A stretch of 64,000 nt of DNA. Source: Marsupella aquatica (Eukaryota; Plantae; Marchantiophyta). Under the pieces are notes generated by a model. That model did no database searches, had not been told where the DNA came from, and worked only from the letters and a program-made list of their open reading frames with translations. Where the stretch lies: NCBI GenBank assembly GCA_973895155.1, contig OZ316892.1, positions 12,402,238 through 12,466,237 of the forward strand. Direction: 5' to 3'. Each line of letters starts with the position of its first letter. The stretch's first letter is position 1. Position numbers and translations under genes: made by a program. Positions 1-64,000 of the stretch are shown in pieces.

Positions 1-1659
1 AGTCCAGAGACTTCACTCTAAACCATAGGCCCTCACACTTGCTTCAAGCCTTGTTTTCATTGATGCTTTATTAGTCAGATAGATTTAGTACATTGTCATC
101 CCTATTTGGCTAATTATATATTGGTATCATCACTGCCATAGTATTGGTAGGGCCAAGTATTGTAGTACTTGAGGCTCGCTTGAATGCCTGTGCTTTGCTC
201 TAAATAGACTTGAGTTGATCTAATAGTCACTCTTTTATGCAAAGCATATACTTTGTCACAAGTTTTTGTATAATTCCTAAGTTGCTACCTTTCCCCATGG
301 TTGGTTATGCAAAGGTTGGAAAGCAAAGTAACAGACCCAACCTAATGTCTAGGTTGGAAAGGTGTTATGTTCAGGGTTGTAGAGGTCTTAGATGACCATT
401 CAATAGTGAAACCTAGTCCAACGTTGGGTTCTAGCTTCAAGCTAAGTAGAGTTATTTTGCTTAACCAACAGTTGACAAATATGACAAATGAATGTACTAA
501 TAATATTGAAAAGAGTGGCAAAGTAACTATGTATTTCAACAAATGAGTGCTACTGTAGTAAAACTCACATTGCGATAATCTTGTATTGTCCTCATTCGTT
601 ATTTCAAAGAAAAGGGAATTATGGGGAGACAACCCATCCTTCTTTTCCTACATCCCATTCTAAGGCTTAAAGTGAATGTTTGTCCCATGCCTTAAGTTTG
701 ATCATCCCAAATAGGATTTTCAAAATTGCGCGTCGCTCCACCCAACCCCTTTTAGAAATTTAGGTTTTTTTACACACTTTACCCAAAAAATCACTCCACC
801 CACATGATGTCAAGACACATACCCCTAAATAATCTTTGTCCCGTCTTACCCTCCTCTTTCCAACCTCAAGAATCCACCCACTCAACCCCCAAAAAACTCT
901 ACTTCCTCATCTCCTCTGCCTCTCATATCCTCTACTTCCCCACCTCTACCCTTCCCCCAAGCCTTCCACGTTATTTTCAGAAGGTCCCATATGGCCCCCA
1001 TCCCACCTCCCCGAAGAGTTCAATTGCATCACCTTGCAGCCCCTTGCTCACCCACTGTCCCCTCCTCCTTGTGATGCAAACGGCCAGGTGGAGGCAAAGA
1101 CAGAAAAGGGAAAGTTGGGAAAATAAATTTTGGCATCGGGGTGGAAGGGTTGTTAAACTACTTTTCTAGCCCATCCGTTGCCCACAACTTTCTCCCTTTC
1201 CTATTTTTGCCATGCATCCTCTACTCTTCTTTGCAATCTTCTAAATTGATCATCTCCCTAGTCATTTGACACCAGATTTTGTTGCATTTCCATAATCTCA
1301 ACACTTTCCACAGAGACACAATATTCACAATGACAAGAGTTTATTGCAATTCATTCAATGACACACAATGTTCTCAAATAGCACCTGATATTGTACAACT
1401 TACCATGACATGAGATGAAAAGACAATGATAGCAACAACTATACAATGCATTAGCATTGGGCTCTACCTCTTCATCTTGTAGGTAATACTATTAATGGTA
1501 GACATGTACTACTATGCACTCATTGAAGGCCCTACAATCTAGAGGGCATCACATACCTTTTAAAGGACTTTATACTCATGACTAGCAAGTGCATGTACCT
1601 ATCAAGCTCTTGTCTCACTCATCCTCTCATCAAAGTGTTTGTGGTGAGTATCATGATGA

Positions 1660-1820
1660 GTATGTGTGGGGTTTTCACTATCTCTTTCAATGAAGGAACA
1701 AACCAGATATTTCACGTACAGGTTAGATGCTTGATTACTAAAGCTACTACTCATGATGTGCTCCTTGGCCAAGGGACATTGTTTTTACTAGGCCTTACCA
1801 TTGCTATCTACACAAGGTAG
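1660..1820 (+). mobile_element. Protease-region relic of a related Gypsy element
   Basis: FTISFNEGTNQIFHVQVRCLITKATTHDVLLGQGTLFLLGLTI aligns with LTLTFNGGTDQELHFPVRCLVTNATTYDVLIGQEALFPPGFTI of the large element. Confidence 0.8.
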
Positions 1821-2324
1821 ATGTTTCATTTTTTGCAAGGCATTACAAATGTTTTGGACCCATAGTCAAGGTTAGAACCTTGGTTAGAACATGTCGTTGG
1901 CTCGTTAAAACAAAAAGGTTTTCACTAGTTTTTATGTAGTTTGCACGCAACATAGAAAAAACCAGAAAAGTTTCTCTAAATGATGGCAAGTAAAACTCAT
2001 TAATGTGTTCTTTACATGAATGACCATATAACTCAATTGTTGAAAGAGTAAAAATACCTGATAGTTGATGAAACTAATTTCCTTGTGGAACTCCATGCAA
2101 GTATGGGACTAGCAGAGCACTATGGATATGGCATCCAACCGGGTGGAGGGCATGATGAACCAAATGAGGGAGCCTATGGGATGGAGGGCCAAGGGCTACT
2201 AACTAGACAAATGGGAGAGGGCCCGGCAGAGGGCTAGAGCAGTAATTGTGTGATGGCTAGAGGGTTGTGGGATGGAGGGCTATGGATGTAGGGCTACAAG
2301 TGTGACAGACAACCGGGTGGAGGG

Positions 2325-3812
2325 CAGTCGCAGAACTCGACTACCTTAACACTTAGCTCCAGCGTCGCTGACTTCGACGCCGAGCTCCCTTATGGTCCAG
2401 ACCTGGATAGGCCATCCGGGGAGGACTTAGCATGGGGAGACTTGTGGCCAATGAGATGTGGCACTGGCGAGGCAAGGGGCCAAGCTGGGGACACAAACTA
2501 AGGACTTGGACTAGCCTATGGCTGGTCGGGTCAAGGGGAAATGGGCCGGGCTCATGGATGGCCGTCCGGACCGTCGGATGGGCTTTGAGTTCTGAGGGCT
2601 TGGAAGTGAGCTCCTCTTGGGCCCAAGGCCAATGGAGTTGACGCCATTGGCAACGGACGCTTGGGGCGCAAGTTATGGCCCGAGCCGGGTTGGGCCGGTC
2701 GGGGGCCCCGAGCGGCGATCAGACTTGAGGGCCTAGGCATGAGCACTGGGTCGGCCCGGTCACTACGGGCTAAGACACTCCGCTTGCGGATGCCTATCAA
2801 GAAAGTTATGGGCGTTGCCAGTTGGTGGTGCGCCCATTATGCGCGATGGGATCCGGGTTGGGGGCCAAATGTTTAGGGACCAAACCTGGTCCGGGGGTGA
2901 CAGGTCTCCAGAAGCATATATGAGGGGAGTGGTGTCTCCCTAAGGGCTAAGGGCGAGCCGAAGTCGTGAGCCGCGGCGGTCGCGACACTAAGGGAAACCG
3001 CCAAACGGAAACGACGATATCTTCCCAACGGGAAGTCCGTTGGAGGACTTCTTAGGTGCATTGGAAAGCTCAGCTGGGTCTAGGGGTGCCATGGGTTCTT
3101 GTGGTTTGCGGGTGTTAGCTCGCCCGTTTACCAAATCCTGCCGAACAGCAGCCAAGCCGCGTTCAACCTCCCATGGGAGCTTGCGTTGGGGAGGCAAGGC
3201 CAAGTAGGTATGGAGGCTGAGTCCCAAGGGCGCTTGGTCCCTAGACCATCGGTGGGGCAAACCGAGAGTCGGTGTTAGAGTCGGGGCCAATCTGGTCCCG
3301 GCGTGTGGAGACAAGCTTGGGACAAGCTTTAGGACAAGCTACGCTATTTGGGCCATGAGCATGTCCTGAGGTCAGGGCGGTCAGTTGGTGATGGATAGGT
3401 ACGAGGGGGAACCCGGGCCGCGCCCAAGGAAGGGGCTGTCTTGGACGGACAGTGGGCGTGGGTTCTGGTTTCGGCTTATGGCATCGGGAGGACCTATCGC
3501 TGACCTATTTACCAACGTCTATTGAGCTTGAGTTAGGATGCTAGACTTGGCGAGTTCTAGATCCTGAAGGGTTACTTACCGAGGTACGTGGTGGCTTGTG
3601 CAGACAGTGAGGGCCGTTGAGTAGCGGTCGTGGAGGAGAGCAAGTGCGGCTTCGTATGGGAGGGGCCGCTGGAGGTGTGGGAGGGGCCGCTGGAGGTGCA
3701 AGAGGCACTAGGGTGCTTGCTCGAGGTATTCCGTGGAGGCGTCCGGGTACCGAGGGCACTTAGGCGTGAGTGTTGGGATTGGTGAGGGCGCTGGGTGGCT
3801 AGGTCCACCACT
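2325..3812. repeat. GC-rich degenerate repeat, copy 1 (uninterrupted; probably TE-derived)
   Basis: Colinear with 5692-6747 plus 16614-16952. Broken Pro/Ser-rich minus-strand frames; no recognisable domain. Confidence 0.85.
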
Positions 3813-5409
3813 AGGGCAAGATGTCTGGAACGAGGGCATTTAGGAGGGCGACTAACTCGGATGATTATCAGACCCCCTTGACAAGCATAAAAAGCGGTCA
3901 CACACCCTCTCTCATTCCCTTTCATTCATTTTGTTAGATGATGATCTTGTAGAAGTTAAAGAAACGATGAGCAAATTGCCTCTACATCATTGTGTTTGGT
4001 ATTCGATCTAACAAAACACTTAAGATAAAATGATGAGCATACAAATGTGAAAAGTAGGCATCTCATGAGTGCATGTGTTTGAGTCAAGTTTGTCAGCCAA
4101 AACCATAAAAATGGACACCTTGTGCAATAACAATTAATTCTGAATTGTAATTGTAGATTTTCAGGGTGGATTTAACGGAAAATAATTCCAACATCTGCAA
4201 GGCATCTTTGTATAGGTGAATAAAATAAAATATCTGACACTTGAGTGTAAGGAAACAAATGTGGATGCAAAGCACCTATGCAAAGATCCCAACATTGGGA
4301 ATGCAGGAAAACTGGTTGACTTTGATAGTAGGTTTGGCAGCGGCTTGGCTCCTCCCAGCACAATTGGTAAACACTACCCTTTTCTAGAACCTGAGTGCCA
4401 AAGTATGAATGACACTTCTAACCTTAGGAGACACTACTCGCTAGTAAGATGGAGTTCACAAAATCCCTAACACTTGAGCACTAGGAGTTGTAGTAATGTG
4501 TTTGTGTTCCACATGAGTTAATGACACTTTTTGGAATCTATTAGGTCCACTGTCCTATACCTCATCCTTATCTTATTGCCTGATTAGGTTTTCCCCTTCT
4601 TGAAAGTTGTGTGCCTTTGCCCTAGCCTGCGCTGGCGCTCAACATCCCTTTTGGCCTTGGTAGTCTTTGCCACCTTCTTCCCAATTGGGTTCTATTGAAA
4701 AATCTATGAAAGTTTAAGACAAAAATAAAGATAAAACTCAAGGTGATTTTGACCACCCTCAATATGAGAGAGACAAAGGTTGTGCACAAGGACAAACTTT
4801 ACTTTGGATGGAGACTCTGCATAGGATAGGAGGGGCCACCCGACCCACCCCTTGGTCTAGTCCATGCTTTGGCCGTGTACTATTTAGAATTTAGTCGTTT
4901 TTGGCAGCCCCTTTAATTTTTTTCATTTCCTTAGTTTTTATGAGGTCCCCTATATTTTACTTAATATTTTGAGGGGCATATTTCCTTACTTGCATGAGAA
5001 GGTTGGACCCTTCAACCAAACAACTAGTATTCTATTTATTGATAAGTGCACCTCATATGCCATTGGTTATAAAATTTACATTGTTCATGGTTTATTGATC
5101 AATAGGTGTCACCTAAATGGAGAGCCCCAAATTAGAGCACAAAATTAAGAAAGAACAAAGTTCATGCTCTTCTCTTTGAATCATAAAGTGTTGTACCTAT
5201 CCAAGGAGAGTGACTAGTACCTTGAAATGAATGCACTTGTCTTAAAGTGTTGTACTTTTCTCACTTTTTAAAAGGTGTGCCATTTTTTCATTAACTCTCT
5301 TGTAACCATTTTTTCAATACTTGTTTTTCATAAACTAGTCAAATTAAAATGTCTTCTCACATAACTCTTTATGATGATTATTTCAATTCTTTTAGATAAG
5401 TCAAAATAG

Positions 5410-5484
5410 ACATGTAGTAGGATGAACATGCGTACATGTAGTAGGATGAACATGCGTACATGTAGTAGGATGAACATGCGTACA
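5410..5484. repeat. 24-bp tandem repeat x3
   Basis: ACATGTAGTAGGATGAACATGCGT repeated three times. Confidence 0.9.
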
Positions 5485-5691
5485 GACTATGGTGCATAAG
5501 ATGTCGTTGATTCGAAGTAGAGGATACGAAATCATTATCTCACTCTGGTTCACATTGGATATGAGTGTTCGATCTCTCATTTTCATTCACTCACAGTTCC
5601 CAAGCTCGACATCGGATAAAAGTCTTGCAATCATGTAGAAGGCATTGATCTCATGTCTTGAATTGCAAGCTCGCACTGACGTCCTTACAAT

Positions 5692-6747
5692 CAGTCGTGG
5701 AACTCAATTACCTTAACACTTAGCTCCGGCGTCGCTGACTCCGACGTCGAGCTCCCTTATGGTCTAGGCCTGAATAGGCCATCTGGGGAGGACTTAGCAT
5801 GGGGAGACTTGTGGGCAATGAGACGTGGCACTAGCAAAGGCAAGGAGCCAAGCTGGTGACACACACTAAGGACTTAGGCTAGCTGAGAGCTGGTCGGGTC
5901 AAGGGGAAAAGGGGTCGGGCTCAAGGTCGACCGTCCGGACCCTCGGACGGACTTTGAGTTTTGAGGGCTTGAGTGTGAGCGGCGATGAGACCTGAGGGCC
6001 TAGGCATGATCACTGGGTTGGCCCAATCACAACGGGCTAAGGCACTCCGCTTGCGGACGCCTAACGAGGAAGTTATGGGCGTTGCCAATTGGTGGCGCAC
6101 CCAGTATGTGAGATAGGGTCCGAGTTGGGCCCAGAAGTTTAGAGACCAAAGTTGGTCCCGGGGTGGCAGGTCTTCAGAAGTATATATGAGGGGAGTGGTG
6201 TCTCCCTGGGGGCTAAGGGCGAGCCGGAATCGTGAGTCGTGGCGGTCGCGACACTAAGGGAAAAATGTCAAATAGACACGACGATATCTTCCCAACGGGA
6301 AGTCCGTTGGAGAACTTCTTGGGTGCGTTGGAAAGCTCTCAAGGAGCCCTCCTGAGCTCAACTGGGTCTGGGGGCACCATGGGTTCTCGGGGTTGGCGGG
6401 TGTTAGCTCACCCGTTTGCCAAATCTTGCCGAAACAACAGCCAAGTCGTGTTCAGTCTCCCAAGGGAGCTTCCGTTGGGGAGGCAAGGGCAAGTAGGTGT
6501 GGAGGTTGAGTTCCAAGGGTGCTTGGCCCCTAGACCATCAGTGGGGCAAACCGGGAGTTGGTTGCTAGAGCCGGCTCCATTCTGGTCCTCGCGTGTTGAG
6601 ACAAGCCTGGGACAAGCTTTAGGACAAGCTACACTACTTGGGCCATGAGCATGTCTTGGGGTCAAGGCGGTCAATTGGTGATGGATAGGTACGAGGGGGA
6701 ACCCGGGCCGTGCCCAAGGAAGGAGATGTTCTGGACAAACAATGGGC
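5692..6747. repeat. GC-rich degenerate repeat, copy 2, left part (insertion target)
   Basis: Aligns to 2325-~3457. Confidence 0.85.
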
Positions 6748-6923
6748 TGTCGTGACATATAGTATCGTAGCCATAGTGTATCAAAGACATACAAGTCACC
6801 GACAAGGCATTTGTTCAAGCTGCTAGCAACCAACAAGCATAGAAAAAGCCCAATCACATTCACAAGTGCCAAGAAAAAGCAAATGAAGTGGTATGTACGT
6901 AGTGGAGGTGTAAACCTCTGTAT
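6748..6923. repeat. Split repeat A, terminal copy (176 bp)
   Basis: Direct repeat of 7285-7459. Confidence 0.95.
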
Positions 6924-7282
6924 ATAAAAGGCGTAAGAGAAACAATTATACTGAAATCAAATCAAAAACTGGCAGGATGCCAAGATCGGCCAGGAGCATC
7001 TAACGAATCACTGTGTGAATCCCGTGTACAGAACCGACGAGCACTATCTGAGCTCTGTCAACAGCAATTCAAGAAGAACTGAAAAACCCACAAACAAAGA
7101 CATGCCCTAAGTAAACAAAGTCCTAGCATCACACTAACAAGCGCGTTTGCTTCAAGAACGCATGGCATTTGCTATAAGAACATGTCGCTAACTCAAGTAG
7201 TACACTTGCCCTAACTACATACCTAGCGGATATGCGAGGGACATGCCGATGTGCATAAGAGGCACTGTCCCTCGGCATGACA
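6924..7282. repeat. Split repeat B, internal copy (359 bp)
   Basis: Direct repeat of 16251-16609; about 16 substitutions by eye, no indels. Confidence 0.95.
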
Positions 7283-7284
7283 GC

Positions 7285-7459
7285 TGTCATGACATATAGT
7301 ATCATAGCCATAGTGTATCGAAAACATACAAGTCACCGGCAAGGCATTTGTTCAAGCTGCTAGCAACCAACATGCATAGAAAAAGTCCAATTACATTCAC
7401 AAGTGCCAAGAAAAAGCAAATGAAGTGTATGTACGTAGTGGAGGTGTAAACCTCTGTAT
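7285..7459. repeat. Split repeat A, internal copy (175 bp)
   Basis: Direct repeat of 6748-6923; separated from B by the dinucleotide GC. Confidence 0.95.
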
Positions 7460-7465
7460 CCCCCC
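7460..7465 (-). promoter_or_regulatory. Putative plus-strand primer (short polypurine G6 tract)
   Basis: GGGGGG on the sense strand, ~30 nt after the Pol stop and directly abutting internal repeat A. Confidence 0.55.
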
Positions 7466-7509
7466 AGACCACAGCCAAAAGGAGGGCTGAAGAAAATTCA
7501 GGTAGCACG

Positions 7510-7652
7510 TGGAGCACAGGAAGGGCAAAACCATAACCCTTCTGGCACCTGGGTAAGTTCAGGCCGAAGGCAGAAAAGATGGTACCCTCCATTGCAATTG
7601 TCACACAGCAGCATCTGGTCAGCATCATCAATTTGCAAACACACTTTGCAAG
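7510..7652 (-). CDS. PHD finger (C4HC3) at the integrase C-terminus
   Basis: CKVC..MLLCDNCNGGYHLFCLRPELTQVPEGLWFCPSC. Confidence 0.93.
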
Positions 7653-7699
7653 GGTAGTCCACAGGTGGAATCCAAGTGGGATCTAGGTTGGGCAGATGA

Positions 7700-8760
7700 C
7701 AAGGGGCACAATTCTTGGCATTGTCAGCAATTGTGCGCCCATCTGCCCCTTGTAACTCTAGCACTCTAGACGGTCGAATAGCCTTAACCCTGAGAATGGT
7801 ACGACTGGTAGAGGTGTCCAGGGTGTCGTTAGCTTGCCGCTGCAAGTACACAAAATCTCCCACATCAAACTTCCTGACCTTGGGCTGACAAGTGCCCCTC
7901 GTGTGTGTGCATAACGTAGTGTGTCCCTGTGTTGTGCAATGGCCAAATTCTCCATGGCCATGGGCATAACCCTCCTGAATAGGGCAGCCCTCTCAGAGAT
8001 CACATCAGACCAAGTCACAACTGAATCCAAGTCCACCACCTGAAGCATGTGAGCAGCAATAGCAGAAGGTGGAACTGGGTAACGACCAAACAACAAGAAG
8101 TAGGGAGAAAAGTTAGACAATGATGCATGTCTGGACATCCTATACCCCATGGCAATGTAGGGTAAGGCCAGGTCCCAATCCTCCTTGTTTTTGGTGAGGC
8201 AGATCTTCCGGAGGCCCTTCTTGCATGTCTGAACCATGCGCTCTGCCAAGCCATCTGCCTGTGGGTGATCTCGTGATGTCCGACGATGATCAATGAGGGC
8301 CTGATCAAGCAGCTCCTGGAACTCTCCTCTAAACTCTGAGCCCTGGTCAGTGAGACATTCTGCACAAGCTCCAAAGCGGCTGAGAACTTGTTGCAGGAAT
8401 GCCTGGCTGGTGCTACGGGAGGTCTTATCTGGCAATGCCACAAGTTCTATCCACTTGGAGAAATGCTCTATCATGATCATGATGTAGAGATTACTCCAAG
8501 ATGTGAGGGGTAATTCTCCAGCCAAATCACATGACCAACGATAAAACATGCGCTGAATAGGGAGTGAATGAAGTGTGGGTTGCCGAGATGTGAAAGAAGT
8601 TCTTACCCTATCACATTGCTCACACCGGGCAATAACATCTTGAACCTGGCCATGCATGCCTCGCCAATGATAATGGGGGACCAAGAGGCTATAAGTCCTC
8701 TTAATGCCAAAATGACCAAGCTCAGAATGTACCTTACGGATAAGGCCAACCCTCTCATGA
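7700..8760 (-). CDS. DDE integrase with HHCC zinc-binding domain
   Basis: HSELGH..CEQC; catalytic WSCDLAG, LTDQGSEF, GLAERMVQ; SPYFLLFGR. Confidence 0.95.
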
Positions 8761-9059
8761 ATGGGTGGAACCACCACTTCCCTATTTGGCAAGCAGCGCA
8801 CGAGATGATCTCCCTTCCACAAGTAGCGCTTGGACCTTTGCTGAATTTGGTCTCTCTGGGTTGCAGTAACCTGTATGGGATACTCCCCATGCTGCAAAAA
8901 TCTCAGAGTGTCGCTATCCTCCCATATGTCCACCATAGGTTGGTCAACAACATAGCATGGCAGCAAAACAAGATAGGTAGATGCATGAAATGTAGGCAGG
9001 ATGGAAACCTGGTCAAAATCCTGCCGTGCATCTGAGGAATCATCAGAGGCAATCAAAGG

Positions 9060-10400
9060 GCTGCGGGACATAGTGTCAGCATTTTGATGTGTCACACCAA
9101 GCCTATGAATTACCTCAAAATCATACTCCTGGAGTATGAGTGCCCAACGAGCAAGCTTGCCAGTAAGCTTGTCGTTGGTCATCAACCACTTCAAGGGCTG
9201 GTGGTCGGTGTAGAGAATAAACCTGGTCCCATAGAGATAGGGCCTGTAATGTATGATAGCCCACACAACAACAAGGCATTCACCCTCATACGAAGAATAA
9301 TGACTCTCTGCTTGATTGTTGCTCCTAGATGCATAGGCAATGACGTACTCTTTACCTTCCTCATCATGCTGGCCCAGAATGGCACCAATCCCAAGGGCAC
9401 TCCAATCTGTGTGTAGCACAAAGACCTTGCTGAAATCAGGTCTTTTCAGCACCGGGTATTCTGAAAGCTTCTCCTTCAAAGTGGCAAATGCTGCCTCAGC
9501 ATCTGTACTCCATGCCCAAGTCACATTCTTTTTCAACAAAGCATACAATGGGTGTGCAATGGTGCTGAAATCTTTGATGTAGATCCGGTAGTAATTGCAC
9601 AACCCAATAAAACTCCTCAAAGTGTGAACATCGGTAGGAGTGGGCATTTCCAAGATGGATATCACCTTGGCCCAGTGAGCCATGGTTCCATTTGGAAGAA
9701 TGCGGTGCCCAAGGTATACTACTAATCTGACAGCAAATTCACACTTCTTGGGGTGTATCTTGAGGTTCACCTTCTTAAGCCTCATGAATACCTCCTTGAG
9801 GTCAAGTAGATGCTGGTCAAATCCTTTGCTGTGGACCAACACATCATCAATGTAGCATTTCATAAACTCAGCACCTTGAAGAACTTGGTCCATGACTCTT
9901 TGAAAGAATATGGGCGCATTCTTCAAGCCAAATGGCATCACCAACCACTCCCATAGTTGGTTACTATCATGGAAAGCTGTTTTCTTGCGGTCCTTTGCAA
10001 GCAGCAAAATCTGGTTAAAGCCTTGCCTTAGATCCACAAGAGTGAAGATGTTTGAGTCTCCAATGCTGTCAAATAGCTCCTCTGGCCATGGCATGGGGTA
10101 CCTATCCTGGGGTGTGACCAGGTTCAGTGGCCTGTAGTCCCCACACATGCGCTTCTCTGTCCACAATCCACTGGAATCCTTCTTTGCTGGCATCACTATA
10201 GCTGCTGCAAAATTTGATGTAGATGGCTAAATAAGACCAGCTTCATATAACTCTTGGCACCTCTCATCCACCACCTGCCACTCATGCTTACTCAAACGAT
10301 GTCTCCGCCTGAAGATAGGTATTTCATTAGCCAACTCAATGGAGACCTGCATGGTCTTGCACTTACCCAAGTCCTTCATAGAGAAAGCAAACACGGTCTC
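9060..10400 (-). CDS. Reverse transcriptase and RNase H domains
   Basis: RMCGDYRPLN, VDLRQGFNQI, MPFGLKNAP, YIDD (9843-9854), YLGH; RNase H motifs TDWSALGIGAIL, YTDHQPL, NADTMSR. Confidence 0.95.
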
Positions 10401-10809
10401 ATGCTTGAGGAGCAAATTCAGCAGCTGGTCCTTCTGTCTTTTACTCAGGTGGTTGCCCATGATGAATGTGTAGTTGGCAACACTAGGAATAGGACCTGAT
10501 GTACTCGTGCTTGAAGAGCCAAAAGTGCTAGCCTCTCCACTAACCAAGCTGCTAGCATGCTGTTGATAAGGTGATAAGGCCTCTCCAAGGCCTGTTGTAT
10601 CTATTGCTCTGGTCTGATCCACACCATGAAACTCAGAAATAATATCAGCCACGTTACAAGGGACCTCCTCCCCCCCAACACTTGGACTGAAGCGGTGAGT
10701 GTTGAATAGAGGTAAGTGCACTTGGTCTGGATGCCATGTAGCAGCACCATGGAGTGGTAGGGCTGGAACTCCTGATGCTGGATGAATGTACATCTGAAAA
10801 AGGATGCAA

Positions 10810-11760
10810 GTGACCAAAAGCCAAGTGACAGCATTAAGATCCATTACCCTGCCAAGTAAAGCATTCCTGGCCAGCTTGGTGATTTTGGTGTGGCATGTAG
10901 TACCGGGTTGGAAGCCCATAGCCCGTTCTCTCTCCTCAGGACTAGGTTCATCCCATGTACCGGTAGAATGTCGGTAAACCAGGCCAGGACCATCACCCTG
11001 AAAAGCATGTGCACCTGGAAAGGACACAAATGTAGGCCAAGCAGCACGGGGCTGTCCAATGGTATTGGCTGAATACCAAGGTGCTGGCTCTTGCCGTGTA
11101 ACTAGTTGGCAAGAACTGTCAGGATCCAAAATCTGGTCCACTGTGAGGTTAGTGTCCCTGGATGTGTGGTGAATCTGAGCTAACTCCAACAAGGAAGGTG
11201 GTGCAAGGTTAGTCCAAAAGTTACGAAGACGATGTGCATAAGAACCACAGTACACTGCATCAATGAGAAGGGGTGGTCCTAAGTAATGTTGGACCACACT
11301 GAAATCCTCTTTGACCTGTGGACGCTGGTCAAACTGAGATGGAGTATTCTCAATGATATAGCCAACAGCAGGATAAAGGGATTGAGCCCAGGTGAGAATC
11401 TGAACCAATGCTGTGAAAAGGCCAGAACGAGAATCATGCAGTCCAGCATCGTGACCAACAGCTGGAAACCCTTGGCATTCCCAACCAGCTATGATCAAAT
11501 CAAGGGAGCCAAGAAGGGTTAAGTGTTGGTGTTGGACAAGCTGGATATTTGGAGGGAAGAAAGAAAATGCAGACTTCCATGCACTGTGTGGAAACTGTTG
11601 GGGAAATCGCTCTGAAAATTCCAGTAGACGGGATTCAGCCACTTGCCTTGCACCTGGATCAATGTCCACGTAGATGTACTGCTTCACCACCATCCCAGAC
11701 TGTAGAAGAGCTTCCAGGCATGTAGAAATGCCACCAAAAAGCTCAAGCAATGTAAGGCCA
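10810..11760 (-). CDS. C5-cytosine DNA methyltransferase domain, DNMT3-like, embedded in Pol between protease and RT
   Basis: Motif I LLELFGGI; II YVDID; IV DLIIAGWECQGF (catalytic Cys); VI YIIENT; VIII DAVYCGSYAHRLRNFWTNL (cf. DNMT3 AHRARYFWGNL); IX/X EERERAMGFQPGTT..ARNALLGR (cf. DNMT3 EMERVFGFP..ARQRLLGR). Confidence 0.92.
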
Positions 11761-12119
11761 TCCGGAGGAGGAGTCCATGTAACTGGTGCGCTCAAGATTG
11801 GGGCTATTGGTTGTCCATTGTGCTGCCCAAGGTCCTCAAATTTGCGCAATGCAGCCACCAAAGGTCCATGGGCTACTTGGAGCCATTGTACCACCTCTGG
11901 TTGATGATCCACGTTGATGGAAAGTGCTGCTATACGTGCAGCAGCATGTGCAGCAGCCACCTCATCATCATCCTCCTCAATCCAGTCCTGCAATTGGTGG
12001 TTGACATAGGTAGCTGTGTGCACTGCTTTCAAAACACAGTGGTGAGCCATAGGTGTATGAGCACCATGCAAATCAAGTGGAATGTAGCCCAAGTGTGAGC
12101 CATCCGTATGCCAATCAAC

Positions 12120-12480
12120 TCTGTAGTATGCATGCTCATGCCAGTTGTCAATGGTAAAACCTGGTGGGAACAAAGCCTCCTGGCCAATGAGCACATCATA
12201 CGTAGTGGCATTGGTAACCAAACATCTGACTGGGAAATGGAGTTCCTGATCTGTACCTCCATTAAAAGTGAGAGTTAGTAAAGTAGAACTCTCACCCAAC
12301 ACATCCTCCACAGTGCCACTAGCAGGCCGAATGTGCCACTTGGATTGTTGTAAATGATCAGTCAGTAGTCTCATCTTCTTGGCAAACTGAATGCCCAATA
12401 TCACTGGTTGAGCACCTGTGTCTAGCATGATCACCTGAGGAGTGTGACCCTCCAACTTGACCGCTGAATTCCTGTTGTCA
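12120..12480 (-). CDS. Retropepsin (aspartic protease) domain
   Basis: VIMLDTGAQPVI active-site motif (~12414-12422) and YDVLIGQEAL C-terminal motif. Confidence 0.85.
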
Positions 12481-13598
12481 ACAATGGCAATGGTGGTGGA
12501 AACTGAAGTCCTGTCGCTAGGCACCACTTTTGGCAAATGATGAGGTACTTTGTGAAGGGAGTTAGTGTCCACGGTCTTTCCATTCAACAGCATAGTCAGG
12601 AAAGATGGGGCAGCATGACCAGGATCAAGTGTAGCTCTAGTCACACAATCTGCAGCAATACTGTCATCTCCACCATTGGAAATTGGTACTGGGATAGCCA
12701 AACCAATGGAAATATGTAATGGAGAAGAAGAAGGTCCAGTATGTACATGAGATTGGACCTCCAAAACTGGTGTCACAGGGGCTGATGAAGAATGCAGTGA
12801 GCCCTCTAGCGCTTTGATGACAGCTCTAGCATCCAGTTGTAAATCATGGCAACTGAAAAGTGGAGTTGTAAGAATCCTTTGTGCCATACCGGAGGTGAAA
12901 TGCTCAAGCAGCTCAGGAGAAACAACTCCCTGTGAAATGTCAACAGCACCTAGTGGTGGAATGGATGTAGCTGCAGCTCCCTCCCCCCTCGCCAACAAGG
13001 TGCGCTCTTCAGCAAGTGTGAATGGCTGAAAAGATTGGGGCATGACAGCCCGAGCTCCCCTGGCTCTAGTCATAGGATCGGCAACAAGACCATTAGCCTA
13101 TACAATGCGGCGTGTGGGAGCAATGCGGGAGGCTGCACTAGCCTGCTGGTAAGCAAAATAGGAAGGGCAGAATGAATCTAAAAATTTTGCTGTAAGGCCA
13201 GGCTGTGTAGGAGATGACAGCACACACTCACCCATATGAGCATCAAATGGCAAGCCATAGAAAGAGCGGGGTAGAGATGCTGAACTGTCAATGGTGTCTG
13301 GGCCCGGGATGGGTTGCACGTGACCAGCCGGTTGAGAAGGACCAGCAGAGGCACGTGACTTGCCTTTGATGTTGGCAAGTTGGGCACGTAGGGACTCAAC
13401 CTCATGAGTCAGAGACTGAAGTTGAGTTGCCTGTGCATTGTGAGCCTCCTTCTGAGCTGGTTGCTTCTGTTGCTGCTTGGGCAATTTGTTGGCACTGGGT
13501 GCTTTGCCACTGGAAGGAGGAGCAACTGATGCAGTAGGAGCCCTCCTAACTGGTGGGGGAGTGGAAACAGGAGCAGGATGAGTGGCCTGTTGTCGTAG

Positions 13599-14872
13599 CT
13601 ACTTCCTCTCTAGGAATTTGGCAAAACAAACTGCCTCCAAGTGGCCCACTTTCCCGCAAAAATCACAAGACAAGTCCTCAGCAACAATATCACATTCATT
13701 AGCCTTGTGATTGGGGTTACCACAGTAGTTGCAAGATGGCAGCATGAAAGCAGCATGGGCTGGCTTGGTCTTGGAACCATACTGTGGCACACGGGAAGGG
13801 GTGGCCAGTGTAGGGGCAGCAGCCTGGTACCTGGATCGCGGTGGACGCACAATACTGGCCTCATAATGTGCATGGGCCAACTCAAGTTTCTCAGCAGTGT
13901 CATAGACATTGAGCAGGGTGTAGCTGTCTCCAAACTTTGAGAATACTTGATGCAACACTTGCGAATGGAGAGCTGGTGTGCCCTCCAATGCGCGAAGATA
14001 GCAATGAGCAGCTTCCAGGTCAGTGATGCTCTGGGTGTCCTCCTTCAGCTTGAGAAGCCGGCAATACATCATCTTCAAGGTTTCATGCGCTGCCTCACAA
14101 AGGTGGCCAACTGCATGATTTTGTCAGCACTCTTGATTGGGAATTCCAATTGAAAAACCTGCAAAAACTCAGCCACTGGATCAGCAAAGGCAGGAGAATC
14201 AATGGTGGGAGAAATGCCTGATGTAGCCTGTGCCAAGACAATGGGAGTAACTAGCGTAGTGGTAGGAACTGGAGTAGGAGGGGAAGTGGCAGGAGCAGCA
14301 GCATGGGCTGCAATGGCATTCTGTAAGGCCAATTGTGAGGCTGCCGCAATTGCACTGGCATAGGTAGGGTTAGGCAACTGTGTGATAGCAAGCAGCCGTT
14401 GAGAATGCTCCTCATACACATCCAAAGCCTCATGGTGCACAAACCTCGCTAGCTGCTTAAATGCAAAAGCATTTATGAAATTGCTGCCATACTTCAACTC
14501 CAATTCGTATACGACAGTGTAGAAAGTGGATTTGAACTCACGCAAAGAAACAGTGTCTGGTTGCTCGCTGAAGCGCTCAATGCGGCCAGATGAGTGGCTG
14601 ACATCCATGCTGTATGTCGATGAAGCTGGAACAATCACTGATGCAGAAGGAGTAAAGGGCAGAGAAGCGATAGCAGGCTTCGGGGTAGTGGTAAAGCGAC
14701 CGCCAAATGTAGCAGAAGGATTGCGTGGTGTGGGTGTTGCTGCTGTCTGTTGGCGTCGTCGAAATTGCCGAGACTCCAAAGAAATTGGCACCAACGGTCG
14801 TGGATCACTCCGTAAGTGGTACCTGGGTGTCGGTGGTGATGTATTGCTACCTCCTGGCTCGTCTGCTGACAT
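13599..14872 (-). CDS. Gag-like region with two CCHC zinc knuckles (frameshifted)
   Basis: CNYCGNPNHKANEC and CDFCGKVGHLEAVC match CX2CX4HX4C. Confidence 0.85.
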
Positions 14873-16237
14873 ATTGTGTTGCAATACCCGATATACTGAA
14901 AACATGCAAAATGTGTAAACACAAGGAAAAACCGTCACCGTCGAAAAACCATCGGGGAAAAAGGACCCTTAAAACCTCAAATTTAGCCCCCTTCACGTTT
15001 GCCTATGTATATGCCAAATTGACTGTCCGGTGTGTATACACCGGGCCGTATGCAGATGACCTGACGTCGGCGATAGCAAAGGAATATGAGGAAAATGGGC
15101 CCCCTGAAGTGTATACCTCGGGCCCCTATGTGGACCCAAAAACCGAAGGACTGGCCGGCCCCAATGCCCTATGCTGTCATCCCGCGCGCGGTGAATGAGC
15201 GAGAACGACCGAAAATAAAAAGAAAAGGGCCTGAATTAAGTGTATACACTTCGGACAGTCGGCGAAGGGAAAGAAATGGCGGATGTAGGGGGCCCCTCTT
15301 AATGGCACGAGCCCTGCATAGGGCTTCGTGCCCCCTCCTTATGAGCTCCCGAAAAGGGGTTATGAGCTTCCCCCTCCTCTCCTTCAATGTAATGTGGGCC
15401 TCGTGCCCTGGCAAAAGACTCCCGTGTGAGTTGGAATTTAACTCCCCTCCCCTCCTTTAATGCTGCCTCGCTTCCCCCTGGCTTGACAACTTGTGCTCAA
15501 CTTCCCCTCCCCCCTACTTTTAATGCTTCATAGGGCCTCGTGCCCTCTCCCTCCTTGTGCGAAAATCTACTCTCAAGAGGAGGGAGTTTGTACTCCCCCC
15601 CTCTCTTAATGCTGGCAACGGAAGGTCGAGGCTAAAACGAGGCGAGGAGGAGGCTAAAGAGAAACGAGACCCCCCTATGTGAGTAAGGAGGAGCGAAGGG
15701 AGGGCGCGCGGCCCTATGCGTGGCTTTGGGGCATTGATGAGCCCCGCATGTGTATACTCAGGCTACAGGTAGGGCAATGGCAGGATTGGGAGGCAGCTCG
15801 AGATGGCAGTTGTCGAGTAAAGAAAAGGGGTCGCGGCCAGGAAACAGCTCGCAACGGGAGCCGCCTGAACAAAATGGAAAAAGGGGAGAAATTGGCCGGG
15901 AAACACCAAAAAATGGCCTCGCGTATGTCGATCAACAGCAAGTCGCCTCCACTTCATGGCAGTCGATTGGCAGTTGAAAGTAGGTCGTGCTGCGGCGCTG
16001 AAGCAGCAGTTGGCAGCGGCCGGAAACGAAAAACCCTGAAAACAAAGCGCGAAGGAAAAGAGGGACGGGGGGCCTATTTGACTTAAGTGTATATACTTAA
16101 GTGTATACACACAAGCCATAACTTCCACCCCATCGCTCAACGTTTTTCCATAGAAATTGCACCGGCATCAACGGAAAAATGTCAATTGTCTCGAGCAATT
16201 GAGAAGCACAGCGTCTCCGATCTTCTTCCCCTCATCA

Positions 16238-16252
16238 CAGTTCTTCTTGAAT
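16238..16252 (-). promoter_or_regulatory. Putative self-priming primer-binding site
   Basis: Sense ATTCAAGAAGAACTG lies at and just after the end of B. It is the exact reverse complement of sense CAGTTCTTCTTGAAT inside B (7067-7081; one mismatch in the 16394-16408 copy). No TGG-initiated tRNA PBS is present. Confidence 0.7.
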
Positions 16253-16609
16253 AAAAGGCGTAAGAGAAACAATTGTACTGAAATCGAATCAAAAACCGGC
16301 AGGATGCCAAGATCGGTTGGGAGCATCTAACGAATCACTGTGTGAATCCCGTGTACGGAACCGACGAGCACTGTCTGAGCTCTGTCAACAACAATTCAAG
16401 AAAAACTGAAAAACCCACAAACAAAGACATGCCCTAAGTAAACAAAGTCCTAGTGTCACACTAACAAGCGCGTTTTCTTCAAGAACGCCTGGCATTTGCT
16501 ATAAGACCATGTCGCTAACTCAAGTAGTACACTAGCCCTAACTACATACCTAGCGGATATGCGAGGGACATGCCGATGTGCATAAGAGGCACTGTCCCTC
16601 GGCATGACA
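16251..16609. repeat. Split repeat B, terminal copy at the element's 5' end (359 bp)
   Basis: Direct repeat of 6924-7282. Confidence 0.95.
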
Positions 16610-16613
16610 GGGC

Positions 16614-16952
16614 GTGGGTTCTGGTTCAGGCTTATGGCATCAGGAGGATCTATCGCTGACCTACTTACCAATGTCTATTGAGCTTAAGTTAGGATGATAG
16701 ACTTGGGGAGTTCTAGATCCTGAAGGGTTACTTACCGAGACGCTTGGTTGCTTGTGCAGATAGAGAGGACCATTGAGTAGCGGTCGTATTAGAGAGAGCA
16801 AGTGTGGCTTCGTATGGGAGTGGCCGCTGGCGGTGCAAGGGGCACTAGCTAGGTTGCTTGCTCAAGGTATTCCGTGGAGGTGTTTGGGCACCAAGGGCAC
16901 TTAGGCGTGGGTGTTGGGATCGGTGAGGGTGCGGGTGGCAAGGTCCACCACT
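16614..16952. repeat. GC-rich degenerate repeat, copy 2, right part
   Basis: Aligns to ~3458-3812; resumes exactly after the TSD. Confidence 0.85.
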
Positions 16953-17410
16953 CAATCAGACAATATATGTGCTCCAGATATCCTAATTATGAAATGCTAT
17001 ATTGAGCTCCTTTAGATCTAAGCTGCACATTCCTTAAGAGCGACAACGACATGACTTCTCCATTTTCAGTAATTCTACAAATTAAAATGCATTGATTGCT
17101 TGTCGCTTTCACATCAAAAGAAGGATTCTAAAACTACCTGAAATCTGACATTAGAGTTGTGTACATTCTATCAAGAGGATATAAAGACAACAGTCAAGTG
17201 GACTGGCCTCTAGCAAGTTGTCTCTAGTATAAAAGCAAAGGTTTAGCTTGTGAATTGAGATAGGGTTGATCCTCTGATAATCGATGGTTGAACCCACTTT
17301 GGCTTATTTCCACTCGAAACAAGCTTCATCCCTTCACAAATATTTTCCATTCCCTCAGAATTGATGACTAGTTTGTGAACTGCATTTTGTAGCTTCCTCT
17401 GTTGTTCCCC

Positions 17411-17696
17411 TCGGGGGGGTTGACTATCAAAAATCTTAGGAACCACGTGTGATCCAAAATAGGTATTTTTCATAGAAATTAGCTAAATTTTTAAAAAGCG
17501 TAGGAAGCAAAAGAAGGTATTATAGACCAATATTTATAGAATATCCTCTAATATATACCTTTTATAAAGTAAAATAGGTCATTAATATTGAAAATAGAGA
17601 ATGTTTTTGGAATATTCCCATTATAAAATAGGTGTGTTTATATTAGGCTAGGATCGCACGTGGTACCCCAAAATATACACTAAGTTAACCCCCCAA
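17411..17696. mobile_element. MITE (~285 bp), copy 1
   Basis: TIRs TCGGGGGGGTTGACT / AGTTAACCCCCCAA; subterminal inverted CCACGTGTGATCC / GGATCGCACGTGG; flanking direct repeat GTTGTTCCCC (17401-17410, 17697-17706). Confidence 0.85.
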
Positions 17697-19589
17697 GTTG
17701 TTCCCCCATCAAATCAATTTGCCTCACCAGCCATGTAAACTCAATTGATTGTCACAACCATGGTGGAACTATTCAACACAAGTAACAAGTCATTCAAGAC
17801 CCTTGTTGAAAGTCATAAACTAAGACTTTTGCTGTTTTTGCTACCCCTGCCATTATTGTGCCCAATGGAACATTCATTGCTGCCAATTTCTCCCTTTCCT
17901 TTGCTCGGCAAAGGCTCGGGCAAAGACTCTCACTGCACAAGCATTCAAAGACATTCCTCAAACATTGGTGAATGGGAGTGGAAAGGATGTAAAACTAGGA
18001 ACTTGGAGTCCATGGTAATCTTCTTTCCAAATTGGGGGGAGGGTGAGATAGGGATCTCAGATCCGCTTCAAGCATCTTGTCCCCGAACAAAAGGCTGATG
18101 TTATTTGGGAAGGCTCTTCCTTTTTCCTCCCTGAATCTCCATTTAGGGCTCTAATGCCAGGTATGTGAATGTGCAGATCTTGGTTTGCAATAGGATCCTT
18201 GCCAGGTTGCCCCTTTGCCTACTTTGCTTCCATTGGCAAATGTTGGGGAGGCCTTGGCACCTGTGAAGTCTACTTGAGACCAGGCCACTCCTCATTTGGG
18301 AGTTGAATAGATACAGTTTTTATACAGAAGATAAACTTCAAATGTGGAGATATGGGCAATTATGCCATACATGAGCTGTTTAGTATCCAATAGTACCACA
18401 GATTTCATTGAATGGTTCTTATCATCACTAAAGAGGGCATTGATGGACATTTAGTCAACCTTCCTAAGTTTGATTCTTTGCTCAAGTTAAGTGCCCAAAT
18501 TCAAATAGCAAATGGTTATTTCAAGCAAAACTACACTCAAAAATACTTCCAGGTATATACCTGATTGACTGCCCTACCTAGCTCTACTTACCATGTCGGA
18601 ATCCTACAAGGAAAAAAGGTATTTGCAGAGCTGTTAAGGAAGAGTTGCAAGGACAATGGGCCCCACTAAGAGTATTCAAAAAAGTCTAGGACACGTTAGG
18701 GATATCTTTACCGAGAGTGGGCCCATCAAGTCTTTCATTGAAAAAAATCCATGGATTAGTACAAACTATATATATACACACATGAAACACAAGGAAAACA
18801 CTCACAAATGGAAGTAATGGAATAAGCCAAATGTTAACTTCATTATGAATGGGATGAAATGTTTGCTTAAGGGTATTGTGACATATAGTGAACCCAAAAC
18901 AAGGCAATACACCAAATATTGTGTGCTTCTAAAATAACGCTTGTCTCCAATTAGCAATAATAGGTACAAATGGAAGCAAGTTTGTCTAAAGTTTCTTACA
19001 TCAATTCAAATGTTGATATGAAATGATGAATAGTTAAATAGATCAGAATTTCAGCAAAATGTATCAAACAGTTTTTTTGTAAATAATGAATAAATTCTTC
19101 CCTCATAGATATATTTATGCCAAAACCAAATTGTTTGCTCCAGAAAAACCAATTTCAGGTCATGAAATCGGTTTTTCCTTGGATTCATTCATTAATCTAC
19201 AAACTCCAACTAAGCTCATGAATTAAAACACCTACTTATGCAAAGAAACAAGGGGGCCCGCGGATTAATTCCCCCAAAAGTGTCAATCTAGAAAATCACA
19301 GAACAAAAACAATTGAGGGTAGTTGGAAGTACTGGTTTGGGGACATGAGTGGCAATGTTGTACTATGCCCAAAAATAATGTCTATCTAGCTATTCACCAA
19401 AAAGATAGAAATCTCAGGGTAGCTTGAAGTTATCTTTTAGGGACGTGGAAAATTTGGTGGCAAGGTTGTACTGTGCCCAAAAAGAATGTCAATCTAGAAA
19501 TCACAGAAAAAAAACAAACATGAGGGTAGCTCGAAGGTATACTTTTGGGATGTGAAAAAATTGGTGGCAAGGTTGTAGAGTGCTGGTCA

Positions 19590-20780
19590 TAGGGTTACAC
19601 AGGCTACTAATCTCATACCAGACCGTAGTAACCCGGACCAAGACTCTAGTAACCCAAACCAGACCCCATTATCCGAAATACCAGTGCCCAGGCACAAAAA
19701 GAAAGTGATGGGGCATGGGGAAATAGCTAACTAAGTATGCAGGGGGGGAAATCGCTATACAGGGTTACACAAGGCTGCTAATCTCATACCAGACCCTAGT
19801 AACCCAAAACAGAGCCCCATTATCAGAAATACTAGTGCCCAGGCACTAAGGGAAAGTGATGGGGCATGGCGACAATACGATACAGGGTTAGTTACACAGG
19901 CTACTAATCTCATACCAAACCCTAGTAACCCAAGCCAGACCCCCATTATAATATCAGTGCTCAGACACGAAGGGAAAGTGATGGAGCAATGCGGCAAATA
20001 GCCATACAGGGTTACACAGGCTACTAATCTCATACCAGACTATAGTAACCCAAACCAGACCCCATTATCCAAAATACCAGTGCCCAGGCACGAAGGGAAA
20101 GTGATGGGGCATGGGAAAAATAACGATACAGGGTTACACAGGCTACTAATCTCATAGCAGACCCTAGTAACCCAAGCCAGACCCCCAAAATACCAGTGCC
20201 CAGGCACAAGTGATGGGGCGATGGGGCAAGTAGCGATACAGGGTTACACAGACTCTAATCTCATACCAGACCCTACTGTAGTAACCCGAGCCAGACCCCC
20301 ATAATCCAAATACCCGTGCCCAGGCACAAAGGGAAAGTGATGGGGCATGGGGCAAATAGCGATACAAGGTTCAAGAGGCTAGTAACCTCATACCAGACCC
20401 TAGTAACCCGGACCAGACTCTACTGTAGTAACCCAAACCAGACCCCCATTATCTGAAATACCAGGCAAATAGCGATAAAGGACTACTAATCTCATACCAG
20501 ACCCGAGTAACCACCAGACTCTACTGTAGTAACCCAAACCAGACCCCCATTATCCGAAATACCAAGCAAATAGCGATACAGGGTTACACTCACTACTAAT
20601 CTCACACCAGACCCGAGTAACCACCAGACTTTCCACCAGACTTTACTGAAGCAACCCAAACTAGACCCCCATTATCACCAGACTCTACTGTACCAACCCA
20701 AACTAGACCCCATTATCCGAAATACCAGTGCCCAGACACGAAGGGAAAGTGATGTGGCAAGGGCAAATAGCGATACCGGA
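19590..20780. repeat. Tandem array, ~125-bp unit, ~9 partly truncated copies, upstream of UBP1
   Basis: Recurrent AGGGTTACACAGGCTACTAATCTCATACCAGACCCTAGTAACCC...CCAGTGCCCAGGCAC...GAAAGTGATGGGGCATGG. Confidence 0.9.
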
Positions 20781-21771
20781 CGGCAGGGAAGAAGGGAGTG
20801 AAGAGCAACAGCAATTCCCTCCCAAGCTCCACCCAAGCTCCACCCAAGCTCCACCGAAGCTCCACACTAGCTCTAGCTCCGTTCTTGATGCGCGCCAAAT
20901 CCCTGGACTGCCACCACGTCCCGTCCGCCCCTGTTCGTTTTACTCCTGTCTCCCTCTCTCATCGTCGCTCTGGAGCTCGTCTCGTCTTCGCCTCGTCCTC
21001 TCCTCGTCTCTCCTTGCAGCTCGACTCCTGAGCTTCGCGCGCTGCTTGTCATGAGCCCCTGTCGGTGCTCTCCGACGTTCCCCGTGATTTCGATGAGCGG
21101 CCGGTTAATGCAACCGCAGTCGTAGAGCATTTTTTCATTTTTTTGTATCCGTCCTCGAAGTAGTGTGCGTGTGCGTGTGCTGTGCGTGTGCTGTGCGTTC
21201 CCTCGTTTATTCGCCGATTTTTTAACGTCGACATCCAGTTCTTGGTGCTGCTGCTGCTCATCGTTCACTCCCCGCTTCTTTCTTCTTTGCGAGGGAAAGA
21301 ATTCCGCGCTGTCGGTTTGGTCTCGCGAAAGTTGAGCGCCTTAACTGTTTCCGATTGCTCGTGCGGTTTTGCATCGCTCCCATGCCTGCTACGGCGATAG
21401 CAGGCGTCGAAGTCGAAGAATCTTCGTTTTCTCCGAGGCGCCTCTGCCATTCCTTTCCGTGGGCACGAGGTGTTCCTCGCGCTGCTTTTGCTGTCCTCGT
21501 GGAGTGACTTACTTCATGTGGCCGAGACGACGTTCGCCTGGCGTACCTTTTGTGTAGTGCGAACCGAAGCAGCTGTCTCCTGGACGCTCACACGCAGACG
21601 TGGTTCGTCTTTTCATAGGTTTCGTTTCCACTCTCGCCTCCCCGGCCAGAAGAAGTCTTCTCATGTGCCGGTGCAGAGTATTTCATTTGAGGTAGCCAGT
21701 GCGTGGTGGTGGAAGGAGAATTTTTGAAAATTGCAACAGTGCGTGGAAGCCCTCGCGGCAGGCTCGACAAG

Positions 21772-24700
21772 ATGTATGCATTGGTGCCGCAACAGCAGGC
21801 ACACACGGTACAGCAGCAAGCGGTGCAGCAGCAGGCTCACACTGTCCAACAACATGAGCAGTTGCAGTATCAGCAGCGGCTGAACCAGCAAAGTCTGATG
21901 CAACAGGCGGCCATGCTCCAGCAACAGCAACCTATGTACCACCCTGGATTACTCGCGGCTATGCCACAGGTAGTTTGATAATTGATCACTTGCCTCATGT
22001 GGCGTCTGTGTATCTTGAGCTTTTCCCTCGCTTCTCGGTTCCCTTGTGACGGGTAACTTGAATGCTGGATAGGTTACTTGACTCTCGTTAACCTTCCATT
22101 TTCAGCTTTCCTTCTTCCGTTTGCCACACTGAAGTGTCCAGGTGTTGTTTAAAATGAGATAGTAGTTCCCTGTAGGAATGCATTGCTTAGATAATTTTGT
22201 GTGCAATTTCTTGGCACTTGCTAATCTTGTACTTCCGGTGCCAAATCCTTTGTTCTTTCCTCGAGTGGACTGAAAATTTCATCCAATCGTGTTCTCTGGA
22301 GTGACTTGTTAGAGCTAATTTATGACACTGAACGAAGCTGTTTAAGTCTTGGCAATTAAAGGCTCTTTCATGTCGAGAGCTCTCGCCGATCCTATCCGTC
22401 GAGTCTTAATGACTATCTATTCTATTCCGTGTGTCGTGTCTCAATGTCCCATTCAAAATATCTACAAAGTGGACCAAGAAATTGAAGGCTGATCTTGTGT
22501 GAAGTCTTTCTATCGTTTCGGGTTATCGACTTCTCGTATGCGTTTCGGTTGCATTGTCACAATAATAAGGAGTTGAGAGCACCGATCAGTCACACGGGTA
22601 TAATCGCAAGTTTTAGTCGTTTATTTTTTCCATCGCCCTGCTTTACATTTCATTGCAGATTGAGCCAATTCCAAGTGGAAATCTGCCACCAGGGTTTGAT
22701 GCAACTTCATGCCGCAGTGTGTGAGTGCGCTGCTGCTTTTGTCTTCCTTTGCAGCTGTTCTTTTTTTATCCTTTCATTTCCGTAGCTCTTCCCGCGAACA
22801 GGTATTCTGACTTTATCTTTTCTTGGGTACCTCATAGATCTTGTTAGGACGACAGAGGGTTTTGAGTCGTCCTTTTAACTGTCTTTTATACATACAGTAA
22901 CTTGTAATCAAGTCCCAACTCTACGTTATTTTTACTCGTACAAACATTCTGCTGTTTGTTTATGCCAATCTCGCTGCTAAGAGGGCTCTCCTTGTGCTAG
23001 GTATTTTCTTAAGTCCGTTTTGAGAGGGCGAAGAGGAGTTCAATTGCGCCCCGGGTCTGATGTTTTGAAAATTTCATACTAAAATGAGAAACCAGACTAC
23101 TAGAATTTTGTTTTGAGAACCGGGATAAATTGTGATGTGTTTTTTATGAGCTGTATCCAATAGGAGTGAATTCATAAATTTCAATTGGTATGGCTAATCC
23201 ATGTCATTGATGCAGTTATGTGGGCAACATCCACACAAAAGTGACCGAGGCTCTACTTGCGGAGGTATTTGCAAGTGTTGGTCCTTTGGAGGGCTGTAAA
23301 CTTATCCGTAAAGAGAAGGTACATGGCTCTTCTGGTGAATGTCTCACTAGGCGTTGTTATGCGCCACATTTAAGTAGTTTGGTTACTACTAAAATCAGGA
23401 TGGCTACGTTCTCGAGTGTCATTGCATGACTTCCGACGAGAGTGAACTACGCATATGTGTATCAAGTGTCATTGCATGCCTTCCGACTAGAGTGAACTAC
23501 GCATGTGAGTATCGTGCTGTACTTGTGACCCCGAAGTTAAACTCTGCAATCATGGTCTAAGTCAGTGAATTTCAGTCGATTACGATTAAGCGGCTGCTTG
23601 CAGGCTTTGAACGTTTTTATCAGCAGCTTGAAAGGTACCTCTCGTAAATGTTTTAGTCTATGTCGAAGTCGTCCATGAGTGGACCATTTACGGATGCTCA
23701 GATTTTGACTAATGCTTGCTGGTGCGCAGTCTTCCTATGGCTTTGTGGATTACTTTGACCATAGATCTGCTGCAACTGCACTCTTGTCACTCAATGGAAG
23801 ACAAATGTAAGGCTTATTTGTGGGCTTTCTTCAGTGAGCTGGCTTAAAGCGTGAGGTTCAACAGTTTGTTCCTTGACGTGTGCGATATTGTGCTAGGTTT
23901 TGATATCCCCGAAGTTTTAGTTACTCAGGCATGTTCTATTGTGATACCTTGTTCCTCGTTCTTACGAGGAAACAAACTGAGAATTGTAGATGCTAGCACT
24001 CATCTATCTGTCCACATTTTACTGTGTTCAGGTTTGGACAGGCCATCAAGGTCAACTGGGCGTATGCCAGTGGTCAGAGAGAGGACACAACAGGTTCGTC
24101 TGGTTCTAGTAGCCTACTGAAATGCTTACTTTGAACTTTTAAATTCGTGAAGACTTTTAAAAAGGTAGTACTTTATCGTTAGTTTGTTTTGTCGCGGACG
24201 TTCAGGTCCATTGAACAAATCGTATTTCAAAATAGTAGCCTAGATAGATGGTGTCATACTGGCAACGTTTGGATTTTACAGGACATTTCAATATATTTGT
24301 CGGTGATCTCAGTCCAGAGGTCACAGATGCAACTCTCTTTGCAGCCTTTTCTGTGTACCCAAGCTGCTCGTAAGTACTCTCCTGCTTGGCCCTTTGATGC
24401 ACGTTAGCATCATGGTAGAATTATCTTCTTGCTTAAAAAAATATTTAATTGCGAATGGCTGATTTTAGGCCAATTACATTTTGGCGCCCAACAGTGATGC
24501 ACGGGTCATGTGGGATCAACGATCAGGCCGTTCTAGGGGGTTCGGCTTTGTATCTTTCAGAAGTCAGCAGGTACAATCTATTAGTTTTCATGTGATATTT
24601 CTCTGCAACCAAATACACTTTTCAATACTGCACGAGCTTCATGTCGTTTCGAGTGTACTGAATATATCTGAATCACGTATTTCTGTAGACTGTACCCAGC

Positions 24701-26154
24701 AATTAATTAATTTTTGATTGTGCAGGAAGCAGAGAGTGCTATTACAGAGATGACCGGTAAGTGGGGCATCTGATACTGGTACTTTCCTTTCAAATAGGTC
24801 ATTACAGAAGAAGTACGATTCCAGAGTTTGTTCTTAGAACTCTCTTTGCTTTCTCTTTTGATAGGAAAGTGGCTTGGAAGTAGGCCCATACGCTGTAATT
24901 GGGCTACGAAGACGAATATGGGGACAGGCTCAGATGAGGGACATGCATCGTCCAGTGGTGCAGTAACAAGTAGCGGTGTGGATCTCCTCGTGGGAATTAC
25001 CTCTCCTAAGCCCGTGCCGGGTAAATTACTTAGTCCTTTTTATGTGTACTGTATTTTGAAAAGTTTACTGTGCACGTAGGCATATTGGTTATTTTTCCCT
25101 ACTTTCTTGTAACACAAAAATGCCGTGGAAAACGTGCTTTTCGTAATGCAGATCTCCATCAGCAAGAAGAACAGCACCATGAGGAATCCCAAATCGAAAC
25201 ACCAGAGAACAATCCCCAATTCACCACAGTATATGTTGGGAACTTGGCACATGAAGTATGCAATTTTCTCATCTCGAACATATTGATTTCGACAACGCAG
25301 ATGTATAAGAACTGTTGTATGGCTACAGGCAATTGTAGTTGGTGAATAGTTTTTGTACTCTTGGGGGTGAGAATATATGAAGCACATACTGATGTTATCT
25401 TGATTCTGCAGGTTACTCAAGCGGAATTGCATCGGCAGTTTCATTCCTTAGGAGCAGGCACAATTGAAGATGTTCGTGTGCAGCGGGATAAAGGTTTCGG
25501 TTTTGTCAGGTACCGTTTGCATGAAGAAGCAGCGTATGCTATCCAGGCTGCAAACGGACGAGTTATTTGTGGTAAATCTGTTAAAGTAAGTTGAGTCAGA
25601 CTTTCGGAGGTCAGTGCTATAACAATGTTACGTACTGCTGGTTTCGTTTGGTTAGTCTAACTGAATTGCACCGATGTTCTACTGCCTATAGGATCGCACA
25701 AAGGTGCATTTGACCATCTTCCTAAGGTCATATCTTCTGGCTCTGGTTGAACCAAACTTAATTCGCTTTTCAGATTAGTGTGGATATTGACTTTTTTTCC
25801 TTTTTCTTCCTGTTCCAGTGTTCATGGGGCAGTAAACCGACTCCACCGGGCACATCCTCTTCTCCTCTTCCTCCTCCCCCTCCAGTTGGGCCATTTCAAG
25901 GTTTGATAGCACAGACAGCAATTAATCCAGGATATACCACTGCTGACTTATTAGCCTATCAGCGACAATTAGGCATGGCGCAGTCAGCGGCTGCTGGTAG
26001 GGCTCTTTTACCGTTACCACATCAGCAGAACTTAGGGTTGGGCCTGAGTCAAACTCAACTAGGTGTGCAAGCAAGTCGGGCTATGTACGATGGTTTTCAA
26101 GCAAATGCTGCATTACAGACTGGCCAGGTTGCTCAGCAACGCAACTATTATTGA
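21772..26154 (+). CDS. UBP1: Oligouridylate-binding protein 1 (TIA-1-like, 3 RRMs), 12 exons
   Basis: Q-rich N-terminus, [75 protein letters not shown] exons 21772-21969, 22659-22720, 23216-23318, 23730-23806, 24032-24093, 24282-24369, 24495-24570, 24726-24756, 24865-25020, 25152-25255, 25412-25585, 25819-26154. Confidence 0.95.
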
Positions 26155-29100
26155 ATGTCGAAAAATGCCCGGAAGACTTCAGAGGTGCGTCCTCAATGAT
26201 GCAGGGGTCGTATTTGTCATTCTCAATCTTTTCTAGGATGACGTGCGCTAGCAGTTCATATCTGCTGTACCCTGCATATGTGGAAGCCCATCTGAAAACT
26301 TTCTGCCAGAGCTACGTTCCTAGAATTAGCCGCGGGGCAAAATCGAAGTCCTGATAATCAACTAGCACAAGTTTGGAACGGGAGAGAGCGCTTTGGAAGT
26401 GGGCAATCATTCTCCTTAGGTAGTCTAGTTTTGTCTATCACTGATAGTCTCTTGTTCACGTGGCCTAGTGGTCTTCTACACCGGTCTCACGAGGAATGCT
26501 TAGTAAAAATACCTTACAACATGGAGATTTTGGTTGGCGTTGACTTATTTATGGAGATACATAAGAGAACAAGGTCGTGGAGAAGCATTTTGGTCAGCTG
26601 TGGTGACGTTTTTGCACCCGTTAAGACATCCGTGATTTGGACATCTGTGTCTACGAATTGGTAGCCTTTTGAACTTGCCTGCTTTGTTGGTCACTAATAT
26701 CCGGTTTGCTGGGGACAGCAAGTCAGGGGCTGCAAGTCCTTTCTGCCTCATGCGTTTTGAGTCTGGTCTGAGTTTGCCTGGTCCGCGGTTTCTTAAATTG
26801 AGATAGTCTTTCAGAGGAACTGATACCCAACACCTGAAATCCTGCAGTCAAGACAGGCACATTCAAGGGTTTTGAATGATTCAGTTTAGTTCTTAGTTGT
26901 GGCACAAAATCATGAGCTGAGATATTTAGGCTGGACCACAATTTCAGTGGCAAATTTGGCTGTCATCCTGTTAACTGATCGGGTTCTACGTTTCTTAGAC
27001 ATATAGTCAATGTCACTGGCAGAAAGGGGACTTATTGTATTTAGGTGGAATTTCTCTCTTCTGTAGTAGTCTGAAAAGAATTCTTAATCCCCTGGGTTTA
27101 TCAATTAATGTGTTGCTTCCACACGAAGTTGACCTAGCTGCTTCACAGGGGATTTGGAATGACCCGATTCAAAATTTCGAGTCAGGGGATGACGTAGATT
27201 CAAATCTTTGAGTCAGGGGATGACGTAGTGCCCAAACTGGTGGGTCCCAGTAACTTCACATCAAAACATCAAAATATGAATATACTGTGTATGACATCCC
27301 TTGATACCATGTGTATGACATCCCTTGACACCATGTGTACTACATACTTTGATACCATGAAGACTTAATTATTTTACTTAAATCAATGAGTACACAGCTT
27401 ATGTCATCACATTTTGATGTGTGATTAACTCCAGGGCAGGCTGGTGCAACCCGCAATTGCATATTAGATCAGAATAGAATATAATAAGATATGGTATATG
27501 ACATCCTTCCATGACATCCTTCCATACCATGATCCACCTAATTATTTTGTTTAAATCACACTACATCTTGATGTGCAAGTTCCGTCACCTGGCTAGGCAT
27601 AAGACTCCTGTAGTCTGGGAAGTAGCATCATTGCGCTAAGGAGCAGATTTTAAGGAGGTCAATGTGAACCTGAAATGAATGGAGATTAACTCCAGATATT
27701 GGGTCACTTTCTCAATTAGGTACGTCCATCCTTTAACAACAGATTTGAGAGGCTGAACATTGCACTGAAAGTGTTTGGAGGATGAAACTAAGAAAATGAA
27801 AATGTGGAACCCCCTCAAGGCCGACATCAGAAGAACCTAACCGGAAGATCTAACAACTTTATCTATTCTGGTGACAGTCAACACGTAATCAAGTGTGGAA
27901 GGGTGTAAAGAAAACTGGCCATATCCCAAATGGAGACTGACACCTCATTAATGAACATCAAACTTCATGGTTACAGTCAAAAGGTAAACAAGGGTAGACT
28001 GAACAAAATTAAGAAGCATTTCAGCCAAATTGATGGGAATAATGTCAATGTTCGCAAAAGATGATACTCCTCCATCCGTTATGTAACTTTGATTTGGGTT
28101 TGAATCCTATGGAGAAACTCCATCATAATATGATTACCATCATTAGCAACTAAACATGAGCTCCACATGGGCGTGTGCCTTCTTGGTTACCTTGCCTTAC
28201 CTACTTGCCAACTTAATCTAGCAAGGACTAGAATCTAAGTTGCAAGCTGTTAAAAACGCCATGAACAATTGAAGCCATTACACAGCTGGCACTCATTCTT
28301 GTAATCGGAGATGTAAAGAATTTTTTTCTTTGGTAAGTTTTCCATCTAGGTCAGGATGGGTGAAACAAAGACCTAGCTCATTGGATGGGCAATTTGACTA
28401 GATATTTATATGGGCCCAAACAATGAGATTATATGGTTGTGGCATAGACTACCACATTCCTCCAATGGAGCAGTATGTGATTATAACACCAGGGTGGTGT
28501 TACATGGTGGTCAGTACATAAATGTTTGTCACAACAAGGATTTAGGGTTTATGTGGGGATGAATGATGCTGACAGAACCAGACAACTCACACCACATAAG
28601 ATAGGATTGTAGGAGAGGTGAGAACAAATGCTATCCATGTCATAGGAACCATGGAGGTTGTGAGGCTCCATGATTACTTTGTTGTTTTGATCAAAGAGCT
28701 AGATTGATGTTGGAAAGCACTGCAGACTTGTCATACTATAGCCAGAATAGAGAACACGCTCTATTTTACATTTACAAAGTTAGAGAATTGAGTGGGGCTG
28801 GAATGGAGTGAAACTTTATTGAATATTAAGACTCCCGTGCCTCTCCCTCTCTAAGTACTGTCTGTTATTGATTAAGAACACATTATGGGGCCACACCTGC
28901 CCTATTGCTTCAGCAAGACTCAATTACACATCGTGCTTTTGAGGAGTCATATTGCTTCAGAGACACTCAAATACAATGTAGTGCTTTTGTGCAGTGTCTT
29001 GTTGCTTCAAAAAGACTCATCTGAATGCTGTACTTTTGTGCACTGTCTTATTGTTTCCGAGAGATTCACTTTACAATGCCATGGATCAAAGTGGTCTTAT

Positions 29101-30659
29101 ATTTGAATTTTTTACCTCAATGTCTGAAAAAGCTTCACTCTATACTCTACCAGACAAGAATTTCAGGTTTAGCTAATCCTAAAAGCAACACATAAAAAGG
29201 TGGCTTAACCAAGGTCATGCATTCTCAGCATGCCACATCAAGGTTGTTTATGGGCTTAGGAAGCGCAAGCTTGGTACAATTCCGGCAAAGCCCTATTGCC
29301 TTGCGTAGAATGTTGTTTTGACAAAAAAATTAATTGTATTCCAAAATAAAAATGTGACCATACGCCTAATGAATTCAAACGGCCACTGCGGCAAAGACCA
29401 GCCAGGCACAAAGACGGTAGACCCAAAAGGGCCAGACCACATGATACTTGACCATTGCAATGCCGAGAACCATCCAATGGAACCCAAGAACATCAACTAA
29501 CAGCCTTGGGCTTGGGGGTCTCACTACATAGAGGCCCCCCATCACCTGCAACGTTTTAAGCTGTGCACCCCCTAAAATGTAAGAATTGTTTTTAATTTTT
29601 AAAACCCTATAAGGTTGGAATATTCCAAAATTTTGATTGAAATGGCCCGAATGTTATTACAAGACTCAAAATTGGAGTTAAAAGACCCCAAAGTTCTTCC
29701 ACAATTTTTTAAAGTCTTGCCTTAAACCAATAAAACTGCCCTATTCTTCGTCGGACTTGATTTGCCGATTCTATGGAAGTGAAACCCTGAAGCCTTGGGT
29801 TGGGAGTGGATGAAGTTTTTTAACCTTAAAAATATACTTGAGAACTTAGTTATGTATATGGGCGAAGAGTCCCATCGTCCCTGAGGAGCTCCCTGAGAAG
29901 GGGACTACTAGTGCTAGTGTGTCGATGAAAGTTGGATCTCTAACAATGCAATGAGCCCTAGCTATGAATAGCATTTTGCAGGCTGCACCCTTGAGTCCTT
30001 CCATCTGCCCCACTTATGCCAGGCACCACACATATGATGAATTGCCTCTGGACATTGAAGATGATCCCACACCTGTCTGAATCTAGACTCAAATATCACT
30101 ATTCCTACCATTGTTTGGTAGATTTTGATAATGACTTTATTGATCACGTCAATGTTTTCAGTCAATATTTGACTCAAGCTCGTCTTTCTTACACTTCTAG
30201 TATGCTGAAGAGTACTAGCAAGAACATTCACAACAACGCCATGGAGAATGACATGCACAAGAAACTAGGTACTAGAGTTAACTTGAAATGTGCTCAAAAA
30301 TTAAATGGGGTCTTCTAGATGCACAATTAGAGAATATTCTCTAATACATGCTTAAACATATGTGCTTTATAAACTAAAATAGACTGGTAAACATATATGA
30401 CACTAACACTCATTGTGATTTCTCCTTGTAAAGTAAGGGTATTGAAATTATGTCCAGATTGCAGGTGGTCTCCCTAGAAATCAGTAAGTGAGCCCCCCAA
30501 GTAGCAAAAAACTTGGGTGTATTCTGCTTTGTGATGTTAGTCAAGAGGTTTGACCTAGTTTTCTTCTTCTCTAGTAAGCGTATATCCTAACCTTTTCATT
30601 CCATGGGTCAATAATGTCCATGCCATGGTCCAATTTCAGTTTCTAACTACTGGTTTCCA

Positions 30660-31720
30660 GCCTTCCACGCAATCTCTGCCCACTTAGAATTAAAGATCTT
30701 GCTCACCAAAAATAATGTCACTCTCATCTCTCTTACAAGGTTGCCAAAAACCTTTTTCAAACTCCAGGATCATAGGGGTGCCATTGACTTGGCTCAATTA
30801 GGTTTATGTTTATCTCTTGGAAACTTGTTGTAATCCTTTGCCCGTTTAATTCTCATTCTTCAATATGATACATCTTTCCATCAAAAAGTACCAAGATAAT
30901 GATCACAATCTTAGTCTCAAATCTGAATTGCTTAAGTCACCACTTTGCATCTATTCTCAAGTGATCTAAGGATTCAGACCACCCTGCTTCAATCATAACA
31001 GTGGGTCAGCCAAGATGCCCGACCTTATCAAACAAGTAGAGGTTTTAATAAAGAGCCCTCAGCCTGAGAACTACGTGCTATCAGCTCTAGGAAAAATTTT
31101 GAGATTTGAATAACACAAATGTCATCTCTCACTCCTATCACTTGGGGGATCGACTACAAAAAAATTTGGAATCACGTGCGATCCAAAATAGATATCTTTG
31201 ATGTTAATGAGTTAGATTTCTAAAAAGTGTAGGGAGTAAAAAACAAGTTCTAAAAAGTCAAATTTATAGAAAAATCTCTCATATGTACTTTTTATAAAGT
31301 AAAGTATGTAATTAATGCTGAAAATAGAAAATATCCTTAAAATGTATCTTTAATAAAATAGGAATATAATATTAGGCTATGATCGCACGCGATATTCTAA
31401 AATATACACTAATTTAATCCTCTTAGCCCATCACTTGACACTTGCAACCACAATATATGAGAAATTTGTGTGCAATGCTTTGTGATGTACAGAGTAAAGA
31501 CATCAATTTAACAATCAACAGATTTTCAATCGTGTAATGCCTAAATTTGACATCCTTACCTATCCATTTTGATCATGATCTATCTTAACAAGTTGTGATA
31601 GAGTGACTGGCTGGAAAAAAAATACTGATCCCTTGAAATACCTCTTTGCAACAAGAGGCATTGGGCTTCAATAATCTTGGACTTATCCTTCATCTCCCTC
31701 AAATGTATCAGGCTCTTTGT
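30660..31720 (-). pseudogene. Decayed PD-(D/E)xK-like nuclease gene of a family I recall mainly from fungi (Crinkler/Uma2-like), interrupted by MITE copy 2
   Basis: Manual minus-strand translation: QY..FQPVTLSQLVKIDHD..IGKDVKFRHYTIENLLIVKLM [MITE] ..*PTVMIEAGWSESLDHLRIDAKW*LKQFRFETKIVIIILV..IEE*E..QEINI..NGTPMILEFEK..ESDIIF..DL..KWAEIAW. Stops fall at expected Trp codons (TGG>TGA). Confidence 0.6.
31142..31425. mobile_element. MITE (~285 bp), copy 2, more degraded
   Basis: Colinear with 17411-17696; degenerate TSD TCCTATCAC / GCCCATCAC. Confidence 0.8.
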
Positions 31721-34631
31721 ATATTAAACATATGGGTGTCCAAGACAGAGAGAAAATTTTGGCCATAGTTATGGAAAATCTGTTGGTGGCAATGTTCAAA
31801 TCTTCCCACGTTGTCATCATCTCAACACTACAGAATCAAACAAACGTGTTTCACCTACTTACTAAAAAGCTCAATATTGATAAAAACAGTATATAAAAAA
31901 GAGAATCTTGGAACTTGATTCAACCTGGTACAAGCACCTAGAATGGATGCAATGCTAAAGGTTGAGGATCAAGCTTCTTATGTTTCCTTTATGAAAATGT
32001 CACTAAACGTGATTTCATTAAAATGTGATCTCAAAAATTCAAATACAATGGGCGAGTGAAGATTTTGAATTCTCAATAGCTGCATAATCAAATAAGTTAG
32101 CCAAATTTGTGCTGGGTAGTTAGGAGGAGATAGAAGAGGCAAGGGATGGATTTCATAGTAACTTTGGTAGTTTGCATGGACAAACTGTTTTGTGTGTTTG
32201 CAAAAGTTGTGTCTCCTGCAAACTTGAAACCATCGAGCACACAATGCAATGCACATGCCCCGATTCAGCCCGATGTCATAGTACATTTGGATGGTATTCT
32301 TTAACTAACCCAAAACTAGCACATTCAAGCTTTGAAGATGATAATTATTATCAGAGTTGAGTGCATCAATTGATCATCTCCATGCATTGTAAAATGTATT
32401 ACAAATCAAAATTAGTTTGTGGACCCCTAGCTCTTTTGTTTAGCGTGTACAACGCAAGATCTTATATGTATTTGGATAAGTGGAATGACTTGTGATGAGA
32501 GTTTTTGATGTTAAGATTGAATGTAATAGATTATTCATTACTTGTTTGTTTTTCTTTTGAGTTAGGAGATTAATTCATGCGGGATATTTGCATTGGAAAA
32601 TGAGTAATATTGAATATGCATTTATTGAAAATGATTGTATGAATACATCAAAGTGTTTGGTTAACTCATATTTTGGATCCCAAAAAGCTTAGATGTGATT
32701 GGGGCCTATAAACCTATCTGAACATGAAAAAAAAACATACAAGTCTTCAAGAAAATTAGAGGAGCTTGTGGATTATTTCTAGCTGCAAGTAGAGCTCCCA
32801 AATGTACAATTGAAGATGAATCTATCTGTCCGCCTTTCTTGTATGGGAGTTTTGAGATGCAATCTAAGACCTATTTTTGAAGAAACTGTTGGATGGGTCC
32901 TTGCACATTGCAAATGTTTCCAAAAATATCTTGGAGGGTCTACAAATTTTTTCGCATATTTTGCAATATTCTTGTGCAGGGTAGGGTTTAGGATCAATCA
33001 GGACAGTATGGAAACATAGTTTAGGTAGGGGCAGGGTTGAAGCTATCGGAAGACTAGAAAAGCATAGATTAGCAACAAACCCGCAATCACTAGGGGCAGT
33101 TATGAGTCCTAATTTTTGAGCTAAACAAACAACATCCATGAAGCGAGGTATAGCATTTAATTTGAATGGAAAGATGCACGTTTACCAATTCTCTAAAATT
33201 TGGGTGGATAGAACAGCTAGGAAGAAACATGATTTCAGTAATTGACCAGGATTTAATCCTGCCCATTTCAATCTTCTACACAAACATGGAGGAATACATA
33301 GTGGGATTGCATATTATAGTAATAAATTACATCCCATGGTCTTTGGCTCAGATTACATAATCATTGTTGCATCCCACGCCTTCACATATATTATTACATC
33401 CCATGGTATTTGGCTGAGATATATTGTAACATCCCATCGCCTTTGGCAAAGAGATACATCTCATTATGGACCCCCATGGGAAGTTCTCTCCAAAATTCCT
33501 GGATGCACTTGCGCCACATCAGCCACATCAACATGATATGCAAACAAGATGCATTAGTTACGCAAGAAAAACCAAATTTGAGTATTTGTGTTTGAGGCAA
33601 GGCAAAGGAAAACAGTTAGACCCAATAACAGTGTAATTGTAAAAACAATGGAAAATTGAAAGTAACATTTCAAGTAAACAAAGAAAAAGGTAAAATAGGA
33701 GTGAAAGAAAATAATCTTTGGATGAGTTGTGATTGATATGTCTAAGTTTTCTGGTATTCTATTTGAATTTTTCTATTTAATTAAACATTTTTAAAATAAT
33801 GACAAGTAGAAAGAAACTCTTAAAAACTACTCTAACATTTGCCAAGGTAAACAAGAAACCAAATAAACTTTACAACTTCTCTAACATTTACCAAGGTAAC
33901 TTAAGAAACCCTTTGGCTACTATGGATCAAGGAGTAACAAACAAAGGTAAGATACACCATAACTACTATGGACAACGTAATATTTTGCATAAACTATATG
34001 AAATGTTACATGTATTGTATAGACATAGAGGTACTAAGGGAAAAAATTTGCATGGAGAATTACACTTGGCATTACCATGAATGTACTTCAATTTGAAAAT
34101 AAAGAAATTTGTCCTAACTACCTTTAAAGTTTACTTCATCTGGAATCCTCTATTTAATCTTTGTACTCATCTATCTATTTCAATGTGCAACTCTTCATGA
34201 CTCAAAATAGTTCAATAAAACAATATTAAATAACCAAGGGGTCCTTGAACGAATTAATAAGATTTCATGAACGGATAATTGTCCTAGTATATTATTACAT
34301 CCCATCCCATGGTAGTTTTTTGTTTTGAAAGAAAAAGTATATTATTACATACCATCCCATTGTCTCTTTTTTGTCTTCAAAGAAATTGAGTATAAGAACA
34401 CTGAGTGGACTCTCCCCACCCCAATAGTAACATTCATTCCTTGTAGGCAATAGATTTCAGGGTGAGCCGCCACTGATCCAAGAGCCACCCGCACCAAGAG
34501 TGAGAGAAAATTAAATCAAGGACACAAAGTGAGCAACCAGGGGCCCAGGAGATTCAGAACTACAATCCACTATCCCCAAAACCCCATTCCACTAACACAC
34601 ACATCTACCCCTCCACACCTGTCTGTGTGGA

Positions 34632-34662
34632 TGGGGAAATGGGGAAATGGGGAAATGGGGAA
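34632..34662. repeat. (GGGGAAAT)n short tandem repeat
   Basis: Four near-complete units; G4-compatible G-runs. Confidence 0.85.
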
Positions 34663-35548
34663 TTGAACCTGGGACCTTTCACATGCCATGGTCTTGGCAC
34701 GGATATAAATGATTGATGCCGGAATGGGGACTACAGTAGAGGCCGTTGATTAATAGTATAGGGGGGATGGTTGGCGAGCGAGTGAGGGTCCGGCCCGGCC
34801 GCACAGAAGCAGGTACGGTGGGATAGGTTCGTTGGCGGGGGCTAGATCTGAACGGGGTCGGAGGCTTCCGGAGCTCCGCGCTTTCCGGACAATTTACCCT
34901 CCGAGCCCTCTTTCCTTTCTTCAAGCAAAAGCTCCACTCTTCTGTAAACGCTCGCTTCTCGACACCCTTTTTCTCCATCTTCATGCTCGCCAATACTGTA
35001 ATACTCTCTCGTCTCTCGTCGATGTAAAGCGCCACTTTCTCTCGCTCTCTCTCTCGCTCCCTCTCTCCGGGTTCTTCTCTCCGGTTTTAGTGCCTCTTCT
35101 CTCGCCTCTCGTCGTTGTAAAGGTCGAGAGAAACGAAAATTACGGGCTGGGCTTGAAGCGATGCTGTAGTAGAATTCGCGTCTTCGTAGCAAAGATTCGG
35201 CGTGCTGAATTACTGAGCCCCACGCGTGTCTGCCTTCTGGGATTTGGTTTCATGTTTGGATTCGTACATTCGGGTCAGGGACGAGGGCGGAGCTCAGGAG
35301 ATTGGAGTGGAGCGTTTGTGGGCATTGAATCTGTTTCTCTCTCTCGGCGTTCTCTTTTGTTCTTGGAGAAGGGTAGGTCTTTGTGCGCGGGACGAAGGAC
35401 GAGAGAGACGAGGCGGAGGATCCTATAATTCTTTGAAGCTGGCAGTTAGGTTTTGAGGATCGTTTCGGTCAGAGTAGTGATCGAAAGATAGGAATTGGGT
35501 GTCTCAAGTCGGTCGAGGCGAAAGGGCGGTTTGGGAGGAAGTGGAGGG

Positions 35549-37994
35549 ATGGAAGGGGGAGATCAATCGGAATCAGTGCAGCAATTTTGTGCTGTGACAG
35601 CGGCAACTCCAGAGCAGGCGCGGTTCTTCTTAGAGAGTTGTCAATGGCAGCTCGAGACTGCGATCCACTCGTTCTTCGAAAATGATGCGGGACCGGCACC
35701 GATTTCCCCGCAAGATTATGACGAGCAGCGGGAGGAAGAGGAGGAGGAAGAGGAAGAGGACGACGATGATGAGGAGTTTCTTCCTCCCGGTGCGGCGTCT
35801 AGAACTGCAACCTCTGCTGCAACACCTGCACCGGCACCTGCGACAGTTGCTGGTTCTGGACAGAATCCGTGGGGCACGCGCTCCTCGGGGCCAACGCAAG
35901 GGTCAGGGGCTTTTGGAGCAGCGAGTGGTGGTTCCAGACCAAAATCTGGCAAGGACAAAGCCGCAGCCAGGTCGAATGGTGGACGAGGGGGAATTACGAC
36001 ATTGTCCGATCTCAATAAGCATCCGGATTCGGATAGCGATTCGGACGGGCCTCAGGAGTACTACACCGGAGGAGAAAAGAGGTATACTGTTTCTGCCCTG
36101 CCTCCGGACGTTCAAAATATTTATTCTTCTAAGAATTGCGTAAATATGGAGCTTCGGATTATGTAAAGTGCTACTGATAGTGGCAGACAGTCGTCGGGCA
36201 CCGGTGAATTCTCGTTGTATGTGTTGTTGGTTACAGTTACTTTCTCACTTGTCCTGAGTCCACCTGGATTGGAAAGCGATGGTGTCATAGTAGTTCTTTC
36301 AATGTAACTCCCGACTTATTGGGACTTGGTTGTGAGATGGACCTTCCTTCGTGACTTGCACCCAACCATATCCTATTTTTTTCCAGCGAACTATCTTGGC
36401 ACTTCTAAGTCCGAGCGCTTGCGCCAAGTTTTAAATCTGTACTTTTGTACTATCTTTACTTTCCTTATGTGTGCCTTCCATCTTAAAAAGTTTTTTTGAC
36501 CTAGTTTCATTAGCAGCTGGGCACCTATGCCCCCATCTAGAGAGAACCCTTGACCTAGTTTCACATATTGTCGGCACCAAGTGGCGGATTACATTTACCT
36601 GTTAAGTGTGATTGTAGTGATGGATCGATATAGTGATTGTGTGCTCAGCCTCATGCTGAAAGTTGGGGTATGGGTTATATATCCCGGCAGAGCGGAGATG
36701 CCCAGTATAATGATATGCAGGACCCGTAGGGACGTTATTAATACAGTATCTTTTTTTAGGGTTAAAACCTATATTTTTCAGGAGCAGATGTTACGAATGG
36801 TTGAAAAGACAATGTTATAGATTCTTAAATTCACCGTATTTGGTTGCAGTGGTATGATGGTGCAAGATCCTACTCACAGAAATAACAGAGATGTGGATTC
36901 TATTTTTGATCGAGCTCGACAATTCGGAGCTAGAGAAGGGATTGAAGCTCCACCGGCTCCGAGTAACAGGGGAGCTTTCAGTGGTCAAGGACGAACTCTG
37001 TCAGGGGCAGTACCACAACAGGGGCAGACACCATCAGCACCTGCGCCACCAACACCTGTATTTCACACAATAACTTTCTGGAGAAATGGTTTCACAGTTG
37101 ACGACGGCCCTCTAAGAAGGCTAGATGATCCTGCCAATGCTCCGTTCCTCGCAGTGAGTATTACTAGGGCATTAATGATCATACTTGACTTTGTCCTTGG
37201 CATGGCGTTAGTCTTGAAACATAGCCATGGATCATCAGTCTTCTTCCCTTAGGCAAGATCATCACTATTAGTAAAAGGCGCAAAACGATTGTGGACGTTC
37301 AAGCAGTTTCCGGCTCTGTGACCGTGTACTGATCGATGACATATGTTGCAGAGTATCAACAAGACAGAGTGTCCACGGGAGTTGGAGCCAGCTGATCGAA
37401 ACACACCAGTGCACGTGAATCTTGTGAAGAAGGATGAAGAATTTCAGGTGTGGTGTGGAAACCGTCTCTCCTCAGCCATTTTTGCGGAACTGATGACTTT
37501 TAGCATATTTGTCCAGGCTGTGATAGCATACTCAAGATTTCATGTTAAAGCTCATAGAGCCCATGCGTGGTATACTGAAATGGTGCTGACGTTCGCATTT
37601 GTAGGCTCCGCCAGAACCGAAGTATGTGGCATTTCAAGGTACAGGGAGGACTCTTGGAAGCTCAAGTACACCAGTTGATGCATCTTCAGCCCCGCCTGCT
37701 GCAATAGCTGTTTCCAGGGAACCCGCAAATCAGCCATTACAAGGCTTGGTTGTCGATGATACAAAACCGGCTACTTCGATTCAGCTTCGCTTGCAGGACG
37801 GAACTCGTTTGGTTGCCCGCTTCAACCATTCGCACACTGTTGCAGATATTCGAGGTTTTATTGATGCTGCAAGACCTGGCCACTCAGGGCCTTACAGTTT
37901 ACAATCTATGGGCTTCCCTCCAAAGCAGCTATCTGACTCTACTCAGACTATCGAACAAGCAGGCCTTATAAATGCAGTTGTAATCCAAAAGTGA
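35549..37994 (+). CDS. Plant UBX domain protein, p47/NSFL1C-like (UBA-SEP-UBX; PUX3/4/5 family), 4 exons
   Basis: [22 protein letters not shown] (UBA), [35 protein letters not shown] (SEP), [10 protein letters not shown] (SHP box), [26 protein letters not shown] (UBX). Exons 35549-36081, 36850-37153, 37352-37447, 37605-37994. Confidence 0.95.
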
Positions 37995-38939
37995 CGAGGT
38001 AGTCCACGCAAATAAAAATTTCCTTTTTCTCACCAAGGGACAGTACTTATGGGAAGCAGTTCCTGGGTGGCCCGTTATTAGGTGGTCCCCGTCCATGGGA
38101 TTACAGTTGATGATTCTATAAATCTGATTATTCATCTGTGTGACTGGCCGGATTACGGTTTTAGGAGGTACTTCCATGTTGAAGACTGCTGTACATAGCT
38201 CAATTTCTCATCTGCAAGAGGATCAGAAGTGTTTCATGGGTTGCTACCTTACTTTGTAGGTAACTTTCTGGGACGTAGAAGCTGTAGTGACTCTGGTTTA
38301 TTTGTTGGACGTTGCAGTGTTCGACGTTTGGAAAGCGTTAATTCTGCTGATTGTCAAGCCGATATGTCTTGGCGACTTGGCCTTAGATCTACTGTAGGTT
38401 TCAGGCGGTTTATAGTCTTTTGCGGAGGGTTGCTTATCAGCACTTGAAGCAAGGTGGCTAGAAGGTTGAGTTTTTTCCGGATGCGAGGGCTTGATTTAGC
38501 AACAATCAGTGTAACCGATTAGGCTTTGCCAAGTTTGAGTGTTCGATTCCTGTGGATCAATCGGAAATATTGTGGAATGGCTGTCACTCGAGTAAATTAT
38601 GGTGCCCTCTGTAGCCTTGAGTTGGGCCCTCCTCCAAACACTGCGTCAATGTTTTAAGGTCACATGTATGTCGGAGCTGTAGATTATTCCAGATTCTAGG
38701 ACTTTGCTGAGTGGTACCTATATTCCCAAGAATTCTAACGTTGCTGGCTTTGTTGTTTGTTTTGGTGGCTCCGATTGCGTTGTGCTCTGTTGTCATTAAC
38801 ATCTCCAACTATTTTGTTCTCAATACGCAGCAATTGGGTTCTGGATTTTTTGCAATGCTTGTCTGTGAGAGTTCAAAGAGATTCCGAAATTAGAAAGGAC
38901 CTTTCACACAAGAAGACTGAGGAAGTAGAAACTCTTATT

Positions 38940-40420
38940 AATAAAGTAGGACCTGGCAATGATGGAATTTGTATGTACGAAGGAAAGTTACAACTCAATG
39001 GGTAACTATCTAACGGTGGGATCCTAACAGATAAAAATGCCATTTTCATGAATTTTCTCTGTGCACTGGTACCATTTCGTGAAGCTCTGGCGGGAGTATG
39101 GATGACCACCTAAATCTTTTCATACGCAAGCTTGAATTGCTCAAGCTCAAGCTTTTGAGCTCTCCATTGTTTGAAGGAATCTCTGCAATCATCATCCACT
39201 TCTGATGCCCTCATAGTGAACAAATTTGGTCACTGCCATATCCCTGTGGGCATAAGCTGCAATCCAAAATTGGTGACTGCCATATCCCTTTGGGCGTAAG
39301 CTGCAATCCTTTGAATTGGTGATTACCAGATCCCTTTGGACATAAGCTGCAATCCAAAATTGGTGACTGCCATATTCCTTTGGGCATAAGCTGCAATCCT
39401 TTGAATTGGTGATTGCCATATCCCTTTGGCCATAAGCTGCAATCCTAAAAGCTGACTCTTCACTCTTGAGCTTCTCTCACGCCCTCATACTGAAACAAAT
39501 TGTGATTGTGTGACTGCCGTGTCCTTTGGGCATAAGCTGCAATTAAAAAAACTGGCTCCTCACTTTTGAGCGTCTCTCCCTTTGGGCATTAGCTGCAACT
39601 CTAAAAACTAACTCTTCATTTTTGAGCTTCTCTATGCAGTCATACTGAACAAATTGTAAATGCGCTTACCTGTAGCAGCCATATCCCTTTGGGCATAAGC
39701 TGCAATTCAAAAAGCTGACTCTTCACTTTTGAGCTTCTCTGATGCCCTTTCACTGAACAAATTGTGAATGCTCTAACCTGTAGCAGCTTCAAATGCTTGG
39801 ATTGGTGTTGCCATAACCCTTTGGGCATAAGCTGCAGTCCAAAAAACTCCTCACTCTTGAGTTCTTGGCAGCCTTGTTGCCCATGGGTTGTTTATTGCTG
39901 TTAAATTCTCCAGCAGGAGTGTTATCACAATCATTTGGGTTAATGATTTCTGGAGTATGGGGTGGAGGGTACATTCTCCTTGTCTGTAGTAAATTCCCTT
40001 CCCTTTCTCCACTCTGTACCCTTTCCCTTCTTACCTTTCTGTTTATGTGGGCAATCTGTCAACAAGTCAAGAGTCAATGAAGGTAAATTCCCTTGCGCTT
40101 GGTAGTGATCTTTCAACAAGAACCAACAGTCAATGAAGGCAAATTCCCCTCCCTTGGGATCATGTGGCTTGGTGATGCTCTCTTGCCTTATGCAGAGTGT
40201 CTTCTTGATTGGCATCAGAAAGTCTGTGATATTTTACATTAGATTACAAACCTGAAAACATGACAATGTCATGATTCAAATCTCCCCATTTGCTCTCCAA
40301 TGATCTTGCTCCTCTCTCCTGTGTAGTCTTGGCCTGTGTTAATTGTAGTGTGCCACATTGGAGTCATAACGTCCTTAGAGCATAGGATCACATGTGATCA
40401 GTGGTAGCAAGGATGATTCT
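38940..40420. mobile_element. Possible degraded PIF/Harbinger element (transposase relic on +, Myb/NAM-associated ORF relic on -)
   Basis: + strand ~38985-39055 resembles YxMGYYLADGIYP..F after frameshifts. - strand shows GEFAFIDCWFLLKD and KQPMGNKAAK, typical of PIF ORF1. No TIRs located. Confidence 0.4.
39225..39865. repeat. Tandem/interspersed repeat, ~42-bp core, ~9 copies
   Basis: Recurrent GCCATATCCCTTTGGGCATAAGCTGCAATCC. Confidence 0.9.
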
Positions 40421-41129
40421 CACCGTTCAATGGCGGCAAGACTAGGAACTCTCAGCTGTTGCCGACGGATGGCATGCAACTCCATGACGTCTCCCGGCTC
40501 GCTTGTTGAGTGTGGGAGTGCCGTGCTGAGAGTATAAAAAGCCAGGGCCGGGTTGATATGATTAAACCCCTCAGAACTGGCTAAAGCCCTGGTTACTATA
40601 TACAAGTTACCAAGGGTGGAGTTCTAGCTGCCAGACAGTCATCTCTTTGCTTCACTCCCCTCCACTTACTGTGTGCACGCTAAATCCAACGGGAGGCAAT
40701 GGTGCATTATAGAAAATAATAACCCCTCAGAACTTGGGCTGTAGCCCTCATTATTGGGGCAATATAGCCCACAAAGCCCTGATGATTGTGTACAAGTTAC
40801 CAAGGGTCCAGGGTTCTAGCTGCCAGATGGTCAGTTTGTAGCTTCCCTCCCCTCCATGTGCCACGTGCTCGCTAAATCCAATGGCATGTGATGGCCCATT
40901 ACAAAAAATAGGAACCCCTCAGAACTTGGCTAAGACTCCTGTTTTGGGCATGAGAGCCCACATAGCCCTGGTTACTACACACAAATACCAAGGGTCAAGG
41001 GTTCTAGCTGCCAGAAGATCATCTCTTCCCTTCCCTTCCCTCCACATGAAGCATACTTGCCAAATCCAATGGCCGATGGCGCATTACAGAAAATAAGAAC
41101 CCCTCTGAACTTGGGTAAGACTCATTTTT

Positions 41130-41765
41130 GGGAGCCCACAATGCCCTGGTTCTATTCAAACTACCAAGGGTAAGGGGTTCTGAGCATGAGAGCCCTTCAA
41201 GCCCTGGTTACTATAACTTACCAAGGGTCAGGGGTTCTGAGCTCGAGAGCCCTGAATGCCCTGGTACTATACAAATGACTAAGGGTCAGGAGTTGTGAGC
41301 ATGAGAGCCCCGGAAGCCCTGGTTACCATACAAATTACCAAGGGTCAGGGGTTCTTAGCATGAGAGCCCTTAAAGCCCTGGTTACTATACAAATGAGTAA
41401 GGGTGAGGAGTTCTGAGCATCAGAGCCCTGGTTACCATACAAATTACCAAGGGTCAGGGGTTCTGAGCATGATAGCCCTGAAAGCCCTGGTTACCATACA
41501 AATTACCAGGAGTCAGGGGTTCTGAGCATGAGAGCCCTTAGAGCCCTGGTTACTATACAAATTACCAAGGGTCAGGTGTTCTGAGCATAAGGGCCCTGAA
41601 AGCCCTGGAAACTATACAAATGACTAAGGGTCAGGAGTTGTGAGCATGAGAGCCCTTCAAGCCCTGGTTACTACACAAATTACCAAGGGTCAGGGGTTCT
41701 GAGCATGAGAACCCACAAAGCCCTGGTTAGTACACAAATGACCCAGGGTCAAGGGTTCTAGCTGC
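41130..41765. repeat. Tandem array, ~60-bp unit x~11, upstream of TIC40 (longer related units at 40560-41130)
   Basis: Recurrent AGCCCTGGTTACTATACAAATTACCAAGGGTCAGGGGTTCTGAGCATGAGAGCCC. Confidence 0.92.
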
Positions 41766-42166
41766 CAGACCGTAATCTCTTCGCTTCTGTCCACGCGCCG
41801 TGTGCTCGCGCAATCCGACGGCAATCGGCGTCCGCATTCCAGAAATGCTCGAAAACTGGAGAACGCAAAGCGAGAACAGAAGAACGCCCACAGAGAGAGC
41901 AAGATCCCCGGAGAGCACTGCAGACGTCGAGCAGAATCAGAGGGCAGACGAAAGGAAGCACGGGGAGAAGGAGAGTGGAGAGAGAGGATCACGAGGAACC
42001 AAACGTGAGGGTGGTTAGTGAAACGAGGAGGCAGGTAGGGCATTTCGAATTGGATACTTGTCCGGAAGACGAGGAAGATTTCGGAGGATTTCGGAGGGAT
42101 TGGAAGGGTTTGAGAGAGGCGAAGGAGGAGAGAGTGATACCGTAGAGCGCTTGCAGGCAGGTGGTC

Positions 42167-45100
42167 ATGGCGGCATCATCGGCATTGGGTGGTAATGTAG
42201 CAGCCGTGTGCAGCGGCAGCGGCAGTAGCATCAGCAGCAGCAGCAGCTTGAACGAGGGCGTGCAGGGAGTTCTACCGAGCCGAGGTTTCGGCCAGCAGCC
42301 GATAGTGCGGGCAAGAGGTTTGAGGCTTCGGCGGCATCCGCAGCTCCAGCTAAGGCCGCACCCGGCTTCCACGGGACCGCAGCTCTCGAGAATCTCTGCA
42401 AGAGCCCGCGGGCAGGAGGCGAGCAAGGGCCGACAAAACGGTGTGTTTTTCAGAGCTCATGAAATGGTGAAACGGGAGGATGCAATATTATGCGATTGAA
42501 TGTTCACAGTAGGGCGTCTCAAAGTGGCAAAGTTCCCCGCCGTGAACTCGTGAGTTATGGGTTACAGACACAATCCTTATGGACATCGAAATTAGTGTTC
42601 CACAAGTTTTTGTTCTTAACAGACATCCATAAGACATGACCTCGTGAGTTATCGGTTACAGACACGATCCTGATGGACATGGAAATTAATGTTTCGTTTG
42701 TTCTTAACAGACATCCATAAGACATGGCCTTGGGAGTTATGGGTTACACACACTATCCTTATGGACATCAAAATTAGTGTTATGTAACGTTTTGTTCCTA
42801 ATAGACATCCATAGGACATGGCCGTCAGGAAGATTCATAGGCTGGGCACAAAAATACAAAAAATTACTTAATTTCACCTACGACAAGAATAGTTACGGTC
42901 AGATGTTAAGCCCAGAACCTTTTTGCTGCATTGCTCGAGGATTGAGTCGCCGTAGTGCCCCTGAATTTAATTTATATATACATATTTCCTTTCTTCATTG
43001 CTGTCCACCACAATTGTCTCTCTCTCGCTCCCTCGTTCCCACAAGATCTAAACGCTTCGGAATCACAGGATAGCAGATTATGACTCTTTTGAACAAAGGA
43101 ATTAGAAGGTAAACTGGGAAGGGCTATGATTCTATGTGCCAGCCCGGTACCTCTGCGTGAGTACTATAAAGTGAGTGCTGTCTTTCTTCGTCTGTGATTT
43201 GCCTTGATGATCATGGATTTGTTTTCCTGAGAGTCTACTCCAACACCAGGTGTCTGTCATGTTTCGAGTAGACTGGAGCACATACTTTTTGTCTCCATAT
43301 GACCGTGATACGGCTGTGAGTCTATCAGTTTGAGCAATTATCGGAGTATCACTTTAGACTTTTCCGTATAACCGTCTATTGGGCTGCACGCAATTCCACA
43401 TCAGGACTCTAGTGCAGAGTTGGTTTGCTGCAGGTAGGTTCCGGAGCTCTAGAGCGTGCCCGTGTGTGAAGCCCCGTCCCAGGTTCTTGGGTCAGAACGT
43501 AGTAACTAATGTTTTTTGTGCGTCTGTTCGCAAAACTAATGTCACGGAAAATAACAGAGAGTGTGACCGCGAGCAACTTTTCGAGATTCAAGCACTTACG
43601 ACGTAGATTTATGAACTAGAAAACACAAAACACACCCTAATTCTGACTGCGAGCAGAATTTGTTCAGATTTAGTGGAATTTGATGTTTGATAGAAAACTT
43701 ATTGGCAGCAAAGAATTTCTATCGAGAATATCTTTCGTCGGCTTTGAACGAGGCATGAAAATCTAGAGAATTGACATCTCATCCTGTTGAGTAAACTCGG
43801 TTTTCCTGGAGATGAGATTCCTATAACTTGATCACTTAAGTCAGCATTGGTTACCTAGGGCACTACCAAGGAAATAGGGTCTAGGAGTCGTGTATAGCGC
43901 TTTAGAAGAGGTATAAGTATACTGATAAAATACATGTAATGGGCTATATCATTTATATTCACTCGTGTCTCATCATCGATGATACTTTTCATAATTTCTA
44001 TCGGTACGACTATAGAGGCAAAGGAGGAATGAATTTTGTTCATAGATCGTCAGATTCTTGTTACTCAGCTGTTGCTTTTCACTAACGGAGAAAGAGGGAA
44101 ATGGACAAGAAATCAATCTGGGAGCCTGACAAAATTTACCCGGAGTCGGTCCTGCTTATGAATCATCGTGCAAGAGTACTTATTCAAACCAAACTTCAGC
44201 TCCTTGTAGAGAGTAGAGGAACATTTCTTAAAACTGCTAAGTCTAGGCAAGCTGTTCACCTGGTTAAGATCTGTAGAATCGGTTGGATGGAAAGTGCCTT
44301 AATTATATTCCAGGCAGTTTACTGGAGCACTTGCGAAACTTTGTAAAGATAGATTCATCTCAAATTTTCGGCAAGAGACAATCGACCCGATTGTGTACAG
44401 CCACTTATAATTTAAGATTGTTCAGTAGTTCAGATTAAATCACTGAGAGCTTGGAGTCAATCTTCTGTCCAATGGCCTAGGCTTCTCGTCTGCAAGAAAT
44501 GAGGTTCAGGTTTGAGCAGAACTTCTTTTAAACCCTACATGATGAAATTGCTTCCGCAATTTGCTTGTCAGTCTGATTTTTCTGTTGTGTGGTTTTTGTA
44601 TTACTATTTCCAGAGAAGGAGGCACAGTTGGAGACAATAGCTGCAGAGCCAGAAGCCACTGTAGGAAATGTCGGAGTAGACCCTGCAGTCCAATCTGGCT
44701 ACATGTAAGTCAAGGTTAATGAATATTATCATGAAAGTTCGTGAGTTAATGGGTCCTGGCACCTTGGAAGGTTGCTCTTTAATGTTTGATGTTACTAACT
44801 TGGCATGACAATGACATTAATGATCTGTGCTTGATTCTCGTAGATATTTGCAGACAAATATTTGTCTTGGCCATACTTTGTTTTAAGGTGTAGAAGATTT
44901 TAGTCAAAGTTGTGGACTTCAGGTACACTTTGTAAGCTTATATTTTGTGTTTACTTGCAGAGGATCACCTCTTATGTGGATTGGAGTTGGCGTAGGAATC
45001 ACATATGTCTTTAGATGGGTACGGACGTTGTAAGCCATGCATTTGGTTTCTCTATGTAATTTTCTGCATGAAGTTGTTTACCAGATGCACCACGGTTGGG

Positions 45101-48100
45101 CCCTTGTTTTGTGCATAGCGACTAGACCTGTTGTTTAATAAGTGATCTTTGATTGAAGTTCACCTGGATCTCTTAGAAACTTTACTGTGATGTGAAAGAA
45201 CCTAATCGCTATACTAAAATGGCTTACGGTTTGCATATTGCTCCGCAGGCTGCCAACAGTTTCAAGGTAAGAAACAATTCTTTTGAGTTTAAATGGATTT
45301 TATCAGTGGTTGACAACCTGAACGTGTAAGAAGGTCATCTAAAATCTGACACTAATTGCCAACCTTCTAGATGCGTAGTTGTGAGAGAGCTGAAGAGGGA
45401 CTATCCAGATTAATTTGTATACGCTTCTCCCAGTGATTTTGGTCAATTATTTGTCTGACGGGGTTATCGGAAGTAGCATGTTCCTCTGTTCTGAACACCG
45501 CACAGTTAGCAGGTTGTCTAGATCATTTTCTAATTTGAAACGTAGGCTGACAGATTTTCGTAGGGACCTTGGTGTGACTTGAGGGTGAATTCTGGGCTCA
45601 TATTACAAATATTTTTATTTTGTGAGCAGAGATATGCAATGCAGCAAATGTTTAAAACTATGAGCAGTCAGGCCATGCCAGGTGGAAACCCATTTGGTAG
45701 TGGCGCAGCAGGGAGTCCGTTTGGTGCAGGGGCAGGTGGTAACCCATTTGCAGGGGGTATGCCTCCTATGCCTCCTGGCTTCCCCTTCTCTCCGATGCCG
45801 TCACAAACAGCTCCACGAACTCCCGTTACGGCAGCAGCAGCAGCACCACCTGTTGATACCGTGGCCTCAGCTCCTTTACAACCTTCTACCAACATTGGTG
45901 CTACGACTGGTACAACAGAAGCACCAAAACCAGGTAAAGCCATGGTGATCGCCGTAAGGTCTCCTGATATTGCATTAAGTGTGAATGTTATGCTAAGCAA
46001 AGTGTTTGGAACGTACAGAGTTCACGTTCACTGATGTGAATGCATCTCTAGTCGATGAGCAATTGGAAGCAGCTGCCAGGATTGCTGAGCAGGTAACCAA
46101 GCCGCAAGACGAGCCAGCCAGACCTTTTTTCAGTGACCCCGAGGTGATTGACTTCATTATGGTATTTCTTTTGTCTGTGTATCATTATGGTTGAAAAACT
46201 GCACACGATTATTTATTTGTTTCTATAAAGGTCAGGTTCTCACGCTGATCTGTCTTGTCTTTGCTGATAGGGTATGGCTGAGGCGTTCCGTGCAAGCAGT
46301 GAAGGAGGTGCCAACAGTACCTTTGATGGTCAGACACGGGGTTCTTTAGCTTGTACTTCAAAGTTGAAATTTTGAGGAGAGATGTTTTGGGACTGGCAAC
46401 ATGCGTGTGTTTTAGGTGCATACACATAGAAATTCAATCGAAGATATCTTATTTAACCTTCCAGTCGCCATTAGAATTGGATCTGATTGGAGGTATTGAT
46501 TCTAATCGTGCTATTCATATGAACAGGAAAATCGGGAAATCTCTTCTCAGTGGAAGCTCTTGAGAGAATGATGGAGGACCCTACTGTTCAAAAGATGGTT
46601 TACCCGTAAGCATCCTCGTGTTTTTTCTGAATAGATCCTCCCTTGGAGAGCTACTGTTGCAAGGAGGATTTTTCCATCTTTGTATGCGACCTGCTACCGA
46701 GTTGTTGTTCTGTAGACATTACAACTAAGAGCTACTATGACCATGTGCTTCAAGTGAAATTCAAGTCTATGAATGTGACTTTGAGTAGTCTAGAATTATG
46801 GGATCAGAAATGAATCTCGAACAAAGGTCTAGCATCTATTGTGATAGATGGTTTGATCTTCAAGGGCAGTTAAATTTGTGTATTGAATCATCGGAGATTG
46901 AATGAATCGCAGGTATTTGCCCGAAGAGATGAGGAATCCTGCAACTTTCAAATGTGAGTAGTTTGGAGACTTTGATTTCTGTGTTTTGGCTGAAAATAGC
47001 GAGCTCGCTTTTGTCTATTTTAGTTTGCTAAGTACTCTCACTTAGTTCTTGCACGTCCAGCTCATTTTTTAGGTCGCGTGTTCATTTGCAGGGATGATGC
47101 AAAATCCGCAATACAGACAGCAATTGCAAGACATGCTGTGTGCTACTCTGCCCTTTAGTTGAAGAACATTTCCATGCGCATGGGATTTCCAGATAGTTCT
47201 TCCCAAAGTATTTCACTATATTAGGAAATTGGGCGTCTGATTTACTTTTCATGTATGTTTACTGTAGTCAATTTTCTGGTCCTGATATCTTGATAGATTA
47301 ATGGAGGCATGATTTGAATCTTACTTTCTTGACCCACTAAACATATCAAGTAGTTTTGATGGGCTATTGACTACTAGAACCTCCACCTATCGCAGAAATA
47401 GCATGGGAGGAGATGGTGCGTGGGATAACCGCATGTCAGACATGCTGAAAAATTTTGATCTTAACAGCCAGGAAGTGAAGCAGCAATTTGGTTAGTCCCA
47501 CTTCTGTCTTGCTACTTCTGATACCTATTTTGGGTTCATTACCTAAGTCTTCTTGACTTGACCTGTCCCAACGTTTCATTAGACTTGAAGGACATGCAAT
47601 GTTCATTTGCAGACCAAATAGGTTTGACTCCAGAGGAAGTGGTTGCGAAGATTATGGCCAATCCCGAGGTTGCAGTAGCGTTCCAAAACCCGAAAGTACA
47701 AGCCGCAATCATGGATGTACGTCTTCTATCCTCGTGTTAAGTTAGCTTTGATGTTTATGGGGAAGCATCTCGTGTATTGGGTGACCTGTAATTTCCTGTG
47801 GTTCTTTGTGTGAGATTACTTCATTGGTTGTGTAAAGTTTCACTTACCTTGGAGTATGATGTCACAAATGCAGTGTTCACAAAACCCTCTAAACATCACC
47901 AAATATCAAAATGACAAAGAGGTAAGACTTCTCTGTTTGTGGATTTTATGTTTCCTTTGAATGGATGGAAGAAGTATACGCTCTTCTTGGTTGTCAGTTG
48001 TTCGGAATTGGAGGGAATGCAAGTATGAGGAAATGATGAAGAATTGAGCCTTTTTGGTTGAGTACACTGGTTAATCTCTCCAATTTGAAAAAACAATTCT

Positions 48101-48261
48101 GGCTTGTTCTGGCATGGATGAGTTTTTGAATGACAATCTAGGTACGAAGGAAGTTACTTCTTGGTTAAGCCAACTCTTCAATGGCTGGTGGGTTGCAGGT
48201 CATGGACGTCTTTAACAAAATATCCGAGTTGTTTCCCGGAATGACAGGGTCCCCTTATTAA
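42167..48261 (+). CDS. TIC40: Chloroplast inner-envelope translocon co-chaperone TIC40, ~14 exons
   Basis: Ser/Arg-rich transit peptide, GSPLMWIGVGVG TM segment, RYAMQQMFKTM, SVEALERMMEDPTVQKMVYPYLPEEMRNPATFKWMMQNPQYRQQL, DQIGLTPEEVVAKIMANPEVAVAFQNPKVQAAIMDCSQNPLNI, VMDVFNKISELFPG. Exons approx. 42167-42440, 44614-44704, 44961-45018, 45249-45266, 45630-45933, 46019-46143, 46271-46328, 46527-46605, 46913-46953, 47092-47137, 47396-47490, 47613-47716, 47874-47921, 48199-48261. Confidence 0.93.
42548..42822. repeat. ~92-bp tandem repeat x3 in TIC40 intron 1
   Basis: GAGTTATGGGTTACAGACAC..CCTTATGGACATC..AAATTAGTGTT..TTGTTCTTAACAGACATCCATAAGACATG repeated three times. Confidence 0.88.
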
Positions 48262-50110
48262 AGATGTAGCAATTTATTATTAACCTTAGCTTTTAGTTCG
48301 AGTTGATCTCCTTCACCAGTCAATTGTGCATCTGGGTTTTGCTGCCAGGGAGGGTAACGTTGGTTTGTCAATCATTTCCCGAGTATAAAGAAGTAGAAAT
48401 AGAACCCATCAGCATTTCGACAACACTTAACGGTCAACTGGTGTGATGCGAAGTGGCCTCGGAGTTAGTGCTGCGATAACACTATTGACCATCTTGTAAC
48501 GTAGATTGAGACTTACCGTCCTTTAGTGCATGGTCTAGGTGCCATCACAGCTGGAGCGATGCTGTCGAGCTCCTTCACGCTCCTGAGCTGAATTCTCAAA
48601 TGATTTTTACAATTTACGAAGAGCCTCTTGTAGTGGATGGCACTGAAGCATTCATAGAGGCTACGATGAGCATTGGTCCCAGATGTGTTCTGGTCGTGGA
48701 CTGATCACTGCACGTCAGGAAGATGATGGGTGGTCTTCGCTTATGTATCTTGGCATGAAGTTTTGCTTGGATGTGTTGCTATCAATCACTGGTTACCATT
48801 CATATGGTATTAATATGCTTCAGACCAATCAGTGTGGTTCTATCACTGGAGGCAGGGATCAAACTTCTGACTGAAAGTGGTGTCCAGAACTTTTGATGCA
48901 ACTTTGAGTCGGTCGTATAACAGGCTGTTTTGGCAGTCACATTTGTCTTTTCCGAAAAGGAGTTTATCAATGACCGGGATCTGAATTGTTCCTTCTGCCC
49001 AACTTGAACTCATACTGACTTTATAGAAAGGTTTAGTAAAACTTGAACTCATACCGACTCTACTGAAACGTTTAGTAAAATGATGGGAAGCCAACAACAT
49101 TTGAGCTCTACACCAAACAACAGCGAAAACATGGGCATGGGTCGTTGATTCATCAAAAATGGTGAAGCGAAATTTCAGATGTAATGGCTCCCACATGTAA
49201 GTCCATTTATTATTATTATATGTAAATAGCTCGATGATGCCTTTGTAATGTTGAAAATGAGAAAAAATGTCAAGGTGAATGAAGATGTCAATGCTGTACC
49301 AAAGATTGTGCCAAAGATATAGAGGCTGTGAAAGAAGATGTCCATGTTCTGAGGTGAAAATAGATGTCAATGAAAGAAGATTTGCTGTGCCAAAGATATA
49401 GAGGTGAAAAAAGATGTCAATCAGAGAAAAAAGATGAAAAAAAAACTGTAAAAATGATGACAAGGTGAAAAAAATATGCAAAGGTCAAAAGATATCAGGG
49501 AAAGAAAGATGTAGAAGGTAAAGGATAGATGGTAAAGGATAGATTTTGTGGTGAGATAAAGTTGTTAAGGTGAAAAAATTAACAAGATAGAATATCAAAG
49601 TGAGAAAAGATCTTGAGTAGAGAAAAATATATCAAAGAAAGAAAATATTTTGAAAATGAGAAAAAAAATGTCATGTTCGGATAAAGACGTCAATGTGATA
49701 AAAGAAATGACGAGATGAGAAAAGGACGTCAAGACTATGAAAAGATGTTGAGGAGAAATGAATATTTAAAAGACTAGAAAAAATGTCAAGGCAAGCAAAG
49801 TTATCAAAGTGAGGCAAGAAATTATAACTTTTGTGATGTAATTGTCGAGGCATGTTATGAGTGATCCTGACCATACGTCTGTTCTGGTCGTATTCAATAA
49901 CCCGTGCATTGAACATAGAAATTGGGGGCACGAGATAACAACACCACATCATAGAATCCAAACACAATTGAGTGACGGAGAAAAATAAGAGTTTTTTTAT
50001 TTAAGTATTAAATGTTTAGAGAAATAAATATATTTTATGTTATTCAAAGTTGTTCAAAGTTTTTTCCAATCTTTTAGATTTAAATGTATTTAAATTAAAT
50101 TTTTTAATCT

Positions 50111-50153
50111 CAGGCAGGGCAGGGCAGGGCAGGGCAGGGCAGGGCAGGGCAGG
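50111..50153. repeat. (GGGCA)n pentanucleotide microsatellite
   Basis: About 8 units. Confidence 0.95.
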
Positions 50154-52623
50154 AATAAGGACAGCTTGGGCAGAAAATTTCTTAGATGAGACTGTCTGGA
50201 TAGATCTGACGGTGTAAAAAAAGAATGTTTTGATGAGGGTCAGGATTGGTTACTTTTTGGGCCAGATAGAGTACTATAGTTGTGGATAGCAATGTATTGG
50301 GTATTAACAATCCACTTCAATTTGATACAATGAGAACTCATATCCATGAAAATATGCTTGGAGGTAGCCCTCATTATAAATTGGCAAGACCAGATGTGAA
50401 AATGGACCCCTTTTTTCCTGGGCCTAAAATGTCAAACATAATTTTTGTATAGCCTTCTCAAACATGAAATTTTTGAAGTGGAAGCTTCATGCATATGGAT
50501 AAAAGTTTGTATGATGGTAAGATGAACACAGTCTGGACAAACTAACAATAATGATGTCCAGATGGACACAGTAAACTCTGGGGGATACAAACAAAATGTT
50601 TACATTCACAGAGTACATTCTGGACTCTAACTCCAAAGATGACATTGTAAACACGGTTTTCAGTGGATTCATCCTGTATTTTTGTATTTCTTGTAGCAAT
50701 AGTGAAGAGAAAGCTTATGGATCATGTGCTTAATTTCAGTCACTAACAGAAGTATTGATACCATTTGACATTGTACTGGCTGCTGTAAATTTTAGACTAG
50801 ACATAGAACCTTCTATCTATGCACAAAATATCAAATTTGTGTGGGTGTTAGCTATCCAAGGACAGGAGTGCTTTGTTATAGGTCCTTTGCCATTTGATAT
50901 CATTGGAGATGATGAAACTCAACAGACGGGCATGCAGTAGGTGTTAGACAGAGCACATACACAATTTAAGGTTGTTGTCATTGAAACCTGAAAGATGGTT
51001 TTCCTGAAGAGGAAAGCTTGCTTGCACATGGCAAAGGAGGCAGCATTGATACATCACATCTGCTGGAATTGTCAAAGATGGTGGGATACCTGGGATCTGA
51101 TCTCAAGCCTTTTGAACTTGACAAATTCTACCAACTTAGCAGGGGACACATGTGTTTCTGATTTTGGTGGCTCTCAAACTATGTGGTGTGAGATATCACT
51201 ATCATTTCAGGTAGTTATTAGAGCTAGAGTAAGTTGAGTGAGAGCTTTGGGTGTTGTGATGAGAAAATAAATGCATGGAGAAATAGATAGTTGGCTCCCA
51301 TCGCCAAAGTAACCTACAGAATCCTTTCTCAAGGCTCCGATGCCTTTTAAGGGTATGATGGACGACTACCGTAGTCTATGCCTGTGCATTGCACGGAAGA
51401 TGTTAATAAGGCAAAACAAGGAAATGTAAACGAGGCAAGGAGATCGTTGAGGGATATTATGTGTCGTTGCGGCCAATGTGTCATCACTGTCATGAAGTTG
51501 TTGAGGAATCTTGCGCACCGTTGATGTTGTGTCTTTTAAGGGAAGAAAGTCATTCAGGCATGGAAGTGTCATTGAAGCAAGGAAGTGCCACGGAGGAAGG
51601 GAGGTGTGGCAGAGGCCATAAAGTGTCATCAAGGGTGTTGTTGATGTTAGAGTTAATCCAAGTGTTGTCAAGAAAACCCTTGGAAAAATGCCACATTGCA
51701 ATTTGGGTCAAGCCATGGCACAAAGCTGTGGCGTTGAATATTCATCATAAGAGTGAGCGACTGAAGGATGCAAAGGTGGGCTGGGGCGGGGCAGGGTGTA
51801 GGCAAAGAAGGAGGCAGTGTTCGAGAGAGGCAAAAGGCTACATGGGAAGTGGGGAGGGCGGGTGAGGCAGACAAGAGATTAGGAGGGTGATTTGGGAGGA
51901 TCCTATAATGCAGATGAGCACTGCGTCATTCAAAGGCCATGATTTGTTCCCTCCTAGATTGGTTTTTGTAAACAGACTGCAGTAAAAGAGTGGTGGGATT
52001 GCATAATTCTTCTTTCATAATGCTTCTTTTCGTGGTCAGATGCAGCTCAACTGTTGAAAAGGCTTCCAAAACCTGACATGATAGATTTTGTCAAGGCTTG
52101 TGTAGATCATGAGTTTTGGTATTTTTCTAGTTTTCTAATGAGCTTGACATCGAGAGATTTTTTCAAGTACTAAAGAGATCATAAGTTTACAATGATTTTG
52201 ACATTGATAAATTTTTATCAAATACTAACAAGATCATGAAAATCTGCTGCACATCTAGAGGAGGAGCTTTTTCCGTAGAATCGTGGGAGTAGTAGTAATA
52301 CGTTGTGTTGTGGAAGAGTTGCGATCGATCTTGCATCCTCATTCTCATCATCTCTTGTCATTCGCCGCGGTCGTTTCCTTCCATTGCGTTTCTGCGGAGC
52401 CCGACAAAGCCCACGCACGAACCATTTGACAGAGGTATTTATCGTAATGTGCAGCTCGTTGCTTGCCAATGTGCCTTCGCCGATTTCCCAGAATTAGAGG
52501 TTGGCTTTCCACAGCGCCGATCGATCGGCCAGAGAGGGAAATTCAGTGGATCGATTGGCCCTTTCTACAGCGCCGATCGATTGGCCAGAGAGGGCTGATT
52601 CAGTGGATGCGTAGAATTCAGAG

Positions 52624-53241
52624 ATGGGACCGGAGGCAGGCAAGAAAGAAAGGGTGATTGCACTCTTCGATGTCGATGACACTCTCACACCGGCCAGGAA
52701 GGTACGACTTTGCTGTAGAATCTATCACATGTGCAGTATTTTCTAGTACAGAAGCTAAGTCGCCAGGGTGGAATGCCAAGCCCGCTTATTCTAACACAAA
52801 ACTCTTGTGCCTGGAGACACTTGCTTGCCATCAAATATTACCCAAAATGTGTGTGAACTGACGATATTCCTTTCATCTTATCAGGAGGCGTCTGTAGAAA
52901 TGCTCGGATTTTTACAAGAGCTTCGAAAGGTACATTCTTGACCAATTGAAAGTTCTATGCAAGCCTAGATGTTGCCACAAAGTGATAACGAGAGCACCAT
53001 AATTGTCATTTTCGGGAATTACCTCCTTGGAAATGTTCTTGCACGACAGGCAGCGCGTCTTCGGTTGAAAACGTTGATCATCATTTATGATCGCCCAATG
53101 GTTGCGTTAAATGTGAAGAGTGGCTGGTGGAGCTTTTTCACTAATAGTCTTTTGATGTATCCAATTTCCTGTAGGTGGTTGCTGTTGGGATTGTGGGGGG
53201 ATCAGACCTCGTCCAAATTTCTGAGCAACTCGGAAAAAACA
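52624..53241 (+). pseudogene. PMM: Truncated phosphomannomutase: only the first three exons (~63 aa)
   Basis: MGPEAGKKERVIALFDVDDTLTPARK | EASVEMLGFLQELRK | VVAVGIVGGSDLVQISEQLGKT. Exons 52624-52701, 52885-52929, 53175-~53241. No further PMM exons seen; DVDGT is changed to DVDDT. Confidence 0.8.
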
Positions 53242-53674
53242 GTGTCTTCACTTTGTCCTCTCATGTCAGGGCTTAATTCCTCTAATGCATCCTCCCTGCC
53301 CTAATCCTATTTGGGTGAGCCACCAGGTGGATGTATGGCAAGAAACCTCCAGGACTCTCTGAACCTCTATAGCATGACTTCTATCATTGTGGTTCGAAAT
53401 GGCCTGAATGGCGGACAGCTTCCCTTATATTAATTCAATATTATTTCGTACTTCTGGCAACTCGGGAAAGCGGAAACGAGTGACAAGACACGAGTGACAA
53501 GACACTATCTTTCTTAGCTGGTGAAATCACAATCGGCTAGGACATCCTTCAAAGTGAGCTTGCTCTTTGCAAACACCTTTACAAAGTCGAAAGACATTCG
53601 GTATCATTTTTCTCAGGGCATTCTGCAGATTTCACTCTTCCTCACGGCTCCGTCCAGGCTGCATACAGAAAACA

Positions 53675-55318
53675 ATGAACGGCTCTAGGGAAACGCAGAC
53701 TCGTTGGAAGGGGAAAAATGCTCGCGAAATTGCCCAAGGAGATCCAATTGCTGTCATGTACGAGACCATGAAGGACTGGGAAGCTCCAACTGGTCTGTTT
53801 GCTGATTCTGCTGTTTTGCTGCTCGTGGATGGACCACAAGCACAATTATTGAGCCGGGCATGTTTTGGGCGATCCTGTCCTCCTGCAGTTCAGCCTATTT
53901 CTTCTGTTTCGTCTGCTTCGACCTGTACGTTTGTGGCTCAGGTTCATGACTTCGTAGATATGACTGAACGTTGGACATCAAGTTCAACTTCATGTGTAGT
54001 GTTTACAAACGCTATTTCTAATGTTTCTTTTCTTTAGCTCACATCAACTCTGGCCGTTGAGCAACCATAACTTTCTTACTGTGCATAGTTTCACATTAAG
54101 GGGAAACACACGAATTAAAAATTTGTCGTGTTGCAACTGAAGATCCTCCACCTGTTCCAGAAGAGGGCATGCAGTTGCTCCAGTTGGGTCTAGAAGAGGC
54201 GTTTTTCCTCAACTACGAGCTCAAGTGCATTGACATCTACGGCCAAACTCCTGAGGCTAGTATTAAACAATGAAACGCAATTGGCCGTCAGTAGCTTTGC
54301 TCCAAGTTTGAGCACTAGCAAGAGAGGAATTACTTTACTAACTTCATATGGTGGTTCAAGTTCATGATGGATTTGGCGTAAGATTTCCAGGTCAGTAGAT
54401 CTCTATGCCCCTGAGGCAGTGGGAATGGGTGATACGACCTTATGTGCAGGGCAGGATAAAGTTACATCACAAGGACTCATGGAAATTGATGGAAAGGAGT
54501 AAGAAGCAGTTCGCACATTATTACAAGGCATATTCTCATTTACGCTCCAAAAGATGGGTGGTTCTTTCTGGGATTCAATATGGTGCAGACTTTATGGCAT
54601 ATCGCCATCATCCTGCTCTAGTACACTCAGAGTACGTCTCATGAGCCCTTCCTCAATTCGCTGTACCTCTGTGAACCAGATTTATAAGACTTTTGCAGCC
54701 GAATCTGAGGGAATTATGGACAGTTCAGGATCAACTTGTACAATATAGGCCAGAATAGCATGGATTTGACAAGACAACTCGGAATTCTGTTGACAGCTAT
54801 GCAGTGCTAGTCATGGTTGGAGAGCGCAAACAAGAAAGACTAAGCACGTGGACCGACTTACATTCAATGCAGCGATTGTGTGGTAGTGTTGCCAAGGTAA
54901 TCTACTCCCTTTTGTCCCTCGTCTTTAAAGAGGTTCTTGGCGTAGGAGTCGTCGAGTGTGGAGCCGACCAGATCTCTTCATAGCTGTTCTCATTTGGCAT
55001 TTTATATCGAAAATGGTTCTCCTAGAGGAGAAATGTTTCTTTTCTGGAAGCATCTCCGGCTGAGCGTTTTTGAGCTAGGGATCTCTGTATGTTGGCAAGC
55101 TTGGAGTGCAGCAGTGTTCATGACTGATTCAAGTCTCTTGACAAGCCATGATGTTGTTGCAGACCCTACTCCTCTTACATGTCATATCCGAGGTGGACAA
55201 TGCTGAGGTTAAGTTTCCCTTCTGTTTGGATATTTACCATGTGGAAGCTGTGGAAGTAGAGCGGTGGATTCCTAAGAAGCATCGTGAAGATGTTGGGTTG
55301 GAGGAAAAGATGATTTAG
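53675..55318 (+). CDS. SEN2: tRNA-splicing endonuclease catalytic subunit (Sen2-like), 5 exons
   Basis: RWKGK..LLSRACFGR, QLGLEEAFFL, YKAYSHLRSKRWVVLSGIQYGADFMAYRHHPALVHSDYAVLV, RLCGSVAKTLLLL, VERWIP (Y-H-K triad present). Exons 53675-53924, 54143-54255, 54450-54631, 54797-54896, 55163-55318. Confidence 0.9.
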
Positions 55319-55794
55319 TGAGGCCGCTCCAAGGGCTTAGATCTTAACAATCTCCGGTAAGCAAAGATTTGGCTCGTGTTGGTATCATTTGCATGGTTGT
55401 GTGCACCAGTTTACTAATACCCTGCACATCATGTTTGTGGGAGAAGCTATGGTTTGTTGTTTGCAGTTCATATTGTAATCATGAGCATTAGGCCTTGTCT
55501 GGTTGTTGCATGTAGATAGAATGTGATTGCCATTGTCCTGTGCGAAAGATTTGAGCGCCCTTCTAGAAATCAGGAGAACTGGCTCTCTTTTGGAAGCCTC
55601 TTTCAACAGTTGAGCTGCATCTGACCATGAAAAGAAAAATTAAAGAATTGAATGGGATCGATAGAAAATATCTGTTATCCTGAGCTTTGGAGGAAGTCAA
55701 AGGTGAACGATTAGAACCTAGGCAAGAACCTAGGTGAAAAACGTGCGGCAGTCCTTGTTGCTAGCCCGCACAGTCATTCCCAAAATTAACTCCT

Positions 55795-56092
55795 ATAATA
55801 ACTCCTGTATTATCTCCATTAATTAGACTCTCCCAATATTGTTAAATCTCCAAAATGTATTAAAACAAAGGTATTCTTTGCCACACATGATGCTCCACTA
55901 GAAAATGAAGTGAAGGCCCCCAGTGTTCCTATTGTTTCATGGATAATAACTCCTATATTATATCCATTAATAAGACTCTCCCAATCTTATTACATCTCCA
56001 AAATGTATTAAAACAAGGTATTCTTTGCCACACATGATGCTCCACTAGAAGAAAAGTGAAGGCCCCAAGTGTTCCTATTGTTTTATGGATAA
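55795..56092. repeat. ~147-bp tandem duplication
   Basis: ATAATAACTCCT..ATTAGACTCTCCCAAT..GTGAAGGCCCC..GTTCCTATTGTTT occurs twice. Confidence 0.88.
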
Positions 56093-57858
56093 TTCCACTC
56101 AATGGAAGAAGGATATTGATACAGGCATGGCTGCCTTGTGGAATGTATTGTACGGCTGTTGAATGTCAGATAAGAAGTTAGGAGTAGAGGAGTGTATTTA
56201 TTGAAGGAATAGGTGGGATGCACATGAGGCAGTAAAGAAGAGAAAACATGCTACTGCAAACTGTAATGGGGAGAAAGTCAATTTAGATTCATCAAGTACA
56301 TCCCACCGGCAAGCAATCCATGGTGGGCACCTACATTGAAACTAACAACATTCTTGTGTATGATGCAGCAAGAGAGAAGCTGCATGAATTCATGGATATG
56401 AAGTCTAAGTGCCTACCATCCACATGTGGCCCTGCAAGAACATGCAAGGAAGAGGGCAAGCCATTAGGAAGAGGCAGATAGAGAAGCAGCTATGTAGTTG
56501 CTTACTTTCACATATCACACCATTGATGTCCAAGACAGTCTTGTAGGATATTGTTGGGATAGTAGACTGAATCCTTGTTTTGTGCATTTAGGCCATCACC
56601 AGCAGGATTTAGAAAATATACAGAGATGGTTAAACAAGTCGACAATATGAAAAGAATAGCTGTGAAAACAGGAAAATTAAGCCCCCAAGCTATCTAACTT
56701 CGTCCAAAATACTCTAGGGGATTTTGCAACCCAACTAGAATCTAACAAATGTATAAAGCTGCTCCTATAGTGTAGTATTGTTTATAATATTTCTGGCGTA
56801 CTTTTCCTGACTTTGATATACTCAGCCTGTGCTATCATATCGTTATATTCATAGAAACATCCACAGATGACGAGAATAACACACTTGCGCTTCAAAGTTA
56901 GATCACGTTGCCAAAGACCAGATTATGAAATTAACTCACCTAAGCCTTAAAATTATATCAGCACAGGATCCCATAGGCAGGAAGCGAGTTACCATGTATA
57001 TATAGTTTGTTTACCGGATTTCTAATGAGAACGATGCTGCAGTTTTCACAGGACCAAGAGTCTATTTTCGTTTCATATTCTTTTACTTATAAGGCGATAT
57101 GCTTTGCAACGAAAATGCATACTCCCATTGTGTTCCAATACCATTCAATAGGACCTGCTTCAGATATTGTTTTGCTTGCAGTCAAACAATATCACCGACG
57201 GACAACGGACAATCGCAATAGGACCATGCAATTTTCTGGTTTTGACTTTAGATTCCACTGGAAACACATCTGCAATGCTTAGGTTCGTCATAATCTCAAA
57301 ACTGTGGCCTTAGTGGCAGTCAAATACTTCTGGAAGCCATCACAGGGCGTCAGGGAAGTGACAAGGTTGCTCCTAAAACTCAAATCGCACCTTTGTTATT
57401 CACTTCTAATACAGCATTGTGTACGCAAGGACGCCTTAAGTCAAGAATTAGCAACTTATTTAGAAAAGGCAACTCTAATTTCTTCACAATTATGGACTTT
57501 CTGTTTGTGGCTGGTCTGGGTTGGCATCAAGTGAAGCGGAAACAAATCAGACCAATGGAAGACAATTGTCTGCCAGTGACTACAATTCTGCAGCAAAATA
57601 ATGATGCTCGCAACTCAATCCACCAGGAAACTCGCCGGAAAATAAACGACTTGCCTGATGAGCATTGTGTTCTACCGAGCAGTCCAATTCTGAAGGATGC
57701 ATACATTCGGGGGCCCTCCTCCCTCTATATCTTCCAACCGTATTAATATTACAACACTTGGCGAACAAAACAAGAAGGAACCAGCCAAGCAAATAACTCC
57801 CTGCAATCCAGTGCGATAACTGCTGACACTGGAGATTCCAGAATCGTCACAGCAAGAC

Positions 57859-60800
57859 TCAGGCAGCAGCCCTCTGCTGAGTAGATCGATAACATACTCG
57901 TTGAGCAGCTCTGACAATATCCTCTATCTGCAATACAGTTACTCATAGAAGTCAGAATAGGGCAAAAGCACTGTCTTGGATATATGTTCCAGATACAAAG
58001 TTTAGTGGTAGGGAGAAATGCAGGGATATCCTCCACTCAAAATATTGAACGCATAACAGTCCTTTCCTTTAGACTTTCGCCAGTCCTCCAGATATCCCTG
58101 CAATTAGTTAACATTCTTCAAACCTGGCAAGGGGAACATAGTTAGCACATCCCAATATGAAGGTATGAGTGGATATCTGTGTAGGTACTGATTGAAGACA
58201 ATCACCTGGGGTACTGCCAAGCGTTCGAGATTGGCTGCATAGGGCATTGGCACATCAGCTCCAGCAATTCGCTCTATTGGGGCATCCAAGTATTCAAAGC
58301 TTTCCTCCACCACACTTGCACTGCAAAACATAATCCAAAGGTGGAATGAAAATCTTCCCTTAAAATAATTGAATGGCCAAATACATGGACACTTCCCAGA
58401 TTAACAACTGCATATCCACATGATCGTGGTAGGAGGTGGCGTTTAGTGACCATATTAGATTCAGTGACAGCTACTCAAAACGGACCTTCACAACTGACCC
58501 ACTATTCATGTAACCATCGTAAGGAAGTACGAGGATCAGTCTAGGATGTGAAATCATAGCAGCACATCAGTTCAGCTTCAGGTGTTGGAGAAATATATTG
58601 AAGATCTTTCAGAAAGTTGAGGCTTGCAAAGATAGCTCTACCGCAAGCATGCCTCCTCTTCAACTTCTGCCTGACTCTGCAAGATAAGAGTTTCCATACT
58701 CAAATGGAGATGAAAACACCAACCTTGACGAGTGGCAATTGTTTCAATGTGGGAGAGGTTGCGAGAGCTACCCTGCCATAGCTTTGGCAGATGCTCGGGG
58801 TCCTCTTACAAATGTATTTCTCTTTCTCCAGCACCGTACTAGCCGAGCTCTGACAATGGTGCTCAAACCTTTTACATTAACCATCATTTCCAACTTCCTT
58901 TTGCTACTTTAAACCATCCACGATGCCACCTTTGTCTTACACAACTATCTATATTCTTGTCGAAAAACATATCCTCATATGAAGTGAATAAGTCACAAAG
59001 CCTTAGGTATTACAAACAAGCTCACAAACTGACTAATTGGATATTCGCTCCCAATAGCGACGGGTCATTAAGCTCCACCGAATTTTACAGTTCTAAACAT
59101 CCTCAGACAAAGTTCCAACACATATCATGTACATTGTAGATATTACATACGAAGGTTCACAAGGTGTAAGAAATAGTGCTTCTAAGAAAAAGCATGATGT
59201 TCACCAGTCAGTGTTTCAATTCTAGAATCTTCTACAACATTTAGTGAAATATCTCCTCAATCAGATTAGCATGATTCTCAAAGCCACAACACTATCACCA
59301 AAGCAGCTGCAGGAAAAAAAGAGGTAGTGAAGAGGACCCTGCTTCCAGCTCACCAAATTTCAGCTCCGATGCCATGTTGAGGCCAGCCTTCCTCTACAGT
59401 CAATAGTCGAGATGTCTTCCTAACAGAGGCATTGATTGTTGCTCTGTCAAGAGGTCGAATAGACCGCAAGTTGATAACCTGTCGGACAAAAACAAGAACA
59501 TTTTGAAGTTATCACCAAAACGAAAACCGACTGGAGCAACATGCAATTCAGCACGAGAGATAACAGTAAAAAAAGCCTGCCAGATATAATAAAGTACAGT
59601 CATCTAGAATTCACGATAATTTACCTCTGCATTGATTCCACTCTTGGCTAGCTCTTCTGCAGCCTGTCCAACACAAATTACCCTGCTAGTCAGTTCCTAC
59701 TTACTCAGCATTACAGATGCAAGGCTCTGACATCTTCTTACTCTGAGAGTTACCCTGGGTGCACACCAAGCCCCAACAGTCTACACACACTGATAATCAG
59801 TTTTAATGAGATGAAACACACTGATTATATCCCCTAAACATGCAAAGAGAGAAATGTAAGTTCTATTACTTAATGCCAATCATAGTTGGGAACTATTCGT
59901 ACCTTTAGGACAAAACCAACCATCTTTGAGTAAGCAGTGATTGTGATGTCAGTCCCCTGTCGTGCCACCTGCCAAAAGGTAAACAGAAGATTAAATCAGA
60001 GCGCGAAGTGTGGGTAATGTGTTCACCTATGATTTTGAGAAAAAAATGCACTCTCGTAGTGACACCATCCATTCGACATCAAATCCTGATACAAAGTTCC
60101 TCGATCTTTCTCAACAACCACATAATGAGCTCGGAATCGGCATTGTTAGAAGAGAAATGAAGCATCTCATCTAGCAGGAGTTCTAGAGCCTATCAAAAGA
60201 AAATCACCCATCTATACCTCCGGGTCCCCAACTCTCCGCCGATGCAATAAACAAATATTTATTATTAACACATAACGGGAGTGAATACAGCTCAATCCTG
60301 CTCACCTTTGCCTTGCCGATTGGGAGGGTGAAACTAGGATCCAGGACTTCGTCAGACAAGCTGAACGATTCACCATACCTTCAAGACACCAATAAACCCA
60401 AGGTACCGTTAGATTTCTATATGATAGATCTCGAATGAGCTCAGATACACGGAACGTCGAAGACATCACACGAGGAGGGTCCAGATGGTGCAATGCCATC
60501 AGAAACTACTTCCACCATTGCTACCTAAGAAAAACCAGCTCTATCTTCAAAAATAAAAAGATGAAGACACTGTTACAGACATTATTTCGTTTTCCAGGAA
60601 AACAACAGGATCAGGGTCCCGAATAGCGGCCTTCATTAACCCTCGAGCATCCTCTGCATCATACGGGACCAGGACCTTGAGTCCTGGACATGAACCATAC
60701 CAAGCTGCAAAACACTGCAACAAATACGGACAAGGTCAAACCGATCCTCCTCAAACATTGCAATCTAAACAACCCAGAAAGCGTACCCACAGTTGCAGGG

Positions 60801-63638
60801 AATAAACAGTCCCTCCGGAAACATTAGCTACCTGAGAATGCTGAGCAGCAACACCAGCAGCAGCACCATTAGGACCTCTAAAAACGATGGGAACGGAGAT
60901 TTTCCCTCCAGACATGTAATTTGTCTTTGCTGCAGAATTAATGATATGATCAATGGCCTGTAAAAATACGCTCAACATCAGTTCACACCAAAACATGATC
61001 GCAGCGCAGAAATGCTCCAAACGGATCAGATGTTAAGACAGGGTCATCACTTGGAGAGCAGATGGCACTTGAGACAAACCTGCATTGCGAAGTTGAAAGT
61101 CATAAATTCTACTATTGGCTTCAACCCATAGAATGCAGCTCCTACGCCAAGCCCGGTAAATCCTGCCTGCAACAGTTCCAGGTTAGTTTTGACTGCTTGG
61201 ACATGTTACGTGCAGAACAAGAGAAGTTGAAACATAGCCACTGTCATATGAAAGTCGACCTACGAATAACTTGCTTTTCCAAGATCTTCTCTAGTCGAAC
61301 ATTTTATTTGGAAACTGCTCTCACGTAACTGGCCCATTCGGTCATACCTCAGTGATTGGAGTATCAAGAACTCTGTCAGGACCAAACTTCTGTAGAAGTC
61401 CTTTCGTAATCTGAAAAGGACATACACGACAATTAAGGATGATAAAGCGAACAGAGCTCTTTATACAAAATGCTGACAGCAACGCCACTTCTATTGCAAC
61501 AACAGATGCATATAGCTTATGACCTTTCGAAAACGACTTCAGCACTAAAGACGAAGCTTCATTACAAAAGTACCTTATACGCCCCTTGGTACTCTCCAAC
61601 CTATGCAAAAACGGTTGACATTAGCCTCTTAGTACACATAATAAAGTCACAAAACAAAGTCGTTCAAGTAGGAAGGCAATCTAAGTCCCTATGTCAGACC
61701 CAGCTATTTTTCTCAAAAACTAAAGAAACTCTTGATAAACTCTAATTTAGAGAGATCCGTCAGTTGAAAAGGTCCACCCACCCCTACCATAACAAAAATT
61801 TCTTTGTTTTCAATTTGTCAAACTTTGTCAAAGCTTGTATGATGACATCAGAATTCTCTTTTGACCATAATATTCATAAGGATTCTCCTGAAATTCTACT
61901 GGGCTAAAATGAGATTTTCACTAGAATTCTTGTAGCTGGACAGAAAAAGATGATGTAAGTTCTGCACTTAGCTGGGACGGAAGTAATATGAAACTGGACA
62001 TACAGATCAGAAGAGATGACTTGAGATACTGTGTCATACTTGTATTGCAACAAAGATCTTATCCATAGATATAATCTTATACTCTTCGTAGGCCAGCTGT
62101 TTTTGCGTTCGCATGTAACTATAGTCTTTGCAAGTCCCTAACCGGTGGATAAATTGAAAACACAACTATCACGAGGATGCTATCTATGTGTCTAAGAGCT
62201 TTTATTTTTTAGAAACATACTCAGCGCACGGTAATCTTATAACTCTTTGCTGAGACTAACATACTCATTGTAACCATAAGAACACATATCCAATAGTCTT
62301 AAACCAATAAACACCCACATAGAAAAAGACCAGATCAAGAGCATTCTTGTACCTCTTCTCCAATAATGAAGACTTTGCTGTCTGCAGACATTTCTTCCTC
62401 AATGGCAGAATTTAGGGCATCGCGCACATTCATCTGTTCGAAGAACAAAAGCTCGTCAATTCCTCACCAAGTGTGCTTCAGTCAGCAGGTTCAAATCACA
62501 ATTAGCGAACATTGCAGCATTTCGAAAACCAAATCCGCCATCCAATATCTATATTTTTACGGTGATGCCCCCACAAGACAGTAATAAACTGCTACATAAG
62601 ATCAGTCTGGTGAGTCGGTGTAGAACGTTTACACCTTCCAAGCGAAATCAGTATAGAGGGCAGTTTCTAAGGACCTGAAATTTACTAAAAAGTCGATCCT
62701 CAGTAGGTAACTTAGTCGGAAACATCTAAAGATTTGTTTTTCTACTTCGACCACGGTGACCTAGATTGAGGAGTCCCTGACACGCCTCACAACTGGAATA
62801 GCAGAACTCGACCGCTGGACAATCTAATATAATACATGAATTGAATTGTCCGCTTCATGCTCTCTCCGACGACATGCAGGTCAGTGCATGCCCCCACTAA
62901 ACTTGTCAGGTTCCACTAAAATCCCGCCTCTACGAGCCAGTGAGAAAGAATTGCCCACATGTTCAATTACCTAGAGACCTCGCGAAATAGAAAACTGATC
63001 GTAGTCCTTCCAGACAAACACTGAAGGATGAGTGTCCTATCCCGTGGGAATCTACTCGATGCGGGTTCGTACCTCTCCTGACCTAGGAGAAGTAGCTTTG
63101 GGCTTGGATTTGGAATTGGGCTCTGAAGGAGCGTGGCTTCGCTCTTCTGAGCAAGAAGGATCAGATGCTTTGGACTTGGGCTTTCCGAAGTCCAGTTTAA
63201 AACAGGTAGATACAATCTGCGGCTGCAAATCAAGATGAGTGAGGAACAGCAAGCAATAAATTTCTGTTTACCTCTTAGACTTCCTTTTCGGATATTAATT
63301 ACAAACCTTCGGCCACTATTTCGCTGATAGTCTAAATGTTTGACAACTAACCAACCCACCACCGCATCCGACGGTTAAGTCATCACGAATTCTTATGGAT
63401 CGGTACTTAAACGGAAATCGTAAGATCAGAGGTTCAATTCTTAGCCTGAACACTTCTTAGCCGCTCGAATCACATCGTTTTCCCTATCCTGGGAAATAAT
63501 TAGCAATGCTCTAATTCACTGAGGCCTCGTTCGTGTGTTAAGGCCTGAATCCCCGTCTCCACCCACCTCGGAAGCATATCTTCTGCTACCAGTCGACCAC
63601 GATGCAGCAGCGGATTGCTCCAGCCCATTGCCGGATTT
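57859..63638 (-). CDS. PDHB: Mitochondrial pyruvate dehydrogenase E1 beta subunit; start-codon exon not identified, probably beyond the window
   Basis: Presequence ..GSRRYASE (63567-63638) spliced to [15 protein letters not shown] (62353-62433); [102 protein letters not shown]; last exon [15 protein letters not shown] (57859-57927). Confidence 0.95.
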
Positions 63639-64000
63639 CTGCACGGAAACCGACTCAGATGTCACGTCACAACTCGTTCTCTCTGGGGCAAAGTACAATC
63701 ATGCAACTCAATAGCCAGCCACCCACAGCCATGCGAAGTACAAAACAACCAAAATAGATCTATCGTTGCACTTCCGAACCCAACCAAGCGGGCAAACCAA
63801 TCAAACACTAAAATCTAAACCAGCCTTGAAACATCCTAATCAAAGATTTGCGCCCCGCCCCCCGAGTATCCATCGCCTTGCAAGCAGGAACAACAACAGC
63901 CCCACTCCGTAACCCTTCACCACCGCCCGTATCTGCTACACCAAACTCAGTGAATGAAACCATCCCAACCAGTTTTAAAAACCCTCTTCCCTCTTTCTTC

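Follow-up and report, generated by a model that had tools for sequence, protein, structure and literature searches.

Split terminal repeats and a candidate LTR-internal integration site in a Ty3/Gypsy clade of the green lineage

Our analysis of a 64,000-nucleotide stretch of DNA (the window) reports on a Ty3/Gypsy retroelement, carried on the minus strand at 6748..16609, whose terminal repeats are split and permuted: in the sense direction the order is B-[gag-pol]-A-GC-B-A, and the outer ends are TG..CA. We propose that self-primed cDNA of the form A-GC-B..A-GC-B would be cut by integrase at its upstream CA-GC-TG site and inserted with a 4-bp duplication, its original ends being joined as a B|A junction, a reading to which we give a probability of about 0.68. 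The route is well-supported by sequence comparison, from which we infer the transcript limits, the cDNA ends, the cleavage by integrase and the joining. More cautiously, we lean towards the wider view that a green-lineage Ty3/Gypsy clade has shifted its att site, once at the cDNA ends, to a palindrome within the LTR, and integrates as a rule via end-joined, circle-like cDNA, with a D(34)E integrase cutting two abutted ends at once.

The window copy lies between GGGC target-site duplications (TSDs) at 16610..16613 on the sense 5' side and at 6744..6747 on the sense 3' side (both on the plus strand). Another copy of the host repeat has an empty paralogous site with a single GGGC (3454..3457, plus strand), and the flanks of this site align gap-free to both flanks of the element. 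All parts of the element that follow are on the minus strand unless noted. A 359-nt copy of B (16251..16609), whose first sense bases, TGTCATG, form the integrated 5' end, adjoins the primer-binding site (PBS; 16238..16250). On the far side of the coding region a G-tract, the polypurine tract (PPT; 7460..7465, C6 on the plus strand), is followed directly by the ATAC start of A1 (175 nt, 7285..7459), the 2-nt GC spacer (7283-7284), the 3' copy of B (359 nt, 6924..7282) and the terminal repeat A2 (176 nt, 6748..6923), whose last sense bases, ...CACGACA, form the integrated 3' end. The two copies of A are 94.9% identical and those of B 95.6%. B and A2 adjoin at 6924/6923 with zero gap, and this B|A junction (6923..6924; sense TTTTAT|ATACAG) is the predicted join of two cDNA ends. 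Centered on the spacer is an att-like palindrome of 16 bp (7276..7291, unstranded) with the core GACA-GC-TGTC, which in full reads GACAGCTGTC over its 10 bp; because the terminal A ends in CACGACA, the outer symmetry of the palindrome is probably due to a C-to-T change. The A-GC-B unit measures 536 bp and has AT..AT ends, with the G-tract adjoining A and the primer site adjoining B, so that the priming signals bound this unit and not the TG..CA unit. The anatomy given in the first-pass annotation is upheld, from the repeat order, termini, TSD and empty site to the abutting of B and A and the limits of A-GC-B.

The coding region is decayed, stops and frameshifts interrupting both gag and pol. 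It comprises a gag region that stops divide into three pieces and that has a CCHC knuckle (13098..14968), an aspartic protease together with a DNMT3-like C5 methyltransferase (10227..13097, the latter at about 10728-11780), a segment encoding reverse transcriptase (RT), RNase H and integrase (7758..10226; HHCC, D567-D627-E662), and the C-terminal part of the integrase with a PHD finger in a frame shifted relative to pol (7498..7992; PF00628, E 2e-12). The order of Pfam domains in pol is protease, RT, RNase H, integrase and PHD, with the DNMT3-like domain between protease and RT, and Pfam places the PHD finger where a chromodomain, absent here, would follow the integrase. The DDE integrase retains its catalytic residues and HHCC; 34 residues separate the second D from the E, making it D(34)E and not D(35)E, a count taken over proteins matching one regular expression only. 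In the window the match of the methyltransferase to PF00145 (E 4e-4) is below the cut-off, which is exceeded in two relatives (P0121 and P0050); its best PDB matches are to DNMT3A (E 2e-4) with the catalytic Cys aligned, and the domain was found in 49 of the 51 related loci having enough upstream DNA. The pol order, the DDE integrase with HHCC, the TG..CA ends and a TSD within 4-6 bp identify the coding region as Ty3/Gypsy.

Relatives in two further families repeat the split-repeat layout with LTR sequences different from those of the window. Their A and B give no blastn match to the window's A and B, yet they retain the G-tract|A boundary and the sequence CACGACA-NN-TGTCA[TC]G; the CA-NN-TG site is conserved across the three families. 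The G-tract is followed by ATAC (by CA in the third family), and the PBS follows AT. All 24 independent 5' ends in relatives start at B, and 25 of the 39 independent 3' ends (L011 and L050 merged) are of the A-B-A type, in keeping with the recurrent B..A-GC-B-A order that had been predicted. The B..A-B-A layout is seen in 13 two-ended relatives of one other family, and G-tract-A-GC-B-A is also present in the third family, with 54% pol identity, at locus L082. Two complete, equal LTRs are lacking, the 5' end being B alone in the window as in all 24 related 5' ends, and the PPT does not lie beside the TG, nor the PBS beside the CA, of an LTR. No relative has a pair of complete TG..CA LTRs together with a tRNA primer site, the finding named beforehand as one that would overturn the model. 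A further 11 of the 39 independent 3' ends carry A only; a single insertion site reads A-B-A in L029 but A alone in L052, which makes at least some of the A-only ends secondary or collapsed.

The TSD is a perfect 4 bp at 7 of the 16 two-ended sites and has at most one mismatch at 11; the other 5, with two or more mismatches, lack a TSD, and the copies in general are old and come from short-read assemblies. Duplications of 3, 5 or 6 bp were found at 0 of these 16 sites, and mismatched pairs of ends gave a 4-bp match in 1 of 240, a control that used the uncorrected right end of L008. Troyka elements make a 3-bp TSD, and with 4 bp in the window the comparison with them that had been suggested is not the right one.

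For the window's own family the B|A joint appears in 7, 7, 0 and 1 contigs of four other sequencing runs, with 24 of more than 1,000 loose ends listed. Its summed depth of ~1,400 is far below that of the variants in G-tract length adjacent to A (about 5,000 in X1 and 30,000 in X2). The gap is unexplained, although the depth of a contig does not measure copy number and longer contigs are needed to capture a joint. The elements seem to be very abundant in the runs examined. Viral contigs yielded no relatives, and the nearest named homologs are from Calypogeia fissa. A quick tree places two Klebsormidium nitens sequences (P0056 and P0065), neither with a DNMT match, in the window's 73-row group (SH-aLRT 86).

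The two junctions differ. Indels occur at B|A in 9 of 23 A-B-A sites, whereas the att CA-NN-TG has none in 26 and its 2-nt spacer is invariant; about 4% is expected from background (binomial p 1e-7; Fisher p 4e-4). With L015 and L036 removed, the inserts of which are also present at 5' B ends, the count is 7/21 (binomial p 1e-5; Fisher p 2e-3). These counts exclude L008, L011 and L080, where the junction has suffered a large deletion or holds unrelated DNA, the deletions of L008 and L080 reaching B|A, and L035 is outside the set; 14 of the 23 junctions are exact. This pattern is as expected of a junction remade in each cycle, although slippage could lift the indel rate at B|A over the average background used, since the junction lies within an AT-rich stretch. 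A 1-nt subfamily indel is common to A1 and A2 in 8/8 copies and missing from both in 15/15 (p 2e-6), and the identity of A1 to its own A2 exceeds cross-pair identity in 20 of 23 copies: A1 and A2 are homogenised within copies, with one template for both.

The primer site, which is of the self-priming type, has its complement in the B of the element itself, over 15 nt in the 3' copy (B positions 201-215, the self-primer segment) and over 9 nt in the 5' copy. In two related families a 12-nt primer located 29-32 nt downstream of a TATA pairs with the site adjoining B; its sequence varies between families, with compensatory changes on both sides, and the window's own B has no clear TATA ahead of the primer segment. 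The RNA therefore likely primes its own reverse transcription in the manner of Tf1, from its predicted start. As the G-tract precedes A, the predicted cDNA ends fall inside the integrated copy.

On the model that we favor, self-priming by the RNA would yield the A-GC-B..A-GC-B cDNA, and the integrase would stagger its cut across the palindrome within the upstream repeat, cleaving each strand after CA and leaving CA-3'OH ends with a 2-nt 5' overhang. Processed ends of ordinary LTR elements have this same geometry. The cut ends would be inserted into the target with the 4-bp duplication, and the original cDNA ends would be joined to each other, before or after insertion, as B|A. The integrase would use the upstream att alone, which it could engage first; the most economical reason would be timing, since after second strand transfer ~0.5 kb of synthesis would make the upstream LTR double-stranded, against ~9 kb for the downstream one. 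One may speculate that marking by the element's DNMT3 decides between the two att sites. The sequence is compatible with joining before integrase acts (a true circle), with joining after it and with an end-to-end jump of RT.

The first-pass annotation had proposed a 2-LTR circle opened at the att inside the LTR. The remade look of B|A and the conservation of att in three families favor this part of the proposal, and a free, covalently closed circle would give the observed repeat order exactly, with B|A indels that resemble end joining; integrase is able to reopen the 2-LTR circles of HIV (PMC4372172). With two equal att sites, either of which could be opened, such a circle should produce the mirror order B-A-GC-B..A in about half of insertions, and this order, which the annotation had also held possible, is seen at 0 of 24 5' ends (p 1e-7, or 2e-4 if 40% later loss is allowed). 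A symmetric free circle is accordingly improbable; it survives only with an added bias to the upstream att, whereupon it merges with the upstream cut. Solo B-A units, likewise predicted, were not found among A/B matches in 80 loci, a weak test given that the loci were selected for pol. The three reverse-strand A/B matches in these data are one partial A and two 5' copies of B followed by the primer site. L070 and L081 carry A-GC-B and then the primer site, as a 1-LTR circle would; we rejected them as circle evidence, the 127-nt terminal overlap of L081 being typical of an assembly loop.

Extra template switches by RT have been proposed for PAT/Ngaro elements, and we regard as unlikely, if the least so of the alternatives, that such switches here build the TG..CA ends without internal cleavage, for example by a plus-strand end-to-end jump followed by stops at the palindrome, the integrase then treating these as linear ends. 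This would explain the fixed asymmetry directly, is compatible with gains or losses of one to three bases at B|A, and matches the order A1-B1-A2-B2 of PAT/Ngaro (PMC4157794). It would nevertheless need both strands to halt precisely at the palindrome, for which no signal is known; if minus-strand priming takes place at the B end, the 5' end of that strand cannot lie at the A end, and the invariant 2-nt spacer is better matched by a staggered integrase cut. Integration by a tyrosine recombinase acting in trans, as in DIRS/PAT/Ngaro elements, would account for the shared repeat order but is very improbable in view of the 4-bp duplications that flank the TG..CA ends at unrelated sites, the intact catalytic residues of the DDE integrase, and the lack of any recombinase match in the 11 element ORFs scanned (covering some of the 21 listed frames). 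That the window copy is a one-off rearrangement, nested insertion or assembly error would suit its decay and its location in a repeat; this reading is refuted by the same junction in other runs, by the 13 two-ended relatives and by the third family.

The internal junction of PAT/Ngaro elements mimics joined termini. The window element differs from them in its DDE integrase in place of a tyrosine recombinase, its TG..CA ends and 4-bp TSD, and its G-tract and primer site. In the IS3, IS911 and IS30 copy-out-paste-in systems, a DDE enzyme integrates two ends abutted across a 2-3 bp spacer; these are bacterial DNA elements in which transposase makes the junction and no reverse transcription occurs. 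The window element would share with them a DDE enzyme acting on abutted ends and differs by reverse transcription. As far as the accessible text of the published accounts extends, split direct repeats in the order A1-[coding]-B1-A2-B2 are common to PAT/Ngaro and the window element (PMC4157794), and Tf1/sushi and plant Tcn1 likewise have a primer site complementary to the predicted RNA 5' end, with no tRNA (PMC4600332, PMC6317226). From these chromoviruses, as so described, the window element is set apart by a PHD finger in place of the chromodomain, an incomplete 5' LTR, and priming signals that lie away from the integrated TG and CA ends. Retroviral integrases are able to cut circle junctions that form a palindrome (PMC4372172), and on 2-LTR circles of HIV-1 and foamy virus the integrase acts on the internal palindrome of two abutted ends, as proposed here (PMC4372172; compare PMC1180852 and PMC1905944). 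There it is a back-up route in which the cut falls at the circle junction and restores the normal genome (PMC4372172); in the window element the predicted cut is inside the LTR, apart from the junction, and the route looks to be the element's regular one.

The closest published element is KnitGypsy-Dnmt3 of Klebsormidium nitens, whose Gypsy pol contains a Dnmt3 domain; in the paper on it (de Mendoza et al. 2018, PMC5890265) the Fig. 4 legend calls the repeats DIRS-like, an order given at another place there as A-coding-B-A-B. Judged by the legend text, it shares both the Dnmt3-type domain in pol and the repeat order with the window element, the host of which is likely a bryophyte, a moss or a liverwort; P0056 and P0065 are from the same alga, their identity with KnitGypsy-Dnmt3 copies not being established. 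The architecture is thus already in print, while the accessible text of that paper does not mention a TSD or termini, nor a priming site, an internal att, a PHD finger or a mechanism (PMC5890265). 'LTR subparts' and a PHD finger are noted for Chlamydomonas Gypsy-7a_cRei in the accessible text on that element (PMC9940879). Our search found no published mechanism, only the 2018 legend on order, and did not extend to Repbase Reports, theses, subscription journals or the supplements of bioRxiv 10.64898/2026.05.21.726589, which may bear on novelty. The repeat architecture is already known; the proposed integration route was not found in print.

Structure-based LTR finders require two equal LTRs, as described in the accessible text of PMC6317226, so in bryophyte and algal genomes this clade has likely been under-annotated or else mis-filed as DIRS-like. 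The origin of split direct repeats in an integrase element also bears on the evolution of PAT/Ngaro layouts. By the standard account, LTR elements and retroviruses integrate linear cDNA through its ends, circles being dead ends or a back-up, and no textbook LTR element is known to integrate routinely via an LTR-internal palindrome. The clade provides a natural setting where the action of a DDE integrase on an internal site of abutted ends is apparently routine and leaves a trace readable in each genomic copy. The old question of a circular precursor, reportedly raised by Panganiban and Temin, becomes testable here with a defined 10-bp substrate. If the proposed route is true, the clade would be the retroelement counterpart of IS3/IS30 copy-out-paste-in.

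The retrotransposon at 6748-16609 is a 9,862-bp Gypsy-type element on the minus strand, the end repeats of which are split into two parts, A and B. In sense order it comprises B (359 nt), a primer site, a leader, gag, pol, a G-tract, A (175 nt), the dinucleotide GC, B (359 nt) and A (176 nt); the two A copies are 94.9% identical and the two B copies 95.6%. The integrated element has TG and CA as its termini and GGGC at each side, while the empty site in the other copy of the host repeat (3454-3457) has a single GGGC with the two flanks contiguous. A-GC-B forms a 536-bp unit from the G-tract to the primer site, with AT at its start and end. All coordinates in the first-pass annotation proved correct. 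The element fails the two-LTR layout of canonical LTR elements, nor is it a DIRS, PAT or Ngaro element.

The host repeat is uncharacterised and is present as two copies with 84-87% identity, about 3.3 kb apart (2325-3812, and 5692-6747 plus 16610-16952), the second of which received the element. The empty site was found in 31 contigs of sequencing run X2, and the host repeat must therefore itself be multicopy. Elsewhere in the window, 127 nt at 1677-1803 match 12149-12275 of the protease region in inverted orientation (72%) and are probably a piece of a related element. Degenerate tandem arrays at 19594-20768 and 39415-42823 have repeat units of about 120, 100, 59 and 90 nt, and a host-gene exon at 35492-36163 (+) encodes a UBA-like domain at its N-terminus (PF14555, E 8e-17).

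The split-repeat layout is real and family-wide. When contigs of four runs, one possibly the source of the window, were aligned to 7240-16700, the joint of 7459 to 16251, which represents the abutting B|A junction, was found in 7, 7, 0 and 1 contigs. A metagenome scan gave 80 loci with 53-83% pol identity to the window element, and since blastn matches neither their A nor their B to those of the window, they constitute a separate, second family. After loci with common flanks were merged, B came first at all 24 independent 5' ends, with A upstream in none, and the 39 independent 3' ends were A-B-A in 25, A only in 11 and otherwise damaged in 3. Loci L029 and L052 share one insertion site yet end in A-B-A and in A alone, respectively, so the A-only form can arise secondarily or by collapse during assembly. 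The 16 two-ended sites show a perfect 4-bp duplication in 7, one mismatch in 4 and more mismatches in 5, with no duplication of 3, 5 or 6 bp at any of them; mismatched-pair controls gave a 4-bp match in 1 of 240. AGC, resembling the spacer of the internal CA-NN-TG palindrome (att), directly precedes TG in 3 of 24 left flanks (L048 3934, L049 730-733, L066 4125-4128), a possible target preference judging by these flanks. At L077 (3674-3772) the 99 nt starting 5' B are duplicated in tandem; this copy has the B..A form and a perfect ATGG target duplication. In a third family (L070, L081 and L082; 54% identity) the G-tract is followed by an A of 108 nt and the same CACGACA-GC-TGTCACG site is kept, and L082 continues through B into a second A. 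The whole L081 and L082 contigs are eukaryotic retrotransposon sequence inside a cyanobacterial genome bin, likely as contamination, and L081 has a 127-nt terminal overlap resembling an assembly loop.

The primer site adjoining 5' B is complementary to an internal stretch of B, over 15 nt in the window element. This stretch is found 31-33 nt downstream of TATA in the second family (best match at least 12/16 at 17 of 24 sites, the remainder having indels or decay there) and 29-30 nt downstream in the third. Primer and site covary at two positions between the window and the second family, and at two between L070 and L081. This is the arrangement described for Tf1-type self-priming (PMC4600332, PMC6317226). 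Under the usual scheme of reverse transcription, minus-strand synthesis would begin at the end of B and plus-strand synthesis at the start of A. The resulting cDNA would be A-GC-B..A-GC-B, and neither of its ends coincides with an end of the integrated element. The predicted cDNA ends are AT..AT in two families (window 7458-7459 and 16251-16252) and apparently CA..CA in the third (L081 near 6947 and 7415), a direct repeat unlike TG..CA.

The first-pass annotation proposed integration of a 2-LTR circle. If B|A is rejoined in each cycle while RT copies att, an excess of indels is expected at B|A; as predicted, gain or loss occurs there in 9 of 23 A-B-A sites (7 of 21 once two sites with inserts also at 5' B ends are dropped). 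None is seen at 26 att sites, where the spacer is constantly 2 nt, and the background in within-copy comparisons is 30 indels in 5,927 nt. That RT builds the ends with no internal cleavage is an unlikely alternative. The spacer reads GC at 10 of 26 sites, and another 14 have GT, AC or AT, the outcome expected of C-to-T decay of CAGCTG. If both A copies derive from a single template, they should share subfamily marks within a copy; in all 23 of 23 copies the two agree for a 1-nt subfamily indel (p = 2e-6), and A identity is 0.908 for own pairs against 0.878 for cross pairs, own pairs being higher in 20 of 23. One prediction fails: a symmetric free circle has two att sites and should yield B-A-GC-B..A at the same frequency as the observed form, and this mirror form is absent from all 24 independent 5' ends. 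A symmetric free circle is quite improbable. With the layout recurring across families, a one-off event in the window copy is the least probable account, and a recombinase acting in trans, set beside the 4-bp duplications, is very improbable.

We propose that integrase most likely cuts GACA-GC-TGTC of the upstream LTR, giving CA-3'OH ends with 2-nt overhangs that would be inserted with a 4-bp stagger, while the blunt RT ends would be joined, prior to or following insertion, either in an RT jump or through end joining by the host. Reverse transcription would finish the upstream LTR first, which may account for the use of that att. Each integrated copy would template the full LTR again from its internal A-GC-B, and the layout would thus be stable; homologous recombination between the A copies would yield B..A, and between the B copies solo B-A. 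In contigs of the four runs the B|A joint has a low total depth relative to G-tract variants, which the model leaves unexplained. As a back-up, integrases of retroviruses can open 2-LTR circles again at the palindromic junction (PMC4372172), which restores a normal genome, whereas here the LTR is permuted.

The element encodes a CCHC knuckle, aspartic protease, RT, RNase H, HHCC, integrase core and PHD finger (Pfam), although the window copy, with stops and shifts in its reading frames, is decayed. A C5 methyltransferase domain between protease and RT (PF00145, E 4e-4) falls under the curated cut-off, which two close relatives pass; its top PDB matches are DNMT3A. Calypogeia, Riccia, Klebsormidium, Closterium, Tetraselmis and Sphagnum supply the named homologs, and the host is probably a bryophyte. 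A legend in de Mendoza et al. (2018; PMC5890265), which describes KnitGypsy-Dnmt3, gives these elements Gypsy domains with repeats ordered as in DIRS elements, so the repeat order is already published; going by that legend, the window element works like this group and probably belongs to it. In a quick RT tree two K. nitens sequences, P0056 and P0065, neither with a DNMT match, share a 73-row group with the element (SH-aLRT 86). For this element, no account of termini, TSD, self-priming, internal att, D(34)E spacing or mechanism was found in the literature searched, and sources beyond the search could contain one.

The integrase core of the window element (within 7758-10226, minus strand) has 34 residues between the second D and E. 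Among the related proteins P0001-P0132, this D(34)E spacing occurs in 78 of 88 pattern-matched proteins, from liverworts through Tetraselmis; the other 10 have 35 residues, 9 of them in one outlying group that includes chromodomain-bearing matches. The shortening amounts to one residue fewer immediately after the second catalytic Asp, in the segment that touches target DNA in HIV integrase. D(34)E may serve as a protein marker of split-LTR elements. The integration route proposed for the window element and its family is specific, testable and unusual.

Follow-up and report, generated by a model that had tools for sequence, protein, structure and literature searches.

A decayed Ty3/gypsy element in the liverwort Marsupella aquatica whose family carries a DNMT3-like methyltransferase and may integrate through a circle

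The window analyzed here, a stretch of 64,000 nucleotides from a contig of Marsupella aquatica (OZ316892.1), contains a Ty3/gypsy element on its minus strand at 6748..16609 (9,862 bp, with the ends TGTCATG...CACGACA). The element is decayed and has the layout A-coding-B-A-B, in which A and B are repeats. Its limits are supported by a comparison with contigs, where the empty-site joint 6743>16610 is found in runs X2 and X5. Along the minus strand the coding part consists of a gag with a CCHC zinc knuckle (13098..14872), an aspartic protease with the DTG motif (12171..12461, Pfam PF13975, E 8.4e-5), a DNMT3-like C5-cytosine methyltransferase domain (10782..11795, 338 residues and free of stops), a reverse transcriptase (RT) with YIDD (9699..10160, Pfam RVT_1, E 5.5e-27), RNase H (9123..9509, Pfam RT_RNaseH, E 4.3e-37), a DDE integrase made up of an H2C2 finger and an rve core (8001..8762, Pfam PF17921, E 8.8e-14, and PF00665, E 1.7e-13) and a C-terminal PHD finger (7501..7680, Pfam PHD, E 2.1e-12). 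The gag-PR-RT-RH-INT order, the DDE integrase, the TG...CA ends and the short target duplication are those of Ty3/gypsy elements, but the pair of full terminal LTRs is missing and A-coding-B-A-B stands in its place. The Pfam scan of six frames gave no tyrosine recombinase, which a DIRS or Ngaro element should have, and did give the rve integrase. No chromodomain was matched in the Pfam scan of the window frames; the element has the PHD finger.

This copy is dead. Its gag is broken by a frameshift near 14086 and by stops at 13601-13599 and 13100-13098, the open-reading-frame translation has an in-frame TAG at 10227..10229 between the methyltransferase and the RT core, and the integrase tail has a minus-strand frameshift near 7894. 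With three stops, all of them TAG, and two frameshifts the copy cannot make the polyprotein, a state that the earlier note on this DNA had missed. Its statement that the methyltransferase lies in frame between protease and RT holds only in part: the stop-free minus-strand frame 13097-10230 contains the aspartic protease followed by the methyltransferase domain, and RT is in the same frame, but past the TAG that precedes its core. The paired repeats of the copy differ at 24 of 534 sites.

Translation of the methyltransferase domain (minus strand, 11795-10782) gives the main C5-methyltransferase motifs in the canonical order I-II-IV-VI-VIII-IX-X, as had been claimed. They are LLELFGG for motif I (~11750), YVDID for motif II, GWECQG for motif IV (with the Cys codon at 11477-11475), ENT for motif VI (11351), HRLRNFW for motif VIII (~11231, with Arg-x-Arg present), ERERAMGF for motif IX (~10934) and LLGR for motif X (~10850). 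Since the motifs run from I to X and are not permuted into VI-X followed by I-V, identity with DRM is ruled out. The proposed check against Pfam PF00145 gave a divided answer, as the window domain stays below the cut-off of 22 bits (18.2 bits, E 0.0018) while relatives exceed it, e.g. P0012 with 36.6 bits. Among solved structures the top sequence matches of the domain are DNMT3A (E 1.3e-4). An AlphaFold model of the domain (pLDDT 92.9, pTM 0.91) was submitted to Foldseek, which ranked DNMT3A/3B first (E 1.6e-18), and VIA-align placed the model on DNMT3A/3B with Z 29.5 and an rmsd of 2.5 over 270 aligned residues, compared to Z 25.3 for the best bacterial enzyme and Z 24.7 for M.HhaI. The predicted structure thus confirms the domain as a DNMT3-fold C5-methyltransferase, and together with the motif order it bears out the earlier reading of a DNMT3-like enzyme that is not a circularly permuted DRM. 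The Pro-Cys of motif IV is absent and Glu-Cys is found there, which weakens the label of a textbook motif and leaves the fold assignment intact. The Atlas label for the domain is C5 methylase, where the first cluster is mostly streptophyte and the next two are mostly phage. The window domain also deviates at the near-invariant residues 26 and 111, where 126 and 157 of 161 relatives have the family residue, and given these changes the enzyme of this particular copy may be dead.

For the family as a whole the picture is different from that of the window copy. A HMMER search of cluster representatives gave 240 proteins at E <= 1e-30 (best 150 of 240 listed), and motifs were counted in 161 of 172 proteins, those spanning motifs IV to VIII. 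These 161 stand at 30-40% identity and retain the SAM-binding motifs I and II. The catalytic Cys of motif IV is conserved in all 161, as is the Glu of motif VI, and the motif VIII arginines are kept in 158 and 157 of them. The dipeptide at motif IV is Glu-Cys in 91 and Pro-Cys in 58, mixed in both clades, so the GWEC that the earlier note had seen together with ENT is an old family trait and not a sign of decay.

A pattern-based metagenome scan gave at least 514 confirmed stretches among at least 599 pattern matches, of which the best 80 were retained. In these related loci the order gag-PR-DNMT-RT-RH-INT-PHD is found wherever neighbors are covered, so the domain sits at the same place in sister copies. 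Unbroken frames exist in relatives for gag-PR-DNMT (P0014), DNMT-RT-RH (P0013) and PR-DNMT-RT-RH-INT (P0032). In runs X1 and X2 there are 10,788 and 22,188 contigs that align along the region, DNMT included, which is not a copy number, and in both runs the contig cover over DNMT is in the same range as over RT. Comparing the window to 80 natural copies gives a median pN of 0.214 and pS of 0.707 for DNMT, while the corresponding medians are 0.130 and 0.762 for RT, 0.126 and 0.599 for RNase H and 0.129 and 0.693 for the integrase. The domain is therefore not evolving neutrally. It is under purifying selection that is somewhat weaker than for RT, with pS near saturation and the ratios accordingly rough. 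Among close copies dN/dS is 0.28-0.34 for DNMT and 0.18-0.55 for RT, RNase H and integrase, values that are inflated by decay (79 of 81 DNMT copies have a stop). The protease was left out of this comparison because its query was out of frame; for the same reason only the positions of RNase H, integrase and PHD in the related loci were used, and not their identities. Taken together, the family is an abundant jumping gene with a DNMT3-like enzyme in its polyprotein.

Protein searches found relatives at 57-73% identity, among them named records of Calypogeia fissa and Sphagnum magellanicum; the named matches in S. troendelagicum and Marchantia are more distant. The search with RT-RH-INT (best 120 of 2203) named Calypogeia at up to 81% and Klebsormidium nitens at 45-54%, as well as Closterium, Riccia and Tetraselmis. 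Three Closterium records have DNMT upstream of RT; the ORFs of the three K. nitens records that came up hold none. A FastTree phylogeny was built from the 146 sequences that span both RT and RNase H, with the root placed on other Ty3 records. It joins the window element to Calypogeia and to three unnamed proteins with support 1.0, and this clade is sister to one with K. nitens P0227 and P0236 (SH-like 0.92, in a tree whose deep nodes are weak). A second tree of 164 DNMT domains, all from elements, splits 21 PR-DNMT-RT elements from 102 RH-DNMT-INT elements with no exception, the other 41 being untyped, and the supports of the two groups are 0.996 and 0.936. Such a clean split suggests either one move within Pol or two captures. 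The sister clade (e.g. P0002-P0011) has its DNMT between RNase H and integrase, and RT-RH-DNMT-INT-PHD is seen in 42 of 172 proteins. Bryophytes also have a second, distant lineage (P0025, P0026, P0209, P0250): Sphagnum troendelagicum has a DNMT at 31% with Pro-Cys, Marchantia has a partial one, and Calypogeia has a second RT clade. Two peptide patterns each found no relatives in viral contigs or prokaryote genomes, which are weak negatives. Judging from the named liverwort and moss records, the family appears to range into land plants.

The ends of the element are as unusual as its coding part. Repeat comparison places the first copy of A at 16251..16609 (359 bp, 95.6% identical to the second copy at 6924..7282), and the two copies of B at 7285..7459 (175 bp, ending in ...GACA) and 6748..6923, all on the minus strand. 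The same A-coding-B-A-B layout is found at L003, L011, L013, L029, L039, L058, L059, L069 and L079. The window element is flanked by a 4-bp target site duplication, GCCC, at 16610..16613 (5' copy) and 6744..6747 (3' copy), identified from empty-site contigs and from the uninterrupted host repeat, where GCCC is single-copy near 3455. Of the 12 distinct insertions for which both flanks are available, 7 show an exact 4-bp duplication (window, L003, L013, L039, L044, L049 and L053), three of four bases agree at L029, L058 and L059, and none is clear at L011 and L079. The 5' leader (14900-16250) is CG-rich, with an o/e of 0.78 compared to 0.28 in the coding part, and has little in common with sister copies.

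The sequence that follows the first A can pair with a segment of A itself located 110-165 bases upstream. In the window this pairs the predicted primer-binding site on the 3' boundary of A (16238..16252) with a predicted self-primer inside A (16394..16408), the likely RNA 5' end, through a 15-bp helix that is present in both the MFE and the centroid fold. A self-primer with at least 11 of 12 Watson-Crick matches is found in 17 of 26 distinct insertions, compared to 2 of 104 control searches. The 186-nt primer region as a whole folds no better than shuffles (z -0.32); what suggests a self-primer is its position and not its fold energy. Two primer positions differ between the window and the L003-type family, whose repeats are otherwise unalignable, and the binding site carries the corresponding change for each; in sister copies the binding site is retained while the bases that follow diverge (loose ends at 6924). 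A site past the LTR that is complementary to the RNA's own 5' end, as predicted here, is what defines self-priming of the Tf1/Tcn1 type. Directly before B lies a G-run (7460..7465), the predicted polypurine tract, which is present in all 10 full elements and is variable in length among sister copies. In each of these 10 elements A stops at the primer site and B begins at the G-run.

The two internal joints are also informative. At B|A there is a palindrome, CATGACA-GC-TGTCATG (7276..7291, spacer 7284-7283), which we predict to be an integrase site. In all 16 distinct insertions, counted from 22 rows minus 6 duplicates, the joint is built from the two ends of the element separated by 2 nt. The breakpoints in the flanks of independent insertions lie at 7285 and 7282, on either side of this spacer. 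Departures from CAGCTG are seen at 17 of 64 sites and are all C>T or G>A. This high C>T was considered as a sign of self-methylation and rejected, since the rate matches the background. Across codon joints the element is poor in CG, with an o/e of 0.23 vs 0.67 in host exons, and between paired repeats 46% of CHG and 38% of CG sites are different. The A|B joint (6924|6923 in the window) is a predicted scar of end joining. Among the 10 full elements it is exact in 7 and has deletions in 3, compared to 0.045 indels expected per segment of this size, and it is shifted in the further partial copies L021, L054, L060 and L065. For the window's own family, no indel is seen at this joint among the matches listed. 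The mirror layout A-B-A-internal-B occurs in 0 of 26 distinct insertions, 24 of which have at least 190 bases of flank. Forms with A-internal-B (L032, L044, L049, L053) were considered as a sign of one-LTR circles, a reading we dropped because L013 (A-int-B-A-B) and L032 (A-int-B) share both flanks and recombination or assembly collapse suffices. Some loci are more complex: at L043 two family copies are adjacent or nested, L038:9282-9967 is a second reversed copy, and L028:4988-5278 and L068:4925-5049 are reversed or inverted pieces of A.

Our overall reading, which we hold to be somewhat probable, is that the window contains a dead copy of an element whose working copies methylate their own cDNA in the particle and integrate through a circle. 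The first part, a gag-PR-DNMT-RT-RH-INT-PHD polyprotein with conserved catalytic residues under purifying selection, is practically certain. The following three steps form a chain that we consider likely from the anatomy of the ends. The RNA would start inside A and, as in Tf1, serve as its own primer at the site that follows A, and the plus strand would begin at the G-tract before B. These two primers would give a linear cDNA of the form B.A-internal-B.A, so that the real LTR would be B+A with the integrase site inside it. The blunt ends of this cDNA would have no TG/CA and would be joined to each other (A|B), either before insertion or after it, in which case the joining would be the repair of a break. 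A staggered cut by the DDE integrase, 2 nt wide, would then open the upstream CA-GC-TG palindrome, and insertion with a 4-bp duplication would give exactly A-internal-B-A-B. The genomic form would be a circular permutation of the cDNA, with the left B moved to the right end, which requires both the joining of ends and the cut at the upstream palindrome. Of this last step only the 4-bp duplication is directly shown, and from the layout we infer the cut itself.

The weakest step is the fifth, toward which we lean slightly. Here the particle would contain free DNMT next to the new cDNA, and the enzyme would methylate this DNA, probably at CG as SymbioDIRS-Dnmt3 does in yeast, so that the element would enter the genome already marked. 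The depletion of CG fits self-methylation, yet methylation by the host predicts it too, as it does the C>T changes in the palindrome. Other points also count against our own model. Of the 10 full elements 7 have an exact A|B joint, DNMT changes faster than RT, RNase H and integrase, and KnitGypsy-Dnmt3 was inactive in yeast. Additionally, a cut at the downstream palindrome should give A-B-A-internal-B, and the absence of this form in 26 insertions is unexplained by the circle model. In its general form, we find it likely that a gypsy clade of the green lineage, reaching into liverworts and mosses, always integrates via a joined two-LTR circle. That it does so and also has its own enzyme active on the cDNA is possible, though we would rather doubt the combination. 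A bolder guess, which we consider improbable, is that DNMT chooses between the two identical palindromes by protecting the one that is finished first, so that only the productive one would be cut.

One alternative is that the enzyme acts at or after insertion and, together with the PHD-tipped integrase, marks the target locus or the fresh copy and not the free cDNA. The polyprotein ends in a PHD finger in both architectures, the DNMT of the sister clade lies directly before the integrase (102 of 164 domains), and the window copy is itself inserted in another repeat. In the window's clade, however, DNMT is placed between PR and RT, far from the integrase, and the protease would likely release it. 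We regard this reading as unlikely. No better placed is a replication route like that of DIRS/Ngaro elements, in which an RNA would run from A1 into B2, the ends would be restored from the internal B-A, and A|B would simply be inherited. The repeat layout is indeed the same as in DIRS elements as these are described in the available text of PMC5890265, and an A|B joint that is exact in 7 of 10 full elements is what inheritance would give. This route leaves unexplained why A ends at the self-primer site, why B starts at the G-tract and why there are private deletions at the A|B joint. It also has to accommodate a DDE integrase with 4-bp duplications and no tyrosine recombinase, and the integrase would still have to open a circle at the palindrome.

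Slightly less likely again is that the domain has been retained for binding nucleic acid or for particle structure, with little or no methyl transfer. Several facts point in this direction: the Glu that 91 of 161 relatives have in place of Pro ahead of the catalytic Cys, the faster evolution of DNMT compared to RT, and the inactivity in yeast of the related KnitGypsy-Dnmt3 (PMC5890265, in the portion available). Against it, the Cys of motif IV and the Glu of motif VI are invariant, the motif VIII arginines are nearly so and motifs I and II are retained, while the canonical Pro-Cys is still found in 58 of 161 and is mixed with Glu-Cys in both clades. Human DNMT3B likewise failed in the same yeast test, according to the same portion of PMC5890265. 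Finally, a chance capture or nested fragment drifting neutrally in this one copy, as its decay and its PF00145 score below threshold might suggest, is refuted by the position of DNMT in related loci, the continuous ORFs and conserved residues of relatives, a cover over DNMT like that over RT in runs X1 and X2, and a pN far below pS.

Returning to methylation of the cDNA and integration through a circle as the preferred reading, the closest known system is KnitGypsy-Dnmt3 of Klebsormidium nitens (de Mendoza et al. 2018, PMC5890265). As far as the available text of this paper goes, it has Gypsy domains, a non-permuted Dnmt3-like domain in Pol, DIRS-like A-coding-B-A-B repeats and purifying selection, all like the window element. 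Thus the kind itself is published and the window element is a further member. The authors assign its acquisition to the K. nitens lineage, and its domain gave no methylation in yeast, a result they call inconclusive. Differences are that KnitGypsy-Dnmt3 comes from one alga whereas the close relatives of the window element are in liverworts and mosses, and that the paper's text description, on which our comparison is based, says nothing, in its available part, of a self-primer, a G-tract, an integrase site inside the element or a route through a circle. Common descent would be compatible with the K. nitens sister clade in the RT tree (0.92, FastTree), but the records in question are without DNMT. 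In the same source SymbioDIRS-Dnmt3 of Symbiodinium, which methylates CG de novo in yeast, also has a Dnmt3 in Pol and A-coding-B-A-B repeats; it uses a tyrosine recombinase, unlike the window element with its DDE integrase, PHD finger and 4-bp duplications. For the priming, Tf1/Sushi and Tcn1 elements have an RNA 5' end that pairs just past the LTR, with no tRNA, as we predict here, and Tf1 does so with 11 bases; they have ordinary TG...CA LTR pairs, and Tcn1 has chromodomains, neither of which is found in the window element (PMC7175516 and PMC6317226, available parts). EpiLTRs are LTR elements that combine a chromatin reader with a cytosine DNMT (bioRxiv 10.64898/2026.05.21.726589, available text). 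They are related to DNMT4, with DAM and a chromodomain, and are a separate acquisition per their authors, whereas the window element has a DNMT3-like enzyme and a PHD finger; the text does mention 'streptophytes (Gypsy-DNMT3)'.

The earlier note did not know DNMT-bearing elements in land plants. This stands insofar as the literature searched, which mostly does not cover subscription papers, holds no description of DNMT-carrying gypsy elements in land plants and no account of a circle-integration route for such elements, although the kind itself was known from the available text of PMC5890265. The name 'KnitGypsy' was not found beyond that paper in the literature searched, the available parts of PMC6453930, PMC6317226, PMC8557442, PMC9861306 and bioRxiv 2021.11.30.470311 have nothing on such elements in land plants, and 'PHD' and 'methyltransferase' have 0 matches in what is available of the plant LTR survey (PMC6317226). 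Two later papers go no further, in their available text, than the word 'streptophytes'. We also did not find in print the relatives in Calypogeia, Sphagnum, Marchantia and Closterium, nor the sister clade with DNMT between RNase H and integrase. The wider host range adds modestly to what is known. What is chiefly new is the anatomy of the ends, with self-primer, G-tract, internal palindrome and 4-bp duplication, and this is the part for specialists to test.

Whether two-LTR circles are real precursors of integration is an old argument in retrovirology, and the role of the foamy-virus joint, which is formed from two cDNA ends, is debated. In vitro, foamy-virus integrase cuts the palindromic LTR-LTR joint after CA, leaving 2-nt 5' overhangs, and the available text argues for two-LTR circles as integration precursors (PMC1180852). 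The B|A site of the window resembles this joint, being a palindrome with a predicted cut at CA on both strands and 2-nt 5' overhangs. Unlike the foamy-virus joint, the palindrome of the window element would be part of the LTR itself, and from its genomic layout one would expect this route to be used every time. Such a layout is hardly possible without the joining of cDNA ends and the cutting of the internal palindrome, which makes the question of the circle as precursor directly testable. It also raises the puzzle of why only one of two identical palindromes is used. Given the split repeats, the self-primer and the internal integrase site, all of which the earlier note had missed, its remark on 'circle control' becomes its most interesting lead. 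As for the function of the enzyme, the kind has so far come from one alga with an enzyme failing in yeast (PMC5890265, available part); the relatives in liverworts and peat mosses and the 240 protein clusters (E < 1e-30) offer natural domains and culturable hosts with which it could be settled.

The surroundings of the element are also of some interest. It is inserted in another repeat of very high cover (window 2325-3812, 5692-6743 and 16614-16952), an uninterrupted copy of which is found at a distance of 3.3 kb. Runs X1 and X2 also contain a joint 16824>6748, which points to a second insertion of the family ~210 bp away in the same repeat, and a protease fragment of a related element is found on the plus strand at 1641-1811 (72% at the DNA level). 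Farther away are two intron-rich host genes on the plus strand, for which the best cluster is mostly streptophyte. The first encodes an RRM protein (21.7-26.2 kb), which presumably resembles plant UBP1, and the second a UBA...UBX protein (35.5-38.0 kb). Tandem arrays are located at 19349-20717 (units of ~107-122 bp), 39226-39633 (45-56 bp), 41143-41759 (59 bp units) and 42547-42823 (94 bp units).
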